From an uncultured virus (IMG/VR IMGVR_UViG_3300009110_000302) (taxonomy: Duplodnaviria; Heunggongvirae; Uroviricota; Caudoviricetes): a stretch of 64,000 nt of DNA. The stretch spans positions 1 to 64,000 of IMG/VR virus record IMGVR_UViG_3300009110_000302; one strand, given 5' to 3'. Shown one piece after another: positions 1 to 64,000 of this stretch. The translations under genes and the position numbers were made by a program. The notes beneath the pieces are model-generated. The model did no database searches and was not told the DNA's origin. It was given only the letters and a program-made list of their open reading frames with translations. How positions within the stretch are numbered: position 1 is the first letter of the stretch; each line of letters opens with the position of its first letter.

Positions 1-144
1 AGTAGCGATGACACAAATACGCCTACGCCCACGAAGAGTGTAACGCCTACGCCTTCGAGTAGCGATGACACAAATACGCCTACGCCAACGAAGACTGTAA
101 CGCCTACGCCTTCGAGTAGCGATGAGACAGATACGCCTACGCCT
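1..144 (+). repeat. 57-bp coding tandem repeat, about 2.5 copies, encoding SSDDTNTPTPTK(S/T)VTPTPS
   Basis: Near-identical units at 1-57 and 58-114, partial unit at 115-144. The period is a multiple of 3. Confidence 0.9.
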
Positions 145-2109
145 ACTGCGAGTGGCACGCCTACGGCTACTCCCTCGGCTAGCACTGTATTATACTATAA
201 ACTGTACCAATGCAAGTGTGACGAAACTAACGATACCCATCCGAGTATGCTTGGGGTTATTCCTGCGGCCGGACTTGATAGTGTTCCTAATAATCGCATT
301 ATTAAAGTTTTACAAAACGGTAATCCATCGGCAGATACCTTATGCGCGAAGCTCGTGAAGGATCCAACCACAAATCCCAATCAACTCTACGGTCGAGTAG
401 GCGCGGATTGGTATACAGGCTGCGAAACTGCGGGTTCATCTTGTTGTGCCTCGAACATATCACAGACACCTACCCCGACAGTTACTGTTACGCCCTCAAC
501 CAGCGTTCCAATGGTTTTCTGGAGATTTAAAAAATGCACGGGAAATACTGCGGGCCCGGTGGTGTATTGTTCGGTACCAGCGAGTCTATCAGGTAGGCAG
601 GCTTTGTTGAGTATAAAGGCCAAAAATGATACTGGAGATCCTATTGAAAATTGTCAAGATTGGTGCAATAAGAAATCAAGTGGCCGGCTTGAGCCAACCA
701 ATGGGTGCTTCCTATACATCAAAATTGGTACCGATGTTTATAGACTAGCAAGGGGAAGCTCTAGTACAACAAACGGAAACGGGTACTTAAGTCCAACGAG
801 CAGATTACGAGTTGTGAATCAGCCGGATCAGGATGACACATACGTAACTTTATCTGGTGTGCACACGGCTTACCACATGAAAAAACAAGGCTCTTGGGAT
901 GACGACGCCTGCTTCGGAGCAGAGAATGATAGTGCTTGTGAAATCGCCAAGAACGAACCCGCTAATTGCCCTAACCCGGTCATAAAATTTACTAGCCATC
1001 AAGATAATCTACAAGCTTGGAACTTTAATTGTGAAGACACAACCAATAAAGTTTCTGAAGCCGTGATGGCCGCGTCCGCAAACTCTATTTCAATAAAATC
1101 TCGAATAGAAATAAAAGACTCAGACAACAACGGCCTTGAAGAAGGCACGTCGCTTAACCTTAAGATCAAAACAGAGTTCTCAAATGACAATGTGAATACC
1201 CAAATGATAGAGAACGAAGACAACGGCATGACTTATTGGATGCAGTCAGGAGGAGACGCTCTTCAGCACATTGCCACGGAACCAGAAATTAAACTTCATT
1301 ACGTGAACAACGAGTGGCAAGCAGTAGACGGCCAAAGCCAAATTGATATTGTGAGAACCTACTCAAACGGCATCACTACGTTTGAGATGGAGTTAAAGCT
1401 GAATGACTGGAGAGGGTTGCTAACTCATATGAAAGATATGACCTCGAGGCCACACCCCATAAACTCTACGGAAACATTTACGCAAACAATAGAAGATAAC
1501 GGCTCTTCTGAAACGCCGACTATAACAAACGAAGGGCCGGAATTAGCCTTAACATGGCCTGTACCTAGCGTGTTTATAGCTATAAAGGGCGGCCAGAACG
1601 CATCCAATCCTTTGGAAGCGTTTGGAACTTGGATCGCAACTGAAGATAGAACAATCTGTACCAAAAGTACTGATTATGATCCGGGAGGGGCTGGTGGCAA
1701 CACCACCGCCTCGTGCGGAGACTGGGGGCAACATACTAAAGTTACAGAGCTGATAAATGTTGGAGGAGAAGGAGATCCGGGTCTTTCGTTTACTTGGGAA
1801 ACTTTGGCTACTTGCACACCAGTAGGAGACAATGAAAATCAGTGCAATTACGATGGAGCAGTGCCTACTGCGTGGACGACGGCTCTAACTCCTGTACCAC
1901 CCGCAGCGGACTTAACTTTCTGCACACAAGTGGATAGTTCTTTAACTATAAACCCAGACGGGTCAGCAGCTGGACAAGACCTAAGAGAAGGCCTTCATAA
2001 GCGTGTAATAACATATGCGGGCGTAGAGGGAGACACTGGAAATACTCAGTTTACAGCATATATGCATGTACCAAATAGCGCGGTGCAGTTTGAGGATCCC
2101 AACGGATAA
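1..2109 (+). CDS. 5'-truncated large Cys- and Pro/Thr-rich protein, probably virion-associated
   Basis: Frame 1 is open from base 1 (SSDDTNTPTPTKSVTPTPS...) into the listed 247..2109 ORF, so the gene starts before the window. PT linkers alternate with Cys-rich modules. Confidence 0.7.
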   Translation, partial: SSDDTNTPTPTKSVTPTPSSSDDTNTPTPTKTVTPTPSSSDETDTPTPTASGTPTATPSASTVLYYKLYQCKCDETNDTHPSMLGVIPAAGLDSVPNNRIIKVLQNGNPSADTLCAKLVKDPTTNPNQLYGRVGADWYTGCETAGSSCCASNISQTPTPTVTVTPSTSVPMVFWRFKKCTGNTAGPVVYCSVPASLSGRQALLSIKAKNDTGDPIENCQDWCNKKSSGRLEPTNGCFLYIKIGTDVYRLARGSSSTTNGNGYLSPTSRLRVVNQPDQDDTYVTLSGVHTAYHMKKQGSWDDDACFGAENDSACEIAKNEPANCPNPVIKFTSHQDNLQAWNFNCEDTTNKVSEAVMAASANSISIKSRIEIKDSDNNGLEEGTSLNLKIKTEFSNDNVNTQMIENEDNGMTYWMQSGGDALQHIATEPEIKLHYVNNEWQAVDGQSQIDIVRTYSNGITTFEMELKLNDWRGLLTHMKDMTSRPHPINSTETFTQTIEDNGSSETPTITNEGPELALTWPVPSVFIAIKGGQNASNPLEAFGTWIATEDRTICTKSTDYDPGGAGGNTTASCGDWGQHTKVTELINVGGEGDPGLSFTWETLATCTPVGDNENQCNYDGAVPTAWTTALTPVPPAADLTFCTQVDSSLTINPDGSAAGQDLREGLHKRVITYAGVEGDTGNTQFTAYMHVPNSAVQFEDPNG

Positions 2110-2123
2110 TATAGGATTAAAAA

Positions 2124-5100
2124 ATGTCAGTACAATTTTCAGGAACTACAGTAGAAAAGGTGGGAGCAGCGGTAGCTCTTCGTTTTATTATAGCTGTAGC
2201 GGGAGGTTATGCATATAAGGAATCAAAAACCCCAAAATTAGGTGGCAACACGACCGCCCTTGACAATTACAACCAAAAATATCCAAAAGATAAAATAATA
2301 ACCTCCAGTTTTACAAAGTTTTATAAGTCTTTAGATATTAAATTAAGCGGTGCAGAATATGAAGGTAAAAATGTACACATGGCACCAACAGAGAGGACAG
2401 ACAATACTACTAAATTAGTAATAGGTAATAAAAGTAAATTAGATCAATTAGGAGAATGGTTGGTTAATGATCACAAAAAGGACATAGAGATCACTCAAGA
2501 CCAAGGCGGGCAAAAGACGGTTTTCAAAACGACAGGCGTGAGTGATGGAGATGTAAAATTTTATATAGGTTTAGAGGTATGTTCTTATTCTCCCCAGCTA
2601 GGAGCGAATGGAAACATTAAGAATGGCAAGAACCACAAAAGTATGACTTCTCCTGCTACCGGTTTCGGCACTTATTCTGTTAAATCGTATTCGAGAAAAG
2701 CAAAAGTTCAAATTTGCATGGACTTTTGGAAATGTAAAAGTTCAGATGCGGGCCTAAAGAAGATGGGATTCACTGGAAGTGATGGGGTATATATATCGGA
2801 CGATTATTTTAAATTAACCACGGCCCTTGAAAAGAAGATTGGGACTGACGTATTCATGTATACGCATACTGAAGATGACGGCTCGGGAACTTTGAAACCC
2901 AAGGCGGTTGGTTTTTGTAAAGCGATGATTTCGGAATTTTGTGCAGTGCTGAAGGACGCGGCTGATATAGGAGATGACGAGGACCCAAGCGAATTCAAAC
3001 AGTTGGTCGAAGGGACTAATGTTGGTCAGATTGGCGGCGCAGACCTTAAATGCCCCACCAAGGAGGATAAAGCAGAGACAAGCAAGTGTGTAATTTCAGC
3101 GAAATACAAGCAGCCCATTTACGATAAGCTTGTAGAGCACATGACTGCCTCAGGGTTTACTACGATACTTCCGGGTTCTTTTAAGCCGTGCAGCGTTGTG
3201 AGAAATACTAATGCCGGAGGCAACAATTACCAATATGAGTTTTTCGGTTACGAGATAACCGGAGAGTATGCAAAGATCTCTACTATAGCTTCAGAGTCTG
3301 TAAAGATATGGGAGATTGGAGGAGATGCTCCCGGTGGCAAAATTCGCCTGCTCCCAATTGTGCCGAAGTCTCTTAAGAAAGACCCAAAAACGGGGGCGTA
3401 TTCTTACGACACAGTTAAGAACTTGGCGTTTGCCACGACCGTTAAAGATTTAGAGAGATTAAATAAAGACTTTGCGGAGGAGGAGTATAAATTTACTGCA
3501 GAAATTTACGCGAACCTTATTAGGGAAACAACTTATCAAATGGCTGAAGTGTGGCATCAAACCGCGCAGCTAACCTTAAATGATCCTCGTGAAGAGAAAG
3601 ACCATATTAATGCTAAAATTATAAAGGATAAAATTTACGATAATGGAGGGCAGGAGCATGACGCCTTTTTACAGGGGACTAAATTAGATATGAAAGGGTT
3701 TTTATTTAACTCTTTTTCTACCTTTATAGGTAACGCAGGTATAAAATTCGGCACCAACAAAGTTAAATTCCAATCAGATATTGTAGCAAGAGAGCTTACC
3801 GAGGATGCAGAAGGTAACACGGAGTCTGGTGAGCCTTTCACTTGGACTGCTACTTCATCCATTACTATCGAAGACTTAATGAGCTTCATAAAATCTGACG
3901 ATGGAGAAGACAAGGTGCTACTCGACCCTGAAACAGGGAAACCGATAATCGACCCCGAAACAGGGAAAGAAAAGCGGGGTCGCGTTATGAGTAAAAGCGC
4001 CTTCAAAGATAAGCTCCAGATAAATCTACCGACCGTTAAGGATGGCGCATATGATATCGATGATATATCATTTTCTTATGATTTTACATGGTGGAATAAC
4101 TGGAAATTTACATTAGATGTAGATAAAGACGTTAAGAGCTGGGAGGATGTTGGTTTAAAAGGTGTGTGGGATATAGAAGACGGTAAAGAGCTTACTATTT
4201 CTAAGACCGCTGGCGGAAATAAATATGGTCTAGATATGAGTTGGAGGATAGATGCTACGAACCCAGAAACCTATAATCAAAAAGGTCTTCAAAATATTAT
4301 TAGTATTCTAGACAAGGCGGTGGTTAAAAGCGGCATATGTTTTGACGCAGACACTGGAGAAGTAGAGTTCACTGCTGGGATGTCGAAGAAGCTAGCTGAA
4401 GGAATAAACGCCTCTATATCACTAACTGACGCAAATATTACCGCTGACTTTGACAAAAAGTATAAATACGGTCGGTACGGCCAGTTAGATATTGGGTTTA
4501 CCGGTGGGTTTGGTAAGTCCTTTGATCTGTTTAATAAAGGGGCGAAAGAGAAGGAGACAGATGGGGGTGACAACCTCGGTGGGGAAAACGTATACGATAC
4601 GGGTTACTACGATGCTAACCTAAATTTAGACTTCAATGTTAATTTATTTAGAGTCGCCAATAATTTAGGACGTATAGTTTTTGATGTTAGTGCTGCGACA
4701 AGCTTAACTCAAGCTTCTGGAGTAGTTCGAGGTATTTCTTTAACAAGCGTTATTCAGTGGAAACTCACTTACCAGAATAATATTTGCTCCACCCTTTTAG
4801 GTCTGCCAGCGAACGTTCACCCACATATAGGAGGGACTATAGGCTTTACGATGCAAGATGTGGAAAGCTCATATTGGGGCACCAAGTATAGCGGGTATAA
4901 AATGACCATAGGTACAGGATTGTTTGGGATAAGCATTGTTGAGCACTCAAGGAAAGACGTTATTGAAGATATAATAGAAAGAAAAAGATACGGGAAACTT
5001 CAATTTTTCGGAGCAGGACTTCTCGAAGTTTTTGATTTTTTTGGGTGGGTTACAGACGAAGAAACGGATGAAGATTACATAGCGAGAGCATGGCCTTGCT

Positions 5101-8100
5101 TGGTTTACAACGTGATAAATTGGCAAAGGGAAGATTATGACAAACAGTTACAAGACGACGTTAAGACCCTTAAGCAGAGAGTAGATTTAAGTGGTTGCGA
5201 AATATTAAAGAGTACTCCGGGAGTAGGTAAAAGTTTCCAAGATTTTTATCAGGAACAATACGGAGCGTGTTATCCTTGCTTGGGCGAAGTAGCAGATGCA
5301 TTCTACAACGGGGGTAGTCATTACCAATTACAGCGCTATGGTTTAGAGCCCGGCTCATACAAGCAGAGCGTCCTCATGGGTCCGAACTCCACGGGTGCTG
5401 CGGCAGGGGAACCTAGTGATAGATGGTATCATTGGACGAAAATCGATATCCTTTCGGGCGCCATAGGAGGCAAGGCTTATTTTGATACGAGGCCCGGTCT
5501 TGTAGATACGGGCGAAAGAAGGCCCGAGGTAAAGATTCCGCTTTCAGCTAAGACGGGAGATTGGATAAATCAAAATGGAGTTATTCTGAGTGGGAAGTTA
5601 GTTCGTCAAGTTCGTGGGTTCAACTCTTTTTGGGGCTGTCCCATTATAGCTGGAGAAACCAAGTGCCAGAATCCTTTGGACGGATTTCCCAACATGCCAG
5701 CAGACGGTTCTATGTGGGGTTCTTCTTACGCAGGAGGAAACACCGGCTTCCTCAACAGCGCATGCTTTGCGTTTATGTATATGATGAGAGAGATTATAGA
5801 GTTTAGAGCTCCCTTAGGCTATTGCGATAAAAAGAACACTAGTGACTGCGAACCTTGTGAAAGTTTAATAGAGAAATGGAAGCTTAATGAAATACGTACA
5901 GGGCAAACTAATGCTATTAAGTTGGGAATCCAAGGGTCATTAATTCAGAAAAAGGAGCTTTTAGCAGACGAGCTAGATGGATTAACTAAAGAGAGGAGCA
6001 TTTCTAATACTCTCTTTGAGGCATTCTCTACAAAATTATTTAAAAACGACGATGTTCGGGGTAAGGGTGCTGCAAACGTCAGAGGTTTCACGTTTGACAC
6101 GATGAAATACTTAGAGGGCGGAGATGATCACTACCCTAGAAACTCTTTATATCAGGAAACCATTGATAGAGAGACCGGAAAGGTTAAAATGGTAGGTTGG
6201 ATGCCAAAGGGGCCGAATGGCGAGCCTTGGTTGGATTCAATTCATGAAGTTACAAATTTTGATGGAAGTACTAGAAGAATGAAAATGCTTTCTGCGCACG
6301 CGGTAGAAATGGCAATCAAGCAGCGCAAAAACCCTACGAGGGAAGACGAAGAAGAAAACAGCGAAGAAAGTGCGCTGATCAATTTGCATACAGATCCGGT
6401 TTGGGGACTGGTTAAATGTTACTTTACCTACATGGCTCCGCTGGGGCCTGCCGAAAGAACAAAAGTAGTGGAAGATGGTGTATACCCAGAAGGCCACCCT
6501 GAAGCCGGAAGCAAAAAATACAAGGTAGAAGAGGACCCTCTCTTCCTTTTACCTTACAATCCGAACACTCCGGAGGCGATCGCAAAAAGAAAAGAGATAA
6601 GAGCGAGAAACGCAAGCCTGTCGTCGGGATTGGAAGCGTTTGAGCAGCAAGATGATGGTGATTATATTCTCTACAACAATGATAACATTCCCAATGGGCC
6701 GGATGGGAAACCTCTCTTTGCAGATCCCGGGCAGTGGCCCACAATAAGAGATAAGTTCGGTAATTTATCTGTAGAAGTATATAAAGATTATCGAGCAGGG
6801 TGGGTATATAGAAGGCGTAATCCAGACGGAACCGTTGGCGAGATTGAATGGGTCGTCCCCTGTGTACAAGCATATAAGCATACGCATAAAATAGGCAAGG
6901 TGGGGAAACTTGGGAAGGTGTTTGACGCCGTAATAAAGCTTGCGTCAAGCGGTAGAAATCATGCCGTTACTGACGTTTGCGGCTTCCATAAAAACGACAG
7001 GGCGGGCTGGAGAAGAGTGGTGGGATGGTTTGGAGGAATTTGGAATTTTATTAAGAATCTTTTTGTAGGTAGTAGTCAACAATTTTATCGTAATTTGCCT
7101 TGGGTATACTTGGATAACAAGAATTACGTAGCCAATATAAACGAGGGAGAGGTCCCGCGGATCATCCCCCTCAATTTAAACAGAGGCAAGTTCAGGTATT
7201 TCCCCAAAGGGGCGGAAGAGGACGAATCAGAGCTTCCGTCGCCACAAACCATGATGCTAGAGGGTGTTCAGCACGGTCTTTATCGAGATTCAGACCGCAT
7301 AAGTTATCAAGAATGCCCGTGGAAAGGAAACCCGGCTTCTAGTTATTTAGATTTTTATGAGTTTATGGAGTACGTGCAGAGAGACGCGTTGCAATACTTT
7401 TTCCCAGAGATACTTGGGATGGTAACGTCGGAAGATATTAATAGATTTTGTATTACGAAAGAAAACTCAATTAAGATATTCGGTTACTTCCCTAACAGCA
7501 TCATTTTAATTGGATGTAAAAAGTGTGACACGTGTACGACCAGAGCACCCGTGGACGGAGCCTCAGTGCCTTGGCCAGAAGCGGTAGGATTAAGATCGAT
7601 GCTTGGTCCTCATGATAACCCAAGCACGGATTTAACAGTAACCTTAGATAAGAGTTTAGGATACATAGCAAAAAGAACTTGGCCAGCTTGGCAAAATCTT
7701 CAGTTTAGCGAAACCTCGACATTCGTCTTTGAGGAATCATCCACGGAAGAGCAGAAGCTAGAGGAGCGACAAACAAAAACTTTCGATTCTCTAAGAGACA
7801 AATATGATTTCATCATGAAAAGGCTGAATTATTTAAATGCCTTCTCTGATTCTTCAGCAAAAGTTTTTGGAGATTCGTCTGTAACTATGCCTTTCCCAGA
7901 GAAGAAAGAGTTTTGGTATCCAAATTATACGGCTGAGAATAGAGTAAAGTTCGTTTATGAGAAGGGTGAATCTATTTCTAGCATTGGCGAACAAGCCTCT
8001 TTAGTAGGTATTCTGACAGACTATTCATCAACAAAGTTATCAGAATATAATCCCAACTTGAAATCTATCCAATTTGATTTTGAGCTTATTGCTTCTGATC

Positions 8101-9878
8101 CTAAATACGTAGAGCAAAGAGGAGCAACATACAAACATAAATTTACTGATTATCGTATAGCTCCTGATAGTTCTTCGATCGGCTCCGTAGCGGGTCAAGG
8201 CTGTGTAGGAAAAGGTTCCAGTAACGTAGTTAATAACAATACAGGAGGAAGGTATTGCACCACTTCTGCTATAGCTAAAGACGTTAACGATTTGGTAGCC
8301 TTAACCAAGCCTATTGCGACAGACTTTATTGAAACTGCGGGTGGCTTAATGCATGACGAGGGTGCCTTAGGACTGGGATACTTAGATCCGAATGGACACG
8401 GAGACGGCTTGTCGGCCGGATCAAAGATAGTAAGACAGCCTACCGAAAACGATTGGTCTAATTTTGTAGCAGTACAACAACAGATCGGGCAAACCGCCGT
8501 GCTGAATTACCCAATGGACGAAGCGCTAAGATTTATGGGCGCACCGTATTATTGTTTCCCAGACTTTACTGCAGAATACATGACCAGTAGCCTTAGTCTT
8601 TTTGAGAAATTTATTCCTCTTTACGGACACGTAAGCTGGCTCTTTGATAAAGATAACCTAGATAATTTAACTAAACAAGAAAAGCAGAATAAGGCTTGGT
8701 TTTATAATTACGTTAGAAACGATATAGACGCGTCAGCGCTCTTATTCCGCATAAAGATGACTCCTTGGAGGAACATGGCTTTAGATGTTTTAATAAGTTA
8801 TTGGCAAGGCAAAATACACGAAACAGATTTGGTTTGGCACCTTAATAAGAGACTTTTCCCGTTGATATATACCATGAACAAAACTTCTCCCATATTTATA
8901 CCTAAAGCACAGGAAACAGCTTTCCTAGGCAGTAAGTATCTGGGTCTTCGTTTCTTTCTTTCAGAAATACCAAATGTCGTAAAGGGCGGGTATCGTACAA
9001 GTGCTCATGATACTCATTGCCCTCGTCAAGGGATTTCGTGGAGTTATTTCCAAGGATCTCGGTGGTCTGGCAATAGGTGGAAAAATCAGGGCTTACGAAA
9101 AGAGAACTTTGCTAGGCAAGAAGGGCGAGTAGTCATAGAGGACGATTTAATATATATGCATAGGAATAATGTTTTAGCGTTATTGTTTGGGGTTGGGAAT
9201 GTTGAGCAATTCATCAAGGAAGGCAGAAGGGCGAACAGAATTGAAGATCACATATATAACTGGTGTTCGGCTAGTTATGCTCTATTTAGAATGCAAGTAA
9301 ATGCTGATGAGTCTATTTATGCAGGCTACAATGCAAATAATCCAAATTCTACAGTTAATGTTAAGCCAGAGGAACATCAGCACCCTATCGAAGTTGGACT
9401 TATTAACGCTATGACAAGATCTTTTCATGATGGCTCCACCGACCCACTTGGCGGCGCTTTGTCTAGTTGTTTTCAAAGGCCTTTTGGAAGGGATAGATAT
9501 AACGTTTTTCATCCACGTAATCCGGGCAGTGTGTTTACCAGCAGTGGCTTTGCTACGTATAAAAGCAAATACGGCAACGACCTTCATTTTCATAATATAT
9601 TTTATTCAGGAGAAAAAATAAGAAGGACGACGCCCGCAAATTGGAGGATCCAAGATAATGATAAAAAGATCGAGACAATTTATGGTTTTCCCAATAACAG
9701 AAGCGAAGATTGGGTGGAATATCAGTTCAGGGGCAACGGAGCGATGACTACATATATAGGAGATCCTCAAAGGATTGCTGTCCCCACGGACGCTTCTCAT
9801 TCCGGAATTACGACCTTGCCTCCGAAAACCGCGGAGGAGATCGGAAAAATTAGTCGGAAAACGGGTCAAAAAAAATAA
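2124..9878 (+). CDS. Giant 2584-aa protein of unknown function, possibly structural or ejected
   Basis: Uninterrupted 7.7-kb ORF with no catalytic motif I recognise; it follows a probable virion gene. Confidence 0.6.
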   Translation: MSVQFSGTTVEKVGAAVALRFIIAVAGGYAYKESKTPKLGGNTTALDNYNQKYPKDKIITSSFTKFYKSLDIKLSGAEYEGKNVHMAPTERTDNTTKLVIGNKSKLDQLGEWLVNDHKKDIEITQDQGGQKTVFKTTGVSDGDVKFYIGLEVCSYSPQLGANGNIKNGKNHKSMTSPATGFGTYSVKSYSRKAKVQICMDFWKCKSSDAGLKKMGFTGSDGVYISDDYFKLTTALEKKIGTDVFMYTHTEDDGSGTLKPKAVGFCKAMISEFCAVLKDAADIGDDEDPSEFKQLVEGTNVGQIGGADLKCPTKEDKAETSKCVISAKYKQPIYDKLVEHMTASGFTTILPGSFKPCSVVRNTNAGGNNYQYEFFGYEITGEYAKISTIASESVKIWEIGGDAPGGKIRLLPIVPKSLKKDPKTGAYSYDTVKNLAFATTVKDLERLNKDFAEEEYKFTAEIYANLIRETTYQMAEVWHQTAQLTLNDPREEKDHINAKIIKDKIYDNGGQEHDAFLQGTKLDMKGFLFNSFSTFIGNAGIKFGTNKVKFQSDIVARELTEDAEGNTESGEPFTWTATSSITIEDLMSFIKSDDGEDKVLLDPETGKPIIDPETGKEKRGRVMSKSAFKDKLQINLPTVKDGAYDIDDISFSYDFTWWNNWKFTLDVDKDVKSWEDVGLKGVWDIEDGKELTISKTAGGNKYGLDMSWRIDATNPETYNQKGLQNIISILDKAVVKSGICFDADTGEVEFTAGMSKKLAEGINASISLTDANITADFDKKYKYGRYGQLDIGFTGGFGKSFDLFNKGAKEKETDGGDNLGGENVYDTGYYDANLNLDFNVNLFRVANNLGRIVFDVSAATSLTQASGVVRGISLTSVIQWKLTYQNNICSTLLGLPANVHPHIGGTIGFTMQDVESSYWGTKYSGYKMTIGTGLFGISIVEHSRKDVIEDIIERKRYGKLQFFGAGLLEVFDFFGWVTDEETDEDYIARAWPCLVYNVINWQREDYDKQLQDDVKTLKQRVDLSGCEILKSTPGVGKSFQDFYQEQYGACYPCLGEVADAFYNGGSHYQLQRYGLEPGSYKQSVLMGPNSTGAAAGEPSDRWYHWTKIDILSGAIGGKAYFDTRPGLVDTGERRPEVKIPLSAKTGDWINQNGVILSGKLVRQVRGFNSFWGCPIIAGETKCQNPLDGFPNMPADGSMWGSSYAGGNTGFLNSACFAFMYMMREIIEFRAPLGYCDKKNTSDCEPCESLIEKWKLNEIRTGQTNAIKLGIQGSLIQKKELLADELDGLTKERSISNTLFEAFSTKLFKNDDVRGKGAANVRGFTFDTMKYLEGGDDHYPRNSLYQETIDRETGKVKMVGWMPKGPNGEPWLDSIHEVTNFDGSTRRMKMLSAHAVEMAIKQRKNPTREDEEENSEESALINLHTDPVWGLVKCYFTYMAPLGPAERTKVVEDGVYPEGHPEAGSKKYKVEEDPLFLLPYNPNTPEAIAKRKEIRARNASLSSGLEAFEQQDDGDYILYNNDNIPNGPDGKPLFADPGQWPTIRDKFGNLSVEVYKDYRAGWVYRRRNPDGTVGEIEWVVPCVQAYKHTHKIGKVGKLGKVFDAVIKLASSGRNHAVTDVCGFHKNDRAGWRRVVGWFGGIWNFIKNLFVGSSQQFYRNLPWVYLDNKNYVANINEGEVPRIIPLNLNRGKFRYFPKGAEEDESELPSPQTMMLEGVQHGLYRDSDRISYQECPWKGNPASSYLDFYEFMEYVQRDALQYFFPEILGMVTSEDINRFCITKENSIKIFGYFPNSIILIGCKKCDTCTTRAPVDGASVPWPEAVGLRSMLGPHDNPSTDLTVTLDKSLGYIAKRTWPAWQNLQFSETSTFVFEESSTEEQKLEERQTKTFDSLRDKYDFIMKRLNYLNAFSDSSAKVFGDSSVTMPFPEKKEFWYPNYTAENRVKFVYEKGESISSIGEQASLVGILTDYSSTKLSEYNPNLKSIQFDFELIASDPKYVEQRGATYKHKFTDYRIAPDSSSIGSVAGQGCVGKGSSNVVNNNTGGRYCTTSAIAKDVNDLVALTKPIATDFIETAGGLMHDEGALGLGYLDPNGHGDGLSAGSKIVRQPTENDWSNFVAVQQQIGQTAVLNYPMDEALRFMGAPYYCFPDFTAEYMTSSLSLFEKFIPLYGHVSWLFDKDNLDNLTKQEKQNKAWFYNYVRNDIDASALLFRIKMTPWRNMALDVLISYWQGKIHETDLVWHLNKRLFPLIYTMNKTSPIFIPKAQETAFLGSKYLGLRFFLSEIPNVVKGGYRTSAHDTHCPRQGISWSYFQGSRWSGNRWKNQGLRKENFARQEGRVVIEDDLIYMHRNNVLALLFGVGNVEQFIKEGRRANRIEDHIYNWCSASYALFRMQVNADESIYAGYNANNPNSTVNVKPEEHQHPIEVGLINAMTRSFHDGSTDPLGGALSSCFQRPFGRDRYNVFHPRNPGSVFTSSGFATYKSKYGNDLHFHNIFYSGEKIRRTTPANWRIQDNDKKIETIYGFPNNRSEDWVEYQFRGNGAMTTYIGDPQRIAVPTDASHSGITTLPPKTAEEIGKISRKTGQKK
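3922..3968 (+). repeat. Short coding duplication (DPETGK twice, 27-bp period)
   Basis: tcgacc(c)(t/c)gaaacagggaaa at 3922-3941 and 3949-3968. Confidence 0.7.
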
Positions 9879-9882
9879 GCCA

Positions 9883-9911
9883 TTGCTTTCTTCGTTTAAT
9901 GTTGCTACATT
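9883..9911 (+). promoter_or_regulatory. sigma70-like promoter for the replication operon, likely leaderless
   Basis: TTGCTT-N17-TACATT with an extended -10 TG; ATG at 9917 is 5 nt downstream. Confidence 0.55.
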
Positions 9912-9916
9912 CAGGC

Positions 9917-11407
9917 ATGGCAATTCATGCTCAAAGGATAGAAAAACACGTTTTAGCTGGTTTTTTAAATTATCCTGATTTAGTTATAGAGGTAGACACA
10001 TGGCTTGCTGATAAAGATTTTTTTATTAGAGAGCATCAAACTATTTTTTCCGTTATTAGAAGTACCGTCATAGAAGGAGAGCAAGAAGTAGATAATGTAT
10101 TAATAGCTAATAAGATTAATAATCTTGGAATAACATTTGAGAAAATTAATATTTTTGATTACCTTCGAGCTCTTAAGGGTATAACAATAACAAGGAAAAA
10201 CGCTATACAAGCTTGTCAAGAACTTTCAAAGATAAGAATTAGCAGAGAAATTGATGAAGTCTTAGACAAGGGCAAAGACTTTCTTAGAGAAAATTTAAAT
10301 TCTGATATAGATACTATTTTAACAGGCTGTGATGAAATTTATAATAGCAAGTTAGATTCTTACACTCTTAAAGAAGAACCCAAAAATCTTTTTGATGGGA
10401 TTGAAGATTTCATAGAAGAAATTGGCAATAACCCAAGAGACGAGACAGGTTTAGCGACAGGCTTCACGGAGTTCAATAGGTTATATGGGGGGTTAATGCC
10501 CGGAAATATTTATGCTATTGTATCTAGGCCGGGACAAGGTAAAAGTACTTGGATCCAAAATTTAGCATTAAAAAGCAGTCAATTAAATAGTGTTAATACA
10601 CTTATATGCGATACAGAAATGAACTCAGACGAGAACAAGTTCAGGCTAATAGCTTCTCTTTCCAAAGTTCCATTATGGCATATACAAACAGGCCGATGGA
10701 GAGAAGATGAAGAAATGACCGAAAGAGTCAGGGAAGCATTAAAAAAAGTAAAAGGGTGGAAATATCATCATGTTCACGTAGCTAACAAACCTATCGATCA
10801 GGTTTGCTCTTTAATAAGACGTTGGTATTATACTAAAGTCGGCAGAGGCAACCCCGCGATAGTAGCGGTAGATTATATAAAATTAACTGGTGAGAAAGTA
10901 GGACAAAACTGGGCGGAGCACCAAGCTATCGGTGAGAAAATTGATAAACTTAAAAAGCTTGCGGAAGATTTGCAAGTGCCAATCATTACCGCGATGCAGC
11001 TTAATAGGACGGGTGAAAGAGGCAGGGCTAATTCTGTAGTGGATGACGCTTCAGCTATCTCCTTATCTGATAGGCTTCAGTGGTATGCTAGTTTTGTAGC
11101 GATCTTTAGACGTAAAACTTTAGACGAGTTAGCCGCGGATGGAGAAGATTTTGGCTCTCACAAACTAATACCTTTAAAAACTAGGTGGCAAGGCAGAGAC
11201 GCCTCGGGTCATCAAGATCTTTTTCAGCGTAGAGAAGACCCTAACGACCCCAATAGCGATTTGGTTTGGGTTAATAATTTTTTAAATTTTGATGTAGACA
11301 ATTTTGATATAGAAGAGAGAGGTTCCTTAGCGAATATCATTCGAGCGGAGAACGGAATCGTAGAGGTGACTGATTTAGAGCCCCCTGACGAATTAGATAC
11401 TTTATAA
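9917..11407 (+). CDS. dnaB: Replicative DNA helicase, DnaB family
   Basis: DnaB N-terminal pattern (DFF..EHQ.IF), Walker A SRPGQGKS, TEM, VDYI, QLNR. Start placed at ATG 9917. Confidence 0.92.
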   Translation: MAIHAQRIEKHVLAGFLNYPDLVIEVDTWLADKDFFIREHQTIFSVIRSTVIEGEQEVDNVLIANKINNLGITFEKINIFDYLRALKGITITRKNAIQACQELSKIRISREIDEVLDKGKDFLRENLNSDIDTILTGCDEIYNSKLDSYTLKEEPKNLFDGIEDFIEEIGNNPRDETGLATGFTEFNRLYGGLMPGNIYAIVSRPGQGKSTWIQNLALKSSQLNSVNTLICDTEMNSDENKFRLIASLSKVPLWHIQTGRWREDEEMTERVREALKKVKGWKYHHVHVANKPIDQVCSLIRRWYYTKVGRGNPAIVAVDYIKLTGEKVGQNWAEHQAIGEKIDKLKKLAEDLQVPIITAMQLNRTGERGRANSVVDDASAISLSDRLQWYASFVAIFRRKTLDELAADGEDFGSHKLIPLKTRWQGRDASGHQDLFQRREDPNDPNSDLVWVNNFLNFDVDNFDIEERGSLANIIRAENGIVEVTDLEPPDELDTL

Positions 11408-11409
11408 AA

Positions 11410-12348
11410 ATGACAGAAGACCAAGTCAGAGACATCCTTATGGAAATAGGATACAACTTAAGAGATCAAGATGCCGAATGGTATAGGAGTAATGCTCTTT
11501 ACAGAGGGGGAAGCAATCCTACTATTCTTGCTATAAATAAGGAGACAGGGTCTTGGAAAGATTTTAAAACGGGGAGCAAAGGGAACCTGAAAGAATTGAT
11601 TAGGTTAACTCTAAATATTTCTAACGAAGAAATAAAAGTTAGATTTAAAGATATTCAGTCTAAAATTAATAACAATAGACCTTCTAGACCAAAACTTTTA
11701 CCTGAAGATGGTGAAATATTCTCTCCCTCTATAGTTGATAATTTTATAGAAGATAATTCATACTGGAACGAAAGAGGAATAACTGACGAAACCTTAAAAC
11801 CTTTTCGAGGAGGAGTGTGCCCAGCCGGAGTTATGAAAAATCGTTATACTTTTCCTGTGTTTAATTTTAGAGGAGATTTAGTTGGAGTTACGGGAAGATA
11901 TATTTATAATATAAGAGAAGATTCTTTTACTAAAAAATGGAAGATCAAAGGGGCTAAAAAAAATTGGAGGTACCCCCTACAAGTAAATTCTAAAATTTTA
12001 AAAAAATTTAAAAAACTAATTTTAGTTGAAAGCATCGGAGACATGTTAGCTTTGTGGCAGTTAGGATACCGTCACGTGATGGTTACTTTTGGCACAGAGA
12101 TAAGCTTGTCTATAGTGAATTTCATGTTAAGTTTAGACCCTGACGAAATCATCTTATCTTTTAATGATGACTCAGCGAGGGGGAACGCAGGTAATGATGC
12201 AGCTAAAAAAGAATTTAGGAAGCTTTCTAAATATTTTGATCATAATCAGCTAAGAATATGTTTGCCTAGTGGTGAAAATGACTTTGGCAGTATGAGTGCT
12301 GATCAAATAGTAAATTGGGGGACGTCAAATAATGTCGAAACAGTCTGA
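11410..12348 (+). CDS. dnaG: DNA primase, DnaG/Toprim type
   Basis: RYTFPV...VGVTGR, Toprim LVESIGD and SFNDDS..GN.A; directly after dnaB. Confidence 0.85.
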   Translation: MTEDQVRDILMEIGYNLRDQDAEWYRSNALYRGGSNPTILAINKETGSWKDFKTGSKGNLKELIRLTLNISNEEIKVRFKDIQSKINNNRPSRPKLLPEDGEIFSPSIVDNFIEDNSYWNERGITDETLKPFRGGVCPAGVMKNRYTFPVFNFRGDLVGVTGRYIYNIREDSFTKKWKIKGAKKNWRYPLQVNSKILKKFKKLILVESIGDMLALWQLGYRHVMVTFGTEISLSIVNFMLSLDPDEIILSFNDDSARGNAGNDAAKKEFRKLSKYFDHNQLRICLPSGENDFGSMSADQIVNWGTSNNVETV

Positions 12349-13357
12349 AGAAAAAAAGAAATTATATCTTTCTGCTTCTAGAATGAGCACTTACGATAAG
12401 TGTTCTTGGCAGTATTGGTGTAAGTACGTACTTGGCTTACCGGATAAAACAAATGATGGAGCAATAAGAGGATCCATTTGTCACTTGATATTAGAACTTC
12501 TATTAAAACCGAGACATAAAAAACATTTTGATAGCATTATAGACACCCAAGACATAGCCTCAAGCAAGCCGGTAGATAGAACAGTTATAAAACATTTAAA
12601 GCAGCAGGATGCCTATAACGAAGAGAATTATAATCTTTGTAATAAGATGATTTATGTAGCTTTGGATAATGATTTTTTTGGAGAAGGAGGCCACATAGAA
12701 GGCCCAGAAAAGGAGTTTTTCATAGAAAATGAGAATCCAAAATATAACATACGTGGGTATATAGATAAGCCCATAGAGTATAAAAAGAAAAAGTTCTTAA
12801 AAATAGTAGATTATAAAACGAGTAAAAGTAAATTTTCTGGAGAAGAGCTAGAGTCCAACATACAGGCGATGATGTATTCTTTAGCGGCTAAAACGCTTTG
12901 GCCAAAAATGAAACGTCGGTTGGTCCAGTTTTTGTTTTTGAAATTCCCTCGTACCCCGAGGCAAGAATTGGAGTTTACTGACGATCAACTTAAAGGGTTT
13001 GAGTATCACTTAGAAAATATTAATAAGGTTCTAGAAGAATTTGATGAGGAATCAGCAAAGTCTAATTACGCTGCGGATAATGGAACGCAATGGCTTTGTG
13101 GCCCAGCGAAAAGTGGATGGATCTGCCCTTTCCATAAGCCCTTTGAGTATTATTCCCTTCTAGATAAAGACGGGGAACAAATAAAATCTTCTTATGAGGA
13201 CGATCTGAACCCTTCTAAAGGACAGTCAGTAGAGAAAAGAACATATGATGGGTGTCCTAGGAAGATGGGAGAATCAACGGCTTGCTTATCTCAAAATCAA
13301 AATGCTGATGAATTTGATGATTTTTTTGATTCAGATCTTGACGAATTCGATTTTTAA
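12332..13357 (+). CDS. PD-(D/E)XK nuclease, Cas4/AddB-like
   Basis: LSASRMSTYDKC, GSICH.ILE, RGYID, IVDYKT, Q...Y, plus C-terminal Cys residues (WLC, WIC, GCP). Confidence 0.85.
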   Translation: MSKQSEEKKKLYLSASRMSTYDKCSWQYWCKYVLGLPDKTNDGAIRGSICHLILELLLKPRHKKHFDSIIDTQDIASSKPVDRTVIKHLKQQDAYNEENYNLCNKMIYVALDNDFFGEGGHIEGPEKEFFIENENPKYNIRGYIDKPIEYKKKKFLKIVDYKTSKSKFSGEELESNIQAMMYSLAAKTLWPKMKRRLVQFLFLKFPRTPRQELEFTDDQLKGFEYHLENINKVLEEFDEESAKSNYAADNGTQWLCGPAKSGWICPFHKPFEYYSLLDKDGEQIKSSYEDDLNPSKGQSVEKRTYDGCPRKMGESTACLSQNQNADEFDDFFDSDLDEFDF

Positions 13358-13372
13358 ACTTAATGTGTTTGG

Positions 13373-14143
13373 ATGTCAGATAAAATAATACCTCTTTTTA
13401 AGTCTCATTATAGCTTAGGTAAAAGCATTTTGACCTTAGAAAAAGCAGGAGAGACTTTGGAAAATTATCCTGATTCGGTTTTCGATATAGCTAAGGAGAA
13501 TAAACTAAAGAAGGTCTTTCTTGTTGACGATAATATGTCAGGTTTTTTACAAGCTTATGCTAGCTCTAAAGAGGCGGGGGTAGACTTAATTTTTGGGTTG
13601 CGTCTAAGTGTTTGTTCTGACATGAATCAGAAAGACGACGAGTCTAGAAACGAGACATGCAAATATATTATTTTTATAAAAAACTTGGAGGGCTACAAGA
13701 GGTTAGTTAGAATTTTCACGAAGGCTGCAAAAGATGGTTTTTATTATTACCCGAGGATAGACTTTCAGAATTTAAATAAGATGTGGAGCTCTAGAGACTT
13801 AGAGCTAGCAATTCCCTTTTACGATTCTTTTATTTTTAACAACGTGATGGGCTCGGCTTTTTGCATTCCGGATTTTAGTAAAATAAAACCAGTATTTTTC
13901 TTAGAAGAAAATGATTTGCCGTTTGATGATTTAGTTAGGTCTCGTGTTGAACAGTATTGTCAGGACAAATACGAGACAGCAGAGACTAAGAGTATCTATT
14001 ATAATAATAGAAAAGATTTTAAGCCTTATTTAACTTTTAAATGTATTAGTAATCGAAGCGTTTTAGATAAACCTCAATTCGATCATATGTGCAGTGATGA
14101 GTTTTGTTTTGAAAGCTGGAAGGAAAAAAATGGTACCGTTTAA
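13373..14143 (+). CDS. Stand-alone PHP domain of Pol III alpha with degenerate metal sites
   Basis: PLFKSHYSLGKSI, DDNMSGF, IFGLR, KNLEGYKRL and YYYPRID parallel the DnaE N-terminus. Confidence 0.82.
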   Translation: MSDKIIPLFKSHYSLGKSILTLEKAGETLENYPDSVFDIAKENKLKKVFLVDDNMSGFLQAYASSKEAGVDLIFGLRLSVCSDMNQKDDESRNETCKYIIFIKNLEGYKRLVRIFTKAAKDGFYYYPRIDFQNLNKMWSSRDLELAIPFYDSFIFNNVMGSAFCIPDFSKIKPVFFLEENDLPFDDLVRSRVEQYCQDKYETAETKSIYYNNRKDFKPYLTFKCISNRSVLDKPQFDHMCSDEFCFESWKEKNGTV

Positions 14144-14495
14144 TCCCAAAAAAGTAGAGAAGGAGTGGGGCTATGAAGTGTGGTTGGCTAACAATAAGGA
14201 TGAAGATTATTGTGGCAAGATTTTATTTATCGAGAAGGGTAAGTCTACTTCCATGCATTATCATATAGATAAGCATGAGACTTTTTATGTTATTGATGGA
14301 ACTTTAAGAGTAGATATGCTGCGAGATAAAAATGAACCAGACCATCACCCATTTACAATGACATGTAAGGAGGGGGAATCTATGGAGATGCAAAGAGAAC
14401 AAGCTCATAAACTAATAGCGGCAGAAGGGAATGTCACCCTTATTGAGATAAGTAAGTTCCACAGAGACGAGGATAGTCATAGGCTTTACCGATGA
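14130..14495 (+). CDS. Cupin protein, sugar/mannose-6-phosphate isomerase-like
   Basis: KEWGYE, YCGKIL, SMHYH..KHETFYV, HKL, EIS..H.D.DS.R. Start placed at 14130. Confidence 0.8.
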   Translation: MVPFNPKKVEKEWGYEVWLANNKDEDYCGKILFIEKGKSTSMHYHIDKHETFYVIDGTLRVDMLRDKNEPDHHPFTMTCKEGESMEMQREQAHKLIAAEGNVTLIEISKFHRDEDSHRLYR

Positions 14496-15130
14496 ATGAA
14501 CACTTATTAAGATTTGATAAAGATAAAGTTTATACCTTTATAGACTGCGAGACAGAGAATCTTTGCCTTAACTCTTTTCATAATTTGCCGTGGCAGATAG
14601 CCATGATTAAAGTGAAAGGGGAAGAGATTCTTGATAGTAAAGACTATTATGTTAAGTGGGACAGAGAGCTTCACGTTAGCAAAGAAGCGGCAAGGATAAC
14701 AAGGTTTAGCACTAAAACTCATAAAGAGAAGGCTCTCCCTTATCAGGAAATATTCCCCACCATTAAAGATTGGCTTGAGGGAGCAGATTATATTGTGGGG
14801 CACAATTTATTAGGTTTTGATATATATCTTATTAGGGACTTTTATAAGAAAATGGGGGAAGATTATAGACCTTTGATGCCTAAAATTTTAGATACCCTAG
14901 CTATAGCTAGAGGATTAAAGAGTGGGGAGCTTTATAATTCTGAAAAGAATTTCTTGGAGTATCAGTATAAGATGATAAACTATATTAGGAAAGGGATGAG
15001 AACATCTTTATCAGCTTTGGGTAAGGAAAACGATATTGATCATGATTATGACAATCTTCACGATGCTTTAGTCGATTTAGAATTAAACTTAAAGGTATGG
15101 AACCATTTAAAATGGAAGGCAGAGATCTAA
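14492..15130 (+). CDS. DEDDh 3'-5' exonuclease, DnaQ/epsilon-like
   Basis: ExoI IDCETE, ExoII GHNLLGFD, ExoIII HDALVD. Confidence 0.88.
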   Translation: MNEHLLRFDKDKVYTFIDCETENLCLNSFHNLPWQIAMIKVKGEEILDSKDYYVKWDRELHVSKEAARITRFSTKTHKEKALPYQEIFPTIKDWLEGADYIVGHNLLGFDIYLIRDFYKKMGEDYRPLMPKILDTLAIARGLKSGELYNSEKNFLEYQYKMINYIRKGMRTSLSALGKENDIDHDYDNLHDALVDLELNLKVWNHLKWKAEI

Positions 15131-15447
15131 TGGCTAGCAATGATTTTATATACGATCTTTTGGATCACCTTAAGAAAGATAACATGGATTATCTTTTGAT
15201 AACGGTTGATAAAGGGGGGGAGGCCGATCAGGTTGAACTATTTTACAGCGCAGAGAGTACCCAATCTGAACAATGTATAGTTTATTGTTTTAATAAACTT
15301 ATTGAAGAAATTAAGAATGGTCAGGGCCTAGAATCTCCCGACGGAGAGCACACGCAGGTTGATTATGGCTGGGTAAACCAAGAGGAGCTAGATGAATACT
15401 CACCCCCATTAAATGAAGACGATGAAGAGGATGAAGACAAAAACTAA
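15130..15447 (+). CDS. Acidic hypothetical protein
   Basis: Start overlaps the upstream stop (TAATG); D/E-rich tail. Confidence 0.6.
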   Translation: MASNDFIYDLLDHLKKDNMDYLLITVDKGGEADQVELFYSAESTQSEQCIVYCFNKLIEEIKNGQGLESPDGEHTQVDYGWVNQEELDEYSPPLNEDDEEDEDKN

Positions 15448-17995
15448 ATTTAGCGACAGGTTAAAAAGCATTGATTTGCCCTTACACGGAGTCAGATTGC
15501 CTAGTTTCAACATCGAAGACTCTTCTAAGAGGGAGCTGGGTGTCAGTGAGTCTGTGTCCAATTACGAGTTCTTATGTTCTTTATGCGATCAGGGTCTTGA
15601 GCAGGTAATCGGTAAGAAAAATAAAAATTATAAAAAATATAAAGAAAGACTAACCTATGAGCTAAAGACTTTAGATAGTTTGAGTTTTGTAGATTATATT
15701 CTTTTAGTCTGGAATGTCATTAACTTTTGTAAGAGAGAGGATATCCCTACAGGCTTGGGTCGAGGGAGCGCGGCAGGTTCTTTAGTTCTGTTTTTAATCG
15801 GGGTGACAGGTATAGACCCCATCAAGCATGAATTATATTTTGAGAGGTTTATATCAAAAACCCGAGCTAAAAAGAAGGTCGTAGAAGGGGTTACATACTT
15901 GGATGGTTCATTAATGTGTGATGTAGATTTAGACATTTGCTATTACAATAGAGCTAAAGTAATTGAATACCTTGAAAGTCAATTTAAAGGTAGGACAGCC
16001 AAGATTTTAACTTTAAATACTCTTAGTTCCAAGCTTTTGATAAAGGAGTGTGGCAAGATCGTGGCTCAAAAACCGGAGTCAGAGATGAATAGGGTCACAG
16101 CTTTAATACCCAAAGTTTTTGGACAGGTGAAGGACGCGCAAGAAGCTTATGAAGAGGTCGAGGCTTTTCGGGATTGGTGCGATAAAAATAAAGACGTCTA
16201 TGAGACCGCTTTGAAACTTCGAAACTTAGTAAAAAATAAGGGCGTTCATGCATCAGGAATTCTTTTATCTTATGATTTATTAGAAGATAGTATTCCTGTA
16301 GAATTATCCTCGGACAAAAATGACGTTTCCTCTTTCGATATGAACTGGGCCTCTATTCTTAACGTAAAATTAGACCTACTTGGCTTAAGAGGAGTTTCTG
16401 TTGCGTACGATGTCTGCAAGCAAGTTGGAATTGAAATTACAGATATTGATTTAGAAGACCCGTTAATTTATCAAAACTTGTACGAGCTTACTAATCCTCA
16501 TGGTCTTTTTCAAATCGAAGCGGAGACTAATTTTAGAGTATGTCAAAAAGTTAAGCCAAAAAATTTGGACGAGTTAAGTGGCGTCCTTGCGTTAGCTCGA
16601 CCCGGAGCTTTAGCTTTCGTAGACCAATACGCGAACTACACAAATAATGATGTCTACGATGTAATCCACCCATTCTTCGATGATATTTTAGCGTCAACCG
16701 GTGGGGTCTGTTTGTACCAAGAGCAGATGATGAAGATGGCGAACAAAATTGGATTCTCTCTTGACGAAGCAGAACTACTTCGTCGTATCGTAGGCAAGAA
16801 AAAGGTTTCTGAGGTTAAGAAGTGGAAAAAGAAAATTAAAGACAAGGTTAAGAAGAATAATTTAGACCTTGAGATCGGAGATATACTATGGAGCGTTCTC
16901 GAAGACTCCGCTAACTATTCCTTCAACAAATCTCATTCTATATCTTATGCGGCTTTATCCGCCATTACGGTTTACCTTAAGTTTAAGTATCCTCAAGAGT
17001 TTTTCTTGAGTTTGCTAAAGATGACTCGCTTCGAACCAGATCCAATAGCTGAAATTTCTAAGATTCAGAGAGAGCTAAACCAGTTCGGGATAAAGCTTTT
17101 ACCTCCTCACTTAATTAAGTCTGACATGGATTTTACTATTGAAGGGAAGGATATTCGGTTCGGATTGCTTTCAATTAAGGGGGTCTCAGATAAGTCTATT
17201 GAAAAACTTTACGATTTTAAAAAAGAGTATTCCACTAAATTTGAGATTTTTCAAGCTGCTCAAGAAGCTAAGATAGGTCTTAGCGTCTTATGCCCATTGA
17301 TCCAAGCGGGAGCTTTAGAAGGTTTTAAGCAAACCAGAACTAAAGTCGTTTACGAAGCGCAAGTTTGGAGTATCTTAACAGCGAGGGAGAAAAGGTGGGT
17401 GTTAGATTTCGGAAAAGAATTTGATTACGACTTGGTTAAGATAGTTAAACATCTTACAGTCTTTAAGGCCGACGGAGATAAGCCTATTATTAAAGAGTCT
17501 AGAATTGGGACAATAAAAAAGAAGTCTGCCCCTTATAAAAAGATTTTTGAAATAAATAGTAAGTCAGAAAGGTTTGCTAATTGGTATTATGAGAATTTGT
17601 TATTAGGTTATACTTATGGAAATACCTTGATTGACATTTATCAACCCTTACGTCCTAACGATACTTTCATGAGGGGGCGTGAGGTTGACGAGCTAGATGT
17701 GGACGAGCAGGTTTGTTTCATTGGGGTCGTTAAGGATGTTTTCTCTGGGACTTCTAAGAATGGAAATGATTATCTTAGAATATATATTGCGGACGAAACG
17801 TCTCAAGTTAAAATCATGATCTTCAATAAGAAGATGGAGAATTGTATCCATCAGAATTTTGGTGGTAATTTACCCGAGAAAGAAGAGATTGTTCGAGTTA
17901 CAGGTGTCAAGAAAGAGGAGGTTGTTTTTGCTGACAACATAAGTCCTCAACCGAATAAGGTTTACACGAAGCTTGCGCAGATTAAAAATTTATGA
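15431..17995 (+). CDS. dnaE: DNA polymerase III alpha catalytic subunit lacking most of the PHP domain
   Basis: GRGSAAGSLV, FERF, CDVDLD, HASG, KLDLLGL, FQIE, YQEQ, YSFNKSH, IRFGLLSIKG and a C-terminal OB fold. Start may be 15413-15431. Confidence 0.93.
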   Translation: MKTKTKFSDRLKSIDLPLHGVRLPSFNIEDSSKRELGVSESVSNYEFLCSLCDQGLEQVIGKKNKNYKKYKERLTYELKTLDSLSFVDYILLVWNVINFCKREDIPTGLGRGSAAGSLVLFLIGVTGIDPIKHELYFERFISKTRAKKKVVEGVTYLDGSLMCDVDLDICYYNRAKVIEYLESQFKGRTAKILTLNTLSSKLLIKECGKIVAQKPESEMNRVTALIPKVFGQVKDAQEAYEEVEAFRDWCDKNKDVYETALKLRNLVKNKGVHASGILLSYDLLEDSIPVELSSDKNDVSSFDMNWASILNVKLDLLGLRGVSVAYDVCKQVGIEITDIDLEDPLIYQNLYELTNPHGLFQIEAETNFRVCQKVKPKNLDELSGVLALARPGALAFVDQYANYTNNDVYDVIHPFFDDILASTGGVCLYQEQMMKMANKIGFSLDEAELLRRIVGKKKVSEVKKWKKKIKDKVKKNNLDLEIGDILWSVLEDSANYSFNKSHSISYAALSAITVYLKFKYPQEFFLSLLKMTRFEPDPIAEISKIQRELNQFGIKLLPPHLIKSDMDFTIEGKDIRFGLLSIKGVSDKSIEKLYDFKKEYSTKFEIFQAAQEAKIGLSVLCPLIQAGALEGFKQTRTKVVYEAQVWSILTAREKRWVLDFGKEFDYDLVKIVKHLTVFKADGDKPIIKESRIGTIKKKSAPYKKIFEINSKSERFANWYYENLLLGYTYGNTLIDIYQPLRPNDTFMRGREVDELDVDEQVCFIGVVKDVFSGTSKNGNDYLRIYIADETSQVKIMIFNKKMENCIHQNFGGNLPEKEEIVRVTGVKKEEVVFADNISPQPNKVYTKLAQIKNL

Positions 17996-18906
17996 AAACA
18001 GTTCTAGTAACAGGAGGGAAAGGCTTTATAGGGGGAGCTCTAGTTGAAGCTTTGGTCAAAAAAGGCAATCGGGTTGTGGTTATAGATAATCAATCAGCGA
18101 AAGATGTTGATTTTCTTATAGATGCAAAAGTTAAATATTACGAAGAAGACGTAGCTAATTTACAGTTCTTCTCTCAACTTTACCAAGAGTACCAAAGGTT
18201 TGATATTATCTTTCACTTGGCTGGATTAGCGAGCGTCTTAGATAGTCTTGATAGACCGGCAATAACTTATTTGGATAATTATTTAGGAACAGCAAACATC
18301 CTAGAATTTTCTAGGTTTTCTAGGCCTCATAAAGTTGTAAACGTTTCTACTTGTGCTGTTTATGGACGTAGTGAGAAAAGTCCTTTCGAGGAGTCTGACG
18401 TAACGGAACATAATTTAAACCCTTATTCTCAATCAAAACGTCATGGGGAAGATCTCTGTAGTCTTTATAACGAAGTTTACGGAGTAGAGGTTTTGACGTT
18501 AAGGTTGTTTAATGTTTATGGTCCTCGTAATAAAAAAAGCGTGGTGAGCAAGTTCTTAAAGGCTAAATCTGAGGGTAAAAATTTAGCCATTCACGGAATG
18601 GGTGACCAGACCAGAGATTATGTTCACGTTGATGACGTCGTGAACGCTTTAATATTAGCTGCGGAGTCGGGTATATCTTGCTCTGGGGAGGTTTATAACG
18701 TGGGGACAGGAAAAGAGCATAGCGTTAAAGACCTTGCGAAAATGATCGACCCAGAGGGAGAATATGAGGCTAAAGCAGGGGGGAGTAGAGAGGTAAAACA
18801 GGCTAAAGCAGGTATTTCTAAAATAAAAAAAGACTTAGGTTGGAAGCCCAAGCATAAGCTAGAATCTTACATTCAAAAAGAGCTTAAATCCTTGACGAAA
18901 GATTAA
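17992..18906 (+). CDS. NAD-dependent nucleotide-sugar epimerase/dehydratase
   Basis: TGGKGFIG, YSQSK (YxxxK), RLFNVYGP, RDYVHVDD. Confidence 0.9.
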   Translation: MKTVLVTGGKGFIGGALVEALVKKGNRVVVIDNQSAKDVDFLIDAKVKYYEEDVANLQFFSQLYQEYQRFDIIFHLAGLASVLDSLDRPAITYLDNYLGTANILEFSRFSRPHKVVNVSTCAVYGRSEKSPFEESDVTEHNLNPYSQSKRHGEDLCSLYNEVYGVEVLTLRLFNVYGPRNKKSVVSKFLKAKSEGKNLAIHGMGDQTRDYVHVDDVVNALILAAESGISCSGEVYNVGTGKEHSVKDLAKMIDPEGEYEAKAGGSREVKQAKAGISKIKKDLGWKPKHKLESYIQKELKSLTKD

Positions 18907-18920
18907 CTATAGTTTATTAT
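18892..18920 (+). promoter_or_regulatory. sigma70-like promoter, likely leaderless
   Basis: TTGACG-N17-TATTAT; ATG 7 nt downstream. Confidence 0.65.
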
Positions 18921-18927
18921 TCATAAT

Positions 18928-19500
18928 ATGATACAGTTTTATAAACCCAACAAGAAAGTAACAGGCTCCGCTTGTTCATTTTGGCTTAATGATGACGGGA
19001 GCATTATGGCTTCGCTTATAAAGCAGGACGGCTGGAACACTCAAAAGAACACGGGCTCTTTTTCTAAAAATAAAGATAATCCTAACGGTAGGGTTATTAT
19101 CAAGCTAGGGGAGACCGAGGTAGCAGCAATGGTTGACAGTCTTGAGAACAACCGTAAGTGGTCTACCTACCACAGAAGCTCAAAACAGACTTTGCAAATA
19201 AATTTTGGCACTTACGATAGGTCGGGAGAGCAGGTGGGTTATTCTTTTTCTGTCAACAAACAGGACGCGGAAGACTCTACCAATAAAACGAGCTTTATTA
19301 TAGGTTTTAATTTTGGAGAAGGTAGATATTTAAAAGAGTTTTTACTTTTTCTTTTAAACAAGAGATTCTCTTCTTTTCAACAAAAAAGAAAAGAGAGTTT
19401 CTCTGCTCCAAAAAGAACAAGCAAGCCCGCTCCCGCCAAACAGAAAATTGATATAGAAGAGATTGATTTATCGGAAGAGGATGACGATCTAGCTTGGTGA
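18928..19500 (+). CDS. Putative ssDNA-binding protein with an acidic-aromatic tail
   Basis: Close to the replication module; ends EEDDDLAW, like SSB tails. The core does not resemble a classical SSB OB fold. Confidence 0.45.
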   Translation: MIQFYKPNKKVTGSACSFWLNDDGSIMASLIKQDGWNTQKNTGSFSKNKDNPNGRVIIKLGETEVAAMVDSLENNRKWSTYHRSSKQTLQINFGTYDRSGEQVGYSFSVNKQDAEDSTNKTSFIIGFNFGEGRYLKEFLLFLLNKRFSSFQQKRKESFSAPKRTSKPAPAKQKIDIEEIDLSEEDDDLAW

Positions 19501-19504
19501 TTGA

Positions 19505-21412
19505 ATGGATAAAAGAAAAAAAAGAGTACTTTTCCAGAGTGATTTTTCTTTAGCCAAGACTGGCTTTGGTAGAAACGCTAAAGCTATTCTATCTTATTTG
19601 TATTCGAAAGGGGATTATGAAATCTTTCATTTTTGTGGGGGGTTAAATAAAACTCATTCGTCTTTATCTCAAACTCCTTGGAAATCCGTAGGATGTCTTC
19701 CTGACAACCCAAAAGAGAGGGAGTACATGGAAAGGGACCCAAAAGTTGCGAGGATGGCTGCTTACGGAGCTTACGAGCTAGACAATATTATTAAAGATTT
19801 TAGGCCTGATGTCTATATAGCTGCCCAAGATATATGGGGGGTAGATTTTGCGGTTCAAAAAGATTGGTTTCAGCATACCAACTCTGTCATTTGGACGACC
19901 TTGGATTCATTACCTTTAATGAAAACCTCGTTAGATATAGCTAGTTCAGTAAAAAACTATTGGATATGGAGCGATTTCGCAACGAAAGAATTTCACAGAC
20001 TGGGCCATACACATGTAGAAACTATGCATGGAGCTTTAGAAGATAAATTTTTTAGAAGGCTCCCTGACGAAGACAGAACTCATTTACGTCGGCTTAATAA
20101 TTTACCTAACGACGACTATATAATTGGTTACGTATTCAGGAATCAGTTAAGGAAATCTGTGCCTAATTTACTTGAAGGGTTTAGTCTTTTTAAAAAGGAT
20201 AACCCGAAAGCTAAGCATTCTAAATTGCTTTTGCATACTCATTTTAGTGAAGGTTGGGACATCCAAAAATTAGCTAAGGAATACAACATTCCTATAACCG
20301 ATATTCTTACAACTTATGTTTGTCAGTCTTGTAAGGCTTATGAAGTGAAGGCTTTTGCGGGAGAGAATATGCCTTGTAAAATTTGCGGCAATCAAGAGTC
20401 TTTAATAACAACTAATGTAAATATTGGGGTTAGAGAGAGCGAACTTAACGAAATATATAACCTTATGGATGTTTATTGCCATCCTTTTACTAGCGGAGGG
20501 CAAGAGTTTCCCATCCAAGAAGCGAAAATGAGCGAGTTGATAACTTTAGTTACGAACTATAGTTGTGGAGAAGATTTATGTGTAGAAGATTCAGGCTCAT
20601 TACCTTTAGATTGGTTCGAGTATAGAGAACACCAGACGGAGTTTAAGAAAGCCTCTACAGACCCCAAATCTATAGCTACTCAGTTAAATAAGGTCTTTAA
20701 CATGAGCGAAAAAGAAAAAAGAGTCATTGAAAAAGAATCTAGGCAGTGGGCTCTTGATAATTATTCCATAAGCACCATAGGTTTGAAAATCAAAGACTTT
20801 ATTGACTCTTGTGGTTATATCGATGAAGAAGTCTACGACCAAGGACTAAACAAAGATCCGAAAGCTGAAGTGAACGGGGAGTTAGAAAACTCAGAATGGT
20901 TAACTGAGTTATATGATAAAATCTTAGATCGTAAAATATTAAAGTCTGATCACGGTTTTAAATATTGGGTTCAGCGGATAGATAAAGGAGAGAGTAGAGA
21001 GAATATTGAGAACTTCTTTAGACAAGAAGCTTCGAAGAAAAATTTTAATATAGAGGATTATTTAGACGATGAGGGTGAGGAGAGCAGGATATTATATATA
21101 ATGCCAAGGACTTCTTCTGACGTGTTTTTATCCACGAGCCTGTTTGAGTCTATTAAAAAGAATTATAAAGACTGCAATATATATGTTGCCACAGAACCTA
21201 TTTATTTTCATATATTAGACGGGAATCCATACGTCCATAAATATATCCCTTATGCCCCTGAATTAGATAATATTTTTTCTTTAGAGGGAAACGGTCAGGA
21301 GAAGGGACATTTTAAAGTCGTCTATGCTCCTCATTTTTATACTCAGAAAATTAGTTGCTATCAACACAACGGCTTGGATGTTATTGATTTCAATACGTTA
21401 GCGACTGTTTAA
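19505..21412 (+). CDS. Multidomain glycosyltransferase: GT-B/GT4-like, Zn ribbon, DUF4214-like and GT9-like parts
   Basis: TGFGR, RNQLRK, LNEIYNLMDVY..P..GG.E.P..EA; CQSC...CKIC; LYDKILDR...GFKYW; C-terminal DVFLST...ILDGNPYV. Confidence 0.75.
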   Translation: MDKRKKRVLFQSDFSLAKTGFGRNAKAILSYLYSKGDYEIFHFCGGLNKTHSSLSQTPWKSVGCLPDNPKEREYMERDPKVARMAAYGAYELDNIIKDFRPDVYIAAQDIWGVDFAVQKDWFQHTNSVIWTTLDSLPLMKTSLDIASSVKNYWIWSDFATKEFHRLGHTHVETMHGALEDKFFRRLPDEDRTHLRRLNNLPNDDYIIGYVFRNQLRKSVPNLLEGFSLFKKDNPKAKHSKLLLHTHFSEGWDIQKLAKEYNIPITDILTTYVCQSCKAYEVKAFAGENMPCKICGNQESLITTNVNIGVRESELNEIYNLMDVYCHPFTSGGQEFPIQEAKMSELITLVTNYSCGEDLCVEDSGSLPLDWFEYREHQTEFKKASTDPKSIATQLNKVFNMSEKEKRVIEKESRQWALDNYSISTIGLKIKDFIDSCGYIDEEVYDQGLNKDPKAEVNGELENSEWLTELYDKILDRKILKSDHGFKYWVQRIDKGESRENIENFFRQEASKKNFNIEDYLDDEGEESRILYIMPRTSSDVFLSTSLFESIKKNYKDCNIYVATEPIYFHILDGNPYVHKYIPYAPELDNIFSLEGNGQEKGHFKVVYAPHFYTQKISCYQHNGLDVIDFNTLATV

Positions 21413-21454
21413 TTTTATTTTTTTAAAAAAACGTGTATAATATATTGAGAGTTA

Positions 21455-21742
21455 ATGAAGGTTAAGATTTTTGATGGCTTTGTAGCTTTTTTTAATTTTT
21501 TGGAGCAGCAGTCGATGCTAGATGCTTATCCAGAATTTCAAAGCTTTGTACATCTTTATAAAAAAATAAACGTGGGTTGTGGTTGCCAAAAAGCTGTGAG
21601 AGTAAAAAAAACTGAGGAACAATATGATTTATTAGCTAGACAAATGAGCCTTTTCCCAGTAATTTTACAGGAAATAAAAAATAGGACAGAGACTGAAGAG
21701 GTTCAGTTCCACATGAACGGTGTTTTGATTTTTAAGGGATAA
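21455..21742 (+). CDS. Hypothetical protein with GCGC motif
   Basis: ORF preceded by GTGTATAAT. Confidence 0.55.
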   Translation: MKVKIFDGFVAFFNFLEQQSMLDAYPEFQSFVHLYKKINVGCGCQKAVRVKKTEEQYDLLARQMSLFPVILQEIKNRTETEEVQFHMNGVLIFKG

Positions 21743-21745
21743 AAA

Positions 21746-21964
21746 ATGATAGAAGCGGAAAAACAATCCAGAGTATTGAGATTAAAGTATAATAAAAAAT
21801 TTATTAATAGGATCATTATAGTTAAAGATCGAGCTACTGAAAAAACTTGGAAAGGTAAAATCTTAAATGTCCTAGATCACGAGACTTTCTCAGTGGAAAA
21901 CAATTCGTCTCGTGAAAGACCTGTCGTGGAAGTAGATATCTATGATATAGTGAGGGTTATTTGA
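21746..21964 (+). CDS. Small hypothetical protein
   Basis: Tightly packed co-directional ORF. Confidence 0.5.
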   Translation: MIEAEKQSRVLRLKYNKKFINRIIIVKDRATEKTWKGKILNVLDHETFSVENNSSRERPVVEVDIYDIVRVI

Positions 21965-22034
21965 GCATTTTTGTCTCACTTTTATTATTATAATACCAAT
22001 GCCAGAGTGTCCCACTTTGGCCTTTCTCCTAAAG

Positions 22035-22059
22035 AAAACCCCTAGAAATAGGGGTTTTT
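22035..22059 (+). terminator. Intrinsic terminator-like hairpin
   Basis: AAAACCCCTA-GAAA-TAGGGGTTTT followed by T residues. Confidence 0.75.
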
Positions 22060-22062
22060 ATT

Positions 22063-22079
22063 TTGGCATGGTTTATGCT
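22063..22079 (+). promoter_or_regulatory. sigma54 (-24/-12) promoter of hsp20
   Basis: TTGGCATGGTTTATGCT has GG(22065-66)-N10-GC(22077-78). Predicted +1 is about 22090; ATG is at 22091. Confidence 0.7.
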
Positions 22080-22090
22080 TTATAAGTGTT

Positions 22091-22438
22091 ATGACTACAT
22101 TAAAATTAAGAAATACACTGTTCGATAACTTTTTTAATACTGGGCTAGACCACGTGCTTTATGAAGATAATGATGATTATTATTATGAAGAGACTGAAGA
22201 TGCCTATAAATACCAGTTTAATTTAGCTGGGTTTAAAAAGGAAAGCATTAAGGTCTCCGTAGAGAATAATCTACTTAAAGTAAAAGCGCAGCAAGGAGAT
22301 CGGGTGTTTTCTAAAGCCTACACCGTATCAAGAAAGGCGGATGGTTCCGCTTCGGTAGCAAAATATGAGGATGGAATGTTGTATGTTACAATTAACAAAA
22401 AGGTTTCAGAAAAAGCGATTGAATTAGAGGTGAATTAG
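22091..22438 (+). CDS. Small heat-shock protein, Hsp20/alpha-crystallin family
   Basis: LAGFKKESIKVSVENNLLKV and AKYEDGMLYVTI. Confidence 0.9.
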   Translation: MTTLKLRNTLFDNFFNTGLDHVLYEDNDDYYYEETEDAYKYQFNLAGFKKESIKVSVENNLLKVKAQQGDRVFSKAYTVSRKADGSASVAKYEDGMLYVTINKKVSEKAIELEVN

Positions 22439-22463
22439 AGGTGAAATAAATCGTCTTTTATGT

Positions 22464-22492
22464 TTGACAGAATGTTAACAATTAGTTAGACT
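22464..22492 (+). promoter_or_regulatory. sigma70-like promoter overlapped by a TGACAG...CTGTCA inverted repeat
   Basis: TTGACA-N17-TAGACT. Confidence 0.65.
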
Positions 22493-22507
22493 GTCATCGT
22501 TAAACAA

Positions 22508-22723
22508 ATGAAAACAAAAAAGAGACAAACTAAATCCGAAGAAACAACTAATAACATGACAATGGTAAAGACGGGTTACGCTAGAGTAGCCATTCTGCTT
22601 CTGGCAGTCAATCTTTGCTTAACCGCATACGCGTTTGCTCGTTTAAACGAGTATACTGACGCAAGAATTAGCGCTGCCGAAGGAGAGCAGCAACCCATTG
22701 AGGAGGTGAAGAACTCTCAATAA
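22508..22723 (+). CDS. Small single-pass membrane protein
   Basis: Hydrophobic VAILLLAVNLCLTAYAFA; has its own promoter and terminator. Confidence 0.65.
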   Translation: MKTKKRQTKSEETTNNMTMVKTGYARVAILLLAVNLCLTAYAFARLNEYTDARISAAEGEQQPIEEVKNSQ

Positions 22724-22752
22724 GAGACTATATAACTAAAAGAATCAACAAA

Positions 22753-22788
22753 CCCCGCTGCAAGTTTTTCTTGTGGCGGGGCTTTTTT
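22753..22788 (+). terminator. Intrinsic terminator
   Basis: CCCCGCTGCAAG / CTTGTGGCGGGG stem followed by a T run. Confidence 0.75.
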
Positions 22789-22804
22789 ATGTTATTATAT
22801 TATA

Positions 22805-23608
22805 ATGAATGTCGGAGTAATTGGAAATGGTTATGTGGGTAACGCTACAAGCGTTATGGCGAAAAATCATAAGGTAAAAGTGCACGATAAAGATGAATCT
22901 AAAAGCGATTCCTCATTAAAGGAACTTGTTTCTTCTAGCGATTTGATTTTTATATGTGTCCCGACTCCTATGCGTATAGATGGTTCTTGCTGTACGGATA
23001 TAGTCGAGAGCGTTGTGTCTCAGCTAAGGCAGTTGAGGGTAGATTTAAATAAGGTTGTGATAAGATCTACTGTACCAGCAGGAACTTCTGAATCTTTAAA
23101 CTGCAACTTTATGCCTGAATTTTTGACCGAAAAAAATTGGGAAAAAGATGTGCTTAATTGTAAAGAGTGGGTATTTGGAGTTCATGATGAAAAAGATTTT
23201 AATAAGGATTTATTGTTTGAATTAGCTGATGGGAAAACGATACATTACTGTACGACTAAAGAAGCTGAACTTTGTAAAAACATTAGGAATGCTTTTCTAG
23301 CGACAAAGGTTTCATTTTTTAATGAGGTTTATGAGCTTTGCGATAAGCTTGGTGTAGATTACGAACAGGCTAAAAAATTAATCTTACTAGACTCAAGAAT
23401 CAGCGCAAGTCACACGCAAGTTCCCGGCCATGATGGTAAAAAGGGTTTTGGTGGAACTTGTTTTCCTAAAGACATTCGTTCGTTACTTTTTCAAATGCAC
23501 GAGGTAAACATGAATAGTTACATTCTAGAAGCCGCCATAAATAGAAATGAGATTATCGATAGGCCAGAAAAAGAGTGGGAGAGCAATAAAGGAAGAAGTG
23601 TCGTTTAA
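22805..23608 (+). CDS. UDP-glucose/GDP-mannose dehydrogenase family, short form
   Basis: GNGYVG, ICVPTP, IRSTV, PEFL, GFGGTCFPKD. The C-terminal UDP-binding domain is absent. Confidence 0.88.
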   Translation: MNVGVIGNGYVGNATSVMAKNHKVKVHDKDESKSDSSLKELVSSSDLIFICVPTPMRIDGSCCTDIVESVVSQLRQLRVDLNKVVIRSTVPAGTSESLNCNFMPEFLTEKNWEKDVLNCKEWVFGVHDEKDFNKDLLFELADGKTIHYCTTKEAELCKNIRNAFLATKVSFFNEVYELCDKLGVDYEQAKKLILLDSRISASHTQVPGHDGKKGFGGTCFPKDIRSLLFQMHEVNMNSYILEAAINRNEIIDRPEKEWESNKGRSVV

Positions 23609-23616
23609 ATTTTTTT

Positions 23617-23693
23617 GCTCTTGTAGCTCAATTGGATAGAGCATCTGCCTTCTAAGCAGAGGGTTCTGGGTTCGAGTCCCAGCGAGAGTACCA
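23617..23693 (+). tRNA. tRNA-Arg(UCU)
   Basis: GCTCTTG/CGAGAGT acceptor stem, D arm, TCTGC-CT-TCT-AA-GCAGA anticodon arm, GGTTCGAGTCC T loop, encoded CCA. Confidence 0.95.
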
Positions 23694-23731
23694 TTTTTTT
23701 TATTTTGACGTCTTTTGACTTATAATAAAAC

Positions 23732-24139
23732 GTGGAAGACTTAAGAATCGTTGTCGTGAGTGGATATTTTGACCCCCTTCACGTAGGCCATATAGAATAT
23801 TTAGAGTTAGCTAAAAGCCTTGGGGATAAATTAATTGTTATTGTTAATAATGATAAGCAGGCTTCTCTAAAAAAGGGGGAACCTTTCATGAAAGAGCAGG
23901 ATCGTTTGATTATCGTGAGTTCTTTAAGATGCGTGGATAACGTGTTCTTATCTATAGATGAAGGTAAAGACGTTTGTAAAAGTTTAGCTTATCTGAACCC
24001 AGACATTTTTGCTAATGGTGGTGATAGATTAAATAGAGAGATTCCCGAGGCAAAAGTGTGTGACGAGTTAGGTATAGCTTTAGTAGACGGTTTAGGCACA
24101 AAAATAAGATCATCTTCTGACTATACAGGATTAAAATAA
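23732..24139 (+). CDS. Cytidylyltransferase-like nucleotidyltransferase (HxGH)
   Basis: SGYFDPLHVGH, FANGGDR, KIRSSS. TATAAT lies 5 nt before the GTG start. Confidence 0.88.
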   Translation: MEDLRIVVVSGYFDPLHVGHIEYLELAKSLGDKLIVIVNNDKQASLKKGEPFMKEQDRLIIVSSLRCVDNVFLSIDEGKDVCKSLAYLNPDIFANGGDRLNREIPEAKVCDELGIALVDGLGTKIRSSSDYTGLK

Positions 24140-24167
24140 TTTATTATTTTTTATTATTTTTAATATT

Positions 24168-25130
24168 ATGTTTGATATGAAAAGATTTTCAGTAGTCGCC
24201 ATCGGTCTCAGCCTTATTATTTCTCAAGTAGTGGGCGCTGAGAAAAAAACTACTACAGCAGATCATCTTCAAAATGTTTCTGTTACTATTCGCTCAGAAG
24301 GAGAATATTCTAATGGGGAAGGTTCTGGGGTGATTTTTACCAGAAAAGACTCTAAAGGTAATCAGGTCAATTTCGTGTGGACTGCAGGGCACGTTATAGA
24401 CAATCTTCGAAAGACTAGAAAGACAGTAGTCAATGGCACGCCCAAAACTATCGTAGAGTTTAAAGATCCGATGGTAGTCAAAGAGATTCGACAAAACGGC
24501 AGGACTGTTGGTAGGCTTCAAATGGATGCGGAAGTATTGAAGTACTCAGATGCTACTGACGGTCATGACCTTGCCTTACTAAGGGTTCGTAAGTTCAATT
24601 TTGTCACCGATTCGGTGACATTCTATTTAGACAAAGAGATCCCAAAACTGGGGGAAGATTTACTTCATGTTGGGAGCTTATTGGGTCAGATGGGCGCGAA
24701 TAGTATGACTGATGGAATTTATTCTCAGCATGGGAGAATTTTGAAGAGTTTAAATAAGCATATCTTCGACCAAACTACTGTCACAGCTTTTCCGGGGTCT
24801 TCGGGTGGAGGCGTATACTTGAAAACAGATGCTCGTTATATCGGGATGCTTGTTCGCGGAGCGGGGGAAGGGTTTAACCTTATCGTACCTGTTCGTAGGA
24901 TGCAAGAGTATTGCGAAAGACATAAAATGACATGGGCTTTAGATAGAAATGTACCCATGCCCACAGAAGAAGAGTTGAAGAAGATGCCTATCGAACACGA
25001 GCCTAAAGATAAGGAAGAAGAGGACGGTGCTGAAGATGATCCAGACGCAAAAGAGACTAATAAAATGTTTCCATTTAGATTGAGGGTGACGTATCCAAAA
25101 GTGATTATTCTTCATTCTAAGACGGAATAA
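24168..25130 (+). CDS. Secreted trypsin-like serine protease
   Basis: Signal peptide; GSGV, TAGHV, DLALL and PGSSGGG triad motifs. Confidence 0.88.
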   Translation: MFDMKRFSVVAIGLSLIISQVVGAEKKTTTADHLQNVSVTIRSEGEYSNGEGSGVIFTRKDSKGNQVNFVWTAGHVIDNLRKTRKTVVNGTPKTIVEFKDPMVVKEIRQNGRTVGRLQMDAEVLKYSDATDGHDLALLRVRKFNFVTDSVTFYLDKEIPKLGEDLLHVGSLLGQMGANSMTDGIYSQHGRILKSLNKHIFDQTTVTAFPGSSGGGVYLKTDARYIGMLVRGAGEGFNLIVPVRRMQEYCERHKMTWALDRNVPMPTEEELKKMPIEHEPKDKEEEDGAEDDPDAKETNKMFPFRLRVTYPKVIILHSKTE

Positions 25131-25165
25131 AATAGGGTGTCTTATTGGTGGGGGTATCCTATACT

Positions 25166-25201
25166 AAAACGTGGCGGCTGAAATATGTCGTCACGTTTTT
25201 T
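25166..25201 (+). terminator. Intrinsic terminator
   Basis: AAAACGTGGCGGC...GTCGTCACGTTTT followed by T residues. Confidence 0.7.
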
Positions 25202-25235
25202 ATTTATTTTTTAAAATTCTCTGAAACATTTTATA

Positions 25236-26576
25236 ATGGATATGCCGAGAAAGACGAAAACAACCAAGGCGAAAGCCACCAAAGCTAAAACCGCTAAAGC
25301 GAAAAGGGCAACTTCTAGAAGGAAGGAAGAAACAATATTTATATCTTTAGCTAGCTATAGAGACAAAGAGCTTGTACCGACAATAGAAGATATTATTTCC
25401 CAAGCAAGCCAGCCAAAAAATCTAAGGTTTGGTATTTGTTGGCAGAGAGGGGAGGAAGAAAATTTAGATCAATATATTAATGATCCTAGGTTTATTATCA
25501 TAGACGTTCCTTACAAAGAAGCAAAAGGAGTATGCTGGGCTCGAAATTTAATTCAAAAACAATTTAATAATGAAACATATATTCTTCAACTAGATTCTCA
25601 TCATCGTTTTAAAAAAGGGTGGGATACAATTCTAAAGAATAAGTTAAAACTTTTAAAAAAGAAGGGTACGAAAAAACCGATAATAAGTACTTATATCCCT
25701 AGCTATGAACCAGATAGAGAGCCAAAAGGGAGATGTCAAGATGTTTGGAATTTAAGTTTTGATAGATTTATGCCCGAGGGGGCAGTATTTCTTAGGCCGA
25801 ATGGAATGCCAGAAGAATGGGTGAGTAAAAAGAAAAAGACGATGCCGAGAGGTAGGTTCCTAAGTGGTCATTTTATTTTTACTGATGGGCATTTTTATAA
25901 AAACGTTCCGTATGATCCTCATCTTTATTTTCATGGAGAAGAAACCTCTTATGCTGTCAGAGCTTATACTCATGGCTATGACATATTTCAAATGGACGAG
26001 ATCGTTGCGTGGCACTTTTACCATAGAGACGGAAATATTCGACACTGGGACGAGCACTCTGATTGGGACGACATAAATAAAAATAGTTTTAAAAGGTTTA
26101 AAAAACTTTTCAATGTAGACGGAGAAGGAGATGACAAGGTTATGTGGGGTCCTTATGGTCTTGGTAAAGAAAGAACTCTACAAGAGTTTGAACGTTTTGC
26201 TGGAATAGACTTTGAGAACAGAAGGGTCCATAAGGAGACCAAGTTGTTTCTTGAGCCTCCTGTTTCTAATTACGAAGAAGGATTGACGAGCGAGTTTAAA
26301 TATTGCATAGACCTTCACCAAAACGATGTCCCAGAAAAGGATTGCGATTGGATGGCTGTAGCTTTTGAAAACGAAGATGGGGAAGAAGTTGCCCGAATTG
26401 ACGCGGACGAGTCAGAAGTTATCTCGTTACTAAGAGAGGCTTCTCAAGGAGATGGTTGGTTAAGGATATGGCGTACCATTGAAGTCTCAGAAGTCCCTAA
26501 GAGCTGGGTAGTTTGGCCTCATAGCAAGACTAAAGGGTTTTTAGAGAGAATACAGAGAGATTTACCAAAGGTTTAG
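25236..26576 (+). CDS. GT60/Gnt1-like GlcNAc-transferase, paralog 1
   Basis: IFISLASYRD.EL..T, GVCWAR, LQLDSHHRF..GWD, VPYDP..YF.GEE...RAYTHGYD; Lys/Ala-rich N-terminal tail. Confidence 0.8.
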   Translation: MDMPRKTKTTKAKATKAKTAKAKRATSRRKEETIFISLASYRDKELVPTIEDIISQASQPKNLRFGICWQRGEEENLDQYINDPRFIIIDVPYKEAKGVCWARNLIQKQFNNETYILQLDSHHRFKKGWDTILKNKLKLLKKKGTKKPIISTYIPSYEPDREPKGRCQDVWNLSFDRFMPEGAVFLRPNGMPEEWVSKKKKTMPRGRFLSGHFIFTDGHFYKNVPYDPHLYFHGEETSYAVRAYTHGYDIFQMDEIVAWHFYHRDGNIRHWDEHSDWDDINKNSFKRFKKLFNVDGEGDDKVMWGPYGLGKERTLQEFERFAGIDFENRRVHKETKLFLEPPVSNYEEGLTSEFKYCIDLHQNDVPEKDCDWMAVAFENEDGEEVARIDADESEVISLLREASQGDGWLRIWRTIEVSEVPKSWVVWPHSKTKGFLERIQRDLPKV

Positions 26577-26580
26577 AACT

Positions 26581-27834
26581 GTGAAAAAAGATACTATTTT
26601 TGTGCAGATGGCTGCTTATTCGGATCCGGAATTGGTGCCTACGGTTCTAGATATTTTTGATAAAGCTAAATATCCCGATAGGATAAAGGTCTGTGTTTGT
26701 TGGCAGCATAAGCCTGAAGAGAACATTGATGAGATTGCGGAAGATGATAGAGTTTTAATTTTAGATGTTCCGCATGAGGAGACGAAAGGGGTATGTTGGG
26801 CAAGGAATTTAATCCAGAAACAGTACGATGGAGAAACTTATACCTTACAGTTAGATTCTCACCATCGCTTTGAGCAGGATTGGGATGAAATTTCCATCAA
26901 AATGATGAGGAATTTAAAGAAGGCTGGATATAAAAAGCCAATATTAACGGGATATATTAGTTCTTATGATCCTCCTAATGATCCAGAGGGCAGAGCGAAA
27001 GAGCCTTGGCAGATGTGTTTTGATCGATTTACCCCAGAGGGCGCGGTATTTTTTAAGCCGGAAGGTATACCGGATTGGAAAACAAGAAAGCTTCCTCCTA
27101 GGGGGAGATGGTTCTCAGGTCATTTTGCTTTTGCTGATGGGATAATGTGTGAAGAAGTGCCTCACGATCCTAATTATTGGTTCCATGGTGAAGAAATTAG
27201 TATCGCTGCGAGAGCCTACACTCATGGCTATGATATATTTTATCCTCACAAAATGATTGCATACCACGAATATACTAGACAGTATAGAGGCCCCAAAGTT
27301 TGGGACGACCAGCCTGAAAAGACTTCAAAACTAAACGAGGCCTCTCTTTTAAGGAATAGAAAACTTTTTGAAATGGATGGGGAGAAAAGAGATATCGATT
27401 TTGGCCCGTATGGATTCGGTAAAGAAAGGACTTTGAGAGATTACGAAAAGTATGCAGGGATACTTTTTGGTGAGAGATCCGTGCAAAAAGAAACTTTAGA
27501 TAATGTAGAGCCTCCGAATTCTTGCGAGCACGATACGGAAGAAGAATGGGAGAATTCTTTTTGTCGGATATTTAAACATTGCATCGACATCCCCTACGAG
27601 GCTGTACCCCTAGATGATTATCACTTTTGGTGCGTAGTATTAAGAGACGAGGAAGGCAAAGAGATATATAGAGAAGACGCTAGCGATCAAGATATAACTC
27701 GTATGAAAAACGATCCGGATGGTTATTGTAAAGTGTGGGTGGATGCGGTCTTAGATAAAAAGCCACACAGTTGGATGATATGGCCGAATAGTCGCAGTCA
27801 GGGCTGGTGTGAGCAAATAGAAAGCACGCTATAA
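26581..27834 (+). CDS. GT60/Gnt1-like GlcNAc-transferase, paralog 2
   Basis: Same motifs as the upstream gene (LQLDSHHRF, HGEE, RAYTHGYD) and a shared C-terminal domain. GTG start. Confidence 0.8.
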   Translation: MKKDTIFVQMAAYSDPELVPTVLDIFDKAKYPDRIKVCVCWQHKPEENIDEIAEDDRVLILDVPHEETKGVCWARNLIQKQYDGETYTLQLDSHHRFEQDWDEISIKMMRNLKKAGYKKPILTGYISSYDPPNDPEGRAKEPWQMCFDRFTPEGAVFFKPEGIPDWKTRKLPPRGRWFSGHFAFADGIMCEEVPHDPNYWFHGEEISIAARAYTHGYDIFYPHKMIAYHEYTRQYRGPKVWDDQPEKTSKLNEASLLRNRKLFEMDGEKRDIDFGPYGFGKERTLRDYEKYAGILFGERSVQKETLDNVEPPNSCEHDTEEEWENSFCRIFKHCIDIPYEAVPLDDYHFWCVVLRDEEGKEIYREDASDQDITRMKNDPDGYCKVWVDAVLDKKPHSWMIWPNSRSQGWCEQIESTL

Positions 27835-27837
27835 TAA

Positions 27838-30204
27838 ATGAATACTAATTCAAAAGATAAGGGAGACTTAACAATAGTAACTGGAATATGGGATTTGAAA
27901 AGGTCTGAAGCCGGGGAGGGCTTCAAGAGACCTTTCTCTCATTACGTAGAGAATTTTGTGAAGCTGTTAAAAACAGACGTGAACATGTATATTTATATTG
28001 AGAAAGAATATGAAGATCTAGTTTGGGAGCATAGAAGCGTAGAAAATACTTACGTACATATTAAAGAGGTCGAGGAGTTTAAAAAATTTGACTTTTACGA
28101 TAAGGTCCAAGAGATAAGGAAAAGCGAGGAATGGCTTACGGCGACGGGAAGCACTTGGCTTAGAGATAGCACTCAGGCTACGCTAGAGTTTTATAATCCA
28201 ATGGTTATGAGTAAAATGTTCATGCTCAACGATGCAGTAATAAGCAACCCTTTCGACACGGATTACTTTGCTTGGATTGATGGGGGCATTACGAATACTG
28301 TTCACGAAGGATACTTTACGCATGATAAGGTTTTCGATAAGGTCGCGCCCCTATTGAAAAAGTTTTTCTTTTTATGTTTTCCTTATGAGACAGATTATGA
28401 AATCCATGGCTTCCCAATTAAAGAAATGGATAAGAAGGCGGGGGAACATGTAAACAGAGTTGCTAGAGGAGGATTTTTTGGAGGGCATAAAAAGTATATA
28501 CCTGAGGTGAACGCTATGTATCATGGACTTTTAAAGTCCTCTATAGAGGGAGGCCTTATGGGTACGGAGGAAAGCATATTCTCTTTGATGACTTACCTGA
28601 ATCCTAAAACTTGCAAGTACTACCCTATAGAAGAGAACGGGTTGATAAGTAAGTTTTTTGAAGACTTAAAAAACAACGATATCGAGATCGAAAGCTCTGA
28701 CACTAATTTATATGTTGTGACATTTAATTTCCCAGACCAATTGGAATACTTGCTTGACTCTTACAAGGAGACGGGATTTTTAAATGAAACGAAAAAATAT
28801 TTAATTAATAATTCTACAGACGACTCAACAGACGCAGCTTATCAAGAGATTTGTGATAGGTATGGTTTTAAACATCTAAAGCAAGAAGAAAATATAGGTA
28901 TTTGTGGAGCTAGACAATACGCTGCTGAACATTTTGCAGAAACGAATTCGCAGTATATGATTTTTCTTGAAGATGACATGCTTTTGAAACGCGCGAATGA
29001 TTCGTCTCTGTGTCAGATGGGCTTCACTTCTCACTCGGAAAATCTTTATGAAAAATTATTAAACATCATGAGTGAAGAGAAATATCACTTTCTCAAATTT
29101 TCATTTACTGAATTTTATGGGACGAACTCCAATCAGTGGGCTTGGTATAATGTACCTCAAGATAAAAGAGAGGAGTATTGGCCAGAGTACAATAAATTGC
29201 CAGAGTTCGGTTTAGACCCAAACTGTCCTTTAACTAATTTTAAAAATATAAAATCCAAAGACGGATTACCTTATGCTGATGGAGAGATTTATTATTGTAA
29301 TTGGCCTCAAATTATTAGCAAAGAAGGGAGTAAGAGAATGTTCTTGGAAACTGTATGGAGAACCCCTCATGAGCAAACTTGGATGTCTCACATTTTCCAG
29401 CTAATCAAAGCGGAAAAAGTCAGAGGGGGGATACTCTTAGCTTCTCCAATATTTCATGATCGAAAATATCATTACAAAGCTGAAGAAAGGGTTGAGTCAC
29501 GAGCAACTGAACAACCGTATTACCTAAACGAAGAGACTCAAGAGGAAGAGCAGCAAGAAGAACCAGCCCAAGTAATAACAGGAGGATTCACTGTGCGCAC
29601 CGAGGACTTATCGGGACATCCGTACGATATCATGACAATGCAGAACGACGGGGTCAAAGAGGTTTTCCCTAACTTTTTAGAGCAAGTTAAACCTAAAAGA
29701 ATAGTAGAAATTGGGACATTCGCAGGAGGGCTTACCTTATTGCTTAGAGGCATGTTGGATGAACTAGGATTAAACGATACCCATATTAAAACCTTTGAGT
29801 ATCTTGATAGTGATTTCTCTCACATTTTTGATGGGAAAAATATTGAGTCTGTCGCGGGAGTTAATATTTTTGATGAAGAATTTAATTTAATTAAGTCAGA
29901 GTATGTGGATGAGTATATCAAAGGCGACGGAACAACCGTGGTTTTATGTGATGGAGGAAGAAAGAGTAAAGAGTTCCAACAGCTGAGTCCTCTCTTAAAA
30001 GAGGGGGACATTATAATGGTTCACGACTACATCGATACAGAAAAGAATTTTCACAGCAACTTTAAAAATAAAATTTGGAACTGGCACGAGGTCTCGCAAA
30101 ATATGCTGGAAGAAGATTGCGAGAAAAATAATTTATATCCATTTTTTGAAGAAGAAATGAAACGAGTAGTGTGGGGCTGCTTCAGGAAGGGCAATAAAAA
30201 TTAA
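27838..30204 (+). CDS. Fusion of HtrL/YibB-like, GT-A and SAM-methyltransferase-like domains
   Basis: TIVTG.WD..R and NPFDTDYFAWIDGG (HtrL-like); FLEDD (DxD); IVEIGTFAGG...CDGG..HDY. Confidence 0.7.
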   Translation: MNTNSKDKGDLTIVTGIWDLKRSEAGEGFKRPFSHYVENFVKLLKTDVNMYIYIEKEYEDLVWEHRSVENTYVHIKEVEEFKKFDFYDKVQEIRKSEEWLTATGSTWLRDSTQATLEFYNPMVMSKMFMLNDAVISNPFDTDYFAWIDGGITNTVHEGYFTHDKVFDKVAPLLKKFFFLCFPYETDYEIHGFPIKEMDKKAGEHVNRVARGGFFGGHKKYIPEVNAMYHGLLKSSIEGGLMGTEESIFSLMTYLNPKTCKYYPIEENGLISKFFEDLKNNDIEIESSDTNLYVVTFNFPDQLEYLLDSYKETGFLNETKKYLINNSTDDSTDAAYQEICDRYGFKHLKQEENIGICGARQYAAEHFAETNSQYMIFLEDDMLLKRANDSSLCQMGFTSHSENLYEKLLNIMSEEKYHFLKFSFTEFYGTNSNQWAWYNVPQDKREEYWPEYNKLPEFGLDPNCPLTNFKNIKSKDGLPYADGEIYYCNWPQIISKEGSKRMFLETVWRTPHEQTWMSHIFQLIKAEKVRGGILLASPIFHDRKYHYKAEERVESRATEQPYYLNEETQEEEQQEEPAQVITGGFTVRTEDLSGHPYDIMTMQNDGVKEVFPNFLEQVKPKRIVEIGTFAGGLTLLLRGMLDELGLNDTHIKTFEYLDSDFSHIFDGKNIESVAGVNIFDEEFNLIKSEYVDEYIKGDGTTVVLCDGGRKSKEFQQLSPLLKEGDIIMVHDYIDTEKNFHSNFKNKIWNWHEVSQNMLEEDCEKNNLYPFFEEEMKRVVWGCFRKGNKN

Positions 30205-30235
30205 TATTAATAGATCAGACGTTCTCTCTCAGTCA

Positions 30236-31552
30236 TTGGATTTTTTCCCAGAAGAATGGGTGAAAAATTTCCCGTGGCTGTCTGGCGTCGACAATGGTGT
30301 GGCGGACCCCCAGTATAGGTTATTAAAATATTTATCCAGCATCCATGACGGAGTAACTATATTAGATTTTGGGACAAGCCAAGGTCATTCAGCTTTAGCT
30401 TTAGCTCAGAACAAAAGCAATAAAGTTATTACTTATGGCCTTAATCTTAATGGCGGGGCGGTTTCTCTTCTGGGCAAAGCTCCTAATGTTGAAATCGCAG
30501 CCCTTTCCGTCCAAGAAATAGAAGAGGAAGTGATTCTTTCTTCTTCATTCGTATTCTTGGATCTTGACCCTCATGATGGCATACAGGAGGCGGGGGTCAT
30601 TGAAAGACTAAAGTCGATTGGCTACAAGGGGTTTGTCGTGTGTGATGATATTAACTGGCCAGCAGGTATGAAAGAATGGTGGGATAGTGTCGACTTAAAT
30701 AAATATGACGTTACGGAAGTAGGACACGCTTCAGGAACAGGAATAATATCTTTTAGTAATGAAGAGTTCAATGTCATACAGGATAGAAAAAAGGATTATA
30801 ATTATTGCTTCACCGCCTTAGCGATAGGCAAAGAGTACGAAGATCTGTCTGTAAAGCGCTACAATTCCCTAAGAGAAAAAACTAAATCGTGTGATTTTCA
30901 TTTAACAGTCAATAATTCAGAACTGCAAGACTTGGGAGACAGGGCTTTCCTGAACGAGTTACATTTGGACAAATTTAGAGACGAGGGGAGGCCGCAGTTT
31001 GGTTGTTATTTAAATATGAAGTGTCTTGCTCTCAAAGCGACTTTAGAAAAATATTCTGGAAAGCATTATGATTATATAGTATACACAGATGGAGATTGGC
31101 AAATGCATGACAAATTTGAAGAAGAAAAAGTTTTTAAATGCTTTGATTTACTAGAAGAAAATGAAAATTTAGATTTCATTTACGAAAGACCCGGCACCGT
31201 TGGCGACCACAAAAAAACTCCCGACAATTTAAGGCAGGCGTGGGCTACGGTAAAAATTGAAGACTACAACCTTCGGGATCATGACCTTTGGGATGATGCG
31301 ATAATGCCCAATGAGCAGATTTATATATTTAAAAATAGTTGGAAATTTAAAATGTTTGTTCAAGAGTGGGAAAAATTTTTGTGGTATACCGTAGCGAATA
31401 ACATGGATAATTTTGGAGAGTGCTTCGAGACAGGAGTATCAGCTCTATTGGCGGGGATGAAAGGTACGTGGCATCCTTTTCATAGCGGTTCCGTATTAAG
31501 TCAGTGTTTTTATTTTTACTGTAGGAATGGGATACGCCATGAAAGATTTTAA
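30236..31552 (+). CDS. Methyltransferase-like domain fused to a GT-A-like domain
   Basis: ILDFGTSQGHSA, LDLDPHDG, DDI, GH.SGTG, then YTDGD. Paralog of 52001. The start may be the non-canonical codon at 30194. Confidence 0.65.
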   Translation: MDFFPEEWVKNFPWLSGVDNGVADPQYRLLKYLSSIHDGVTILDFGTSQGHSALALAQNKSNKVITYGLNLNGGAVSLLGKAPNVEIAALSVQEIEEEVILSSSFVFLDLDPHDGIQEAGVIERLKSIGYKGFVVCDDINWPAGMKEWWDSVDLNKYDVTEVGHASGTGIISFSNEEFNVIQDRKKDYNYCFTALAIGKEYEDLSVKRYNSLREKTKSCDFHLTVNNSELQDLGDRAFLNELHLDKFRDEGRPQFGCYLNMKCLALKATLEKYSGKHYDYIVYTDGDWQMHDKFEEEKVFKCFDLLEENENLDFIYERPGTVGDHKKTPDNLRQAWATVKIEDYNLRDHDLWDDAIMPNEQIYIFKNSWKFKMFVQEWEKFLWYTVANNMDNFGECFETGVSALLAGMKGTWHPFHSGSVLSQCFYFYCRNGIRHERF

Positions 31553-32252
31553 AGACAAAATAATTTCTTTTAGTCTGTATAATCACCCTTCTAAAGCGGG
31601 CGACCTAACTTATTACATTGGGGCTGAAAAAAATTTAAAGTTAAATAATCGTTTTTTACCTGATTGGAAAACGGTCATTTATTATCATAAAGACAGAATT
31701 GATGAGGAGTGGGTTCCTAAACTTGCTGATCTAGGAGCTTGTATGATTGAAGTGTCAGAAAACGAGCGTTTAAAGGGGGAGCTTTCAACTATGCAGGATA
31801 TGATGTGGAGACTTTTAAGCATTTATGAAGAAAATGTATGCATAATTAGAGACTTAGATAGTAGAATGACTCAGAGAGAAGCGAATTATATAAATGATTG
31901 GCTTAATTCCGAGTGTAAATATTTCATAATAAGGGATCATCCTTGGCACGCGTCAGTTCCCGGTGGCTTATTCGGGATTAAAGGGGCGGATAAAAAGCTT
32001 GAGGATCATATTTCTGATTTCTTAAAAAATAATGAGCTTGTTTGGGGATCAGACCAAGAAATGTTAGCCCTTTACAGAGAGAACAATATTGATGATAAAG
32101 ATTTATATTATTGTGGTTACGATGATCAAAAAAATTATATACCAAGAGATGATAAAGGTTTTTTCATAGGGGTACAGGTTGACGAGAACGATAAAATAAC
32201 TAAAGAGAATTCAATATTAGCATTAGAAATGTTAGAGGAGATGAACCTATGA
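31539..32252 (+). CDS. Putative glycosyltransferase, GT-A-like
   Basis: IISFSLY, MMWR, IIRDLDSR...RE, RDHP.H, DQ..L; lies in the glycan cluster. Confidence 0.6.
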   Translation: MKDFKDKIISFSLYNHPSKAGDLTYYIGAEKNLKLNNRFLPDWKTVIYYHKDRIDEEWVPKLADLGACMIEVSENERLKGELSTMQDMMWRLLSIYEENVCIIRDLDSRMTQREANYINDWLNSECKYFIIRDHPWHASVPGGLFGIKGADKKLEDHISDFLKNNELVWGSDQEMLALYRENNIDDKDLYYCGYDDQKNYIPRDDKGFFIGVQVDENDKITKENSILALEMLEEMNL

Positions 32253-32941
32253 TTAAAAATTGGAAATACGGGCCATGCTATGGAGCAGGAAGGCCCTTTA
32301 TAAAAGAATACATAAAAGAAAATAATTTTAATACTATAGACGTTGGTGCGTCAGCACGTTATTGGTCTTACCCCGAGTGTAAAGTCGTTGTGGATAGTTA
32401 TCACCCAAATTATTTTGCGCAAGCACTCGGCCGCCCAAATCCTAATTATCAAGATGTTTTATTTTTCGATTTAAATATCGAAGATGTGGACAGTTGGAAC
32501 GAGATATTAGAGTACGTAGACGATAATGATAAGTTCGATTTTTCGATTTGCTCACATACATTAGAGGATGTTTTCAATCCGATTGACCTCGCTCGGATGT
32601 TGGAAAAAGTATCACATCGAGGCTACATCGCAGTGCCTTCAAAATATGATGAACTTACAAACCTCTTTGGCCACCCTTACAGGGGTAACGCGCATCATAA
32701 GCAAATATTTGACGTTGTTGAGGATGAATTAGTTATATATCCTAAATTCTCTTGGATAGAAACGGATGGAAGAAGTGATAAAATTGTAGAAAATTCTTTG
32801 GGTCCTGAATTAGAATTGACATGGGAGGGGGAAATTCCGATAAAGGTATTTCCCTCGCTGCCGCCCAATCTCGCCGGCCATGGAGGTGATGAAGGATTAA
32901 TAAATAGATATTACCAAGAGCTAATGATGAAAAGAAAATAA
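32249..32941 (+). CDS. SAM-dependent methyltransferase-like protein
   Basis: IDVGA, FDFSICSHTLED, GYIAVPS. Confidence 0.65.
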   Translation: MIKNWKYGPCYGAGRPFIKEYIKENNFNTIDVGASARYWSYPECKVVVDSYHPNYFAQALGRPNPNYQDVLFFDLNIEDVDSWNEILEYVDDNDKFDFSICSHTLEDVFNPIDLARMLEKVSHRGYIAVPSKYDELTNLFGHPYRGNAHHKQIFDVVEDELVIYPKFSWIETDGRSDKIVENSLGPELELTWEGEIPIKVFPSLPPNLAGHGGDEGLINRYYQELMMKRK

Positions 32942-32948
32942 AAATATT

Positions 32949-34001
32949 ATGAAAACTATAAAAGTGTCTAGACAGGGGTTCGCTAACTTTGGGTGTCATA
33001 GTTGGCTTAGATATATTATGTTTGTTTTATCTAAAAAATACAACGTTATAATTGACGCCGTTAATCCAGATTTAATTTTGCAAACGAATTGGCAAGTTGA
33101 TTATAACGAGGTAGATCCTCAAACCAAAGAGTTACCTACAGATTTTAAACCAGAAGAAAATAAAAACATAAAATTCTTACGTGTTACAGGGGAAGCGGGT
33201 GCGGATTCCTTCGCACTTAAAGATGAGAATGTTTGGATTATGGACTATCAAAATCTTGATCACCCTAGACATTTAAGGCAACCGTCAGGAGCTTTTGATG
33301 TATGGACTATGTTTGACGAGGCTAGAGTGGTGGATTCTCCTTTGTCTTGGTTGACAGAAAAAAGAGATTATGAAAAAATTAAAGATAGAAATACGGGCCT
33401 CTGTTGCGTAACTCAAAATAGTAATAGTGACCTTAGGGCAAAAATATTTGATAAACTTAGTGAATATAAACAGGTTGTATCTTCTGGTGCTTGGAGAGGT
33501 AATGCGGCAGTAGAAGACAAAGACCAGAATGGAAACATATCAGCACGGAAATGGGGTGACAATCCTATATATAGGGGTAGACATGACGGTTTAGTTTATA
33601 AGGAAAAAATAGAATTTTCTAATAACTATAAGTTTTTCATGGCTATTCATTGGACAGATACAGACTATATTCTTCAAGAGAAAATTTATCATGGGTTTTT
33701 CTCAGGGTGCATACCCTTGTTTTATGGTAATAAATATATTTCTGAAGTGGATAAGTTTAATCCCGATTCTTTTATTAATCTTCATGATTATTGTTCTTCA
33801 GAACAAGGGAAAATACAAGATTGGAAAAATTATCAAGATATAGACCTTGATAAACTTTTAGAAGACGTGAAAGAGATTGATACTAATGAATCTTTACGTA
33901 AAAAATATATAGAGGCTCCTATATTCATAGACAATAAACTTCCGGATTATTATAGCTTCGATTACGTTTTAGACTTCTTAGAGAGAATGATAGAGAGTTA
34001 G
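32949..34001 (+). CDS. GT10 alpha-1,3/4-fucosyltransferase-like protein
   Basis: YK.V.S.G, KIEF..NYKF, YILQEKI, CIPLFYG, FNPDSFINLHD. Confidence 0.75.
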   Translation: MKTIKVSRQGFANFGCHSWLRYIMFVLSKKYNVIIDAVNPDLILQTNWQVDYNEVDPQTKELPTDFKPEENKNIKFLRVTGEAGADSFALKDENVWIMDYQNLDHPRHLRQPSGAFDVWTMFDEARVVDSPLSWLTEKRDYEKIKDRNTGLCCVTQNSNSDLRAKIFDKLSEYKQVVSSGAWRGNAAVEDKDQNGNISARKWGDNPIYRGRHDGLVYKEKIEFSNNYKFFMAIHWTDTDYILQEKIYHGFFSGCIPLFYGNKYISEVDKFNPDSFINLHDYCSSEQGKIQDWKNYQDIDLDKLLEDVKEIDTNESLRKKYIEAPIFIDNKLPDYYSFDYVLDFLERMIES

Positions 34002-34009
34002 CTTGGAGA

Positions 34010-35005
34010 ATGAACATTTTAATAACAGGAGTGGCGGGTCTTTTAGGCTCTAGATTAGCGGATTGGATAATAGAAAATACCGATAATAAAGTTATTGGTA
34101 TTGATGATTTAAGTGGTGGCTATATAGAAAACGTGAACCCAAAGGTCGAATTTCATGAATTTAATTTAATAGACTTAAATAAAGTCGATGAGATTTTTAA
34201 AAATAACCATATAGATATAGTCTATCACTTTGCGGCTTACGCTGCGGAAGGATTAAGTCCCTTTATTAGAAAATTCAATTATGAAAATAATTTGATTTCG
34301 TCTGTGAACTTAATTACAAGCAGTATAAAATATAATATATCCAGATTTGTATTTGCTAGCTCTATGGCTGTGTACGGAGATGAACATAAGCCCCCATTTG
34401 ACGAGGAGTTAACGTTAAGACCCATAGACCCCTATGGAGTAGCAAAGTATTCCGTAGAACAAGATTTAAAAATAGCGCATGAGCAGCACGGTTTAAACTA
34501 TACGATTGTTAGACCTCATAATTTTTACGGCGTTAATCAAAACATTTGGGATAAGTATAGAAACGTATTAGGTATCTGGATGTATCAAATCATGAACGGG
34601 ATGCGACCAACGATCTTTGGTGATGGCTCGCAGAAGAGAGCATTCAGCTACGTAGACGATTCAATTATCCCCCTTTGGAATGCCTCTCAGAAAGATGATT
34701 GCGTAGGCCATGTTATAAACCTAGGAGGAATAGAAGAGTGCTCTATACAGGAAGCCTGCAATACCGTGTTAAAAGTTACAGGGACCGAACTGAAGCCCTC
34801 TTACCATGAATACAGGCATGAAACTAAATATGCTTGGTCTACTTGGCGCAAATCCGCAGAATTACTTGATTTTAAATACGAGACAAGCCTAGAAGAGGGT
34901 CTTACGAAGACATGGGTTTGGGCTCAGGCTCAGCCCAATAGAGAAAGGTTCATTTGGCCCAGCTATGAATTAGAGAAAGGCGTTTACTCTTACTGGAAAA
35001 GATAA
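34010..35005 (+). CDS. NAD-dependent epimerase, UDP-glucose 4-epimerase-like
   Basis: TGVAGLLG, HFAAYAAEG, YGVAK, RPHN.YG. Confidence 0.9.
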   Translation: MNILITGVAGLLGSRLADWIIENTDNKVIGIDDLSGGYIENVNPKVEFHEFNLIDLNKVDEIFKNNHIDIVYHFAAYAAEGLSPFIRKFNYENNLISSVNLITSSIKYNISRFVFASSMAVYGDEHKPPFDEELTLRPIDPYGVAKYSVEQDLKIAHEQHGLNYTIVRPHNFYGVNQNIWDKYRNVLGIWMYQIMNGMRPTIFGDGSQKRAFSYVDDSIIPLWNASQKDDCVGHVINLGGIEECSIQEACNTVLKVTGTELKPSYHEYRHETKYAWSTWRKSAELLDFKYETSLEEGLTKTWVWAQAQPNRERFIWPSYELEKGVYSYWKR

Positions 35006-35021
35006 CTCCATAATGGGGGGC

Positions 35022-35351
35022 TCAATTTACGTTTCGGATACTTTTAATCTGACCCAGTAAATTTGGAGTATTTTCGCATCTAATGTAAGGAACCTGTATT
35101 GTCATAGGGTAATTTAACTCAGTGTCTATTCTAACTCCCTCTATCTTCCATTCTGGTTGGACAAAGTCATCCACAAAGTCAAACCAGCCCTTCTCTTTGA
35201 GGAAGTTATAGTAAAAATCTTCTGCCTTTTTTTCTGCCTCAATGACTACAGAATATCTCAGGGTCTGCTTAGCCTCCATAGTTACGTGGCGAAAGAATAA
35301 CCCTTCTGACGGAGGGTCGGTGCTTAATTTTGCGGAGATTATTAGATTCAT
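35022..35351 (-). CDS. Hypothetical protein
   Basis: Fills the gap on the minus strand and overlaps the upstream minus-strand gene by 4 nt. Confidence 0.65.
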   Translation of the reverse strand: MNLIISAKLSTDPPSEGLFFRHVTMEAKQTLRYSVVIEAEKKAEDFYYNFLKEKGWFDFVDDFVQPEWKIEGVRIDTELNYPMTIQVPYIRCENTPNLLGQIKSIRNVN

Positions 35352-35989
35352 TTATCTGAATTATAAAAATAATAAGGACTGTTGCCGTAAGTTCTATCTA
35401 TATCTTCTGACGTCATTTGATCGCTGAAGATTTTGATTTTAGGTACATTATCTTTATCGTAAGGTACGATAAAGTCTGGGTTATGCCACCTTAATAGGTT
35501 GTTGGGTGGGATGCATAGGTTGCCATCGTCCAAAGCTATGAGGTGATAACATTTACTGTCTTGGTCATTAGAGTAACCCACGTTAAGTTCATTTAAATCT
35601 CCTTCGTAATCATCTATTGTAGTAATGTATTTCCCGCTTCTCCACACCTTATCTCTACAATGGACGTCTACTTTTTTATTTTGCAGGAAAGAGAAAGTTG
35701 TGACTGCTATATTGTTTGATTGGCAATCCCAAGTTTGCAATAGGGAGAGCCTGCGCTCTTCGTCTTCTGATAATACATCAAAATCTTTTTTGTGACAAAA
35801 CGCGGAGATTGGCATCATCCAAAAGTTCGCGCCAAAGTTCGATTGAAAATGAAAATGCATAGGTCTATTGATCATAGACTTGCAGCCGAATATATAACCT
35901 TCCGTTACTCCTCCATCGTCTTTAGGAAATATATATTTATTTCTTATAAAACATTGGACGTATGGTAAGTTAGCGTTTAGTTGACCCAT
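35348..35989 (-). CDS. Phage hypothetical protein (LNANLP...PISAF...WDC...PNN type)
   Basis: Long minus-strand ORF whose motif pattern I recall from marine phage hypotheticals (not searched). Confidence 0.7.
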   Translation of the reverse strand: MGQLNANLPYVQCFIRNKYIFPKDDGGVTEGYIFGCKSMINRPMHFHFQSNFGANFWMMPISAFCHKKDFDVLSEDEERRLSLLQTWDCQSNNIAVTTFSFLQNKKVDVHCRDKVWRSGKYITTIDDYEGDLNELNVGYSNDQDSKCYHLIALDDGNLCIPPNNLLRWHNPDFIVPYDKDNVPKIKIFSDQMTSEDIDRTYGNSPYYFYNSDK

Positions 35990-35995
35990 GTTAGT

Positions 35996-36020
35996 AATTA
36001 CACGGTTAAAAGGTGTAATT
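35996..36020. promoter_or_regulatory. Inverted repeat AATTACAC-N9-GTGTAATT between divergent genes
   Basis: Each half points GTGTAA toward one of the two divergent genes. Confidence 0.55.
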
Positions 36021-36041
36021 TATTTGAAGCTCCCCCACTAG

Positions 36042-36362
36042 ATGAAAGCAATACTGAAGAACCAGATAAAAAGAATAACGAAGAAGGCTCAAGAGGTAGG
36101 TCTTAGGGTAAAAATTCAAGAGTCTTTAGACAATCCTGAGATAATTATGATTGGTTGTCCCAAAAATAAGAAGGTCGTTATGCTCGTGGTGGATCAACTT
36201 TCTAGAGCGACAAAAAATACGTTGAGAGCTTTTACTATTAATTTAAAGAAATGGAACTGGGCAGAGGCTGAAGGGTTTACAGATAAAGACCTAATAGGAA
36301 CGCTTTCTGATCAAGTGTTTAAAGAAATTAAGCTCTCTGAAATAGTCCAAAAACTATCATAA
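36042..36362 (+). CDS. Hypothetical protein
   Basis: ORF from the track. Confidence 0.6.
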   Translation: MKAILKNQIKRITKKAQEVGLRVKIQESLDNPEIIMIGCPKNKKVVMLVVDQLSRATKNTLRAFTINLKKWNWAEAEGFTDKDLIGTLSDQVFKEIKLSEIVQKLS

Positions 36363-36421
36363 GGCTAGTGTCTCCTTTTAAATAAAAATTTGTTTTTCAT
36401 ATCTCCATGTTTATAATAAAC

Positions 36422-36574
36422 ATGAGGGTCAAGAAGGATAAATACTATGTTATTGTAAATAATAAAAATTATGTGCAAGGAGCCTTCCCCTTTACTGAAG
36501 AAGGAAAGAAAGAGGCCCAGAAATACTTAAGAAAAATAAATAAAAATAAAGAATATCACATTGAAGAAAGATAA
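36422..36574 (+). CDS. Small basic protein, 50 aa
   Basis: MRVKKDKYYVIV...; TTGTTT-N16-TATAAT lies just before the ATG. Confidence 0.55.
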   Translation: MRVKKDKYYVIVNNKNYVQGAFPFTEEGKKEAQKYLRKINKNKEYHIEER

Positions 36575-36670
36575 GCCATTATTCGTCATAATGTCTGATT
36601 ATGTGTGAGCCGCTCGCATTTATTTTCTGTACAGACAAGCGGCTTGCTGGTAGATTGGGGTTGAAGTCAG

Positions 36671-36958
36671 ATGACAAAAAAAGAAATAAAAAAACAAGAA
36701 GAGTACCTGAGTCGTCAGTCGGAAATTTTGAACGAGAGTTTAGATTTTTGGCAGATTAAGACTTTAGAACAAGTTAACTGGGTCGATCAGATGCAGAAAA
36801 AATCTCATCTTGAAGATGATGATTTCTTTGCTGACTCCCCTCAAGATGAGGCGACTAAAGAGTTAGATTATTGTATGATGAAACTTCAATGGGAGAATAG
36901 TCAAATGAATAATCTTGACAATAAGATACAATACTTTTTAAAAGAAAAAAATAAATGA
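36671..36958 (+). CDS. Hypothetical helical protein
   Basis: ORF from the track. Confidence 0.55.
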   Translation: MTKKEIKKQEEYLSRQSEILNESLDFWQIKTLEQVNWVDQMQKKSHLEDDDFFADSPQDEATKELDYCMMKLQWENSQMNNLDNKIQYFLKEKNK

Positions 36959-37539
36959 CCTTTGATTACGTTACGTGTGAGTACCCTTTGCCCTTACCAG
37001 AAGAAGAGCGGGAGAATTTCGAAGAGATCGATTGGTCACAGTTCGAATTTCAAACTAACGCTTTTCTTTTATCTAAAGAAGGAGAAGAATTTTTCGGTAT
37101 AGATTCTTACGCTATTGATACCGAAGGCGAAATTTATAAGCAGGTGATGGACAGGCATTATGAAGAGGACGCTCATGGGCTTTTAGATGTTAAAGAGAGT
37201 TTTAGAGGTGTGGAAAGGGTAGATTATACGGGAGAATTAAGCTTTAATGGGCTTCACATACATGAGAAGTATGATTATTTTTTAGAGTTTAAAGCCCTTT
37301 TTTGGAAGGGGGATCTTAAAGAGCTATCTTTAGCGGACTGGAAAAAGGAAGACAATTTTGATAGAGTGAAAGCTCAAAAAACTCTGGAGGAGAAATTCAA
37401 AAACGCTCAGAGGAAAGACGCTGGTTTATTAAAAAAGTTTTGGAATAACTTAATAAAGTTCCCTCTAATGATTGTTAGATATATTTTAGCTGTCTTAATG
37501 AAGGTCTCTTATACCATAGAAAGGTGGTTTTCTCTTTAA
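36955..37539 (+). CDS. Phage hypothetical protein (FDY..C.YPLP...FQT type)
   Basis: N-terminal motif recalled from phage hypotheticals; amphipathic C-terminus. Confidence 0.6.
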   Translation: MTFDYVTCEYPLPLPEEERENFEEIDWSQFEFQTNAFLLSKEGEEFFGIDSYAIDTEGEIYKQVMDRHYEEDAHGLLDVKESFRGVERVDYTGELSFNGLHIHEKYDYFLEFKALFWKGDLKELSLADWKKEDNFDRVKAQKTLEEKFKNAQRKDAGLLKKFWNNLIKFPLMIVRYILAVLMKVSYTIERWFSL

Positions 37540-37545
37540 AAAAAC

Positions 37546-37573
37546 TTGCAAAATGATATTATAAATTTATAAT
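37546..37573 (+). promoter_or_regulatory. sigma70-like promoter, likely leaderless
   Basis: TTGCAA-N16-TATAAT; ATG 6 nt downstream. Confidence 0.65.
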
Positions 37574-37579
37574 ATATAA

Positions 37580-38137
37580 ATGAGGTTAGATCATATAGCT
37601 TACAGATCTAAAGATCGTAATAAGACCGCAGAATTCTTCGCGGACACCCTTGGTTATACAATAGGCACAGAGTTTCAGGTAAAGTTTGATGACGGAGGGA
37701 AAGCCGACTGTTTAGCCTTAGTTCCGCCAGAGAATAGAACTGAAGAAACTAACCTCTGGAGACTCGAGACCTATCTCTCCATGAACGAAATTGAAACGGA
37801 AAGTCCCGTAGAATATCATGCTCCACCTGAAATTTTTGTTAGTGACGGCCCTGAAGGGAGTATTGTGGGTGATTGGGTTGCCGATCGCGGTGGCGTTGGC
37901 GGTATTCATCACATCGCTTATCAAGTGGAAGATGTGGAAAGAACAATGAAGGAGTGGAAGGGCAAGGGGTATGCTGAATTTTATTCAGAAGAACCTATGA
38001 CTTGTCCCGGCCTTACTCAAGTTTTTACAAAACCATCCGAATTAACAGGAGTTATTTATGAGCTTATATCTAGAGAAGGTAAAGGGTTTTGCGAGCTTAA
38101 TGTTAAAGGACTTATGCAAAGCACTAAAGGAGAGTAA
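37580..38137 (+). CDS. VOC/glyoxalase-fold metalloenzyme resembling the HPPD C-terminal domain
   Basis: LDHIAY, GIHHIAYQV, QVFT, YELISR..GF...NV..LM.ST; His/His/Glu triad. Confidence 0.75.
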   Translation: MRLDHIAYRSKDRNKTAEFFADTLGYTIGTEFQVKFDDGGKADCLALVPPENRTEETNLWRLETYLSMNEIETESPVEYHAPPEIFVSDGPEGSIVGDWVADRGGVGGIHHIAYQVEDVERTMKEWKGKGYAEFYSEEPMTCPGLTQVFTKPSELTGVIYELISREGKGFCELNVKGLMQSTKGE

Positions 38138-38138
38138 C

Positions 38139-39668
38139 ATGAGAGATTTCGAAGGTAGAAATTACATAAACGGAGAGTGGCGAGCTACTTCCGAAATGTA
38201 TACAAAAATTAATCCGTCAACGGGTAAAGCTCAAGGGGCGTTTCCGTCAAGCGGCCCAAGTGAAGTTTCTAAAGCTGTACTGTCTGCGAGAAAAGCTTTT
38301 AAAAAATGGAGAAAGGTTAGCAGGTTTGTTCGTTCTGATTATATGAACAAGGTCGCTCAAATTATTGAAAGAGATAAAGAAAAGTTGGCTAAAATCATAT
38401 CTTTAGAAACGGGTAAAAATTATAATGAAAGCATCGCAGAGGTTAATGAGGCTTTGCATATGGCTCAATTTGCTTTCGGCTCTGGTCGTTATAGCCATGG
38501 AGAGGCAGTATCTTCAGAGATTGAAGATAAAGATGCTTACATGCTTAGGAAGCCTAAAGGTGTAATAGCTATCGTAACTCCTTTCAACTTTCCTCTGGCA
38601 ATAGGTATGTTTTGGAACGCTGCACCAGCATTGGTGGAAGGAAATACAATAGTAATTAAACCAAGTGAAGATGCTCCGATGTCAACTCAAGCGGCTGTTC
38701 AAATTTATGCGGAAGCTGGTATCCCACGTGGAGTCATTAATTTGGTGCATGGTGACGGTACTACTGGCAACCTTTTGGTTCATGATGATGTTGATCATAT
38801 TTGTTTTACTGGTAGTGCCGATGTCGGACAGCATATTCGTAAAGTGGCTGCAGAGTCTTGGCATAAGACTACCTCTTGTGAACTAGGCAGCAAATCTGCT
38901 TGCATCATTTTTGATGACGTTGAATTTAAATTAAGCATGGAGGCTGCGATCGCAAGCGCTTTTAAATTATCAGGGCAACGGTGTGTCTCTTCTGGTAGAA
39001 TGATAGTGCAAAGAACTATCTATAGCGAGTTCGCAAAAAGATTTGCGGAGGAGGCGGCAAAATTAAAGACAGGGAATCCATTCAAGTCCATGCTTGGCAC
39101 CTCAGGCTGCCCAGATGGTATGGTTTGGGAAGAGCTTGTGGCTGACGAAGACGTTTATTATGGTCCGATTATAAATGAGCAAGGGTTTTCTAAAATTAGG
39201 AGCATGAATAAAATGGTTATAGATGACCCAGAAGCCGAAGTCCTTTTAGCTCCAGCTTACACCGGAGACCATAAATCTTATTACTCTACCCCAATGGTAT
39301 ATAAAACCGAGTGGAGAGACGTAAAGTATTTAAAAAATGAGGTGTTTGGTCCTCACGTGGCGATTATCCCTTTTGATACGATGGAAGATGCGATTCGTAT
39401 TTATAACGATACAGATTACGGTCTTGCGGTTGGGATTTTAACTAACGATTTTAGAAAAGCGAGAGTTATGAGGGACGAATGTGACGCAGGTATGATCTAT
39501 TGGAATGGCGGGTCAATCGCAGCGGAATCTCACTTAGCTTTTGGAGGAGTTAAGAAGTCCGGAAACGGATTCCCAAGCGCGGCCAGAACTTTTAGAGCAG
39601 TTACTCATGAAATAAGCTGGACTGTGAACCATGCAGATGCTCTAACTTTTCCTCAGGGGATGAAGTGA
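38139..39668 (+). CDS. NAD-dependent aldehyde dehydrogenase
   Basis: TPFNFP, KPSE, FTGS, ELGSK, SGQRC, EVFGP, FGGVKKSG. Start at 38139 after AAGGAG. Confidence 0.93.
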   Translation: MRDFEGRNYINGEWRATSEMYTKINPSTGKAQGAFPSSGPSEVSKAVLSARKAFKKWRKVSRFVRSDYMNKVAQIIERDKEKLAKIISLETGKNYNESIAEVNEALHMAQFAFGSGRYSHGEAVSSEIEDKDAYMLRKPKGVIAIVTPFNFPLAIGMFWNAAPALVEGNTIVIKPSEDAPMSTQAAVQIYAEAGIPRGVINLVHGDGTTGNLLVHDDVDHICFTGSADVGQHIRKVAAESWHKTTSCELGSKSACIIFDDVEFKLSMEAAIASAFKLSGQRCVSSGRMIVQRTIYSEFAKRFAEEAAKLKTGNPFKSMLGTSGCPDGMVWEELVADEDVYYGPIINEQGFSKIRSMNKMVIDDPEAEVLLAPAYTGDHKSYYSTPMVYKTEWRDVKYLKNEVFGPHVAIIPFDTMEDAIRIYNDTDYGLAVGILTNDFRKARVMRDECDAGMIYWNGGSIAAESHLAFGGVKKSGNGFPSAARTFRAVTHEISWTVNHADALTFPQGMK

Positions 39669-40114
39669 TGAATGGAAAGGGAGATAAACCAAGACCTATG
39701 AATTTCAAAAGGTATCATCAAAATTATGATGCTATTTTTAGTAAAAAAAAAGGAAAGAAAATGGAATTCCATATAGCGACAAAAGGAACGAAAGAGGATC
39801 AAAAACCTGTCGTCCTCGTAGACATTGACGAAACTATTTGTTTTTACTCTGGTAATCGTAGATACGACCTAGCTGAACCGAGTAAAGAAAACATCGGCAA
39901 AATAAACAAGATGTATGACGAAGGGTGGAAAGTTATATATTGGACAGCTAGAGGTTCCGTATCAAAAAAAGATTATTATCAATACACTTGGGATCAGTTG
40001 GAGTCTTGGGGCTGTAAGTTCCATGACTTATCTACAGGTACAGGAGGAACACACCCAAAACCTAATTATGATTTAGTTATTGACGATAAAGCAAAAAGAA
40101 TAGAGGAAATATAA
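39665..40114 (+). CDS. Small HAD phosphatase with an N-terminal GKGDKPRP peptide
   Basis: VDIDETIC, WTARG, KP.YD..IDDKA. Confidence 0.8.
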   Translation: MMNGKGDKPRPMNFKRYHQNYDAIFSKKKGKKMEFHIATKGTKEDQKPVVLVDIDETICFYSGNRRYDLAEPSKENIGKINKMYDEGWKVIYWTARGSVSKKDYYQYTWDQLESWGCKFHDLSTGTGGTHPKPNYDLVIDDKAKRIEEI

Positions 40115-40116
40115 TT

Positions 40117-40221
40117 ATGGCTAACAAAGAAAAGAGAAAAAAAGAAAAAAAGAAACCTGCTAAAAAGACACCAGCGGAAAAAAGAAAAGAGAAGAGAGAA
40201 AAGAAAAGAAGAGGCAAGTAA
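40117..40221 (+). CDS. 34-aa very basic peptide
   Basis: MANKEKRKKEKKKPAKKTPAEKRKEKREKKRRGK fills the gap between its neighbours. Confidence 0.6.
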   Translation: MANKEKRKKEKKKPAKKTPAEKRKEKREKKRRGK

Positions 40222-41316
40222 ATGAGAGCTTATGTTCTAGGAGTCGGCAGGATGGGAACAGCCATTGCTTGGGCGATGGATAAATTAGGTTTTGAAGTGA
40301 CAGGTATGGACACTAACCCTGACGCCGCAAACAATATGACAGGCTCTTTTTTTGTTGTTGATGACGCGGATGATATTTGTAAAGGCATCGTAGCAAACGG
40401 TCCAAGGCCAGACATTGTTATTAGCAGCTTGCCTTACCACCAAACGGAAGTGGTAGGCAAGTGGTGCGTAGATAACGAAGTACGCTATTGCGACTTAGGC
40501 GGCAGAGTAGATGTCTCGAAAAATATTAATGATCACGCCGAGCAGTTTGCGACTCGACCAGTTTTCACAGATTTAGGCTTAGCTCCCGGCTGGGTAAATA
40601 TATTAGCCGAAGAGGGATGCAGGAAATTCCATGGCTCTGCTGAAGAAGTTAAAATGATGGTCGGGGGCTTACCCGACTATTTAGAGAGCTCGAATAATCC
40701 ATTGCGTTACGCACTTACTTGGTCTGTTGATGGATTGATCAATGAATATAGAGACGATTGCCTTATCCTTGAAGACGGAGAAGTAAAAACTGTAAAAGGA
40801 ATGTCTGGGGTAGAACAGATAGAGGGCGAAAAGTTTGGACCCATGGAGGCTTTTTATACAAGTGGTGGCGCGTCACATTCAATTCACGACATGCAACGAA
40901 GAGGAGTTAAGAATTGCTCCTATAAAACCATAAGGTACAGGGGTCATGGAGATATGGTTAGATTTTTGATTAGAGATTGCGATCTAGACGATGGAGCGTT
41001 AACTAAAATTTTCCGAGAAGGTTGCGGTACGGTAGATAAAGACGAGGTGTTTATCGTAGCAGAAGTGAAGGGCGGGGATAAAACTTGGAGACAGGAGAAG
41101 GTGATCAAATCTGACGAACAATTTTCAGCCATGCAAAAAGCTACGGCGTTTTCCATTTCCTCTGTAGCAGCGATTATGGCTCAAGGAAAGCTAGAGGGGA
41201 ACATGGAACAGCGTAGAGACTATTGGACTCAGTACCCAGCGGCCTTATCTTATGATAATGTGCCTTTTAATGAATTTAATAATAACTTAGAAAGATTATT
41301 GACTAGTGCTTTATAA
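40222..41316 (+). CDS. Saccharopine dehydrogenase / lysine 6-dehydrogenase family
   Basis: GVGRMG, YCDLGG, GLAPGW.N, GGLP, WSVDGLINEY, YKTIRY.GH. Confidence 0.88.
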   Translation: MRAYVLGVGRMGTAIAWAMDKLGFEVTGMDTNPDAANNMTGSFFVVDDADDICKGIVANGPRPDIVISSLPYHQTEVVGKWCVDNEVRYCDLGGRVDVSKNINDHAEQFATRPVFTDLGLAPGWVNILAEEGCRKFHGSAEEVKMMVGGLPDYLESSNNPLRYALTWSVDGLINEYRDDCLILEDGEVKTVKGMSGVEQIEGEKFGPMEAFYTSGGASHSIHDMQRRGVKNCSYKTIRYRGHGDMVRFLIRDCDLDDGALTKIFREGCGTVDKDEVFIVAEVKGGDKTWRQEKVIKSDEQFSAMQKATAFSISSVAAIMAQGKLEGNMEQRRDYWTQYPAALSYDNVPFNEFNNNLERLLTSAL

Positions 41317-41327
41317 AAGTATATCTT
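41299..41327 (+). promoter_or_regulatory. sigma70-like promoter for the ECF sigma gene, likely leaderless
   Basis: TTGACT-N17-TATCTT; ATG 6 nt downstream. Confidence 0.6.
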
Positions 41328-41333
41328 TTCCAG

Positions 41334-41945
41334 ATGATTAATTATTGCGATTTCTCAGAAAAAGAACTAATAAGTAAATCTGTAGAAGGTGAGAAAAAAG
41401 CCTTTGAAGAACTCTTGTCTAGAAATAAAGGCAGGGTAGAGGGGTGGATTTTATCATTCACCAAGCAGTCTGAAATTGTTCAGGATATTTTTCAAATAAC
41501 TTCTCTAAAAGCTTGGAGATTCTTAGATAAATTTAGAGGTGATTGCAAATTCAGCACTTGGATGTGCAATATTGCTAGAAATAGTTATTATGATTTTTAT
41601 AGGGCGAAGCAAAGACGTCCAGAGATTTCTTTAGATGCCCTATTAGAGGAACAGAAGAAGAATGGAGGAGCTTTTGAGTTTTATAATTGTGAGACAGAAG
41701 AGCATCCGAGAAATAAAGAACAAGATTCAAATTATTATTTAACTGAAATAAGTAAAAAATTGGAGTTTTTAGACCCAAGACATAGAGACCCATTGATAAT
41801 GTTTGTTGGAGAAGGCTTAGAGTATTCTGAAATTGCGGAGAAGTTGAATTGTCCGGTGGGGACTGTAATGTCTAGAATTTTTTACGCTAGAAAAAAAGCC
41901 CAAAAGATTTTGAGTCCTTTGAGAAATGAGCTTATCACAAAATAG
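41334..41945 (+). CDS. ECF (RpoE-like) RNA polymerase sigma factor
   Basis: Region 2 DIFQ...KAWR...FRGDCKFSTW..IARN; region 4 YSEIAEKLNCPVGTVMSRIFYAR. Confidence 0.92.
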   Translation: MINYCDFSEKELISKSVEGEKKAFEELLSRNKGRVEGWILSFTKQSEIVQDIFQITSLKAWRFLDKFRGDCKFSTWMCNIARNSYYDFYRAKQRRPEISLDALLEEQKKNGGAFEFYNCETEEHPRNKEQDSNYYLTEISKKLEFLDPRHRDPLIMFVGEGLEYSEIAEKLNCPVGTVMSRIFYARKKAQKILSPLRNELITK

Positions 41946-42402
41946 ACTAACTTGGTCAGAATACGCTTTAAACATAGCGGAAGCTGCTTCATTGAGGAGC
42001 GAAGACCCTTACGTGAAGGTTGGAGCTTGTGCTTTAGATCATGACTATAGAGTGTTAGGGGTTGGTTACAATGGGGTAGCCTCTGGTAAAGATACGGGCT
42101 ATGATTTTTGGAGAGATAGAGATTCTCGTAGGCCTTTTATTATCCATGCGGAAGCTAATTGTTTGTCCCTCTTTAAAAGAGGTGAATGTCAAATTTTAGC
42201 TGTTACGCTCTTACCATGCTCTCATTGTGCTACAATGATCGCTGGTTATGGGATAGGTCAAGTGGTTTATAGAGATGAGTACGAAAAAGATGAAGGCGCT
42301 AAAAAAATTTTTGATTTCTATGGGATTCGGTATCGTAAAATAAAAAAAACTGAAAAATTTTCCGAAGACCAAAAAAATCCCAAAGTGGACGATATACTAT
42401 AG
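41926..42402 (+). CDS. dCMP deaminase
   Basis: RS.DP..KVGA, GYNG, HAEAN, PCSHC. Confidence 0.92.
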   Translation: MSLSQNRLTWSEYALNIAEAASLRSEDPYVKVGACALDHDYRVLGVGYNGVASGKDTGYDFWRDRDSRRPFIIHAEANCLSLFKRGECQILAVTLLPCSHCATMIAGYGIGQVVYRDEYEKDEGAKKIFDFYGIRYRKIKKTEKFSEDQKNPKVDDIL

Positions 42403-42414
42403 TGGACGATATAC
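42384..42414 (+). repeat. 14-bp direct repeat AGTGGACGATATAC, two copies
   Basis: Exact copies at 42384-42397 and 42401-42414. Confidence 0.85.
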
Positions 42415-42418
42415 AGAG

Positions 42419-42589
42419 ATGGCTAAAAAACACAGAAAATATTTTAGGACTAAAAAAGGCAAGAAAGCTTTAAGAAAAGCGCGTAAAGCTTATGACGAGA
42501 GAGACCCCGAAAGAAGAAGACGTCAGAAAAGAGAGTACATGAGGAGGAAAAGGCAAAAAGAAAGAGAGCAAAGAGAGGAAATAGAATGA
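42419..42589 (+). CDS. 56-aa Arg/Lys-rich protein
   Basis: MAKKHRKYFRTKKGKKALRKARKAYDERDPERRRRQKREYMRRKR...; stop overlaps the next ATG. Confidence 0.6.
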   Translation: MAKKHRKYFRTKKGKKALRKARKAYDERDPERRRRQKREYMRRKRQKEREQREEIE

Positions 42590-43500
42590 ATGTCCTTTTA
42601 ACATCTGTGGGCTGTATGGGTTATGTGGGCTTAATAAAAGCTTTTCAAAAAGAGGAGTGTAAAGTTTTTGGCGTAGATTGCTCCAGTGATGCTGTCGGTT
42701 TTAGTTTTTGTGATGGCTCCGCAGTAGTCCCTCACGGAGATAACGAAGCTTACACCACTGAATTATTAAAAGTCTGTAAGGATTATAATATAGAATTAAT
42801 TGTGCCTTCTTCTGATAACGAAATATTAAAAGTGGCAGAGGACAGGCCGATGTTTGAAGGCTTGGGCGTGTCGGTATTATTGCCTTCTGACAACTCTTTG
42901 AGGATTTGTAATGATAAGAGTCATTTTTATGAGCACTTATTTGGGTGGGGCATACTCCATCCGGAAGTTCGTAACCCTTTAGACGCAGAATTTCCAGCTA
43001 TACTAAAACCGAAAGTGGGAAAAGGCTCCACGGGTGTTCGTGTTATCACGAAGATGGATCAGTTAAAACCGTGGAGGGAGTGGAATACAAATTGCATTCT
43101 TCAAGATTTTATAAAAGGGGATGAATATACCGTAGATATTCTAGCGAATAAGAGTTCTACAATTTTGTCTATGGTTCAAAGAAAAAGAACTCGCGTAGAA
43201 TCTGGAATTAGCGTGGCGGCGGAAGTGGTAGAGGATGAGCATGGTAGAGCCATTTGTAGCCAGCTAAACGATAGATTACAGATGCGCGGAATGTACTGTG
43301 TTCAATACATCAAGAACTCAAACGGCATATATGTATTAGAGATTAACCCTAGATTTGGCGGGGGGAGCGTTTTATCTTTAAGAGCTGACCCTACAATTAT
43401 TTTAAATTATTTAAACATTGCTCAAGATAAGCCTATAGAGGTCTTATGCGATCCAGCGAAAATAAAAATGAGGCGTTATTATGCGGAAGTCTTCGAATAA
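42586..43500 (+). CDS. ATP-grasp ligase, sugar-modification type
   Basis: ICNDK, ILKPKVGKGS, QDFIKGDEYTVD, EINPRFGGG. Confidence 0.88.
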   Translation: MNVLLTSVGCMGYVGLIKAFQKEECKVFGVDCSSDAVGFSFCDGSAVVPHGDNEAYTTELLKVCKDYNIELIVPSSDNEILKVAEDRPMFEGLGVSVLLPSDNSLRICNDKSHFYEHLFGWGILHPEVRNPLDAEFPAILKPKVGKGSTGVRVITKMDQLKPWREWNTNCILQDFIKGDEYTVDILANKSSTILSMVQRKRTRVESGISVAAEVVEDEHGRAICSQLNDRLQMRGMYCVQYIKNSNGIYVLEINPRFGGGSVLSLRADPTIILNYLNIAQDKPIEVLCDPAKIKMRRYYAEVFE

Positions 43501-44191
43501 AGTACTAGTAATTAGCCCTCATTCTGACGATAGTGAATATGGCTTAGGAGGTACTATTATTCGCCATTTGCAGGAAGGGGATTATGTCCATATAGGGTTA
43601 GTTGTCGCGGATTCTGTAGATTTCGTTCACGTGGACAGCGCTATTGTCCCTAGCGATGTCAGGGTTAGAGAATTTATGGAGGTTATACAAGCTTATTCCA
43701 AATATGGGAATATAAGGTCTAGCATATGGATGACAGACGAGACGAATGATTATGGTTTTGGTTTGGAAAGCAGGCTCGACGCGATACCCATTCGAGACGT
43801 AGTGAATTATGTAGAGAAAGAGATGAAAAGCCTTAAACCTAACGTATTATATTATCCGAGTAAAAGTCACCATCAGGATCATCGCGTGGTTTACGAAGCT
43901 TGCTCGACTGCTTGTAGGCCGACCCAGCCGTTTTTACCAGACGAAATATATCTTTACGAGTTGCCCACCTCTTTTTGGAATAACAATAAAGAGAGATATT
44001 TCGTGCCAAATACTTATGTTTCAATAGATATTGACAAGAAATCAGAAGTGGTGGGGCTTCATAAGTCCCAAATAAGACCTCAAGACAATAAGTTAAGTGC
44101 TGAGTCTATAATAGATCAAGCTAAAGTTAGAGGAGATGAGGTCGGGGAGAGGTATTGTGAGGCTTTTGAGTTAATAAGAAGTAAAAGATGA
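43481..44191 (+). CDS. PIG-L family N-deacetylase
   Basis: SPHSDD..YGLGGT, HQDH, HKSQ, EAF. Confidence 0.9.
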   Translation: MRKSSNKVLVISPHSDDSEYGLGGTIIRHLQEGDYVHIGLVVADSVDFVHVDSAIVPSDVRVREFMEVIQAYSKYGNIRSSIWMTDETNDYGFGLESRLDAIPIRDVVNYVEKEMKSLKPNVLYYPSKSHHQDHRVVYEACSTACRPTQPFLPDEIYLYELPTSFWNNNKERYFVPNTYVSIDIDKKSEVVGLHKSQIRPQDNKLSAESIIDQAKVRGDEVGERYCEAFELIRSKR

Positions 44192-44904
44192 AAATAAATT
44201 ACTTATTTGATATAGACGGAACCTTGACTCCCCCTCGAAGTAAAATGACTAGTGAGTTTTCTTTCTTTTTTTTAAATTGGATGACAGGCAGAAACATTTA
44301 CTTGGTGACGGGTAGCGATAGGGAAAAAATTATACAACAAGTTCCAAACAGTATATTAGTTAGGTGCAAGGGTGTTTTTTCATCTATGGCTAACGAATTC
44401 AGAAGTGAGGATCAGTTGATTTATAGTAATGATTGGAATCCTTCCCCTAAGTTAATTAAAGACTTAACAATGATTCGTGCAAGCTCAAACTATGATCTGA
44501 AAAAAGAGAATTACATAGAGTACAGGAAGGGCATGGTTAATTTTTCGGTAGCCGGTAGAGAATCTACCATAAAACAAAGGCGGAGATATTCGGCTTGGGA
44601 TAAAGAGAATAATGAAAGAGAAGGTATCGTAAAAACCTTAAGAGCTAAATATAAAAGGCTTGAATTTTGTCTAGGCGGAGAAATAAGCATAGATATACAG
44701 CCGAAAGGCAAGAATAAGTCTCAAGCGAGCAAATGGATTCGTAAATATGAAGGTGGAAAAATAGTATTTTTTGGAGATAAATGCATGGAAGGCGGGAATG
44801 ATTATGATATTGTTGAAGATATCAAAAAAAACAAGAAGGACAAGTATTTTCAGGTTGACAATTTTTTAACTACCCGTAAACTATTAGAAGCGGATGAAGA
44901 ATAA
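44188..44904 (+). CDS. HAD-IIB phosphomannomutase, eukaryotic PMM-like
   Basis: FDIDGTLTPPR, VTGSD, IE.R.GMVNFS..GR, GGEISIDI, FFGD..GGND. Confidence 0.85.
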   Translation: MKINYLFDIDGTLTPPRSKMTSEFSFFFLNWMTGRNIYLVTGSDREKIIQQVPNSILVRCKGVFSSMANEFRSEDQLIYSNDWNPSPKLIKDLTMIRASSNYDLKKENYIEYRKGMVNFSVAGRESTIKQRRRYSAWDKENNEREGIVKTLRAKYKRLEFCLGGEISIDIQPKGKNKSQASKWIRKYEGGKIVFFGDKCMEGGNDYDIVEDIKKNKKDKYFQVDNFLTTRKLLEADEE

Positions 44905-45100
44905 GCAACAAGCTTTAGCTCTGTTGGAAGATTTAATAGAGGCTTCTTCTAATATAGATGAATTACATAAGAAAAAATCTATACAGGAAGGCAAAGCGGT
45001 AAGAGCGGTGGGCGAGAGTTGGCTGTTGTTCCATTTAAGAGTGTTGCGCGACTTAATTAACGAGGAAGAAGCTCATGGACAAAAAGAAACTAAAAACTAA
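44894..45100 (+). CDS. Hypothetical protein
   Basis: Overlapping co-directional ORF. Confidence 0.55.
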   Translation: MKNKQQALALLEDLIEASSNIDELHKKKSIQEGKAVRAVGESWLLFHLRVLRDLINEEEAHGQKETKN

Positions 45101-45617
45101 AGACGGTAGCGAATTCACTGTTTTTTATTTAAAAACAGAGCCCAAATGGGGAAAAGATAAATTCGGACACAATGCCGATGAGAACAAATACTATTTAACG
45201 CCCGAAGAGGCGGAACCTATAGTGCAAGATAATTACGCTTCTTGGGAAATAAAAGAGGCAGGGCTGTGGGACATTTACGGTCACCTTTATAAAGACCAAG
45301 AAAAGTCTTTAGAGGGTGACTTTTTTGACTTTCCTTTCCCCTCTTTTGGTTTACCTTTCTCCAAGAAAGAAGAAGTCGTGATAGACGATAGAATAGAGTC
45401 GGATGCAGTTTTAACCCCTTTAAAGGGCTGTGTATATAGATATTCACAAGATATGCGTCTTTATAGGTACGTCTCAGAAAAAATGGTAGATCAGGAGCCC
45501 CTTTGGGAGCTTGCAGATAACAAGAAGAATATTTACCTTGTGCCAGCGGAAGATTGCTATCTTTATGCCGTTAACCAAAACGAGCTAGATGAATTTTTGA
45601 GAAAGGAGACTGGCTGA
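45075..45617 (+). CDS. Hypothetical protein
   Basis: ORF from the track. Confidence 0.55.
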   Translation: MDKKKLKTKDGSEFTVFYLKTEPKWGKDKFGHNADENKYYLTPEEAEPIVQDNYASWEIKEAGLWDIYGHLYKDQEKSLEGDFFDFPFPSFGLPFSKKEEVVIDDRIESDAVLTPLKGCVYRYSQDMRLYRYVSEKMVDQEPLWELADNKKNIYLVPAEDCYLYAVNQNELDEFLRKETG

Positions 45618-45618
45618 C

Positions 45619-46269
45619 ATGGCTTTTTTAGATGTTAATAACCTACTCTCTACGCCCAAGTGGCGACATATTAGCGGTCAAGGAATGTGTCACAGACCTC
45701 ACAAAAGGCTTATTTTGCAAAGTTTAGTTTCCGTTTTAGAGTCTCATGTAGAAGGGGATATAGTCGAGTTAGGTTGTCACGAGGGCGGACTAAGCAAATA
45801 TCTCAAACTCGTATTAGATTTATACGACGTGTACCCGCATCGTAAGAAGCTTTATCTTTATGATAGCTTTGAAGGACTCCCAACCAGTCGCCGTGCTCAC
45901 GAAGCGGGATGGGAGGGGATGGAGACAACAGTAGAGGAAGTCCTCCTATCTTTTGAAATTAATAATATCTCCCCCCCATATAAAATACATAAAGGTTGGT
46001 TCAAAGAACTTAAACCGGAGGACTTGCCCGAAAAAATCGCTTTCGCTTTTTATGATGGTGATTTATATGAGAGTATTTACGATAGCTTTGAAAAGACTTA
46101 CCACTTGGTTTCCGAAGGGGGTACGATAGTAATTCACGATTACGGAGACCCTAGGTTTAAAGGGGTCGAAGAGGCTTGTCTCGATTTTTTAGGGGACAAA
46201 GCCCAAGATATTGTAATGTCCGATGAGTCAGCCGAATGCCGGTTCGTAGGAGTTTTACAAAAAAAATAA
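45619..46269 (+). CDS. TylF/MycF-family sugar O-methyltransferase
   Basis: GDIVELGC..G, YDSFEGLP, KGWF, DGDLYES, GG.IVIHDY. Confidence 0.88.
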   Translation: MAFLDVNNLLSTPKWRHISGQGMCHRPHKRLILQSLVSVLESHVEGDIVELGCHEGGLSKYLKLVLDLYDVYPHRKKLYLYDSFEGLPTSRRAHEAGWEGMETTVEEVLLSFEINNISPPYKIHKGWFKELKPEDLPEKIAFAFYDGDLYESIYDSFEKTYHLVSEGGTIVIHDYGDPRFKGVEEACLDFLGDKAQDIVMSDESAECRFVGVLQKK

Positions 46270-46273
46270 TATA

Positions 46274-46390
46274 ATGAAAAATAAAAAATACAACATTGAT
46301 CATAAGAATAATAAATTCGATGATAATCGCTTATCGAACCTTAAACTTATTAAGATTGAACCAAATAAACCAAAGAAGCCTTTAAAATGA
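46274..46390 (+). pseudogene. 38-aa remnant of an HNH endonuclease
   Basis: IDHKNNKFDDNRLSNL matches the HNH core seen at 63187 (VDHLNGNKRDWRLENL). Confidence 0.5.
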
Positions 46391-46617
46391 AAAAATCCTT
46401 ATATAAAGCCTTAGAATCCAGATACAAAGCCGAACTGCATGAAGCAGAAGCCACCCTTGAGGTATATTTCAACAATGCCGTTGGAATTGGCGAACATCCT
46501 CAAATGGTAGAAGAAATGGCAAAACAGTTAGAGAAAATGTCCAACGCGGAAGACTGTTTACTGACCTTGGAAGAAAACTTCAAAGAGGAGGAAGAGTACA
46601 GGTGTAAGCCTTTATGA
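46387..46617 (+). CDS. Small phage protein (N.VGIGEHP motif)
   Basis: Motif recalled from marine T4-like phage hypotheticals (not searched). Confidence 0.7.
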   Translation: MKKSLYKALESRYKAELHEAEATLEVYFNNAVGIGEHPQMVEEMAKQLEKMSNAEDCLLTLEENFKEEEEYRCKPL

Positions 46618-46618
46618 A

Positions 46619-46807
46619 ATGCCGTTGTCTCACAAGGAATTTATTGAAGCTTTAACAGAGATAGAACAGGAATACATAAAATTAAGAAGTAGTGACTCTT
46701 CACACGAAAGAAGAACAGCCCAATTAGCTTTGCTTGTTTTAAATAGACTGAAGAGAAGAATAACAAAGAAGATAATTGAGAAACATGGAAATCAAACTAA
46801 AACATAA
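46619..46807 (+). CDS. Small hypothetical protein
   Basis: ORF with GTGTAA 11 nt upstream. Confidence 0.5.
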
Positions 46808-46997
46808 AGACGGCAGATCAATGCCTCTCGAAAGAGCTTTGAGAATTCTTAAGAAGAAGCTTGATAAAGAGGGCACTATTAAAGAGGTTAGAAAACGTAG
46901 ATTTTACGAGAAGAAAAGCGTTAAAAAATACAGGAAAAAGAAAAACGCTAAATATGCCGCTAAGATGCAAGCTAAAGAAAACGAACTTTGGCGTTGA
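46785..46997 (+). CDS. rpsU: Ribosomal protein bS21
   Basis: [33 protein letters not shown] matches the bS21 pattern. Start placed at 46785. Confidence 0.88.
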
Positions 46998-47022
46998 CTT
47001 TGTTTTAACCTTCATGTAATAT
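46994..47022 (+). promoter_or_regulatory. sigma70-like promoter, likely leaderless
   Basis: TTGACT-N17-TAATAT; ATG 6 nt downstream. Confidence 0.6.
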
Positions 47023-47028
47023 AAATAC

Positions 47029-47574
47029 ATGGAGAACAAAAATGTTTTAGATAAGACTCGTACCTATTTAGTGGGACATATGCAATACTCCGATGGTAGA
47101 GATTGGAGAGAGCATGTCGAAAAAGAGTTAGAGTCTTTAAACATCACAGTCTTTAATCCTTATAAAAAACCTTTCGTAAAGGATGTCAATGAAGACGAAA
47201 CTGCTCGAACAAGAATGTCGGAAGACATGGTTAATGGTTACTACAGTGATGTAGCCGAAAGGATGAGCACGGTTCGTAGTTACGATCTTAACCTAGTAGA
47301 TAGATCTGATTTTATTATAGCTCATTTACTTCCAGATGTTGCAAGCTGGGGCAGCGCAGAAGAAATTGTTACCGCAGTAAGAATGAAGAAACCTATATTC
47401 ATTTCAATGGAAGGCGGAAAATCCCAAACACCTCTTTGGATTATGGGTATGCTTCCGCATCATTATATTTATGATAGTGTTGATGATGTTTTATCAATGA
47501 TTCACCAAATAAACGACGGAAATAAAGCTATTGATAGCGATAGGTGGAGGCTTTTAAGAAAGGAGTTACGATAA
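47029..47574 (+). CDS. Nucleoside 2-deoxyribosyltransferase-like protein
   Basis: YLVG.M, DWR, FNPY, DL..VD.SD, SWGSAEE, KPIF. Confidence 0.75.
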   Translation: MENKNVLDKTRTYLVGHMQYSDGRDWREHVEKELESLNITVFNPYKKPFVKDVNEDETARTRMSEDMVNGYYSDVAERMSTVRSYDLNLVDRSDFIIAHLLPDVASWGSAEEIVTAVRMKKPIFISMEGGKSQTPLWIMGMLPHHYIYDSVDDVLSMIHQINDGNKAIDSDRWRLLRKELR

Positions 47575-47577
47575 TCT

Positions 47578-47718
47578 ATGTTACCCGATTGGCTATATAA
47601 AATAGAGAGGAAGTTAGATGATTGTAATCATATCATGGAGCTAGGTAGAACCTGTTTAGCTCTTTGCACTTTAGTGCTTCAAGTTGTAATACTGTTAAAA
47701 TTATTTAATGTGATTTGA
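47578..47718 (+). CDS. 46-aa membrane peptide
   Basis: MLPDWLYKIERKLDDCNHIMELGRTCLALCTLVLQVVILLKLFNVI; stop overlaps the next ATG. Confidence 0.55.
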   Translation: MLPDWLYKIERKLDDCNHIMELGRTCLALCTLVLQVVILLKLFNVI

Positions 47719-48125
47719 TGAAAACGGGTTTCGTAGCTAGTTGTTTTGATATGCTTCATGCGGGACATTGTCTTATGTTAAAAGACGCGTCTTTTCAATG
47801 TGATCATTTAGTAGCAGCACTTCAGACAGATCCGACAATAGATCGTCCGGAAAAAAATAGGCCAATACAGTCTTTCCCAGAAAGAATGCTTCAGCTTGAA
47901 GCCGTCCGTTATATTGATGAAATTGTTGTTTACAATACTGAAGAAGAATTAGTTGAGTGGCTAAAAGTGATTAAGCCAGATGTCCGTATTCTGGGTAGTG
48001 ACTACAAAGATAAGTTTTATTATACGGGCAAAGATTTAGAAGAGCACTTAGGTATAGAGATATATTTTCATGATAGAAATTATCATTGGTCTACCAGCGA
48101 GTTAAGGGAAAGGGTATTAAAGTGA
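47718..48125 (+). CDS. Glycerol-3-phosphate cytidylyltransferase-like protein (TagD family)
   Basis: [31 protein letters not shown]. Confidence 0.88.
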
Positions 48126-49282
48126 GAATTGAGCCTGAAATGAAGTTAGATTATAAGGACGTTCTTTTGCGTCCTAAGCGTTCAGAGTTAACGTCTCGTA
48201 AGGACGTTAATTTGATGCGTGAGTTTACCTTTAAGAACGCTGGAGGGGAAGGGTCAGACCCTAAAGCGTATAGCTGGAAGGGCATCCCTATTGTGGCGGC
48301 AAATATGGATACCGTGGGGACTTTTGAAACGGCCAAGGCTCTTGCCCAACATCATATGTTGACTTGTATCAGTAAGCATAGTGATGTAGATAGGTGGATT
48401 CATAAGCTGTGTGGCTATGGGGTTTACAAAACCAAAGAGCAAAAGAAAGCTAATGAAGGAAGCTGGAAATATGAACGAGGAGCAAAGGATTGGCAAAGCA
48501 GAATTTATGACCATATTTGTCCTTCTATCGGTATTAAATATGATCCAAATAAAATGGATGATATAGATTATTTAAACAGTATTCAGTGGAACTTTTATCA
48601 TAATAGGTTCGTATGTATTGATGCAGCGAATGGATATACATCAAGGTTTTGTGATTTTATTAAACGAGTCAGAGAAGAACACCCCGCTCTTATTATCATA
48701 GCGGGAAATGTTGTCACTGGCGAAATGACAGAGGAGATATTATTAAGTGGAGCAGATATTGTTAAAGTGGGTATTGGCGGCGGGTCTGTTTGCACTACTC
48801 GTATACAAACTGGTGTGGGTTATCCTCAACTCAGCGCAGTCATTGAATGCGCGGATGCTGCTCATGGGATTGGTGGGCATATTATGGCTGACGGTGGGTG
48901 TGTATCTGCTGGCGACGTGGCCAAAGCCTTTTGTGCTGGTGCTGATTTTGTTATGCTGGGCGGGATGTTGGCGGGTCATACTGAATCAGAAGGGCAAGAG
49001 GAAGAAGTAGACGGAGAGAAATATAAAACATTTTATGGAATGAGTTCCGACACGGCCATGAACAAATATCATGGCGGAGTTGCGAACTATCGCTCCTCAG
49101 AAGGAAAAACAATAAGGATAAAACATCGTGGACTTATTAAGCATACTGTGGAACATATTCTTGGTGGCTTGCGTAGTGCTTGTACTTATATTGGTGCTAA
49201 GGAGTTAAAAGATATGCCTAAGTGCGCTACCTTTATAAGAGTTAGTCAGCAATCAAACGAAGTGTTTGGAAAAAATATTTAA
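48122..49282 (+). CDS. guaC: GMP reductase
   Basis: [63 protein letters not shown] start at 48122. Confidence 0.93.
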
Positions 49283-49900
49283 ATGGGCGGTTATACTAAT
49301 CATAAATATTACAATAGCAATATAAGAGGTTCCGCTTGGAATAGGAGTATTTCTAAGGGTTCTAGATCTAACGGTTTTCTACCTAAAGATCAATACATTG
49401 CGAATTTAAAAGCGGGTAATAAATGGGATAATTACGCTTCTTATTACAAGAGCCCAGAGTGGAAAAGTAAAAGACTCAAGATAATAGAAAAAAATAACAA
49501 TACTTGCGAAAGATGCTATAGGGTTTTCCCTTCGGAAGAGTTAGACGTACACCATCAACGATATAGTGTGCGTGTTGGTGAAGATGATGAGGCGGATTTA
49601 GAATGTTTATGTAGTAATTGTCATATGCTACACAATGAAGTATGTGATATAGCAGGTGTCTATAAAGGAGGTGAAGCTCTTTTCATAAAACCTGATATGA
49701 AAGGGAGAATTGCGAGAGCTATGTATCAATATGCGCCTTGGATGTTTGAAGATGTTGATTTCGATCCCGATTGGGACTATTTAGATGATTTAGATTATGA
49801 TATAGTACTTAAAAAAATGAAGACTTTCCTTGGGAAATGGATGATGAACGTACCACAAGAAGACAATGTTCCCGATAAGGATTATTTAGATGATTTCTAA
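49283..49900 (+). CDS. HNH endonuclease-domain protein
   Basis: EWK..R...CERC...VHH..Y...LCSNCH..H. Confidence 0.8.
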   Translation: MGGYTNHKYYNSNIRGSAWNRSISKGSRSNGFLPKDQYIANLKAGNKWDNYASYYKSPEWKSKRLKIIEKNNNTCERCYRVFPSEELDVHHQRYSVRVGEDDEADLECLCSNCHMLHNEVCDIAGVYKGGEALFIKPDMKGRIARAMYQYAPWMFEDVDFDPDWDYLDDLDYDIVLKKMKTFLGKWMMNVPQEDNVPDKDYLDDF

Positions 49901-49945
49901 TAAAATAAATTATATTTAATTTTTAATAAAACTATAATAAATAGT

Positions 49946-50437
49946 ATGAATACTTTCACTAAATGGTTCTTATTAAATGCTGTTATGTTGACAGCCATTT
50001 TTTTTGCACAGCAAAGAGACTTAATCTCAACAATGATAGAGGGGGATTTATCCCATATTTCAGTGCTTATAATGATTTTATACATACTGATGTCCGCTTT
50101 CGTGGGTAGGCTTTGCTATTTATCTGATAAAATAAGTAAAGATAGTAAGATTAAAAGAGTTAAAGAGAAAGACTACTTAACTAAACGAGCAGATGTAGGT
50201 TGGTTTGCGGCAGAGCATTTCTTCTCTTTGGGCCTTTTGGGGACTATTATTGGGCTTATATTAGCTACACAGGGGAGTCTTGATAGCTCCACACCCACAA
50301 GTGAAATAGTGGCGGGGTTGAAGAAGGGTCTGAACACGGCGTTTTATACGACAGTGTGCGGTATAGTTTTCAGTTTACCTCTTCAGGTTCAGCTTATGAT
50401 ATTAAAGTTTAAGTTGGAGAAAAAAGAAGATGCGTAG
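49946..50437 (+). CDS. MotA/TolQ/ExbB proton-channel family protein
   Basis: Several TM segments; LGLLGTIIGL and GLNTAFYTTVCG. TATAAT lies 7 nt before the ATG. Confidence 0.85.
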   Translation: MNTFTKWFLLNAVMLTAIFFAQQRDLISTMIEGDLSHISVLIMILYILMSAFVGRLCYLSDKISKDSKIKRVKEKDYLTKRADVGWFAAEHFFSLGLLGTIIGLILATQGSLDSSTPTSEIVAGLKKGLNTAFYTTVCGIVFSLPLQVQLMILKFKLEKKEDA

Positions 50438-51020
50438 ATTTTTTTCATTTCGGCCATTTATTGACGTTTTATTTTGCTGCTTACTCATGTTAGTAGCGAT
50501 ACTTTTCTTATTGAAAACCGAAGAGGAGAAAACTAAAATGCGCCCACCAAATGTCATCTATGAAGTTGTTTTAACTTGGGATGGTAAAAGCGGTGACGAT
50601 TTAGACCTATACGTTCAGGCGGCTTCAGGACACGTCGTAAGCTTCAATAATAGAGAAGGGGGTAGCGGCAGTTTAATTAGCTTAGATCATGATGCTCTTG
50701 GCTTAAGGAACAATAGTCTCGGAGAAGGACAAGAGGGGCAGATTACGCCCTTTCATGAAGAAGTGGTATCTTTCAGGGGAGTTCTTGAGGGAGAGAACGT
50801 AGTGACTATTCATGTCTACGCAAAAAGGGACGACGAACCAATAAAAGCTACTATTAAATTAATTAGGGTTAAGCCTTTTAAAGAAGTCGTTACGAAAGAA
50901 ATAGTATTTGAATCCGTAGGGCAAGAAAAAACCGCCTTTAGATTTAAGACAAGTAAGACCGCAGAGGTCATAGACATTAACGAGTTACCTGCTAAATTGG
51001 TTAGGTCTTTAGGACAATGA
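50430..51020 (+). CDS. ExbD/TolR-like single-TM protein with a YfaP-like soluble domain
   Basis: PFIDVLF..LL TM with the conserved Asp, then LTWD...DDLDLYV...G..V.F...LD.D...E.V; overlaps the ExbB-like gene. Confidence 0.65.
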   Translation: MRRFFSFRPFIDVLFCCLLMLVAILFLLKTEEEKTKMRPPNVIYEVVLTWDGKSGDDLDLYVQAASGHVVSFNNREGGSGSLISLDHDALGLRNNSLGEGQEGQITPFHEEVVSFRGVLEGENVVTIHVYAKRDDEPIKATIKLIRVKPFKEVVTKEIVFESVGQEKTAFRFKTSKTAEVIDINELPAKLVRSLGQ

Positions 51021-51139
51021 AAAAACTAGAAAAAACCAAGGATTTGTTTTTATTAGCTTTTTGGGGCACCGCTTATCTCTTAAAAGCTATAGTTGAGATT
51101 CCTTACTTGTGGATCAAATCGTTATTTGATAAAAAATGA
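51017..51139 (+). CDS. 40-aa membrane peptide
   Basis: MKKLEKTKDLFLLAFWGTAYLLKAIVEIPYLWIKSLFDKK; ATGA overlaps at both ends. Confidence 0.55.
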   Translation: MKKLEKTKDLFLLAFWGTAYLLKAIVEIPYLWIKSLFDKK

Positions 51140-51672
51140 TTTATTTATTATATGGTCAACCAGCGTCAGGCAAGACGACCCTAGGAGGTCTACTTGCTAA
51201 ACAATTAGACACGCCATTCATCATAGATGGAGATGAGTTTAGGGAAATGTTTACTAATAAAAATTATGGGCGTGAAGGGCGTGAGGAGAACATTAGAAAC
51301 GCAAACGCCGTAGCAACCTATTTGAACAAAAAGGGCAAAAATGGGAATTGGAAGGCTGTTTATACGAACAATGGAGAAAATAGCTGGGAAAGCCATCCTA
51401 TCAATAAAGAAACTCACGTGGTTATGTCTTTAGTAAACCCCTACAAACACTTGAGAGATGAATTGACTCAAAATAATATGCGGGAGTTCCCCCCTCAAGA
51501 GGATGGTTGGGTTCGGAATGAGGTGGTGGAGATATTATTGCGGTCAGGCAGAGACTTAAGGAAAGAGTACCATGTAGAAGATTTTGAAGAGGGTAATCCA
51601 AATTATATTATAAACACAGATCAAGAAGTAGGAGAGAGTTGGGATTACTTGAAGACTTTATTAGATTTATGA
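51136..51672 (+). CDS. Adenylylsulfate kinase-like P-loop kinase
   Basis: GQPASGKTT, DGDEFR, GREENIR, SLVNPY...R. Confidence 0.75.
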   Translation: MIYLLYGQPASGKTTLGGLLAKQLDTPFIIDGDEFREMFTNKNYGREGREENIRNANAVATYLNKKGKNGNWKAVYTNNGENSWESHPINKETHVVMSLVNPYKHLRDELTQNNMREFPPQEDGWVRNEVVEILLRSGRDLRKEYHVEDFEEGNPNYIINTDQEVGESWDYLKTLLDL

Positions 51673-51917
51673 GATTACTATTATTACTATTATTAGTCTT
51701 GTCTATAGGCTGCAAGACCTATTACGCTCCGAGCGGTAAAGCTTTTCCTTGGGGTTGGGGTCAACCTCCACAAATACAGACAAAAGATTATGTTCCTCTT
51801 CCAGATGGGTACGGACACGGGAGCAGCACGCTAAAAAGTTGGATAAAGCTAAATAAACAGAAAGTCCAAGTACAAAAGGCCCTTAATGAAATGAATGAAC
51901 ATGGGAGGAGTTATTGA
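51669..51917 (+). CDS. Lipoprotein
   Basis: MRLLLLLLLVLSIGC signal peptide with lipobox Cys. Start placed at 51669. Confidence 0.65.
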   Translation: MRLLLLLLLVLSIGCKTYYAPSGKAFPWGWGQPPQIQTKDYVPLPDGYGHGSSTLKSWIKLNKQKVQVQKALNEMNEHGRSY

Positions 51918-52004
51918 ATGATACCACTCATAGCAGTAGGAGTAGCGATAGGAATAACGATATTAATATGTATCTGGTTAACTAAGTTCATAGAGCTAAA
52001 ATGA
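51918..52004 (+). CDS. 28-aa hydrophobic peptide
   Basis: MIPLIAVGVAIGITILICIWLTKFIELK fills the gap. Confidence 0.45.
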   Translation: MIPLIAVGVAIGITILICIWLTKFIELK

Positions 52005-52567
52005 AAATTAACACAATAAAAAATGACGTTCTTGATAACAAGGACATGGCCTTTGTAGATAAGATCTTAAACGAAGAGTATAAGCAATATTATCTAGATT
52101 TATCAGGAAGGGAGCATTATAGATTGTTGTCATATTTATCCGAACAAATTTCAGACGCACAAATATTGGACATAGGTACGCTCAAAGGATGCAGCGCGCT
52201 GGCATTTGCTAGCAATTCCACAAATAAAGTATTTTCATTTAATATAGCTCACCAATTACAACTAAAAGACCCTCCATCGAATATAAAATTTATTATTGAT
52301 GATGTCACACATCCACAATATGTGCCTTTAATACAAGAATCCAAAATAATAATGCTAGATACAATGCATGACGGTTCATTTGAAGTTCAATTTTTACAGC
52401 ATTTACTAGATATCGGTTTTAGAGGCGAACTAATACTTGATGATATATATCTCAATCCTGCTATGGAAAATTTTTGGGCTGGTATTCAATTACCCAAAAT
52501 AGATATTACACATATTGGCCATTCTACAGGCACAGGAGTAGTATTTTTTAATAATAATGAAGAATAA
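52001..52567 (+). CDS. SAM-methyltransferase-like protein, paralog of the 30236 N-terminal domain
   Basis: EHYRLL.YLS, ILDIGT..G.SA, LDTMHDG, LDDI, GHSTGTG. Confidence 0.7.
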   Translation: MKINTIKNDVLDNKDMAFVDKILNEEYKQYYLDLSGREHYRLLSYLSEQISDAQILDIGTLKGCSALAFASNSTNKVFSFNIAHQLQLKDPPSNIKFIIDDVTHPQYVPLIQESKIIMLDTMHDGSFEVQFLQHLLDIGFRGELILDDIYLNPAMENFWAGIQLPKIDITHIGHSTGTGVVFFNNNEE

Positions 52568-52570
52568 AAA

Positions 52571-52744
52571 ATGATTAATGAAAGTGACATTTTTGGCGGT
52601 AAGACATGGACGAAGGAGCAGCAGTTTGAGCATGAGATGGAAAGCATGAAGTACCAAATGAAATATACGATACAAAGCTACAGGAGGCTAAAGAAGGGTG
52701 AATGGAGGAAGATACAAGAGTTTATTGATGGAATAGAAAGATGA
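52571..52744 (+). CDS. Small hypothetical protein, 57 aa
   Basis: Gap-filling ORF MINESDIFGGKTW... Confidence 0.45.
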   Translation: MINESDIFGGKTWTKEQQFEHEMESMKYQMKYTIQSYRRLKKGEWRKIQEFIDGIER

Positions 52745-52748
52745 TAAA

Positions 52749-53033
52749 ATGCCAGACCAAGAAAAATTCATAAAATGCAGTTGTCACGGCGAGGGTATGC
52801 TACTTACCAAGTTTGACGACGAAGAAGAAATCTACGTTAGTTTTTGGCGAGAGGGCATAAATCCTGTTAAGCTAAGTTGGTGGATGAGGTTAAAGTTATG
52901 TTGGATGGCACTAACAAAAGGCAGCTATTACGATGATCAGGTTATTCTAAATAGACAAAAATCTGTGGAACTTGCGTGTTGGTTAATTTTAGAATCTGGA
53001 GTATTAGACAAAAAAGATGAGAATAACAATTGA
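52749..53033 (+). CDS. Phage hypothetical protein (CSCH motif)
   Basis: ORF from the track. Confidence 0.6.
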   Translation: MPDQEKFIKCSCHGEGMLLTKFDDEEEIYVSFWREGINPVKLSWWMRLKLCWMALTKGSYYDDQVILNRQKSVELACWLILESGVLDKKDENNN

Positions 53034-53238
53034 ACCATCAAAAGACCAAAGAGGTGAAACGTATCCGTACTCTAAAGTTTCAGTAGAGTACCCACACGAT
53101 GATGTTGATATTAAAACCATGATGGGCGAAGTAGTTAAGGCTGTCCAAGCGTGGGGTTTTGATAATACAAATATTGCAGAATACTTAGACGAAGAATTTG
53201 CCAAACAAAGGGGATTAATTAGAAATGAAAAACTTTGA
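53017..53238 (+). CDS. Hypothetical protein
   Basis: Overlapping co-directional ORF. Confidence 0.55.
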   Translation: MRITIEPSKDQRGETYPYSKVSVEYPHDDVDIKTMMGEVVKAVQAWGFDNTNIAEYLDEEFAKQRGLIRNEKL

Positions 53239-53395
53239 AAAATGGTGGGAAGAAAGCGATGGTCGCCAGTGTGCAGCAGATTTTTCGTTAAAGACTTTAG
53301 CGGTATTAGATTTAACAAAAAAACTCTGTCAACGAGCCTTTGAAGCGGGGCAAAAGTACGAAGCGCAAAGAGTGACGAGAGAAAATGAAGACTGA
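53225..53395 (+). CDS. Small hypothetical protein, 56 aa
   Basis: MKNFEKWWEE...RAFEAG fills the gap. Confidence 0.5.
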   Translation: MKNFEKWWEESDGRQCAADFSLKTLAVLDLTKKLCQRAFEAGQKYEAQRVTRENED

Positions 53396-53936
53396 AAGAA
53401 AAATAGTATCAAAAAAAGTCGTACCTAGAATGCTTGGCGACATTACGGGTAAGATACCATTTTTCAAGAAATGGTTTTACTATAAGCCGAGTTGGTGGTG
53501 GATGGATTTTTCCTATTGGGTTAGGCGTAAATGGCAAAGGTTGACTACGGGATTCGAGCATCGTGAATCTTATGACTATTTTCACTGGAATGCAAAAATG
53601 GCTGTTCCGAGGCTAAAAATGTTGAGAGATAACTTAAATGGCTGTCCATCAGAATTTGCGCCAGAAGGTAAGGATGTAGAAGAGGGTGCCAAAGAGTGGA
53701 AAAAAATATTAAATAAAATAATTTGGTCTTTTGAAAATTTAGATAACGAGCCATCCCCCAAGAAGCCAGACGATTATGACCCTCGACACACTAGAATTGA
53801 GTATGATGATGGCTCTGTAGCCTATGAACCTTTCGATGGCAGAAAATGGGATTGGTCAGAAGCGGAAGAACACGCTAAAAAAGTACAAGAGGGATTAGAT
53901 TTGTACGGTAAGTATTATTTGAATTTGTGGGATTGA
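53385..53936 (+). CDS. Phage hypothetical protein
   Basis: W..IL.K.IW.F and EGL.LYGKYY..LWD pattern recalled from phage proteins. Confidence 0.65.
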   Translation: MKTERKIVSKKVVPRMLGDITGKIPFFKKWFYYKPSWWWMDFSYWVRRKWQRLTTGFEHRESYDYFHWNAKMAVPRLKMLRDNLNGCPSEFAPEGKDVEEGAKEWKKILNKIIWSFENLDNEPSPKKPDDYDPRHTRIEYDDGSVAYEPFDGRKWDWSEAEEHAKKVQEGLDLYGKYYLNLWD

Positions 53937-53939
53937 TTT

Positions 53940-54233
53940 ATGAAAACAGATAAAAAATACAAAGGAATACCCCTTAACGACGACACCCTTGAAGAAGTCA
54001 TGACTAGTGATTTTCCGAGAGTTTATATACATGACGTGAAAGATAACCCAGACGACACCTGCTCTATGGAAATTTCTACCAATAAAGCTTTTGACGAACT
54101 CTTTAAGAAAGAAAAAAATCGTAAGCGAGTTAGCAATAAAGGAATACGGGAGTTTTTTATAGAGCTACTCGAAAAGGGCATAGCTAAAGAAGATGGGTAC
54201 GATTTAAAAAAGGCAAGTGAACTTTACAAATAG
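53940..54233 (+). CDS. Hypothetical protein
   Basis: ORF from the track. Confidence 0.55.
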   Translation: MKTDKKYKGIPLNDDTLEEVMTSDFPRVYIHDVKDNPDDTCSMEISTNKAFDELFKKEKNRKRVSNKGIREFFIELLEKGIAKEDGYDLKKASELYK

Positions 54234-54248
54234 ACGGATAAATATAAA

Positions 54249-54836
54249 ATGAATATAGCATTACCAGTTTTATTATTAGTATTTGGTGGATTAAGCTTTT
54301 GGGTACTGAATGAGTCGAAGCTCAAGTGGTATTTTAAAACTATTTGCATAAGTACTTTCTGCGTTTTTACCATCGTGTTTTGGTCTTCTATTCACACTTT
54401 CTTAGGTTGGCCAGCTTTAGAGAAAGACGTTCCCGATAAGGTTCTTCTGCATTGGGTGATAATCAAAGAGCCGAATAAAATTACAGAGTTTAAAGGCAGG
54501 ATTTATTTTCTAGTAGAGTCTGGTAAATATTCTGCGCCAGACCCGCTTGCTAAATTTTTTGGCTACAAGAAAGAGGATGTAGAGCCTCGTTTATACGGGG
54601 TGAAATATAACAGACAACTGCATGAACGTTTAGAGAAAGGCATAATACCTAAATTAAAAAAAGGTCAGCCTGTTTTAGGAAGATTGTCTAAAGCTGAGCG
54701 AAAAGAAGGAGGGGTGGGAAAAAACGGAGAAAATAAACAAGAAAATGAAGAAGGAGATGGAAGTGAGTCTCAGGAGCAAGATTGGCAATTTCACGAGTTG
54801 AGACCTTCCGATATACAGGGAAAACCAACAGACTAA
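54249..54836 (+). CDS. Membrane protein with 2 TM segments and a soluble domain
   Basis: Two hydrophobic N-terminal segments, LGWP, IKEP, EPRLY. Confidence 0.65.
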   Translation: MNIALPVLLLVFGGLSFWVLNESKLKWYFKTICISTFCVFTIVFWSSIHTFLGWPALEKDVPDKVLLHWVIIKEPNKITEFKGRIYFLVESGKYSAPDPLAKFFGYKKEDVEPRLYGVKYNRQLHERLEKGIIPKLKKGQPVLGRLSKAERKEGGVGKNGENKQENEEGDGSESQEQDWQFHELRPSDIQGKPTD

Positions 54837-54854
54837 GGAGTGTAAATATTAAAA

Positions 54855-55406
54855 ATGAATAGGAGAGATTTCATAAAAAAGGCGTCCGTTATGGGTGCGC
54901 TAACTACTTGGACAGTGACTTGTAAATACGAGGAAGAAGAGCACCACCCAAAGGGGGAAGAGGGCGAAGTTGGAGAGACTGGTTATAACTGGGATTATAG
55001 AGTTTATTGTTATGAGCGTCAGCAGGGTGAATGGATATTCAGTCAAAACACCAGAGGTAGTTTTTCTTATCAGAGAGAATATATGCTTGAGGAAGATAAC
55101 CCTAGTCCTTACGCTGGTTGGATGGACGGAGGTAAGTTACATTTTGTGACACTCGAAGAAGCTCAAGACTTTGTTGATTGTCATGTTAGAGCTAAAGATG
55201 ATACCAATCTTATAGATTCTATTTATGATATTTATTATATCAAGAGGAATCTAGATGTCGTTGATGGGGCAGATACAATCGAAGAGGTTTGGAGGGAAAC
55301 AGAAATAAAAGTAGCTCATTATTGGTTTAACGGAGAGACGGGTAGACAAATACACTGGGTCGCAGAGAAGCCTTATACAGATTGGAGTAAAGTAGAAAGC
55401 TCTTAA
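54855..55406 (+). CDS. Protein with a twin-arginine (Tat)-like signal
   Basis: MNRRDFIKKASVMGALTTW; preceded by GTGTAA-N9. Confidence 0.6.
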   Translation: MNRRDFIKKASVMGALTTWTVTCKYEEEEHHPKGEEGEVGETGYNWDYRVYCYERQQGEWIFSQNTRGSFSYQREYMLEEDNPSPYAGWMDGGKLHFVTLEEAQDFVDCHVRAKDDTNLIDSIYDIYYIKRNLDVVDGADTIEEVWRETEIKVAHYWFNGETGRQIHWVAEKPYTDWSKVESS

Positions 55407-55412
55407 TTAAAA

Positions 55413-56132
55413 ATGACTAAAGGTATTTTATATATTTGTTATGATGGAGGAGTTGAGGTAAAAGTACCTTATTTTAAAGAGGTCAAAAGAAGTATCTCTA
55501 GCTTGAGGAAGTATTGTAAATTGCCTATTACTATTTATACAAACGGTAACGTAAAAAACGAGGATTTTAACCAAGGGCTTGAGGATGTTAACGTCTTGAT
55601 AAGGAACGAAATCAAATCTAGTCTTCCTTCTGAGCCCAGATTAGACCCACAACGAAGGGGGTGGACTTTTCCTAAATTACATTGTTTTAAAAATCTACCT
55701 TACGACATGACTATCTTTGTTGATACAGATACGGTATTTTTTGATGATCCGTCTGGATTAATTTCCGAAGATTATGATTTAGCTATATGCCGAGATGTGT
55801 ATTACAAGAAGCGAAGGAAGGCCGGTCAATTAACCAAACACTTTAATACCGGATTTTTTATAGCTCGAAGAGGAGAGCCTTTTAAGAAGCTCATAGACAT
55901 GGCCTTAGACCTAGTTGGGAAAGAAGAGTTTTCTAAAGAAAGTAGGTATACGAGTGAAAACCATGATAATCGTGATCAGCCTCTTTTCAATTTAGCTCTA
56001 GACTTTATTCACGATATTAATATTAGAATTTTACCTCAAAAATGGAACGTTAGAGGTCATATTTCAAGTTTTATAGACGAGCCTAAGATGATTCATGATA
56101 GGAGGCTTATCAGTTTTGGAGGGCTGTCATGA
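55413..56132 (+). CDS. GT8-like glycosyltransferase
   Basis: SI.SLRKY, FVDTDT, FNTGFF, DQ..FN, LPQKWN, MIH. Confidence 0.75.
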   Translation: MTKGILYICYDGGVEVKVPYFKEVKRSISSLRKYCKLPITIYTNGNVKNEDFNQGLEDVNVLIRNEIKSSLPSEPRLDPQRRGWTFPKLHCFKNLPYDMTIFVDTDTVFFDDPSGLISEDYDLAICRDVYYKKRRKAGQLTKHFNTGFFIARRGEPFKKLIDMALDLVGKEEFSKESRYTSENHDNRDQPLFNLALDFIHDINIRILPQKWNVRGHISSFIDEPKMIHDRRLISFGGLS

Positions 56133-56308
56133 TAAAAGGGTGGAAAGAGGTGAGCGTGGATTGGAAAAAAAATATGCTTATCTTTATGAAAGTGATTGGT
56201 GAGGAGACGGGAGATTGGTGTCCTGAACATTGGGAAGAATACGGTATAAGTAGGGAAGACGCCCAGATAATTTTAGACGAATATGAAAAGACGTTTCCAG
56301 AGGATTAA
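56129..56308 (+). CDS. Small hypothetical protein, 59 aa
   Basis: Gap-filling ORF with ATGA overlap. Confidence 0.45.
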   Translation: MIKGWKEVSVDWKKNMLIFMKVIGEETGDWCPEHWEEYGISREDAQIILDEYEKTFPED

Positions 56309-56310
56309 AA

Positions 56311-58149
56311 ATGTGTGGAATAATTGGATACATTGGAGAGGAGAAAGCCTCAGATAAGATATATTCGGGATTAGAAAAATTAGAATATAGAGGTTACGAT
56401 TCTTGCGGCGTTGCGGTATTTAATAAAAATACTAATGAATTAGCTTGTTCCTACCACCTCTCTGCGCCTAGTGAAATCGAATCTTATAACGCTTTACCTG
56501 AATCTTTTTGCGGCATAGGTCATACAAGATGGGCGACACACGGCGCGGTCACCTTAACTAATACTCATCCTCATAAAAGCTGTGACGACACCGTATACCT
56601 TGTCCATAATGGGGTTATAGAAAATGCTGATCAAATAAAGAAGGGGCTAGAAAACGAGGAGTGTGAATTTTATAGCGAGACAGACACAGAAGCTCTCGTT
56701 AATTTAATTGCATTTTGTTATAACGACTCTAGCGATAAAGAGCCCGTTTTAGCAATTAACCAAGCTTTGAAAGAGGTCGAAGGGACTTACGGTCTTGCTA
56801 TTATGTTTAAAGATCACCCTAGCGTCATCTTTGCGGTTAGAAGAAGCTCTCCTTTAGTGTTGGGACTCAAAGAGGAAGAAACTTATATCTCTAGCGATAC
56901 GAACGCTTTGCCTTCTGATACGGAGAAGGTTGTATATTTGGAAGATGGAGACGTAGCGGAGGTTAAAAAAGACAGCTTTAAGATTTATGATAGAAATAGC
57001 AAACAATACGATAGTAGGCGCACCGCTATAAAAATAAAAATACCAAAAAGACACCATCAGCTTGGGAGTTACGAAACATTTTTAGAAAAAGAGATTTATG
57101 AGCAACCAGACTCGATAAGGGAGACAACGAGAGGTCGGTTCAATAAGGATTTTGATTCTGTGATTTTAGGGGGCATAGATACCGAAAGGGACATTAAGAG
57201 GGTTCTGTTTATAGGTTGCGGCACCGCTTACCACGCTGGCCTTTTGGGTAAATACTTTATAGAAAACATAGCTAAGGTTCCCGCTAGTGTAGAGATCGCT
57301 TCAGAGTATAAATATAAGAATAACCCCACGGAAGACGGGACTCTTGTGGTTGTGATAAGCCAGTCTGGTGAAACCATAGATACTCTAGCGGCACTGAAGG
57401 AGGCTCAAGATAGGGGGCTTGATACAATAGCTATAACAAATACCGTCATGAGCAGTATAGCTCGTCAGGTTGAGGAGGGAATCTACCAACGTGTCGGCCC
57501 TGAGGTTTCAGTGGCTTCAACTAAGGCTTTTACGTCTCAAATAACTCTAGCTTTGATGCTGGCTATTTTAATTGGGCGTAAGAATGGGATGAGTTTATTG
57601 GAGTCAAAAAGGATGATTGGGTATTTAAGGAGGTTACCGAGCTTGATAGATCAAACTTTAAGTATGACCAAAGAAAAGGCGCGTAAGCTTGCGGTTGGAC
57701 ATTCTTTATTAAAAGAGATGACCTTTTTGGGTAGGCAGTATATGTACCCAATAGCTTTAGAAGCGGCGTTAAAAACGAGAGAGCTTGCCTATGTAAATAC
57801 TATCGGTTATACGTCTGGAGAAATGAAACACGGGCCGTTAGCCTCTATAAGTAGCCATTCTTTTGTTTGGGTTTTAGCTCCCCAAGAAGGATTGAAAGAA
57901 AAAAATATAACGACGATTAAAGAACTTAGCTCTAGAGGGGTAAACCATATAACCGTGGTAAAGCAGGAGGGGCAAGATTTCCCAAAAGATTGTCATGATA
58001 ATTTTATAAATATACCTAAAGCTCCAGAGTTTCTTTTACCCGTGTTGGCGACTATCCCCATCCAGTTGTTTGCTTTAGAGATGGCCAAAGTCAGAAATTT
58101 AAATGTAGACAAGCCGAGGCATTTAGCGAAATCTGTTACAGTAGAATGA
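56311..58149 (+). CDS. glmS: Glutamine-fructose-6-phosphate aminotransferase
   Basis: MCGIIG, EYRGYDS, GHTRWATHG, HNG.IEN, SQSGET.DT, VASTKAFT, DKPRHLAKSVTVE. Confidence 0.96.
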   Translation: MCGIIGYIGEEKASDKIYSGLEKLEYRGYDSCGVAVFNKNTNELACSYHLSAPSEIESYNALPESFCGIGHTRWATHGAVTLTNTHPHKSCDDTVYLVHNGVIENADQIKKGLENEECEFYSETDTEALVNLIAFCYNDSSDKEPVLAINQALKEVEGTYGLAIMFKDHPSVIFAVRRSSPLVLGLKEEETYISSDTNALPSDTEKVVYLEDGDVAEVKKDSFKIYDRNSKQYDSRRTAIKIKIPKRHHQLGSYETFLEKEIYEQPDSIRETTRGRFNKDFDSVILGGIDTERDIKRVLFIGCGTAYHAGLLGKYFIENIAKVPASVEIASEYKYKNNPTEDGTLVVVISQSGETIDTLAALKEAQDRGLDTIAITNTVMSSIARQVEEGIYQRVGPEVSVASTKAFTSQITLALMLAILIGRKNGMSLLESKRMIGYLRRLPSLIDQTLSMTKEKARKLAVGHSLLKEMTFLGRQYMYPIALEAALKTRELAYVNTIGYTSGEMKHGPLASISSHSFVWVLAPQEGLKEKNITTIKELSSRGVNHITVVKQEGQDFPKDCHDNFINIPKAPEFLLPVLATIPIQLFALEMAKVRNLNVDKPRHLAKSVTVE

Positions 58150-58730
58150 GCACTCCTAGACAATACATAGAAGAAGTTGAGCGACTTATAAATGAGTGGC
58201 ACGTTCCCTTACATGAAAATAAAACAACTTTGACGGAAGCTCTGAAATCTATGGAGGGTTTTAAATTAGAGGCGGAAGATGTCCCTTTGATTATCAAATT
58301 GGTAGAAAACCCCAAGTACGACATCGGTTTATTCGCAGGTAATGTTTCTCTTCATAATCATGACTGTATTCATTTACTTCTTGGTAGAGGTCTTAGAGTG
58401 AAAGATGAGGCTTTCGTAATAGGTTATACGATGGGAAGCACAAAGAAGATGTGGAGATGGAGAAGAAATTTATATATGTTCTGTGCCAAATACTTATTTC
58501 CGAAAGGTTATAGATTCGGAGAGGAAGAAAGGTTTGTATTTAACGTAGGAGTGATGTTAGGGGAGAGTTGTGACACGGATCTTTCCGAAGTCGATTTTAA
58601 GGCTTTAGGAAAATATAGAATAGAGAAAGTTAGGAGATTACTCGGTATAGATAAAGAATTATTAAAAAGTTATTATGAAATTGAAAAAAAATGTTTCTTA
58701 AATAGCGAGGAGAGTCAAAGACTAACATAA
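58146..58730 (+). CDS. Coq4-like metal-binding protein
   Basis: HDCIH-x11-E matches the Coq4 HDxxH(x11)E motif. Confidence 0.5.
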   Translation: MSTPRQYIEEVERLINEWHVPLHENKTTLTEALKSMEGFKLEAEDVPLIIKLVENPKYDIGLFAGNVSLHNHDCIHLLLGRGLRVKDEAFVIGYTMGSTKKMWRWRRNLYMFCAKYLFPKGYRFGEEERFVFNVGVMLGESCDTDLSEVDFKALGKYRIEKVRRLLGIDKELLKSYYEIEKKCFLNSEESQRLT

Positions 58731-58990
58731 TGGAAGATTACAAAGAAATTTGGGAAAAGTATCATGAAAAGATTATCGAAAGGCTTGGATGGGTTGGGGC
58801 GTTTCTTGTGGTATTGGGCTATTACCTTAATGCTCAACATTATCTATGTTGTTGGCTTGTATGGACGGTGGGTAATGCGTTTATTGCGGGGTATTCGATC
58901 CACAAAAAAGCATACCCAACGGCGTTAATGTCTTTAATTATCGCTATAATGAATATATATGGATACATAGAATGGAAGGAGGCTTTATGA
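58730..58990 (+). CDS. Small 3-TM membrane protein, PnuC/SemiSWEET-like half
   Basis: LGWVGAFLV..GY.LNA, WLVW.VGN, NIYGYIEW. Confidence 0.55.
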   Translation: MEDYKEIWEKYHEKIIERLGWVGAFLVVLGYYLNAQHYLCCWLVWTVGNAFIAGYSIHKKAYPTALMSLIIAIMNIYGYIEWKEAL

Positions 58991-59184
58991 AAAACACAAA
59001 AAAGAGAATGCACCGAACGTCAGACCCGACTTGGCATACCTACACATATAGTGGAGAGACAAAAAGCCCATTTGACATAGAAATGATTAAATATTATAAT
59101 GAATCCGAAGGCAGGGATCAAATATTGTTCCTTTATAAAGATAAAACCGATGGGAAAATTTTTAAATATAGAATATTACAGTGA
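58987..59184 (+). CDS. Small hypothetical protein
   Basis: Start at 58987 with ATGA overlap. Confidence 0.45.
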   Translation: MKNTKKRMHRTSDPTWHTYTYSGETKSPFDIEMIKYYNESEGRDQILFLYKDKTDGKIFKYRILQ

Positions 59185-60284
59185 TCGATGAAGATAAAAA
59201 AATACTTAATGACTTTTTTGAGTCCTTGGTAGTAGGAAAGGAGACTTTTATAGGTTATCCCGTTAATACCCTTTTCGATTATTCTGAATTATTTAAATTT
59301 TTATCTATACCCCTGAACAACGTAGGCGACCCCTTTTGTTCTAGTTATTATGGCCTCGATTCAAGACTGATGGAAAGAGAGGTGTTGGATTGGTTTGCCA
59401 AACTCCACAACGCTCCATTAGATAATTATTGGGGTTACGTTACAAATGGAGGTACGGAAGGTAATATGTATGGTCTTTATCTCGCTAGGGAACTGTATCC
59501 CAAAGGGGTTGTTTATTATTCGCAAGACACGCATTATAGCGTGAGTAAAAATATTCGTATGTTAAACATGGAACACGTTATGATAAAGTCTCGTCGTAGC
59601 GGAGAAATGGATTACCAAGATTTACATGAAATGATTTCAACTTGGCGTTCGGCTCCTCCTGTTATTTTCGCTAACGTGGGGACAACAATGAGAGAGGGTT
59701 TCGATGATATAAATGAAATAAAAAAAGTTTTAAGAGCTTTAGCCATCCCAGAGTATTATATTCATGCGGATGCGGCATTAGGAGGAATGACATTACCATT
59801 TATAGAAAATTCCCCTGCTTTTGATTTTACGACAGGCGTACAAAGTATGTCTATTAGTGGTCATAAATTTATAGGCTCTCCTTTGCCGTGCGGAGTTGTT
59901 TTAGCTTTAAAAAGTAATGTAGGTAGAGTAGCGAGGGCGGTAGAGTATGTAGGGTCTTTGGATAGCACGGTTAGTGGCTCTAGAAATGGCTTTACTCCCA
60001 TACTTTTATGGTACGCGATAAAGAAATTTGGATTTAATGGCTTCAAGAAAATGGTTAGAGGTTGCGTCAGAACAGCAGAATTAGCCGTTAGAAAGATGAA
60101 CGACAGCAATATAAAGGCTTGGAAAAACGACTATGCTATAACGGTAGTTTTCCCTAGACCCGCTGAAAATGTGGTAAAAAAGTGGAAATTAGCGGTACAA
60201 GACGATATTGCTCATATTATTTGTATGCCTCAAGTTAATGGGGATGTAATTAATAATGTAATAAAAGACATAAGAGAAAGGTGA
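59181..60284 (+). CDS. PLP-dependent histidine decarboxylase-like protein (HdcA/serine decarboxylase group)
   Basis: GYP, NNVGDPF, WGYVTNGGTEGN, DTHYSV, GEMDY.DL, HADAALGG, SGHK, SGSRNG. Confidence 0.85.
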   Translation: MIDEDKKILNDFFESLVVGKETFIGYPVNTLFDYSELFKFLSIPLNNVGDPFCSSYYGLDSRLMEREVLDWFAKLHNAPLDNYWGYVTNGGTEGNMYGLYLARELYPKGVVYYSQDTHYSVSKNIRMLNMEHVMIKSRRSGEMDYQDLHEMISTWRSAPPVIFANVGTTMREGFDDINEIKKVLRALAIPEYYIHADAALGGMTLPFIENSPAFDFTTGVQSMSISGHKFIGSPLPCGVVLALKSNVGRVARAVEYVGSLDSTVSGSRNGFTPILLWYAIKKFGFNGFKKMVRGCVRTAELAVRKMNDSNIKAWKNDYAITVVFPRPAENVVKKWKLAVQDDIAHIICMPQVNGDVINNVIKDIRER

Positions 60285-60290
60285 TGTTTT

Positions 60291-60455
60291 ATGGAAGAAA
60301 AATGGGTGGCAATTGTTTATAATGGAGGAGACAAAGTAGGTTCTCGAATCTTTGAGGGCGAGGAGTCACAAACCCGACCAGAAGCGAGGCGTTGGGTCAT
60401 CTCCCAATTTGGTGAGGGTACGGACTGGTCTTTTCATCATGTAATAGAGCGTTAA
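60291..60455 (+). CDS. Small hypothetical protein, 54 aa
   Basis: Gap-filling ORF MEEKWVAIVY... Confidence 0.45.
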   Translation: MEEKWVAIVYNGGDKVGSRIFEGEESQTRPEARRWVISQFGEGTDWSFHHVIER

Positions 60456-60469
60456 TTGGAATATGAAGA

Positions 60470-61312
60470 ATGAATTTTTTATATCCATTAGCGAAAAGGT
60501 TTATTGCTGGCTATGATTTGGAATCTGCCAGAGATAATATTCAACGCCTAATGGATGAAGGCTACGAGGTTTCAATAGATTACGTCGGTGAGAATAGTAA
60601 AAGTCAGGAGGACTGTTTGAAAGCTTTTAAGCAGTATGTCAAAATTATAAAATTTTATAAAAATAAAAAAATAAACATCTCCATTAAGCCTTCTCAATTA
60701 GGAATAAACATCCACCCAATACTTTCTTATTCTCACATTTCCAAATTAGCTGAACTAGCTAAAAAACATAACCATACAATCCGTTTAGATATGGAAGATT
60801 CAAAAGTTACAGAGCTTACGAGGAATCTTGCTGTTTGTTTAAATAGGAGGTTTGGAAATGTGGGAGTAGCGATACAAGCTAATTTACATAGAAGTAATAA
60901 AGACATTGATAATCTAATAAAGGAAGGGGTTTCTGTTCGTTTAGTTAAGGGGGCATATAAAGAAAATGAGAAAGTAGCTTATCAAAATTATTTTGATATA
61001 ACTGGCTCTTTTTTTGATTATGCTGCTAGGTTGTATTCAAGAAAGGCAAATAAACCAGCACTCGCCACCCATGATGAAGAGTTGTTAGGGGATGTAGAGG
61101 AACTTATACCCCATCCTGATTATTTTGAATATGAGTTTCTTTATGGAGTTCGTAGAGATTTACAAAAAAGCTTGAAAGATAAAGGGTATACGGTTAGAGT
61201 ATATATACCATTTGGAAAGAATTGGCTACCTTATACGTTGAGGAGACTTAAAGAGTGGAAGAACTTAAAGTTTGTAATAAAAAATATACTGTATGAGATA
61301 TTTAAGCGATGA
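60470..61312 (+). CDS. Monofunctional proline dehydrogenase
   Basis: RFIAG, SIKPSQLG, LDMED, VRLVKGAY, ATHD, EFLYG, RVYIPFG...Y..RRL.E. Confidence 0.9.
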   Translation: MNFLYPLAKRFIAGYDLESARDNIQRLMDEGYEVSIDYVGENSKSQEDCLKAFKQYVKIIKFYKNKKINISIKPSQLGINIHPILSYSHISKLAELAKKHNHTIRLDMEDSKVTELTRNLAVCLNRRFGNVGVAIQANLHRSNKDIDNLIKEGVSVRLVKGAYKENEKVAYQNYFDITGSFFDYAARLYSRKANKPALATHDEELLGDVEELIPHPDYFEYEFLYGVRRDLQKSLKDKGYTVRVYIPFGKNWLPYTLRRLKEWKNLKFVIKNILYEIFKR

Positions 61313-62207
61313 AGAAGTTTCCGGCTTATTGGAAAATAAATGGAGTCAAATAATAAACTCTATCGAATCTGCTTTTCTTGACCCATCTGTAGACATGGTT
61401 CCTAAAATTTACCTTAAGGGTGAAGGTGGAGATTTTAGAGCTATGCCAGCGGCACTTGGCAAATATGCGGCTATCAAGTGGATTGGAGTGTTCCCAGACA
61501 ACTATCAGATTCCAATACCCACAACGAATGGTTCGCTTATTTTGAGTGACAGGGAAACAGGAGTGCCTCTAATGGGTATGGACTGTACCACTCTTACAGC
61601 ATATAGAACTGCGGCTACTTCAGCGATAGCCGCCAAGTATTGCTCTCCTGAAGCTGAGAACTTTGCGATCATAGGTTGTGGGTTACAAGCCAAATATCAT
61701 ATTGAGGCTTATGAAACTATCTTTAGTCACATGAAGATGGATGTTGAGCTTTACGATAAAAATGAAAAAATACAAAAGGATGTATTTAATTGGTTAGGTA
61801 GCGAAAATCTTTGTAGGGCTTGGGGCAGAAATAAATCAGTAAAGGAAGCGGTTAAATATGCAGACGTTATTACTACTCTTACACCATCTACATCACCTTA
61901 TTTGGACATCCATGATGTTAAAAGTGATTGTCATATCAACGCTGTCGGTGCGGATGCAGTCGGGAAAAGAGAATTGATGACTAACATCATTGATGGGTCA
62001 TCGTTTATTGTCTGTGACGATGAAGAACAAGCTTTGCATTCTGGAGAGCTACAATATAACACATGGCCGAACTTACAACCGCAGTCTATTAATTCTCTAA
62101 TTAAGAACAAAAAAATCCCAAATAAAGGAGTATCAGTGTTTGATTCCACGGGAGTAGCTATTGAAGATGTAGCTATCGCAGCATTAATCTACAAATTATC
62201 GGAGTAA
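61293..62207 (+). CDS. Ornithine cyclodeaminase / mu-crystallin family protein
   Basis: TAYRTAATSA, IIGCGLQA..H, HINAVGAD..GKRE, FDSTG.AIED. Confidence 0.9.
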   Translation: MRYLSDEEVSGLLENKWSQIINSIESAFLDPSVDMVPKIYLKGEGGDFRAMPAALGKYAAIKWIGVFPDNYQIPIPTTNGSLILSDRETGVPLMGMDCTTLTAYRTAATSAIAAKYCSPEAENFAIIGCGLQAKYHIEAYETIFSHMKMDVELYDKNEKIQKDVFNWLGSENLCRAWGRNKSVKEAVKYADVITTLTPSTSPYLDIHDVKSDCHINAVGADAVGKRELMTNIIDGSSFIVCDDEEQALHSGELQYNTWPNLQPQSINSLIKNKKIPNKGVSVFDSTGVAIEDVAIAALIYKLSE

Positions 62208-62208
62208 T

Positions 62209-62726
62209 ATGAACGAGGCAGATAGATTAAAATGGAAAATTACCAGACTCAATTCTATAATAAGAGATTTAGAATCAGAGAATAAAAAATTAAAAAAAGG
62301 GTTTGGGGTGAGAAGGTGTTGCAAACGTACATATTCGATACGCAAGCTGGACAAGACTTTTACAAAAGACTAGATGATCTACATGATGAATATGTATACC
62401 ATTTATTATTAAGCGGTCTAGCAGAAAAAGGATTAGATTTAGAGTCTATAAAAATGACAAAGAATCCTGACGTAAGCGAAAAGTATTGCAAAAGAGTAGT
62501 AGGTGGGCTGGTAAACGTAAAACCCCAAATAATAGTAAAGCTAACCGAAGACAAGAAACCTAGACTGGAGTGTATATTTACAGTCCTTAATGATAACGAG
62601 TACGTCAGGAATGAGTTGTTTATGATACAGAACGTGATGGATTGGCCGCAATTAGGAAAATATAGTTGCCAAATATGGTATTTAGGCGAGACTGCCCTAG
62701 AAGAAGTGAGGAAGAAGTGGGAATGA
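62209..62726 (+). CDS. Hypothetical protein, probably one gene broken by a -1 frameshift at an A7 run
   Basis: ORFs 62209..62373 and 62316..62726 join if one A is added at 62292-62298. Confidence 0.45.
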
Positions 62727-62923
62727 AAGCATCGAGAAACGGACAAAGACCTTGTTATACTCCTCCTTTTTCAAGACGTAAAGATTTTTGTAGGAAAGTC
62801 AGAGAGACAGAGAAGCAAATACAGCGATGTAAAGATGAAGGGGCTTGGAAGAAGGCGAGTCACCTTCAATGGGTTCTAAGAAATGTTTGGTGGGGCTATA
62901 AAAGATACCAGTATGAAAATTGA
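62723..62923 (+). CDS. Small basic hypothetical protein
   Basis: Start at 62723 with ATGA overlap. Confidence 0.45.
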   Translation: MKASRNGQRPCYTPPFSRRKDFCRKVRETEKQIQRCKDEGAWKKASHLQWVLRNVWWGYKRYQYEN

Positions 62924-63182
62924 AGAAGACTTAAACGATTACGGTAAATATTTAGAATATGATTTTGATAACAGAATCAGTTATGATGAAGACTCAGACT
63001 CTATGTATATCTATGTAGCTCCACCTCAAGGTCAGGTTGGCGCGGTGATGGTTTACGCAGACAAGCAGCATAATATGGTGTCAATAGATACCGATGAAGT
63101 AAATACCCAAGTAGGGATAGAGATAGTCGGAGTATCGAGGTTAATGAAAAAATTTAATTTAAATAAAATAAAAAATAATTAA
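62913..63182 (+). CDS. DUF2283-like protein
   Basis: ISYDEDSDSMYIY ... ID.D....VGIEI..VS. Confidence 0.6.
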   Translation: MKIEEDLNDYGKYLEYDFDNRISYDEDSDSMYIYVAPPQGQVGAVMVYADKQHNMVSIDTDEVNTQVGIEIVGVSRLMKKFNLNKIKNN

Positions 63183-63186
63183 CATC

Positions 63187-63711
63187 ATGGAAGACCAACC
63201 TTATTTGTTCCCAGAGTTTGCTCGTAGGGCAAAGATGCTTCAAACGATCCTGAAAGAACAGGCTATGGACATTTCTAAAATTAATATTCATTTTGATGGA
63301 GAATCAGAAATGCACATCAAATCTAATAGAAAAGTGAAACAGCTTCAATCATTGGAGGAAAAAAGGTTTTATGCTTTTAAAGGAGATGAAGAAAATCCAA
63401 TGCCGTATATTAAAAATATCAAAACGGGGAAAGTTCTAAAGATTGCTTATACTAGGGATAAATACCCCTGTATTACTTTAGGGCATCGTGACACTCTGAC
63501 GACAACCCCAGTTCATAGATTACTTGCTATGTGTTTTATAGAGAACCCTGACCCTAGTAAACTTATGGAGGTTGACCATTTAAATGGAAATAAGAGAGAT
63601 TGGAGGTTAGAGAATTTAGAGTGGGTTAGCTCTAGTGAAAATAACAAAAGGAGGAAGATTCTTAAAAAGCAGCAAGAGGACTCCCAAACTCCACCAAATT
63701 ATCATATATGA
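63187..63711 (+). CDS. HNH homing endonuclease
   Basis: VHRLLAMCFIENP, VDHLNGNKRDWRLENLEWVSSSEN. Confidence 0.85.
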   Translation: MEDQPYLFPEFARRAKMLQTILKEQAMDISKINIHFDGESEMHIKSNRKVKQLQSLEEKRFYAFKGDEENPMPYIKNIKTGKVLKIAYTRDKYPCITLGHRDTLTTTPVHRLLAMCFIENPDPSKLMEVDHLNGNKRDWRLENLEWVSSSENNKRRKILKKQQEDSQTPPNYHI

Positions 63712-63959
63712 AAAAGTATTGGGATCATAGCACTAAACCCTCTACTTATGTAATTGTGATTGACGGGGAGGAGGCGTTTCGTGGTAATTATGCTGACGGT
63801 ATGATGTATGTTAAATCTTTAGAAAATGACGGTATGATAAGTTTCAAAGATGATTATCTTCCCGAAATGAATCGTATATCAAAGATAACTTACCGTGCGC
63901 TCCATGTCGAAAAAGAATTGAGACGAGAAATAATTAAATTAAAAAAAGAGCTTAAATAA
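63708..63959 (+). CDS. Hypothetical protein
   Basis: ORF from the track. Confidence 0.5.
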   Translation: MKKYWDHSTKPSTYVIVIDGEEAFRGNYADGMMYVKSLENDGMISFKDDYLPEMNRISKITYRALHVEKELRREIIKLKKELK

Positions 63960-63978
63960 CGGGAGTGTAAAAGGGCTT

Positions 63979-64000
63979 ATGGAAGACAAAATAAAAAAAA
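63979..64000 (+). CDS. Start of a 3'-truncated gene (MEDKIKK...)
   Basis: ATG lies 8 nt after GTGTAA at 63965-63970. Confidence 0.3.

Follow-up and report, generated by a model that had tools for sequence, protein, structure and literature searches.

The enzyme genes described here form a cassette in the genome of an uncultured tailed phage, and our reading, at a probability of roughly 0.55, is that it constitutes a mobile, virus-borne set of genes for lysine catabolism. Judging from the sequences, its enzymes most likely break down lysine inside the infected cell, and perhaps ornithine too. The window analysed here comprises positions 1 to 64,000 of a 117,535 bp virus record, estimated to be 69% complete. 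Terminase, portal, PhoH, DnaB and DNA pol III alpha genes are all present in this record, thus the cassette is phage-borne. The linked enzyme genes were also found on dozens of related viral contigs. If the lysine reading is correct, these uncultured aquatic phages, which form a common group, supply the host with an amino-acid catabolism of their own. Surveys of auxiliary genes would then overlook the cassette, since ‘glyoxalase’ and ‘saccharopine dehydrogenase’ are the labels given to its genes.

Cassette layout and transcript ends

The cassette (37580-41316) consists of five abutting open reading frames, all on the + strand, in the order that had been proposed in an earlier, sequence-only reading of this DNA. 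The features are the following:

37546..37573, + strand: putative sigma-70-like promoter match, TTGCAA-16-TATAAT, 10/12 consensus positions
37580..38137, + strand: VOC protein, 185 aa, single domain, predicted Fe(II) 2-oxoacid dioxygenase/decarboxylase (Glyoxalase/Glyoxalase_4; His5, His111, Glu161)
38139..39668, + strand: ALDH, 509 aa, predicted amino-acid semialdehyde dehydrogenase (Aldedh; Cys282, Glu248)
39668..40114, + strand: HAD-type phosphatase, 148 aa, or 117 aa from 39761 (HAD-like, PHROG 1238; DIDET motif)
40117..40221, + strand: Lys/Arg-rich basic peptide, 34 aa, with similar copies in some relatives
40222..41316, + strand: lysine-6-dehydrogenase-like oxidoreductase (SDH-like), 364 aa (Sacchrp_dh_C + Sacchrp_dh_NADP)
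60470..61312, + strand: proline-dehydrogenase-like gene, apart from the cassette here, adjoining it in some relatives
61293..62207, + strand: ornithine-cyclodeaminase/mu-crystallin-family gene, apart from the cassette here, near it in some relatives

The junctions are a 1-nt gap (VOC/ALDH), a 1-nt overlap (ALDH/HAD), a 2-nt gap (HAD/basic peptide) and a join without gap (basic peptide/SDH). For the ALDH the start at 38139 was used; the one given by the ORF finder, 38058, falls within the VOC gene. Many glycosylation genes surround the cassette in this genome.

A single promoter upstream of the five genes had been proposed. The motif is present and ends 6 nt before the VOC ATG, a leaderless-like arrangement. 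Sites with at least 9/12 matches within 60 nt upstream are commoner for VOC genes (24/82) than for SDH genes (3/40), but the density of such promoter-like sites is close to chance (15 in the 6-kb region, 13.8 expected). On sequence grounds, TTGCAA-16-TATAAT is a plausible cassette promoter. At the other end, no terminator-like site was found 3' of the SDH gene and an ECF sigma gene starts 17 nt after it, which leaves the ‘operon’ without a defined 3' boundary.

Two of the five genes are not constant in the module. The HAD gene, found in 32/82 loci, is a variable passenger and no fixed part of the module; its start may lie at 39761, because in 13/162 other loci short peptides match the first ~31 aa of the longer form. 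The basic peptide (71-90% identical copies in 12/162 loci) is no fixed part either, and a role in the pathway is unlikely.

The VOC protein as a probable minimal oxygenase domain

From its predicted fold and residues, the best explanation of the VOC protein is that it represents an HPPD/HMS/HglS-type catalytic domain standing alone. The His/His/Glu metal triad, defined for HglS in PMC7286885, is borne out as His5, His111 and Glu161, which are kept in 127/129, 128/129 and 129/129 VOC relatives, respectively. Arg9, at the place of the HglS specificity Arg four residues after the first His, is kept in 128/129 and aligns with DH.A.R of FLO7. This His+4 Arg is absent from HPPD (0/5) and MMCE (0/5) controls; it is not exclusive to HglS, as PDB 9u42, a 182-aa VOC protein titled homogentisate dioxygenase, has HVAYR. 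The HPPD/HglS-style ending proposed earlier, GF...N...L..ST, was also recovered: residues 169-182 read GFCELNVKGLMQST and correspond to the GF..N..L..ST helix common to HPPD, HMS and HglS. Together with this helix, the fold, the facial triad and the substrate-binding Gln (Gln147) of the HPPD/HMS catalytic domain are present. With 185 aa, the protein is indeed about half as long as HPPD (359-407 aa), as claimed earlier, but it reaches 58-70% of the length of the fetched HglS-family proteins (266-321 aa).

In the case of HglS/DUF1338 (PF07063; P. putida PP_5260, rice FLO7, PDB 6w1k), the triad and the His+4 Arg are shared, whereas the VOC protein has no PF07063 match at E <= 0.01 in the family HMM search, lacks the N-terminal helices and inserts, carries Glu instead of Arg/Lys in the P-x-IF motif and His-His instead of Asn-His, and belongs to an almost only viral family. 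Its match to a profile of 7 HglS members (probability 83.8, E 7.9e-6) is weaker than those to MMCE or HPPD. In the case of the C-terminal catalytic domain of HMS/HPPD (PDB 3zgj, 2r5v, 1cjx), the VOC protein differs by missing the N-terminal VOC domain and by Arg9 in place of the HPPD residue; it scores 25.8 bits on TIGR01263, below the cut-off of 277, and no aromatic-pathway genes were seen among its neighbours.

The closest proteins by sequence are methylmalonyl-CoA epimerases (MMCE; PDB 1jc4, 6wf6), monomeric two-module VOC proteins of similar size with His/His/Glu in the same places. MMCE ranks first by phmmer, hmmsearch, NCBIfam and Foldseek E-value, and hhalign places Glu84 at the strand-4 Glu of MMCE. 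The metal site of MMCE has four ligands, the fourth (Gln/Glu) being on strand 4. The VOC protein could thus be a non-redox isomerase, MMCE- or glyoxalase-like, with ligands His5/Glu84/His111/Glu161, acting on an acyl-CoA or in aldehyde detoxification beside the ALDH. We regard this as quite unlikely. The score on TIGR03081 (48.7 bits) is below the cut-off of 114.95, MMCE alignments end at residue 166-168, short of the conserved C-terminal helix, and MMCE has neither this helix nor the Arg. Moreover, Glu84 is substituted in 17/129 relatives (Asp 10, Gln 2, Arg 2, Lys 1, Tyr 1, Gly 1), whereas Phe86 is invariant in all 129. From the register of the HglS motif PRIFISEL, strand symmetry in the model and this conservation, we infer that Phe86 probably occupies the fourth-ligand position. 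The epimerase identity that would overturn the earlier proposal is therefore favoured by rank in the searches and weakened by the helix and the sub-threshold score. In the proposed Foldseek comparison MMCE came first by E-value; the best structural fits were to the aromatic-substrate enzymes HMS/HPPD. As for the single-domain 2-oxoacid dioxygenase, fold and residues agree with it; the missing PF07063 match and the first rank of MMCE do not. If it is one, it would add a fourth and minimal branch to the HPPD/HMS/HglS oxygenases, between these enzymes and epimerase-sized VOC proteins, and its small size would make structure and mechanism directly accessible to testing.

Dehydrogenases, relatives and the proposed route

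The best PDB match of the SDH-like protein is the P. horikoshii lysine 6-dehydrogenase PH1688 (3abi; E 3.1e-15, residues 1-322). Identity to cellular relatives is only 27-39%, and no family HMM match for lysine 6-dehydrogenase was obtained. Asp30 at the end of strand 2, which we take to be an NAD-type Rossmann residue, is kept in 157/159 relatives; the protein carries EAFYTSGG, of which TSGG is invariant in the relatives (n=159). Against a carboxyspermidine dehydrogenase counts that the His-Glu-Glu active-site triad of that enzyme (PMC10413350) was not found in the SDH, with HEE occurring anywhere in 6/159 relatives; 3abi likewise lacks it. The lysine-6-dehydrogenase assignment thus stands as the nearest one, with a predicted substrate and low identity.

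The ALDH, by its score on the P6C dehydrogenase/ALDH7 model NF050084 (266.6 bits, cut-off 730), is not a member of that family, and its identity to HglS-adjacent ALDHs is 27-29%. The aminoadipate-contact residues of ALDH7 (Glu121, Arg301, Thr303, Gly461-Ala462, Phe168, Trp175, Phe468) were mapped onto it by motif, via ALDH7-like proteins. The counterparts Glu104, Arg281, Ser284, Ala461-Ala462, Phe151 and Trp159 are kept in 56/56, and Phe468 in 55/56. The ‘diagnostic’ Glu/Arg are common to 18/18 planctomycete ALDHs, around which no SDH, LAT or HglS gene was found within the ~1.5 kb shown. An ALDH that may oxidise aminoadipate semialdehyde, as suggested earlier, is present, although not of the P6C dehydrogenase/ALDH7 family.

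VOC relatives number 1,471; the Atlas clusters are 77-100% viral and both bacterial copies stand alone. A VOC gene without ALDH match occurs in 6/46 records, two of them 98-100% complete. The neighbourhood analysis called for earlier placed the VOC gene with the ALDH and either an SDH or a lysine-6-aminotransferase (LAT)-like gene, plus arginine/ornithine/proline genes. The LAT-like gene replaces SDH in related phages (Fisher p 0.0014 for mutual exclusion, with about two LAT-bearing lineages in a quick tree and fragments included), and 3/11 linked LAT loci also contain SDH. No LAT-like gene is above the family cut-off (0/46 records).

Based on these enzymes, the SDH-like protein would remove the epsilon-amine of lysine by NAD+-dependent oxidative deamination, giving aminoadipate semialdehyde/P6C, a step that LAT may perform in other phage lineages. 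The ALDH would form 2-aminoadipate, and a host aminotransferase would form 2-oxoadipate; no aminotransferase gene for this conversion was found. The VOC protein, a predicted bare HPPD/HglS-type barrel in which His5/His111/Glu161 would hold Fe(II) and Arg9 the distal carboxylate, would then convert 2-oxoadipate and O2 to D-2-hydroxyglutarate and CO2, and a D-2-hydroxyacid dehydrogenase (viral in a few relatives, otherwise from the host) would yield 2-oxoglutarate. P5C derived from ornithine/proline is probably a further substrate of the ALDH. This enzyme would then be the hub at which basic amino acids are funnelled into 2-oxoglutarate/glutamate, NADH and ammonia during infection.

Parts of this layout are known. 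A dehydrogenase + ALDH pairing is shared with L-lysine 6-dehydrogenase systems (PH1688; R. pomeroyi lysdh SPO0234 + aasadh SPO0235); in contrast, SDH identity is low and the partner ALDH is not ALDH7-type. Sister phages with LAT-like + ALDH + VOC genes resemble bacterial loci of L-lysine 6-transaminase (TIGR03251), P6C dehydrogenase and DUF1338, a LAT + ALDH + DUF1338 layout described for actinobacterial DUF1338 loci. Unlike these, the present genome has no LAT, and the phage LAT-like genes are below cut-off and accompanied by an arginine-dihydrolase-like gene.

Alternative substrates and roles

The co-travelling genes, which the earlier reading had left aside, allow a five-carbon series, which we consider rather unlikely: arginine dihydrolase would make ornithine, which the SDH-like dehydrogenase, the LAT-like transaminase, or cyclodeaminase + proline dehydrogenase would convert to glutamate semialdehyde/P5C, and the ALDH to glutamate. 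The substrate of the VOC protein would then be 2-oxoglutarate or a different dicarboxylic 2-oxoacid instead of 2-oxoadipate. An arginine-dihydrolase-like gene is found in 10/46 records and 9/11 LAT records, and lies between ALDH and LAT in 11/11 linked LAT loci, but its matches reach about half of the cut-off (217-255 of 450). Proline dehydrogenase (10/46) and cyclodeaminase (8/46) genes occur in this genome too, and two metagenome loci show contiguous ProDH, D-2-hydroxyacid dehydrogenase, VOC and ALDH genes. Fungal LAT and lysine cyclodeaminase also take ornithine, according to PMC9854754. However, the transaminase scores 473.7 bits for LAT and 164.9 bits for ornithine aminotransferase, which places it far nearer to the former, and HglS, the sole characterised enzyme with the residue set of this VOC protein, acts strictly on 2-oxoadipate and shows no activity on 2-oxoglutarate. 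Furthermore, an ornithine route stops at glutamate, leaving the tightly linked VOC protein without a known job. Altogether, the lysine degradation module proposed earlier is favoured by the nearest match of the SDH and by the LAT-like swap, and qualified by these co-travelling genes and by substrates that are predicted. The swap and the arginine/proline genes lead to clear substrate predictions.

It is unlikely that the phage funnel is instead built from non-orthologous parts, with the SDH as a dehydrogenase for the terminal amine of ornithine, or of both ornithine and lysine. The VOC protein, at 145-185 aa, would be the smallest of the two-substrate 2-oxoacid dioxygenases, with 2-oxoglutarate or another new substrate. 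In that case these would be two undescribed reactions, and the activity of the VOC protein would lower the host carbon/nitrogen signal in infection.

Improbable, finally, is a biosynthetic or protective module (aminoadipate/pipecolate-type osmolytes, or a 2-hydroxyacid for phage glycans), or a VOC protein that oxidises an aromatic or branched 2-oxoacid like HMS/HPPD. The structural fits would agree with an aromatic substrate; the His+4 Arg, missing in HPPD and MMCE, argues against it. The lysine dehydrogenase route of Ruegeria pomeroyi yields the osmolyte aminoadipate under salt, as stated in PMC4334477, but such a role does not need the VOC protein. The surrounding glycosylation genes would fit a glycan role here, whereas in many relatives the cassette adjoins helicase/primase genes, not glycan genes.

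Composition and spread of the cassette

The virus record (117,535 bp, 69% complete; the window covers its first 64 kb) carries phage genes for terminase, portal and PhoH, and it encodes a DnaB, a primase and a DNA polymerase III alpha of its own. At 37580-41316, five abutting ORFs (intergenic gaps of 1, -1, 2 and 0 nt) form a cassette, in this order:

37580-38137 (+), VOC, a 185-aa single-domain protein, predicted Fe(II) 2-oxoacid dioxygenase
38139-39668 (+), ALDH, a 509-aa aldehyde dehydrogenase
between ALDH and the peptide, a HAD phosphatase
40117-40221, a 34-aa basic, Lys/Arg-rich peptide
40222-41316 (+), SDH, a 364-aa saccharopine-dehydrogenase-family protein

The five ORFs are likely co-transcribed. 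The promoter proposed ahead of VOC in the sequence-only reading matches at 10/12 positions, but such sites are no denser in the region than expected by chance (15 found, 13.8 expected). Between SDH and the sigma gene starting 17 nt downstream, no terminator was found. The latter encodes an ECF-type factor (41334-41945, directly 3' of the cassette); a second sigma-like ORF, called from its N-terminal sequence only, lies at 70421-71263 of the contig.

Relatives of VOC made up 1,471 of 1,489 candidates. In 82 VOC loci (the best 80 of 94 IMG/VR hits and two GenBank huge phages), ALDH was present in 56 and SDH in 40, with 39 loci holding both of these and 25 holding neither; HAD was present in 32. 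VOC was directly followed by ALDH in 53 of the 56 ALDH-bearing loci. Collapsing identical VOC sequences (n=74) gave ALDH in 49, SDH in 37 and both in 36. For the top 80 metagenome hits out of 487, a set overlapping the 82 loci, ALDH was the next ORF after VOC in 68/78. Across 46 whole viral records, out of a set of 50, ALDH occurs in 40, often distant from VOC in huge phages; two of the six VOC-bearing records lacking it are 98-100% complete. The cassette is conserved and mobile. Because flanks and inserted genes vary freely across loci, VOC and ALDH form the core and SDH a frequent third part, while HAD and the peptide, included in the five-gene module read initially, are passengers.

The VOC family is almost only viral: its Atlas clusters are 77-100% viral, and only 2 of 23 genome loci hold full-length close relatives, both stand-alone. 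A cellular counterpart is already known for each step; what is new is that the genes are viral, that ALDH is non-orthologous and that the predicted oxygenase is stand-alone and half-size. Literature searches, at the level of listings and part of one preprint, gave no description, and PHROGs has no family for VOC or SDH. Altogether, the module is real, conserved and testable.

Dehydrogenase, transaminase and aldehyde dehydrogenase

The genes, their linkage, the fold, the conserved residues and the swap pattern described below are observations, while every reaction of the cassette enzymes is predicted. In the case of SDH, the closest protein is P. horikoshii PH1688 (E 3.1e-15), which PMC10413350 describes as a lysine 6-dehydrogenase without the His-Glu-Glu (HEE) triad of carboxyspermidine dehydrogenase. 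HEE is absent from the phage SDH and occurs anywhere in just 6/159 relatives. The earlier assignment to the lysine-6-dehydrogenase type, and not to the carboxyspermidine type, is supported as a prediction; identity to cellular relatives is 29-39%, so that descent does not fix the substrate.

In 11 of the 82 loci, ALDH is directly followed by an arginine-dihydrolase-like gene together with a class-III aminotransferase gene, and in 8 of these no SDH lies nearby. One representative aminotransferase scored 473.7 bits as L-lysine 6-transaminase (LAT), under the cut-off of 520.8; the next family reached 213.9 bits and ornithine aminotransferase 164.9. According to PMC9854754, LAT and lysine 6-dehydrogenase both yield aminoadipate semialdehyde; mutual replacement of LAT and SDH is therefore a prediction of a lysine pathway, and the swap is an independent line of evidence for it. 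In the 46 whole records, LAT was found in 11, SDH in 24 and both in 1 (Fisher p 0.0014). This value overstates the exclusion: a quick tree places the LAT carriers in about two lineages, the records are mostly fragments, and the four of the 50 records outside this count include two loci that have both genes. Bacterial DUF1338 (HglS) genes likewise adjoin LAT and ALDH genes (10.1101/450254).

ALDH has intact catalytic motifs in 56/56 copies and retains residues at sites matching those through which ALDH7 contacts aminoadipate (PMC11362210). The key Glu and Arg of this set are also common to 18/18 planctomycete ALDHs, and the residues would fit an amino-acid semialdehyde substrate, with C5 and C6 not separated. 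Membership of ALDH7 itself was ruled out (266.6 of 730 bits).

The predicted product of VOC could be oxidised by a D-2-hydroxyacid dehydrogenase whose gene lies directly upstream of VOC in two metagenome loci and within the cassette in one viral locus; it is full-length in 3/46 records. The transaminase step would be supplied by the host; a family scan of the first half of the contig, in an incomplete record, found no gene for it. The phage would gain 2-oxoglutarate/glutamate, NADH and ammonia out of host protein.

Lysine, arginine, ornithine and proline

The sequence-only reading considered lysine alone. Lysine breakdown is retained as the likelier route, but this genome also has proline-dehydrogenase-like and ornithine-cyclodeaminase-family genes, which lie at 60470-62207 here and adjoin VOC in some relatives. 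Of the 46 records, 10 have proline dehydrogenase and 8 an ornithine-cyclodeaminase-family gene, and 9/11 LAT records have the arginine-dihydrolase-like gene; these counts come from VOC-bearing phages only and may partly reflect lineage. Together they suggest a route on which arginine, ornithine and proline meet at P5C, which ALDH could also take to glutamate. Ornithine can be accepted by LAT and lysine cyclodeaminase (PMC9854754). A purely C5 pathway running through P5C to glutamate is considered unlikely and would need a new reaction for VOC. All of this is most simply read as one shared funnel in which ALDH is the hub and VOC the exit specific to lysine. An osmolyte role is possible for the first two steps, by analogy with the lysdh-aasadh pair of R. 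pomeroyi (PMC4334477).

Relatives of VOC and neighbouring genes

Stand-alone VOC copies lie in two Bacteroidota genomes (L027:6001-6552 and L028:6001-6546). Neither genome has a PF07063 (HglS) match and one has an ALDH7-like gene elsewhere, so that in these bacteria VOC may take the place of HglS. Atlas look-alikes of 37580-38134 include an HGLS (PF07063) cluster of 110 giant-virus proteins (score 0.91), single-domain VOC proteins of 162-167 aa from Pseudomonadota, and fusions of chorismate mutase with VOC in Actinomycetota.

Inserted genes include a ClpP-family protease between ALDH and HAD in 9/82 loci (L104:5821-6585 and 8 others) and, between ALDH and SDH, a class II fructose-bisphosphatase or aldolase-like ORF (L129:9012-10034; L127:10582-11580), aldolase-like by sequence look only. 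Copies of the 34-aa peptide, possibly nucleic-acid binding, are 71-90% identical in 12/162 related loci, matches that low complexity may inflate. A 31-aa peptide (MNGKG..PRP..Y..NYD.IF, 39668-39760), here in frame with HAD, matches in 13/162 loci, in one of them ahead of a different enzyme, and forms a small mobile module.

At 59181-62207, a histidine-decarboxylase-like gene (489.9 bits, cut-off 305) precedes the proline-dehydrogenase-like and ornithine-cyclodeaminase-family genes; in 3 metagenome loci the decarboxylase gene lies close to the cassette. Neither Pfam nor PHROG matches the 2,584-aa ORF at 2124-9878. At 13373-17995, DNA polymerase III alpha is divided into separate ORFs for the PHP domain, the 3'-5' exonuclease and the catalytic part, with a cupin gene between the pieces. 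A large glycan gene set occupies 17992-35005 and 42586-58149, comprising glycosyltransferases, NDP-sugar epimerases, phosphomannomutase, a TylF methylase, ATP-grasp plus deacetylase, and GlmS.

Follow-up and report, generated by a model that had tools for sequence, protein, structure and literature searches.

A three-gene module with a MotA/TolQ/ExbB-family subunit is shared by phages and bacteria

The DNA analysed here (the window) comprises the first 64 kb of a linear 117.5-kb virus record that is 69% complete. Its genes include those for a large terminase, PhoH, a tubulin-like protein, a DNA polymerase, ribosomal protein S21 and sigma factors, a set that marks it as a large tailed phage. 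Genes for ribosomal protein S21, a GMP reductase/IMPDH-family protein, a GlmS-like protein and a tubulin-like protein were present in one phage (window positions 46776-46997, 48086-49282 and 56311-58149; L202:3731-4891). Amino-acid catabolism-type genes were located at 37580-41316 and 59181-62207; this set included a glyoxalase-fold protein, an aldehyde dehydrogenase, a saccharopine dehydrogenase, a PLP decarboxylase, a proline dehydrogenase and an ornithine cyclodeaminase, and several of its members were found again in related phages. ORFs of 2584 and 620 amino acids (2124-9878 and 247-2109) just before the replication genes had no Pfam or PHROG match.

An overlapping gene pair had been described at this locus in a first-pass annotation, and the two ORFs, here termed A (49946-50437) and B (50430-51020), do overlap by 8 nt on the + strand. 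Gene A encodes a compact MotA/TolQ/ExbB-family subunit of 163 amino acids. Both motifs on which that earlier assignment relied were present (GLLGT..G at residues 96-103 and TAFYTT..G at 131-139), and the protein matched PF01618 above the curated cut-off (E 9.2e-8; 32.3 bits against 22.9). When aligned to MotA, TolQ, PomA and ZorA chains, the A profile placed its conserved motifs on the pore motifs of MotA, TolQ and PomA, with T100 and T136 falling on pore threonines of TolQ and PomA. In an alignment of 118 homologues, Thr100 (codon 50243-50245) was conserved in 117, Thr135 in 107 and Thr136 in all (codons 50348-50353), and G96, G99, G103 and G139 were, like T136, invariant. The same alignment contained four hydrophobic segments with a basic N-terminus, central loop and C-terminus, which points to a MotA-like, N-in four-helix topology. 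The cytoplasmic central loop averaged only 31 residues, so A lacks the torque domain of flagellar stators, and a cytoplasmic tail of ZorA type was absent.

The full threonine triad occurred in 31/31 distinct A proteins from close viral relatives and in 40/44, 56/67 and 27/28 of the other A rows. It was found in 38/68 metagenome rows and in one of eight cultured rhizobiophages, the other seven lacking at least one of the three residues. Five of eight ordinary PF01618 proteins from carrier genomes, used as controls, also had the triad; one further control did not align. In the available portion of PMC10374538, the corresponding threonines of PomA (T158/T185/T186) are the mark of Na+ stators, and in that of PMC11946911 their absence serves as a criterion for calling ZorAB proton-driven. 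Lysine replaced the first pore threonine (T100) in A of 26 metagenome loci (among L226-L273), a subgroup in which B keeps the aspartate described below. A salt bridge in the ion path is possible in this subgroup, and the lysine variants and the threonine losses of rhizobiophages would fit relaxed or altered ion use. Phage copies of A were shorter than most bacterial copies.

Gene B encodes a protein of 196 amino acids with a single, predicted N-in helix, a stalk of about 15 residues and a head domain. As reported in the first-pass annotation, the sequence PFIDVLF with its aspartate lies within the hydrophobic helix (Asp12, codon 50463-50465). Conservation of this residue had been named as a check on the motor assignment; Asp was found in 123/126 aligned homologues and in 273/279 locus-derived rows, the remainder being five gaps and one Ala. 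The soluble part had been called YfaP-like rather than ExbD- or OmpA-type, and profile comparison bore this out: hhalign gave 98.3% (E 1.5e-14, 115 columns) against ten DUF2135-bearing proteins, and the B profile recovered 11/13 DUF2135 loci at E < 0.002. PF09906 itself matched 1/126 members, and the B protein of the window fell below the Pfam cut-offs for DUF2135 and TerD. An ExbD/TolR match (PF02472, E 0.07) covered only residues 7-41, that is, the helix, and was seen weakly in 8/126 members. No OmpA-type domain was matched by Pfam in the window protein or among the 126 members, and vWA was absent from the 25 Pfam families listed for these members (38 matched in all).

The predicted structure of the B head was all-beta, a beta-sandwich with the TerD fold. 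No sequence membership in TerD (PF02342) was detected, with hhalign at 2.1% against 14 TerD proteins and no Pfam match, and the predicted likeness to TerD is one of fold only. W50, D57, D59, D88 and E111 were invariant in the head, which is acidic and, judging from its modelled shape, probably binds Ca2+.

The A/B pair had also been considered promoter-led. A TATAAT element (49933-49938, + strand) does stand 7 nt before the ATG of A, and this agrees with a genome-wide pattern in which TATAAT occurred within 40 nt upstream of 14/133 + strand starts (3.6 expected); however, the -35 region matched at only 2/6 positions, a consensus scan did not list the site, and no single upstream motif was shared among relatives. 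A promoter, possibly leaderless, is therefore plausible at this position. Elsewhere in the record, TTGA(C/A)-spacer-TATAAT sequences were located about 8 nt before an ATG with no obvious ribosome-binding site (G000 65489, 72095, 83524, 84876 and others). Such start-proximal sites suggest leaderless transcripts. A second upstream motif, of GTGTAA type, also recurs in the phage genome.

A 40-aa hydrophobic ORF (51017-51139, + strand) overlaps the end of B by 4 nt and had been counted as a coupled membrane peptide. The ORF exists, and its hydrophobicity is moderate (best 19-residue window 1.71); it was detected, however, in only 5/298 loci, all close relatives, and directly followed B in two of them, one being the window's own virus. 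Among 26 whole related records it was found in seven, three of these weakly. The 40-aa ORF is a lineage-specific passenger that lies outside the module.

The locus had been read as a two-gene system, with the product starting at 54249 mentioned in passing as a possible partner. That product proved to be a genuine third member of a three-gene module. Gene C (54249-54836, + strand) lies 3.2 kb downstream of B in the window and was recognised through a seeded search, gene linkage and conservation. From its sequence, C is predicted to have an N-out pair of helices with a basic inner loop, a periplasmic domain and a flexible acidic/Gly tail, with a conserved motif at the C-terminus. Conserved residues of the periplasmic domain are GWP53-55, EP74-75, PR113-114, Y120 and H125. 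C had no match in Pfam, PHROG, NCBIfam, PADLOC or PDB and belongs to no known family. A weak likeness to the N-terminus of ComEC failed a direct test. A weak promoter-like sequence, TTTACA-16-TAAAAT (54223-54250, + strand), runs into the start of C and may allow independent expression of the separated gene; it is one of 22 sites listed by the scan, against 19.2 in shuffled sequences.

Linkage of the three genes was assessed across viral and bacterial loci. Co-occurrence of A and B, another check that had been proposed, held in 33/33 close viral loci (a set that includes L001, identical to the window). A lay within 250 nt of B in 30/33 of these loci, in 44/44 bacterial loci and in 79/80 distant viral loci (the best 80 of 339 found). 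A search seeded with C alone against ORFs of 162 loci identified a relative in 126, rising to 145/162 after iteration. C followed B directly, within 150 nt, in 75/80 distant viral loci and was also directly after B in 42/44 bacterial loci. The trio was contiguous in 28/30 further loci from a class survey (L170-L199); in the other two, one of which sits at the end of its contig, no C was found at E 0.01. In the clade of the window, C adjoined B in 0/33 loci and was present in 21/33; the remaining 12 contigs stop 0.2-4.8 kb past B. C was found in 15/26 related records overall, including both that are at least 90% complete. Neighbour clustering and Pfam revealed no recurring fourth gene beside the trio.

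Within the window's clade, pN/pS values of A, B and C were 0.27, 0.21 and 0.29, with synonymous sites saturated, and all three genes are under purifying selection. Coevolution analysis of 227 paired loci (Meff 145, 507 columns) gave a signal dominated by relatedness. Gene linkage suggests that C is probably a physical part of the same machine as A and B. One genome (G584, L337) carried two tandem C genes, and several others (G406, G502, G697 and G742) carried two full modules; in G406 and G697 the two belong to different subfamilies.

Relatives of B numbered 979 among protein clusters at 50% identity, and 339 IMG/VR stretches matched. Among 50,697 annotated phage records, 29 matched B, all from Rhizobium or Sinorhizobium phages. 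The eight rhizobiophages examined, which included lytic myoviruses, 68-kb phages and temperate 16-3-like phages, had A, B and C in order, with one C below the stricter search threshold. In temperate phage 16-3 the trio corresponds to p038, p040 and p042, and lytic P10VF likewise carries it (P10VF_191-193).

Bacterial copies were surveyed in the same way. In the alphaproteobacterial-type class that contains a Geminicoccaceae MAG, 57/401 sampled genomes matched, 52 of them strongly (~13%). In the phylum to which a CPR MAG belongs, there were just 2/401 matches: the seed genome itself and a weak, partial one. The class survey samples include one unpublished genome, which was counted in tallies only. 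Further copies occurred in records titled Actinobacteria, Chloroflexota, Rokubacteria and Desulfobacterales and on Azospirillum replicons, among them a chromosomal trio in Azospirillum brasilense Sp7 (L167). Copies were retained in bacterial genomes of 1.1-1.5 Mb, and in five small, incomplete CPR-type genomes (0.6-1.1 Mb) A was the sole PF01618 match and no TonB_C was found; some other intact chromosomal copies coexist with ordinary PF01618 genes. FliG was present in 33/52 carriers and 226/349 other genomes (p 0.88). Bacterial copies were located among varied housekeeping genes, with neighbours that were stable within lineages, and Pfam named no receptor, TolB, Pal or defence gene among 104 scanned neighbours.

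In a quick tree built from 138 B proteins, eight changes of the viral label were required, at least five of them forced by well-supported branches. The clade of the window formed a long branch beside CPR-type and actinobacterial copies (support 92), although long branches can distort such a placement. The trio is a module common to phages and bacteria and not a viral invention. The system had been proposed to be an undescribed viral one: no description was found in the literature searched, but it is not specifically viral, as bacteria carry the trio among housekeeping genes.

Several associations with neighbouring genes were observed. A trypsin-like peptidase gene was located directly upstream of A in four temperate rhizobiophages (L163-L166) and near A in N3_13 (L035); the window also contains a Trypsin_2 gene (24168-25130), at a distance of 25 kb. 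A MamK/MreB-like actin gene was less than about 6 kb from the module in seven bacterial and six viral loci (L039-L044, L062, L114, L118, L133, L139, L142 and L158). In some marine-type genomes the module adjoined PQQ dehydrogenase or PQQ-cluster-type ABC transporter genes (L341-L343, L058), which may reflect lineage synteny only.

MotAB, ExbBD, TolQR and ZorAB constitute a superfamily of 5:2 ion-driven motors that serve flagella, uptake, outer-membrane upkeep and anti-phage defence. To our knowledge, all known 5:2 motors have been described from cells. The module shares sequence features of this superfamily: an A protein that matches PF01618 and has pore threonines in its last two helices, and an adjoining single-helix B with a conserved Asp. 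Family membership and residue conservation together make it likely that A and B form a motor core.

We compared the module with each known type. It resembles ExbB-ExbD-TonB and TolQ-TolR-TolA in its A-B-C gene order, in a PF01618 channel subunit with two pore threonines, in a single-helix partner with an essential-type Asp, and in a third, membrane-anchored protein with a periplasmic part. In contrast to Ton and Tol, A contains four hydrophobic segments and its loop is short, and the outer domain of B is a YfaP/TerD-type sandwich, not an ExbD/TolR domain. Unlike TonB and TolA, C has two helices followed immediately by its domain and lacks the SHLS histidine, the long linker and a TonB_C match; an S-x3-H sequence within the first 55 residues was seen in only 3/113 C proteins. 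No receptor, TolB or Pal gene was named among the neighbours scanned with Pfam, and the module occurs in small genomes in which TonB_C was not found and in Actinomycetota. The first-pass annotation had seen no TonB partner in the window, and this extends to the whole record, as TonB_C (PF03544) had no match in the 117.5-kb, 69%-complete sequence (G000).

With MotAB and PomAB the module shares the four-helix topology of A and, in the 31 distinct close viral proteins, the three-threonine pattern of PomA. It differs in that A lacks the FliG-binding cytoplasmic domain, B has neither plug nor OmpA domain, carriers show no association with FliG, and there is a third gene; the score of A against NCBIfam MotA was 20.7 bits (cut-off 380). 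Zorya ZorAB, too, is a 5:2-type pair unconnected with flagella whose role lies near phage infection, and there is a weak profile match over the pore helices: the best NCBIfam and PADLOC matches of A were to ZorA pore regions of profiles 383-1063 positions long, far below cut-off. In contrast to Zorya, the module is carried by phages and has no cytoplasmic tail, no peptidoglycan-binding domain and no visible ZorC/D/E-like genes, none of which recurred near it by neighbour clustering or Pfam. B had no match in PADLOC or NCBIfam, and C none in PADLOC (3/3 proteins each for PADLOC).

TPH-vWA motors also couple a TolQ-like gene to an Asp-helix protein with a non-ExbD periplasmic domain, as described in the available part of PMC12204202. 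They differ from the module in that its B domain is of YfaP/TerD type rather than vWA, each locus has one B instead of a heterologous pair, and gene C is present. That part of PMC12204202 (Williams-Jones et al. 2025) treats vWA-tipped variants only and mentions neither TerD, YfaP, DUF2135 nor phage-encoded copies. A survey of non-flagellar homologues (PMC12505986) notes diverse appended domains, and its accessible portion mentions neither phage-encoded copies nor this B domain. Relative to YfaP/DUF2135 and TerD proteins, the B domain is distinguished by its fusion to a motor-type helix. The module thus lies outside Ton, Tol, the flagellar stators, Zorya and TPH-vWA, whose defining features, where tested, it lacks. 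No published description of the module was found in the literature searched, which omitted most subscription papers, and the module is real and widespread and appears undescribed in that literature.

The reading we prefer, at about even confidence, is that the module is a self-contained, short-reach A5B2(+C) ion-driven envelope motor with an ordinary function that phages have borrowed. By analogy with MotAB, ExbBD, TolQR and ZorAB, five A subunits would ring two B helices, and H+ or Na+ would pass the A threonines on the way to Asp12 of B, turning the ring against the B pair. Either ion would be compatible with the residues seen, since the triad also occurs in ordinary PF01618 controls and is missing in most rhizobiophages. 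The lysine variants and the threonine losses noted above weigh against this mechanism. From its gene coupling, C would be a dedicated third subunit, its helix pair probably docking it on the outside of the ring, where TonB or TolA would sit. As C lacks the helix histidine motif of the TonB/TolA type, its docking mode is not given by that precedent. The linkers of B and C are too short to reach the outer membrane, so the B heads and the domain and tail of C would act near the inner membrane, on each other or on a target by its outer face. In bacteria the motor would perform an everyday envelope task, and the copy brought in by the phage would maintain or redirect this task in the infected cell.

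An alternative is superinfection exclusion or defence at the inner membrane, in which the trio would sense or block DNA entry by other phages, as Zorya does but without soluble effectors, with bacteria using it for defence and phages against competitors. The patchy spread (about 52/401 genomes in one class, one clear case in 401 in the CPR-type phylum), the repeated switching of the viral label on the B tree, the presence of the trio in temperate and lytic phages alike and the ZorA pore regions as best matches of A would agree with such a role. We nevertheless consider it unlikely, as bacterial copies lie in lineage-stable surroundings of housekeeping genes, the 104 neighbours scanned with Pfam included no recognisable defence system, neither B nor C matches a PADLOC model, and the module has no tail, nuclease or OmpA domain.

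Equally doubtful is a gated ion valve that exerts no force, in which the acidic B heads would sense Ca2+ or another periplasmic signal and C would gate the pore. Its output would be a change in membrane potential, which for a phage could set infection timing or the energy state of the host. The module offers no wall anchor, long linker or cytoplasmic torque domain to push against, its head combines five invariant acidic or aromatic residues with the shape of Ca2+-binding TerD, and pore variants such as the Thr-to-Lys change are tolerated. Against this, Ca2+ binding is suggested by shape only, the superfamily members described in the available part of PMC12204202 use the Thr/Asp site for mechanical work, and TPH-vWA motors in the same source are a precedent for an axle that bears its own output domain. 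Far less probable than either, and the least likely of the functions listed in the first-pass annotation, is that phage subunits enter and jam host Ton, Tol or Zorya motors, hiding receptors or disabling defence: the A pore helices are homologous to those of TolQ, ExbB and ZorA and phage A is shorter than most bacterial A, yet the trio is self-contained and kept together, its strongly conserved periplasmic domains would be needless for jamming, and intact chromosomal copies both coexist with ordinary PF01618 genes and occur in small genomes that showed no further MotA/ExbB gene.

A further, more far-reaching reading is put forward only tentatively and seems improbable to us at present. The module would be an ion-driven rotary motor encoded by phages, with Na+ as a possible coupling ion in marine lineages. 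Its Ca2+-type heads, together with C as a dedicated third subunit, would physically guard the outer face of the inner membrane, for instance by blocking DNA entry by competitors. If this were true, the module would be a fourth type of three-part 5:2 system, able to operate in the absence of an outer membrane, and the first member from a virus to have a function.

Two of the cultured phages that carry the trio, the classic temperate 16-3 and lytic P10VF, have harmless laboratory hosts and make the module accessible to direct test. It represents a distinct three-gene type of putative motor that is common in phages and also carried by an appreciable minority of bacteria, some of them with small genomes in which no other such motor was found. 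If the envelope-motor reading is true, phages equip the host envelope with energy-converting machines, and the output of such a motor would need neither a wall anchor nor an outer membrane.
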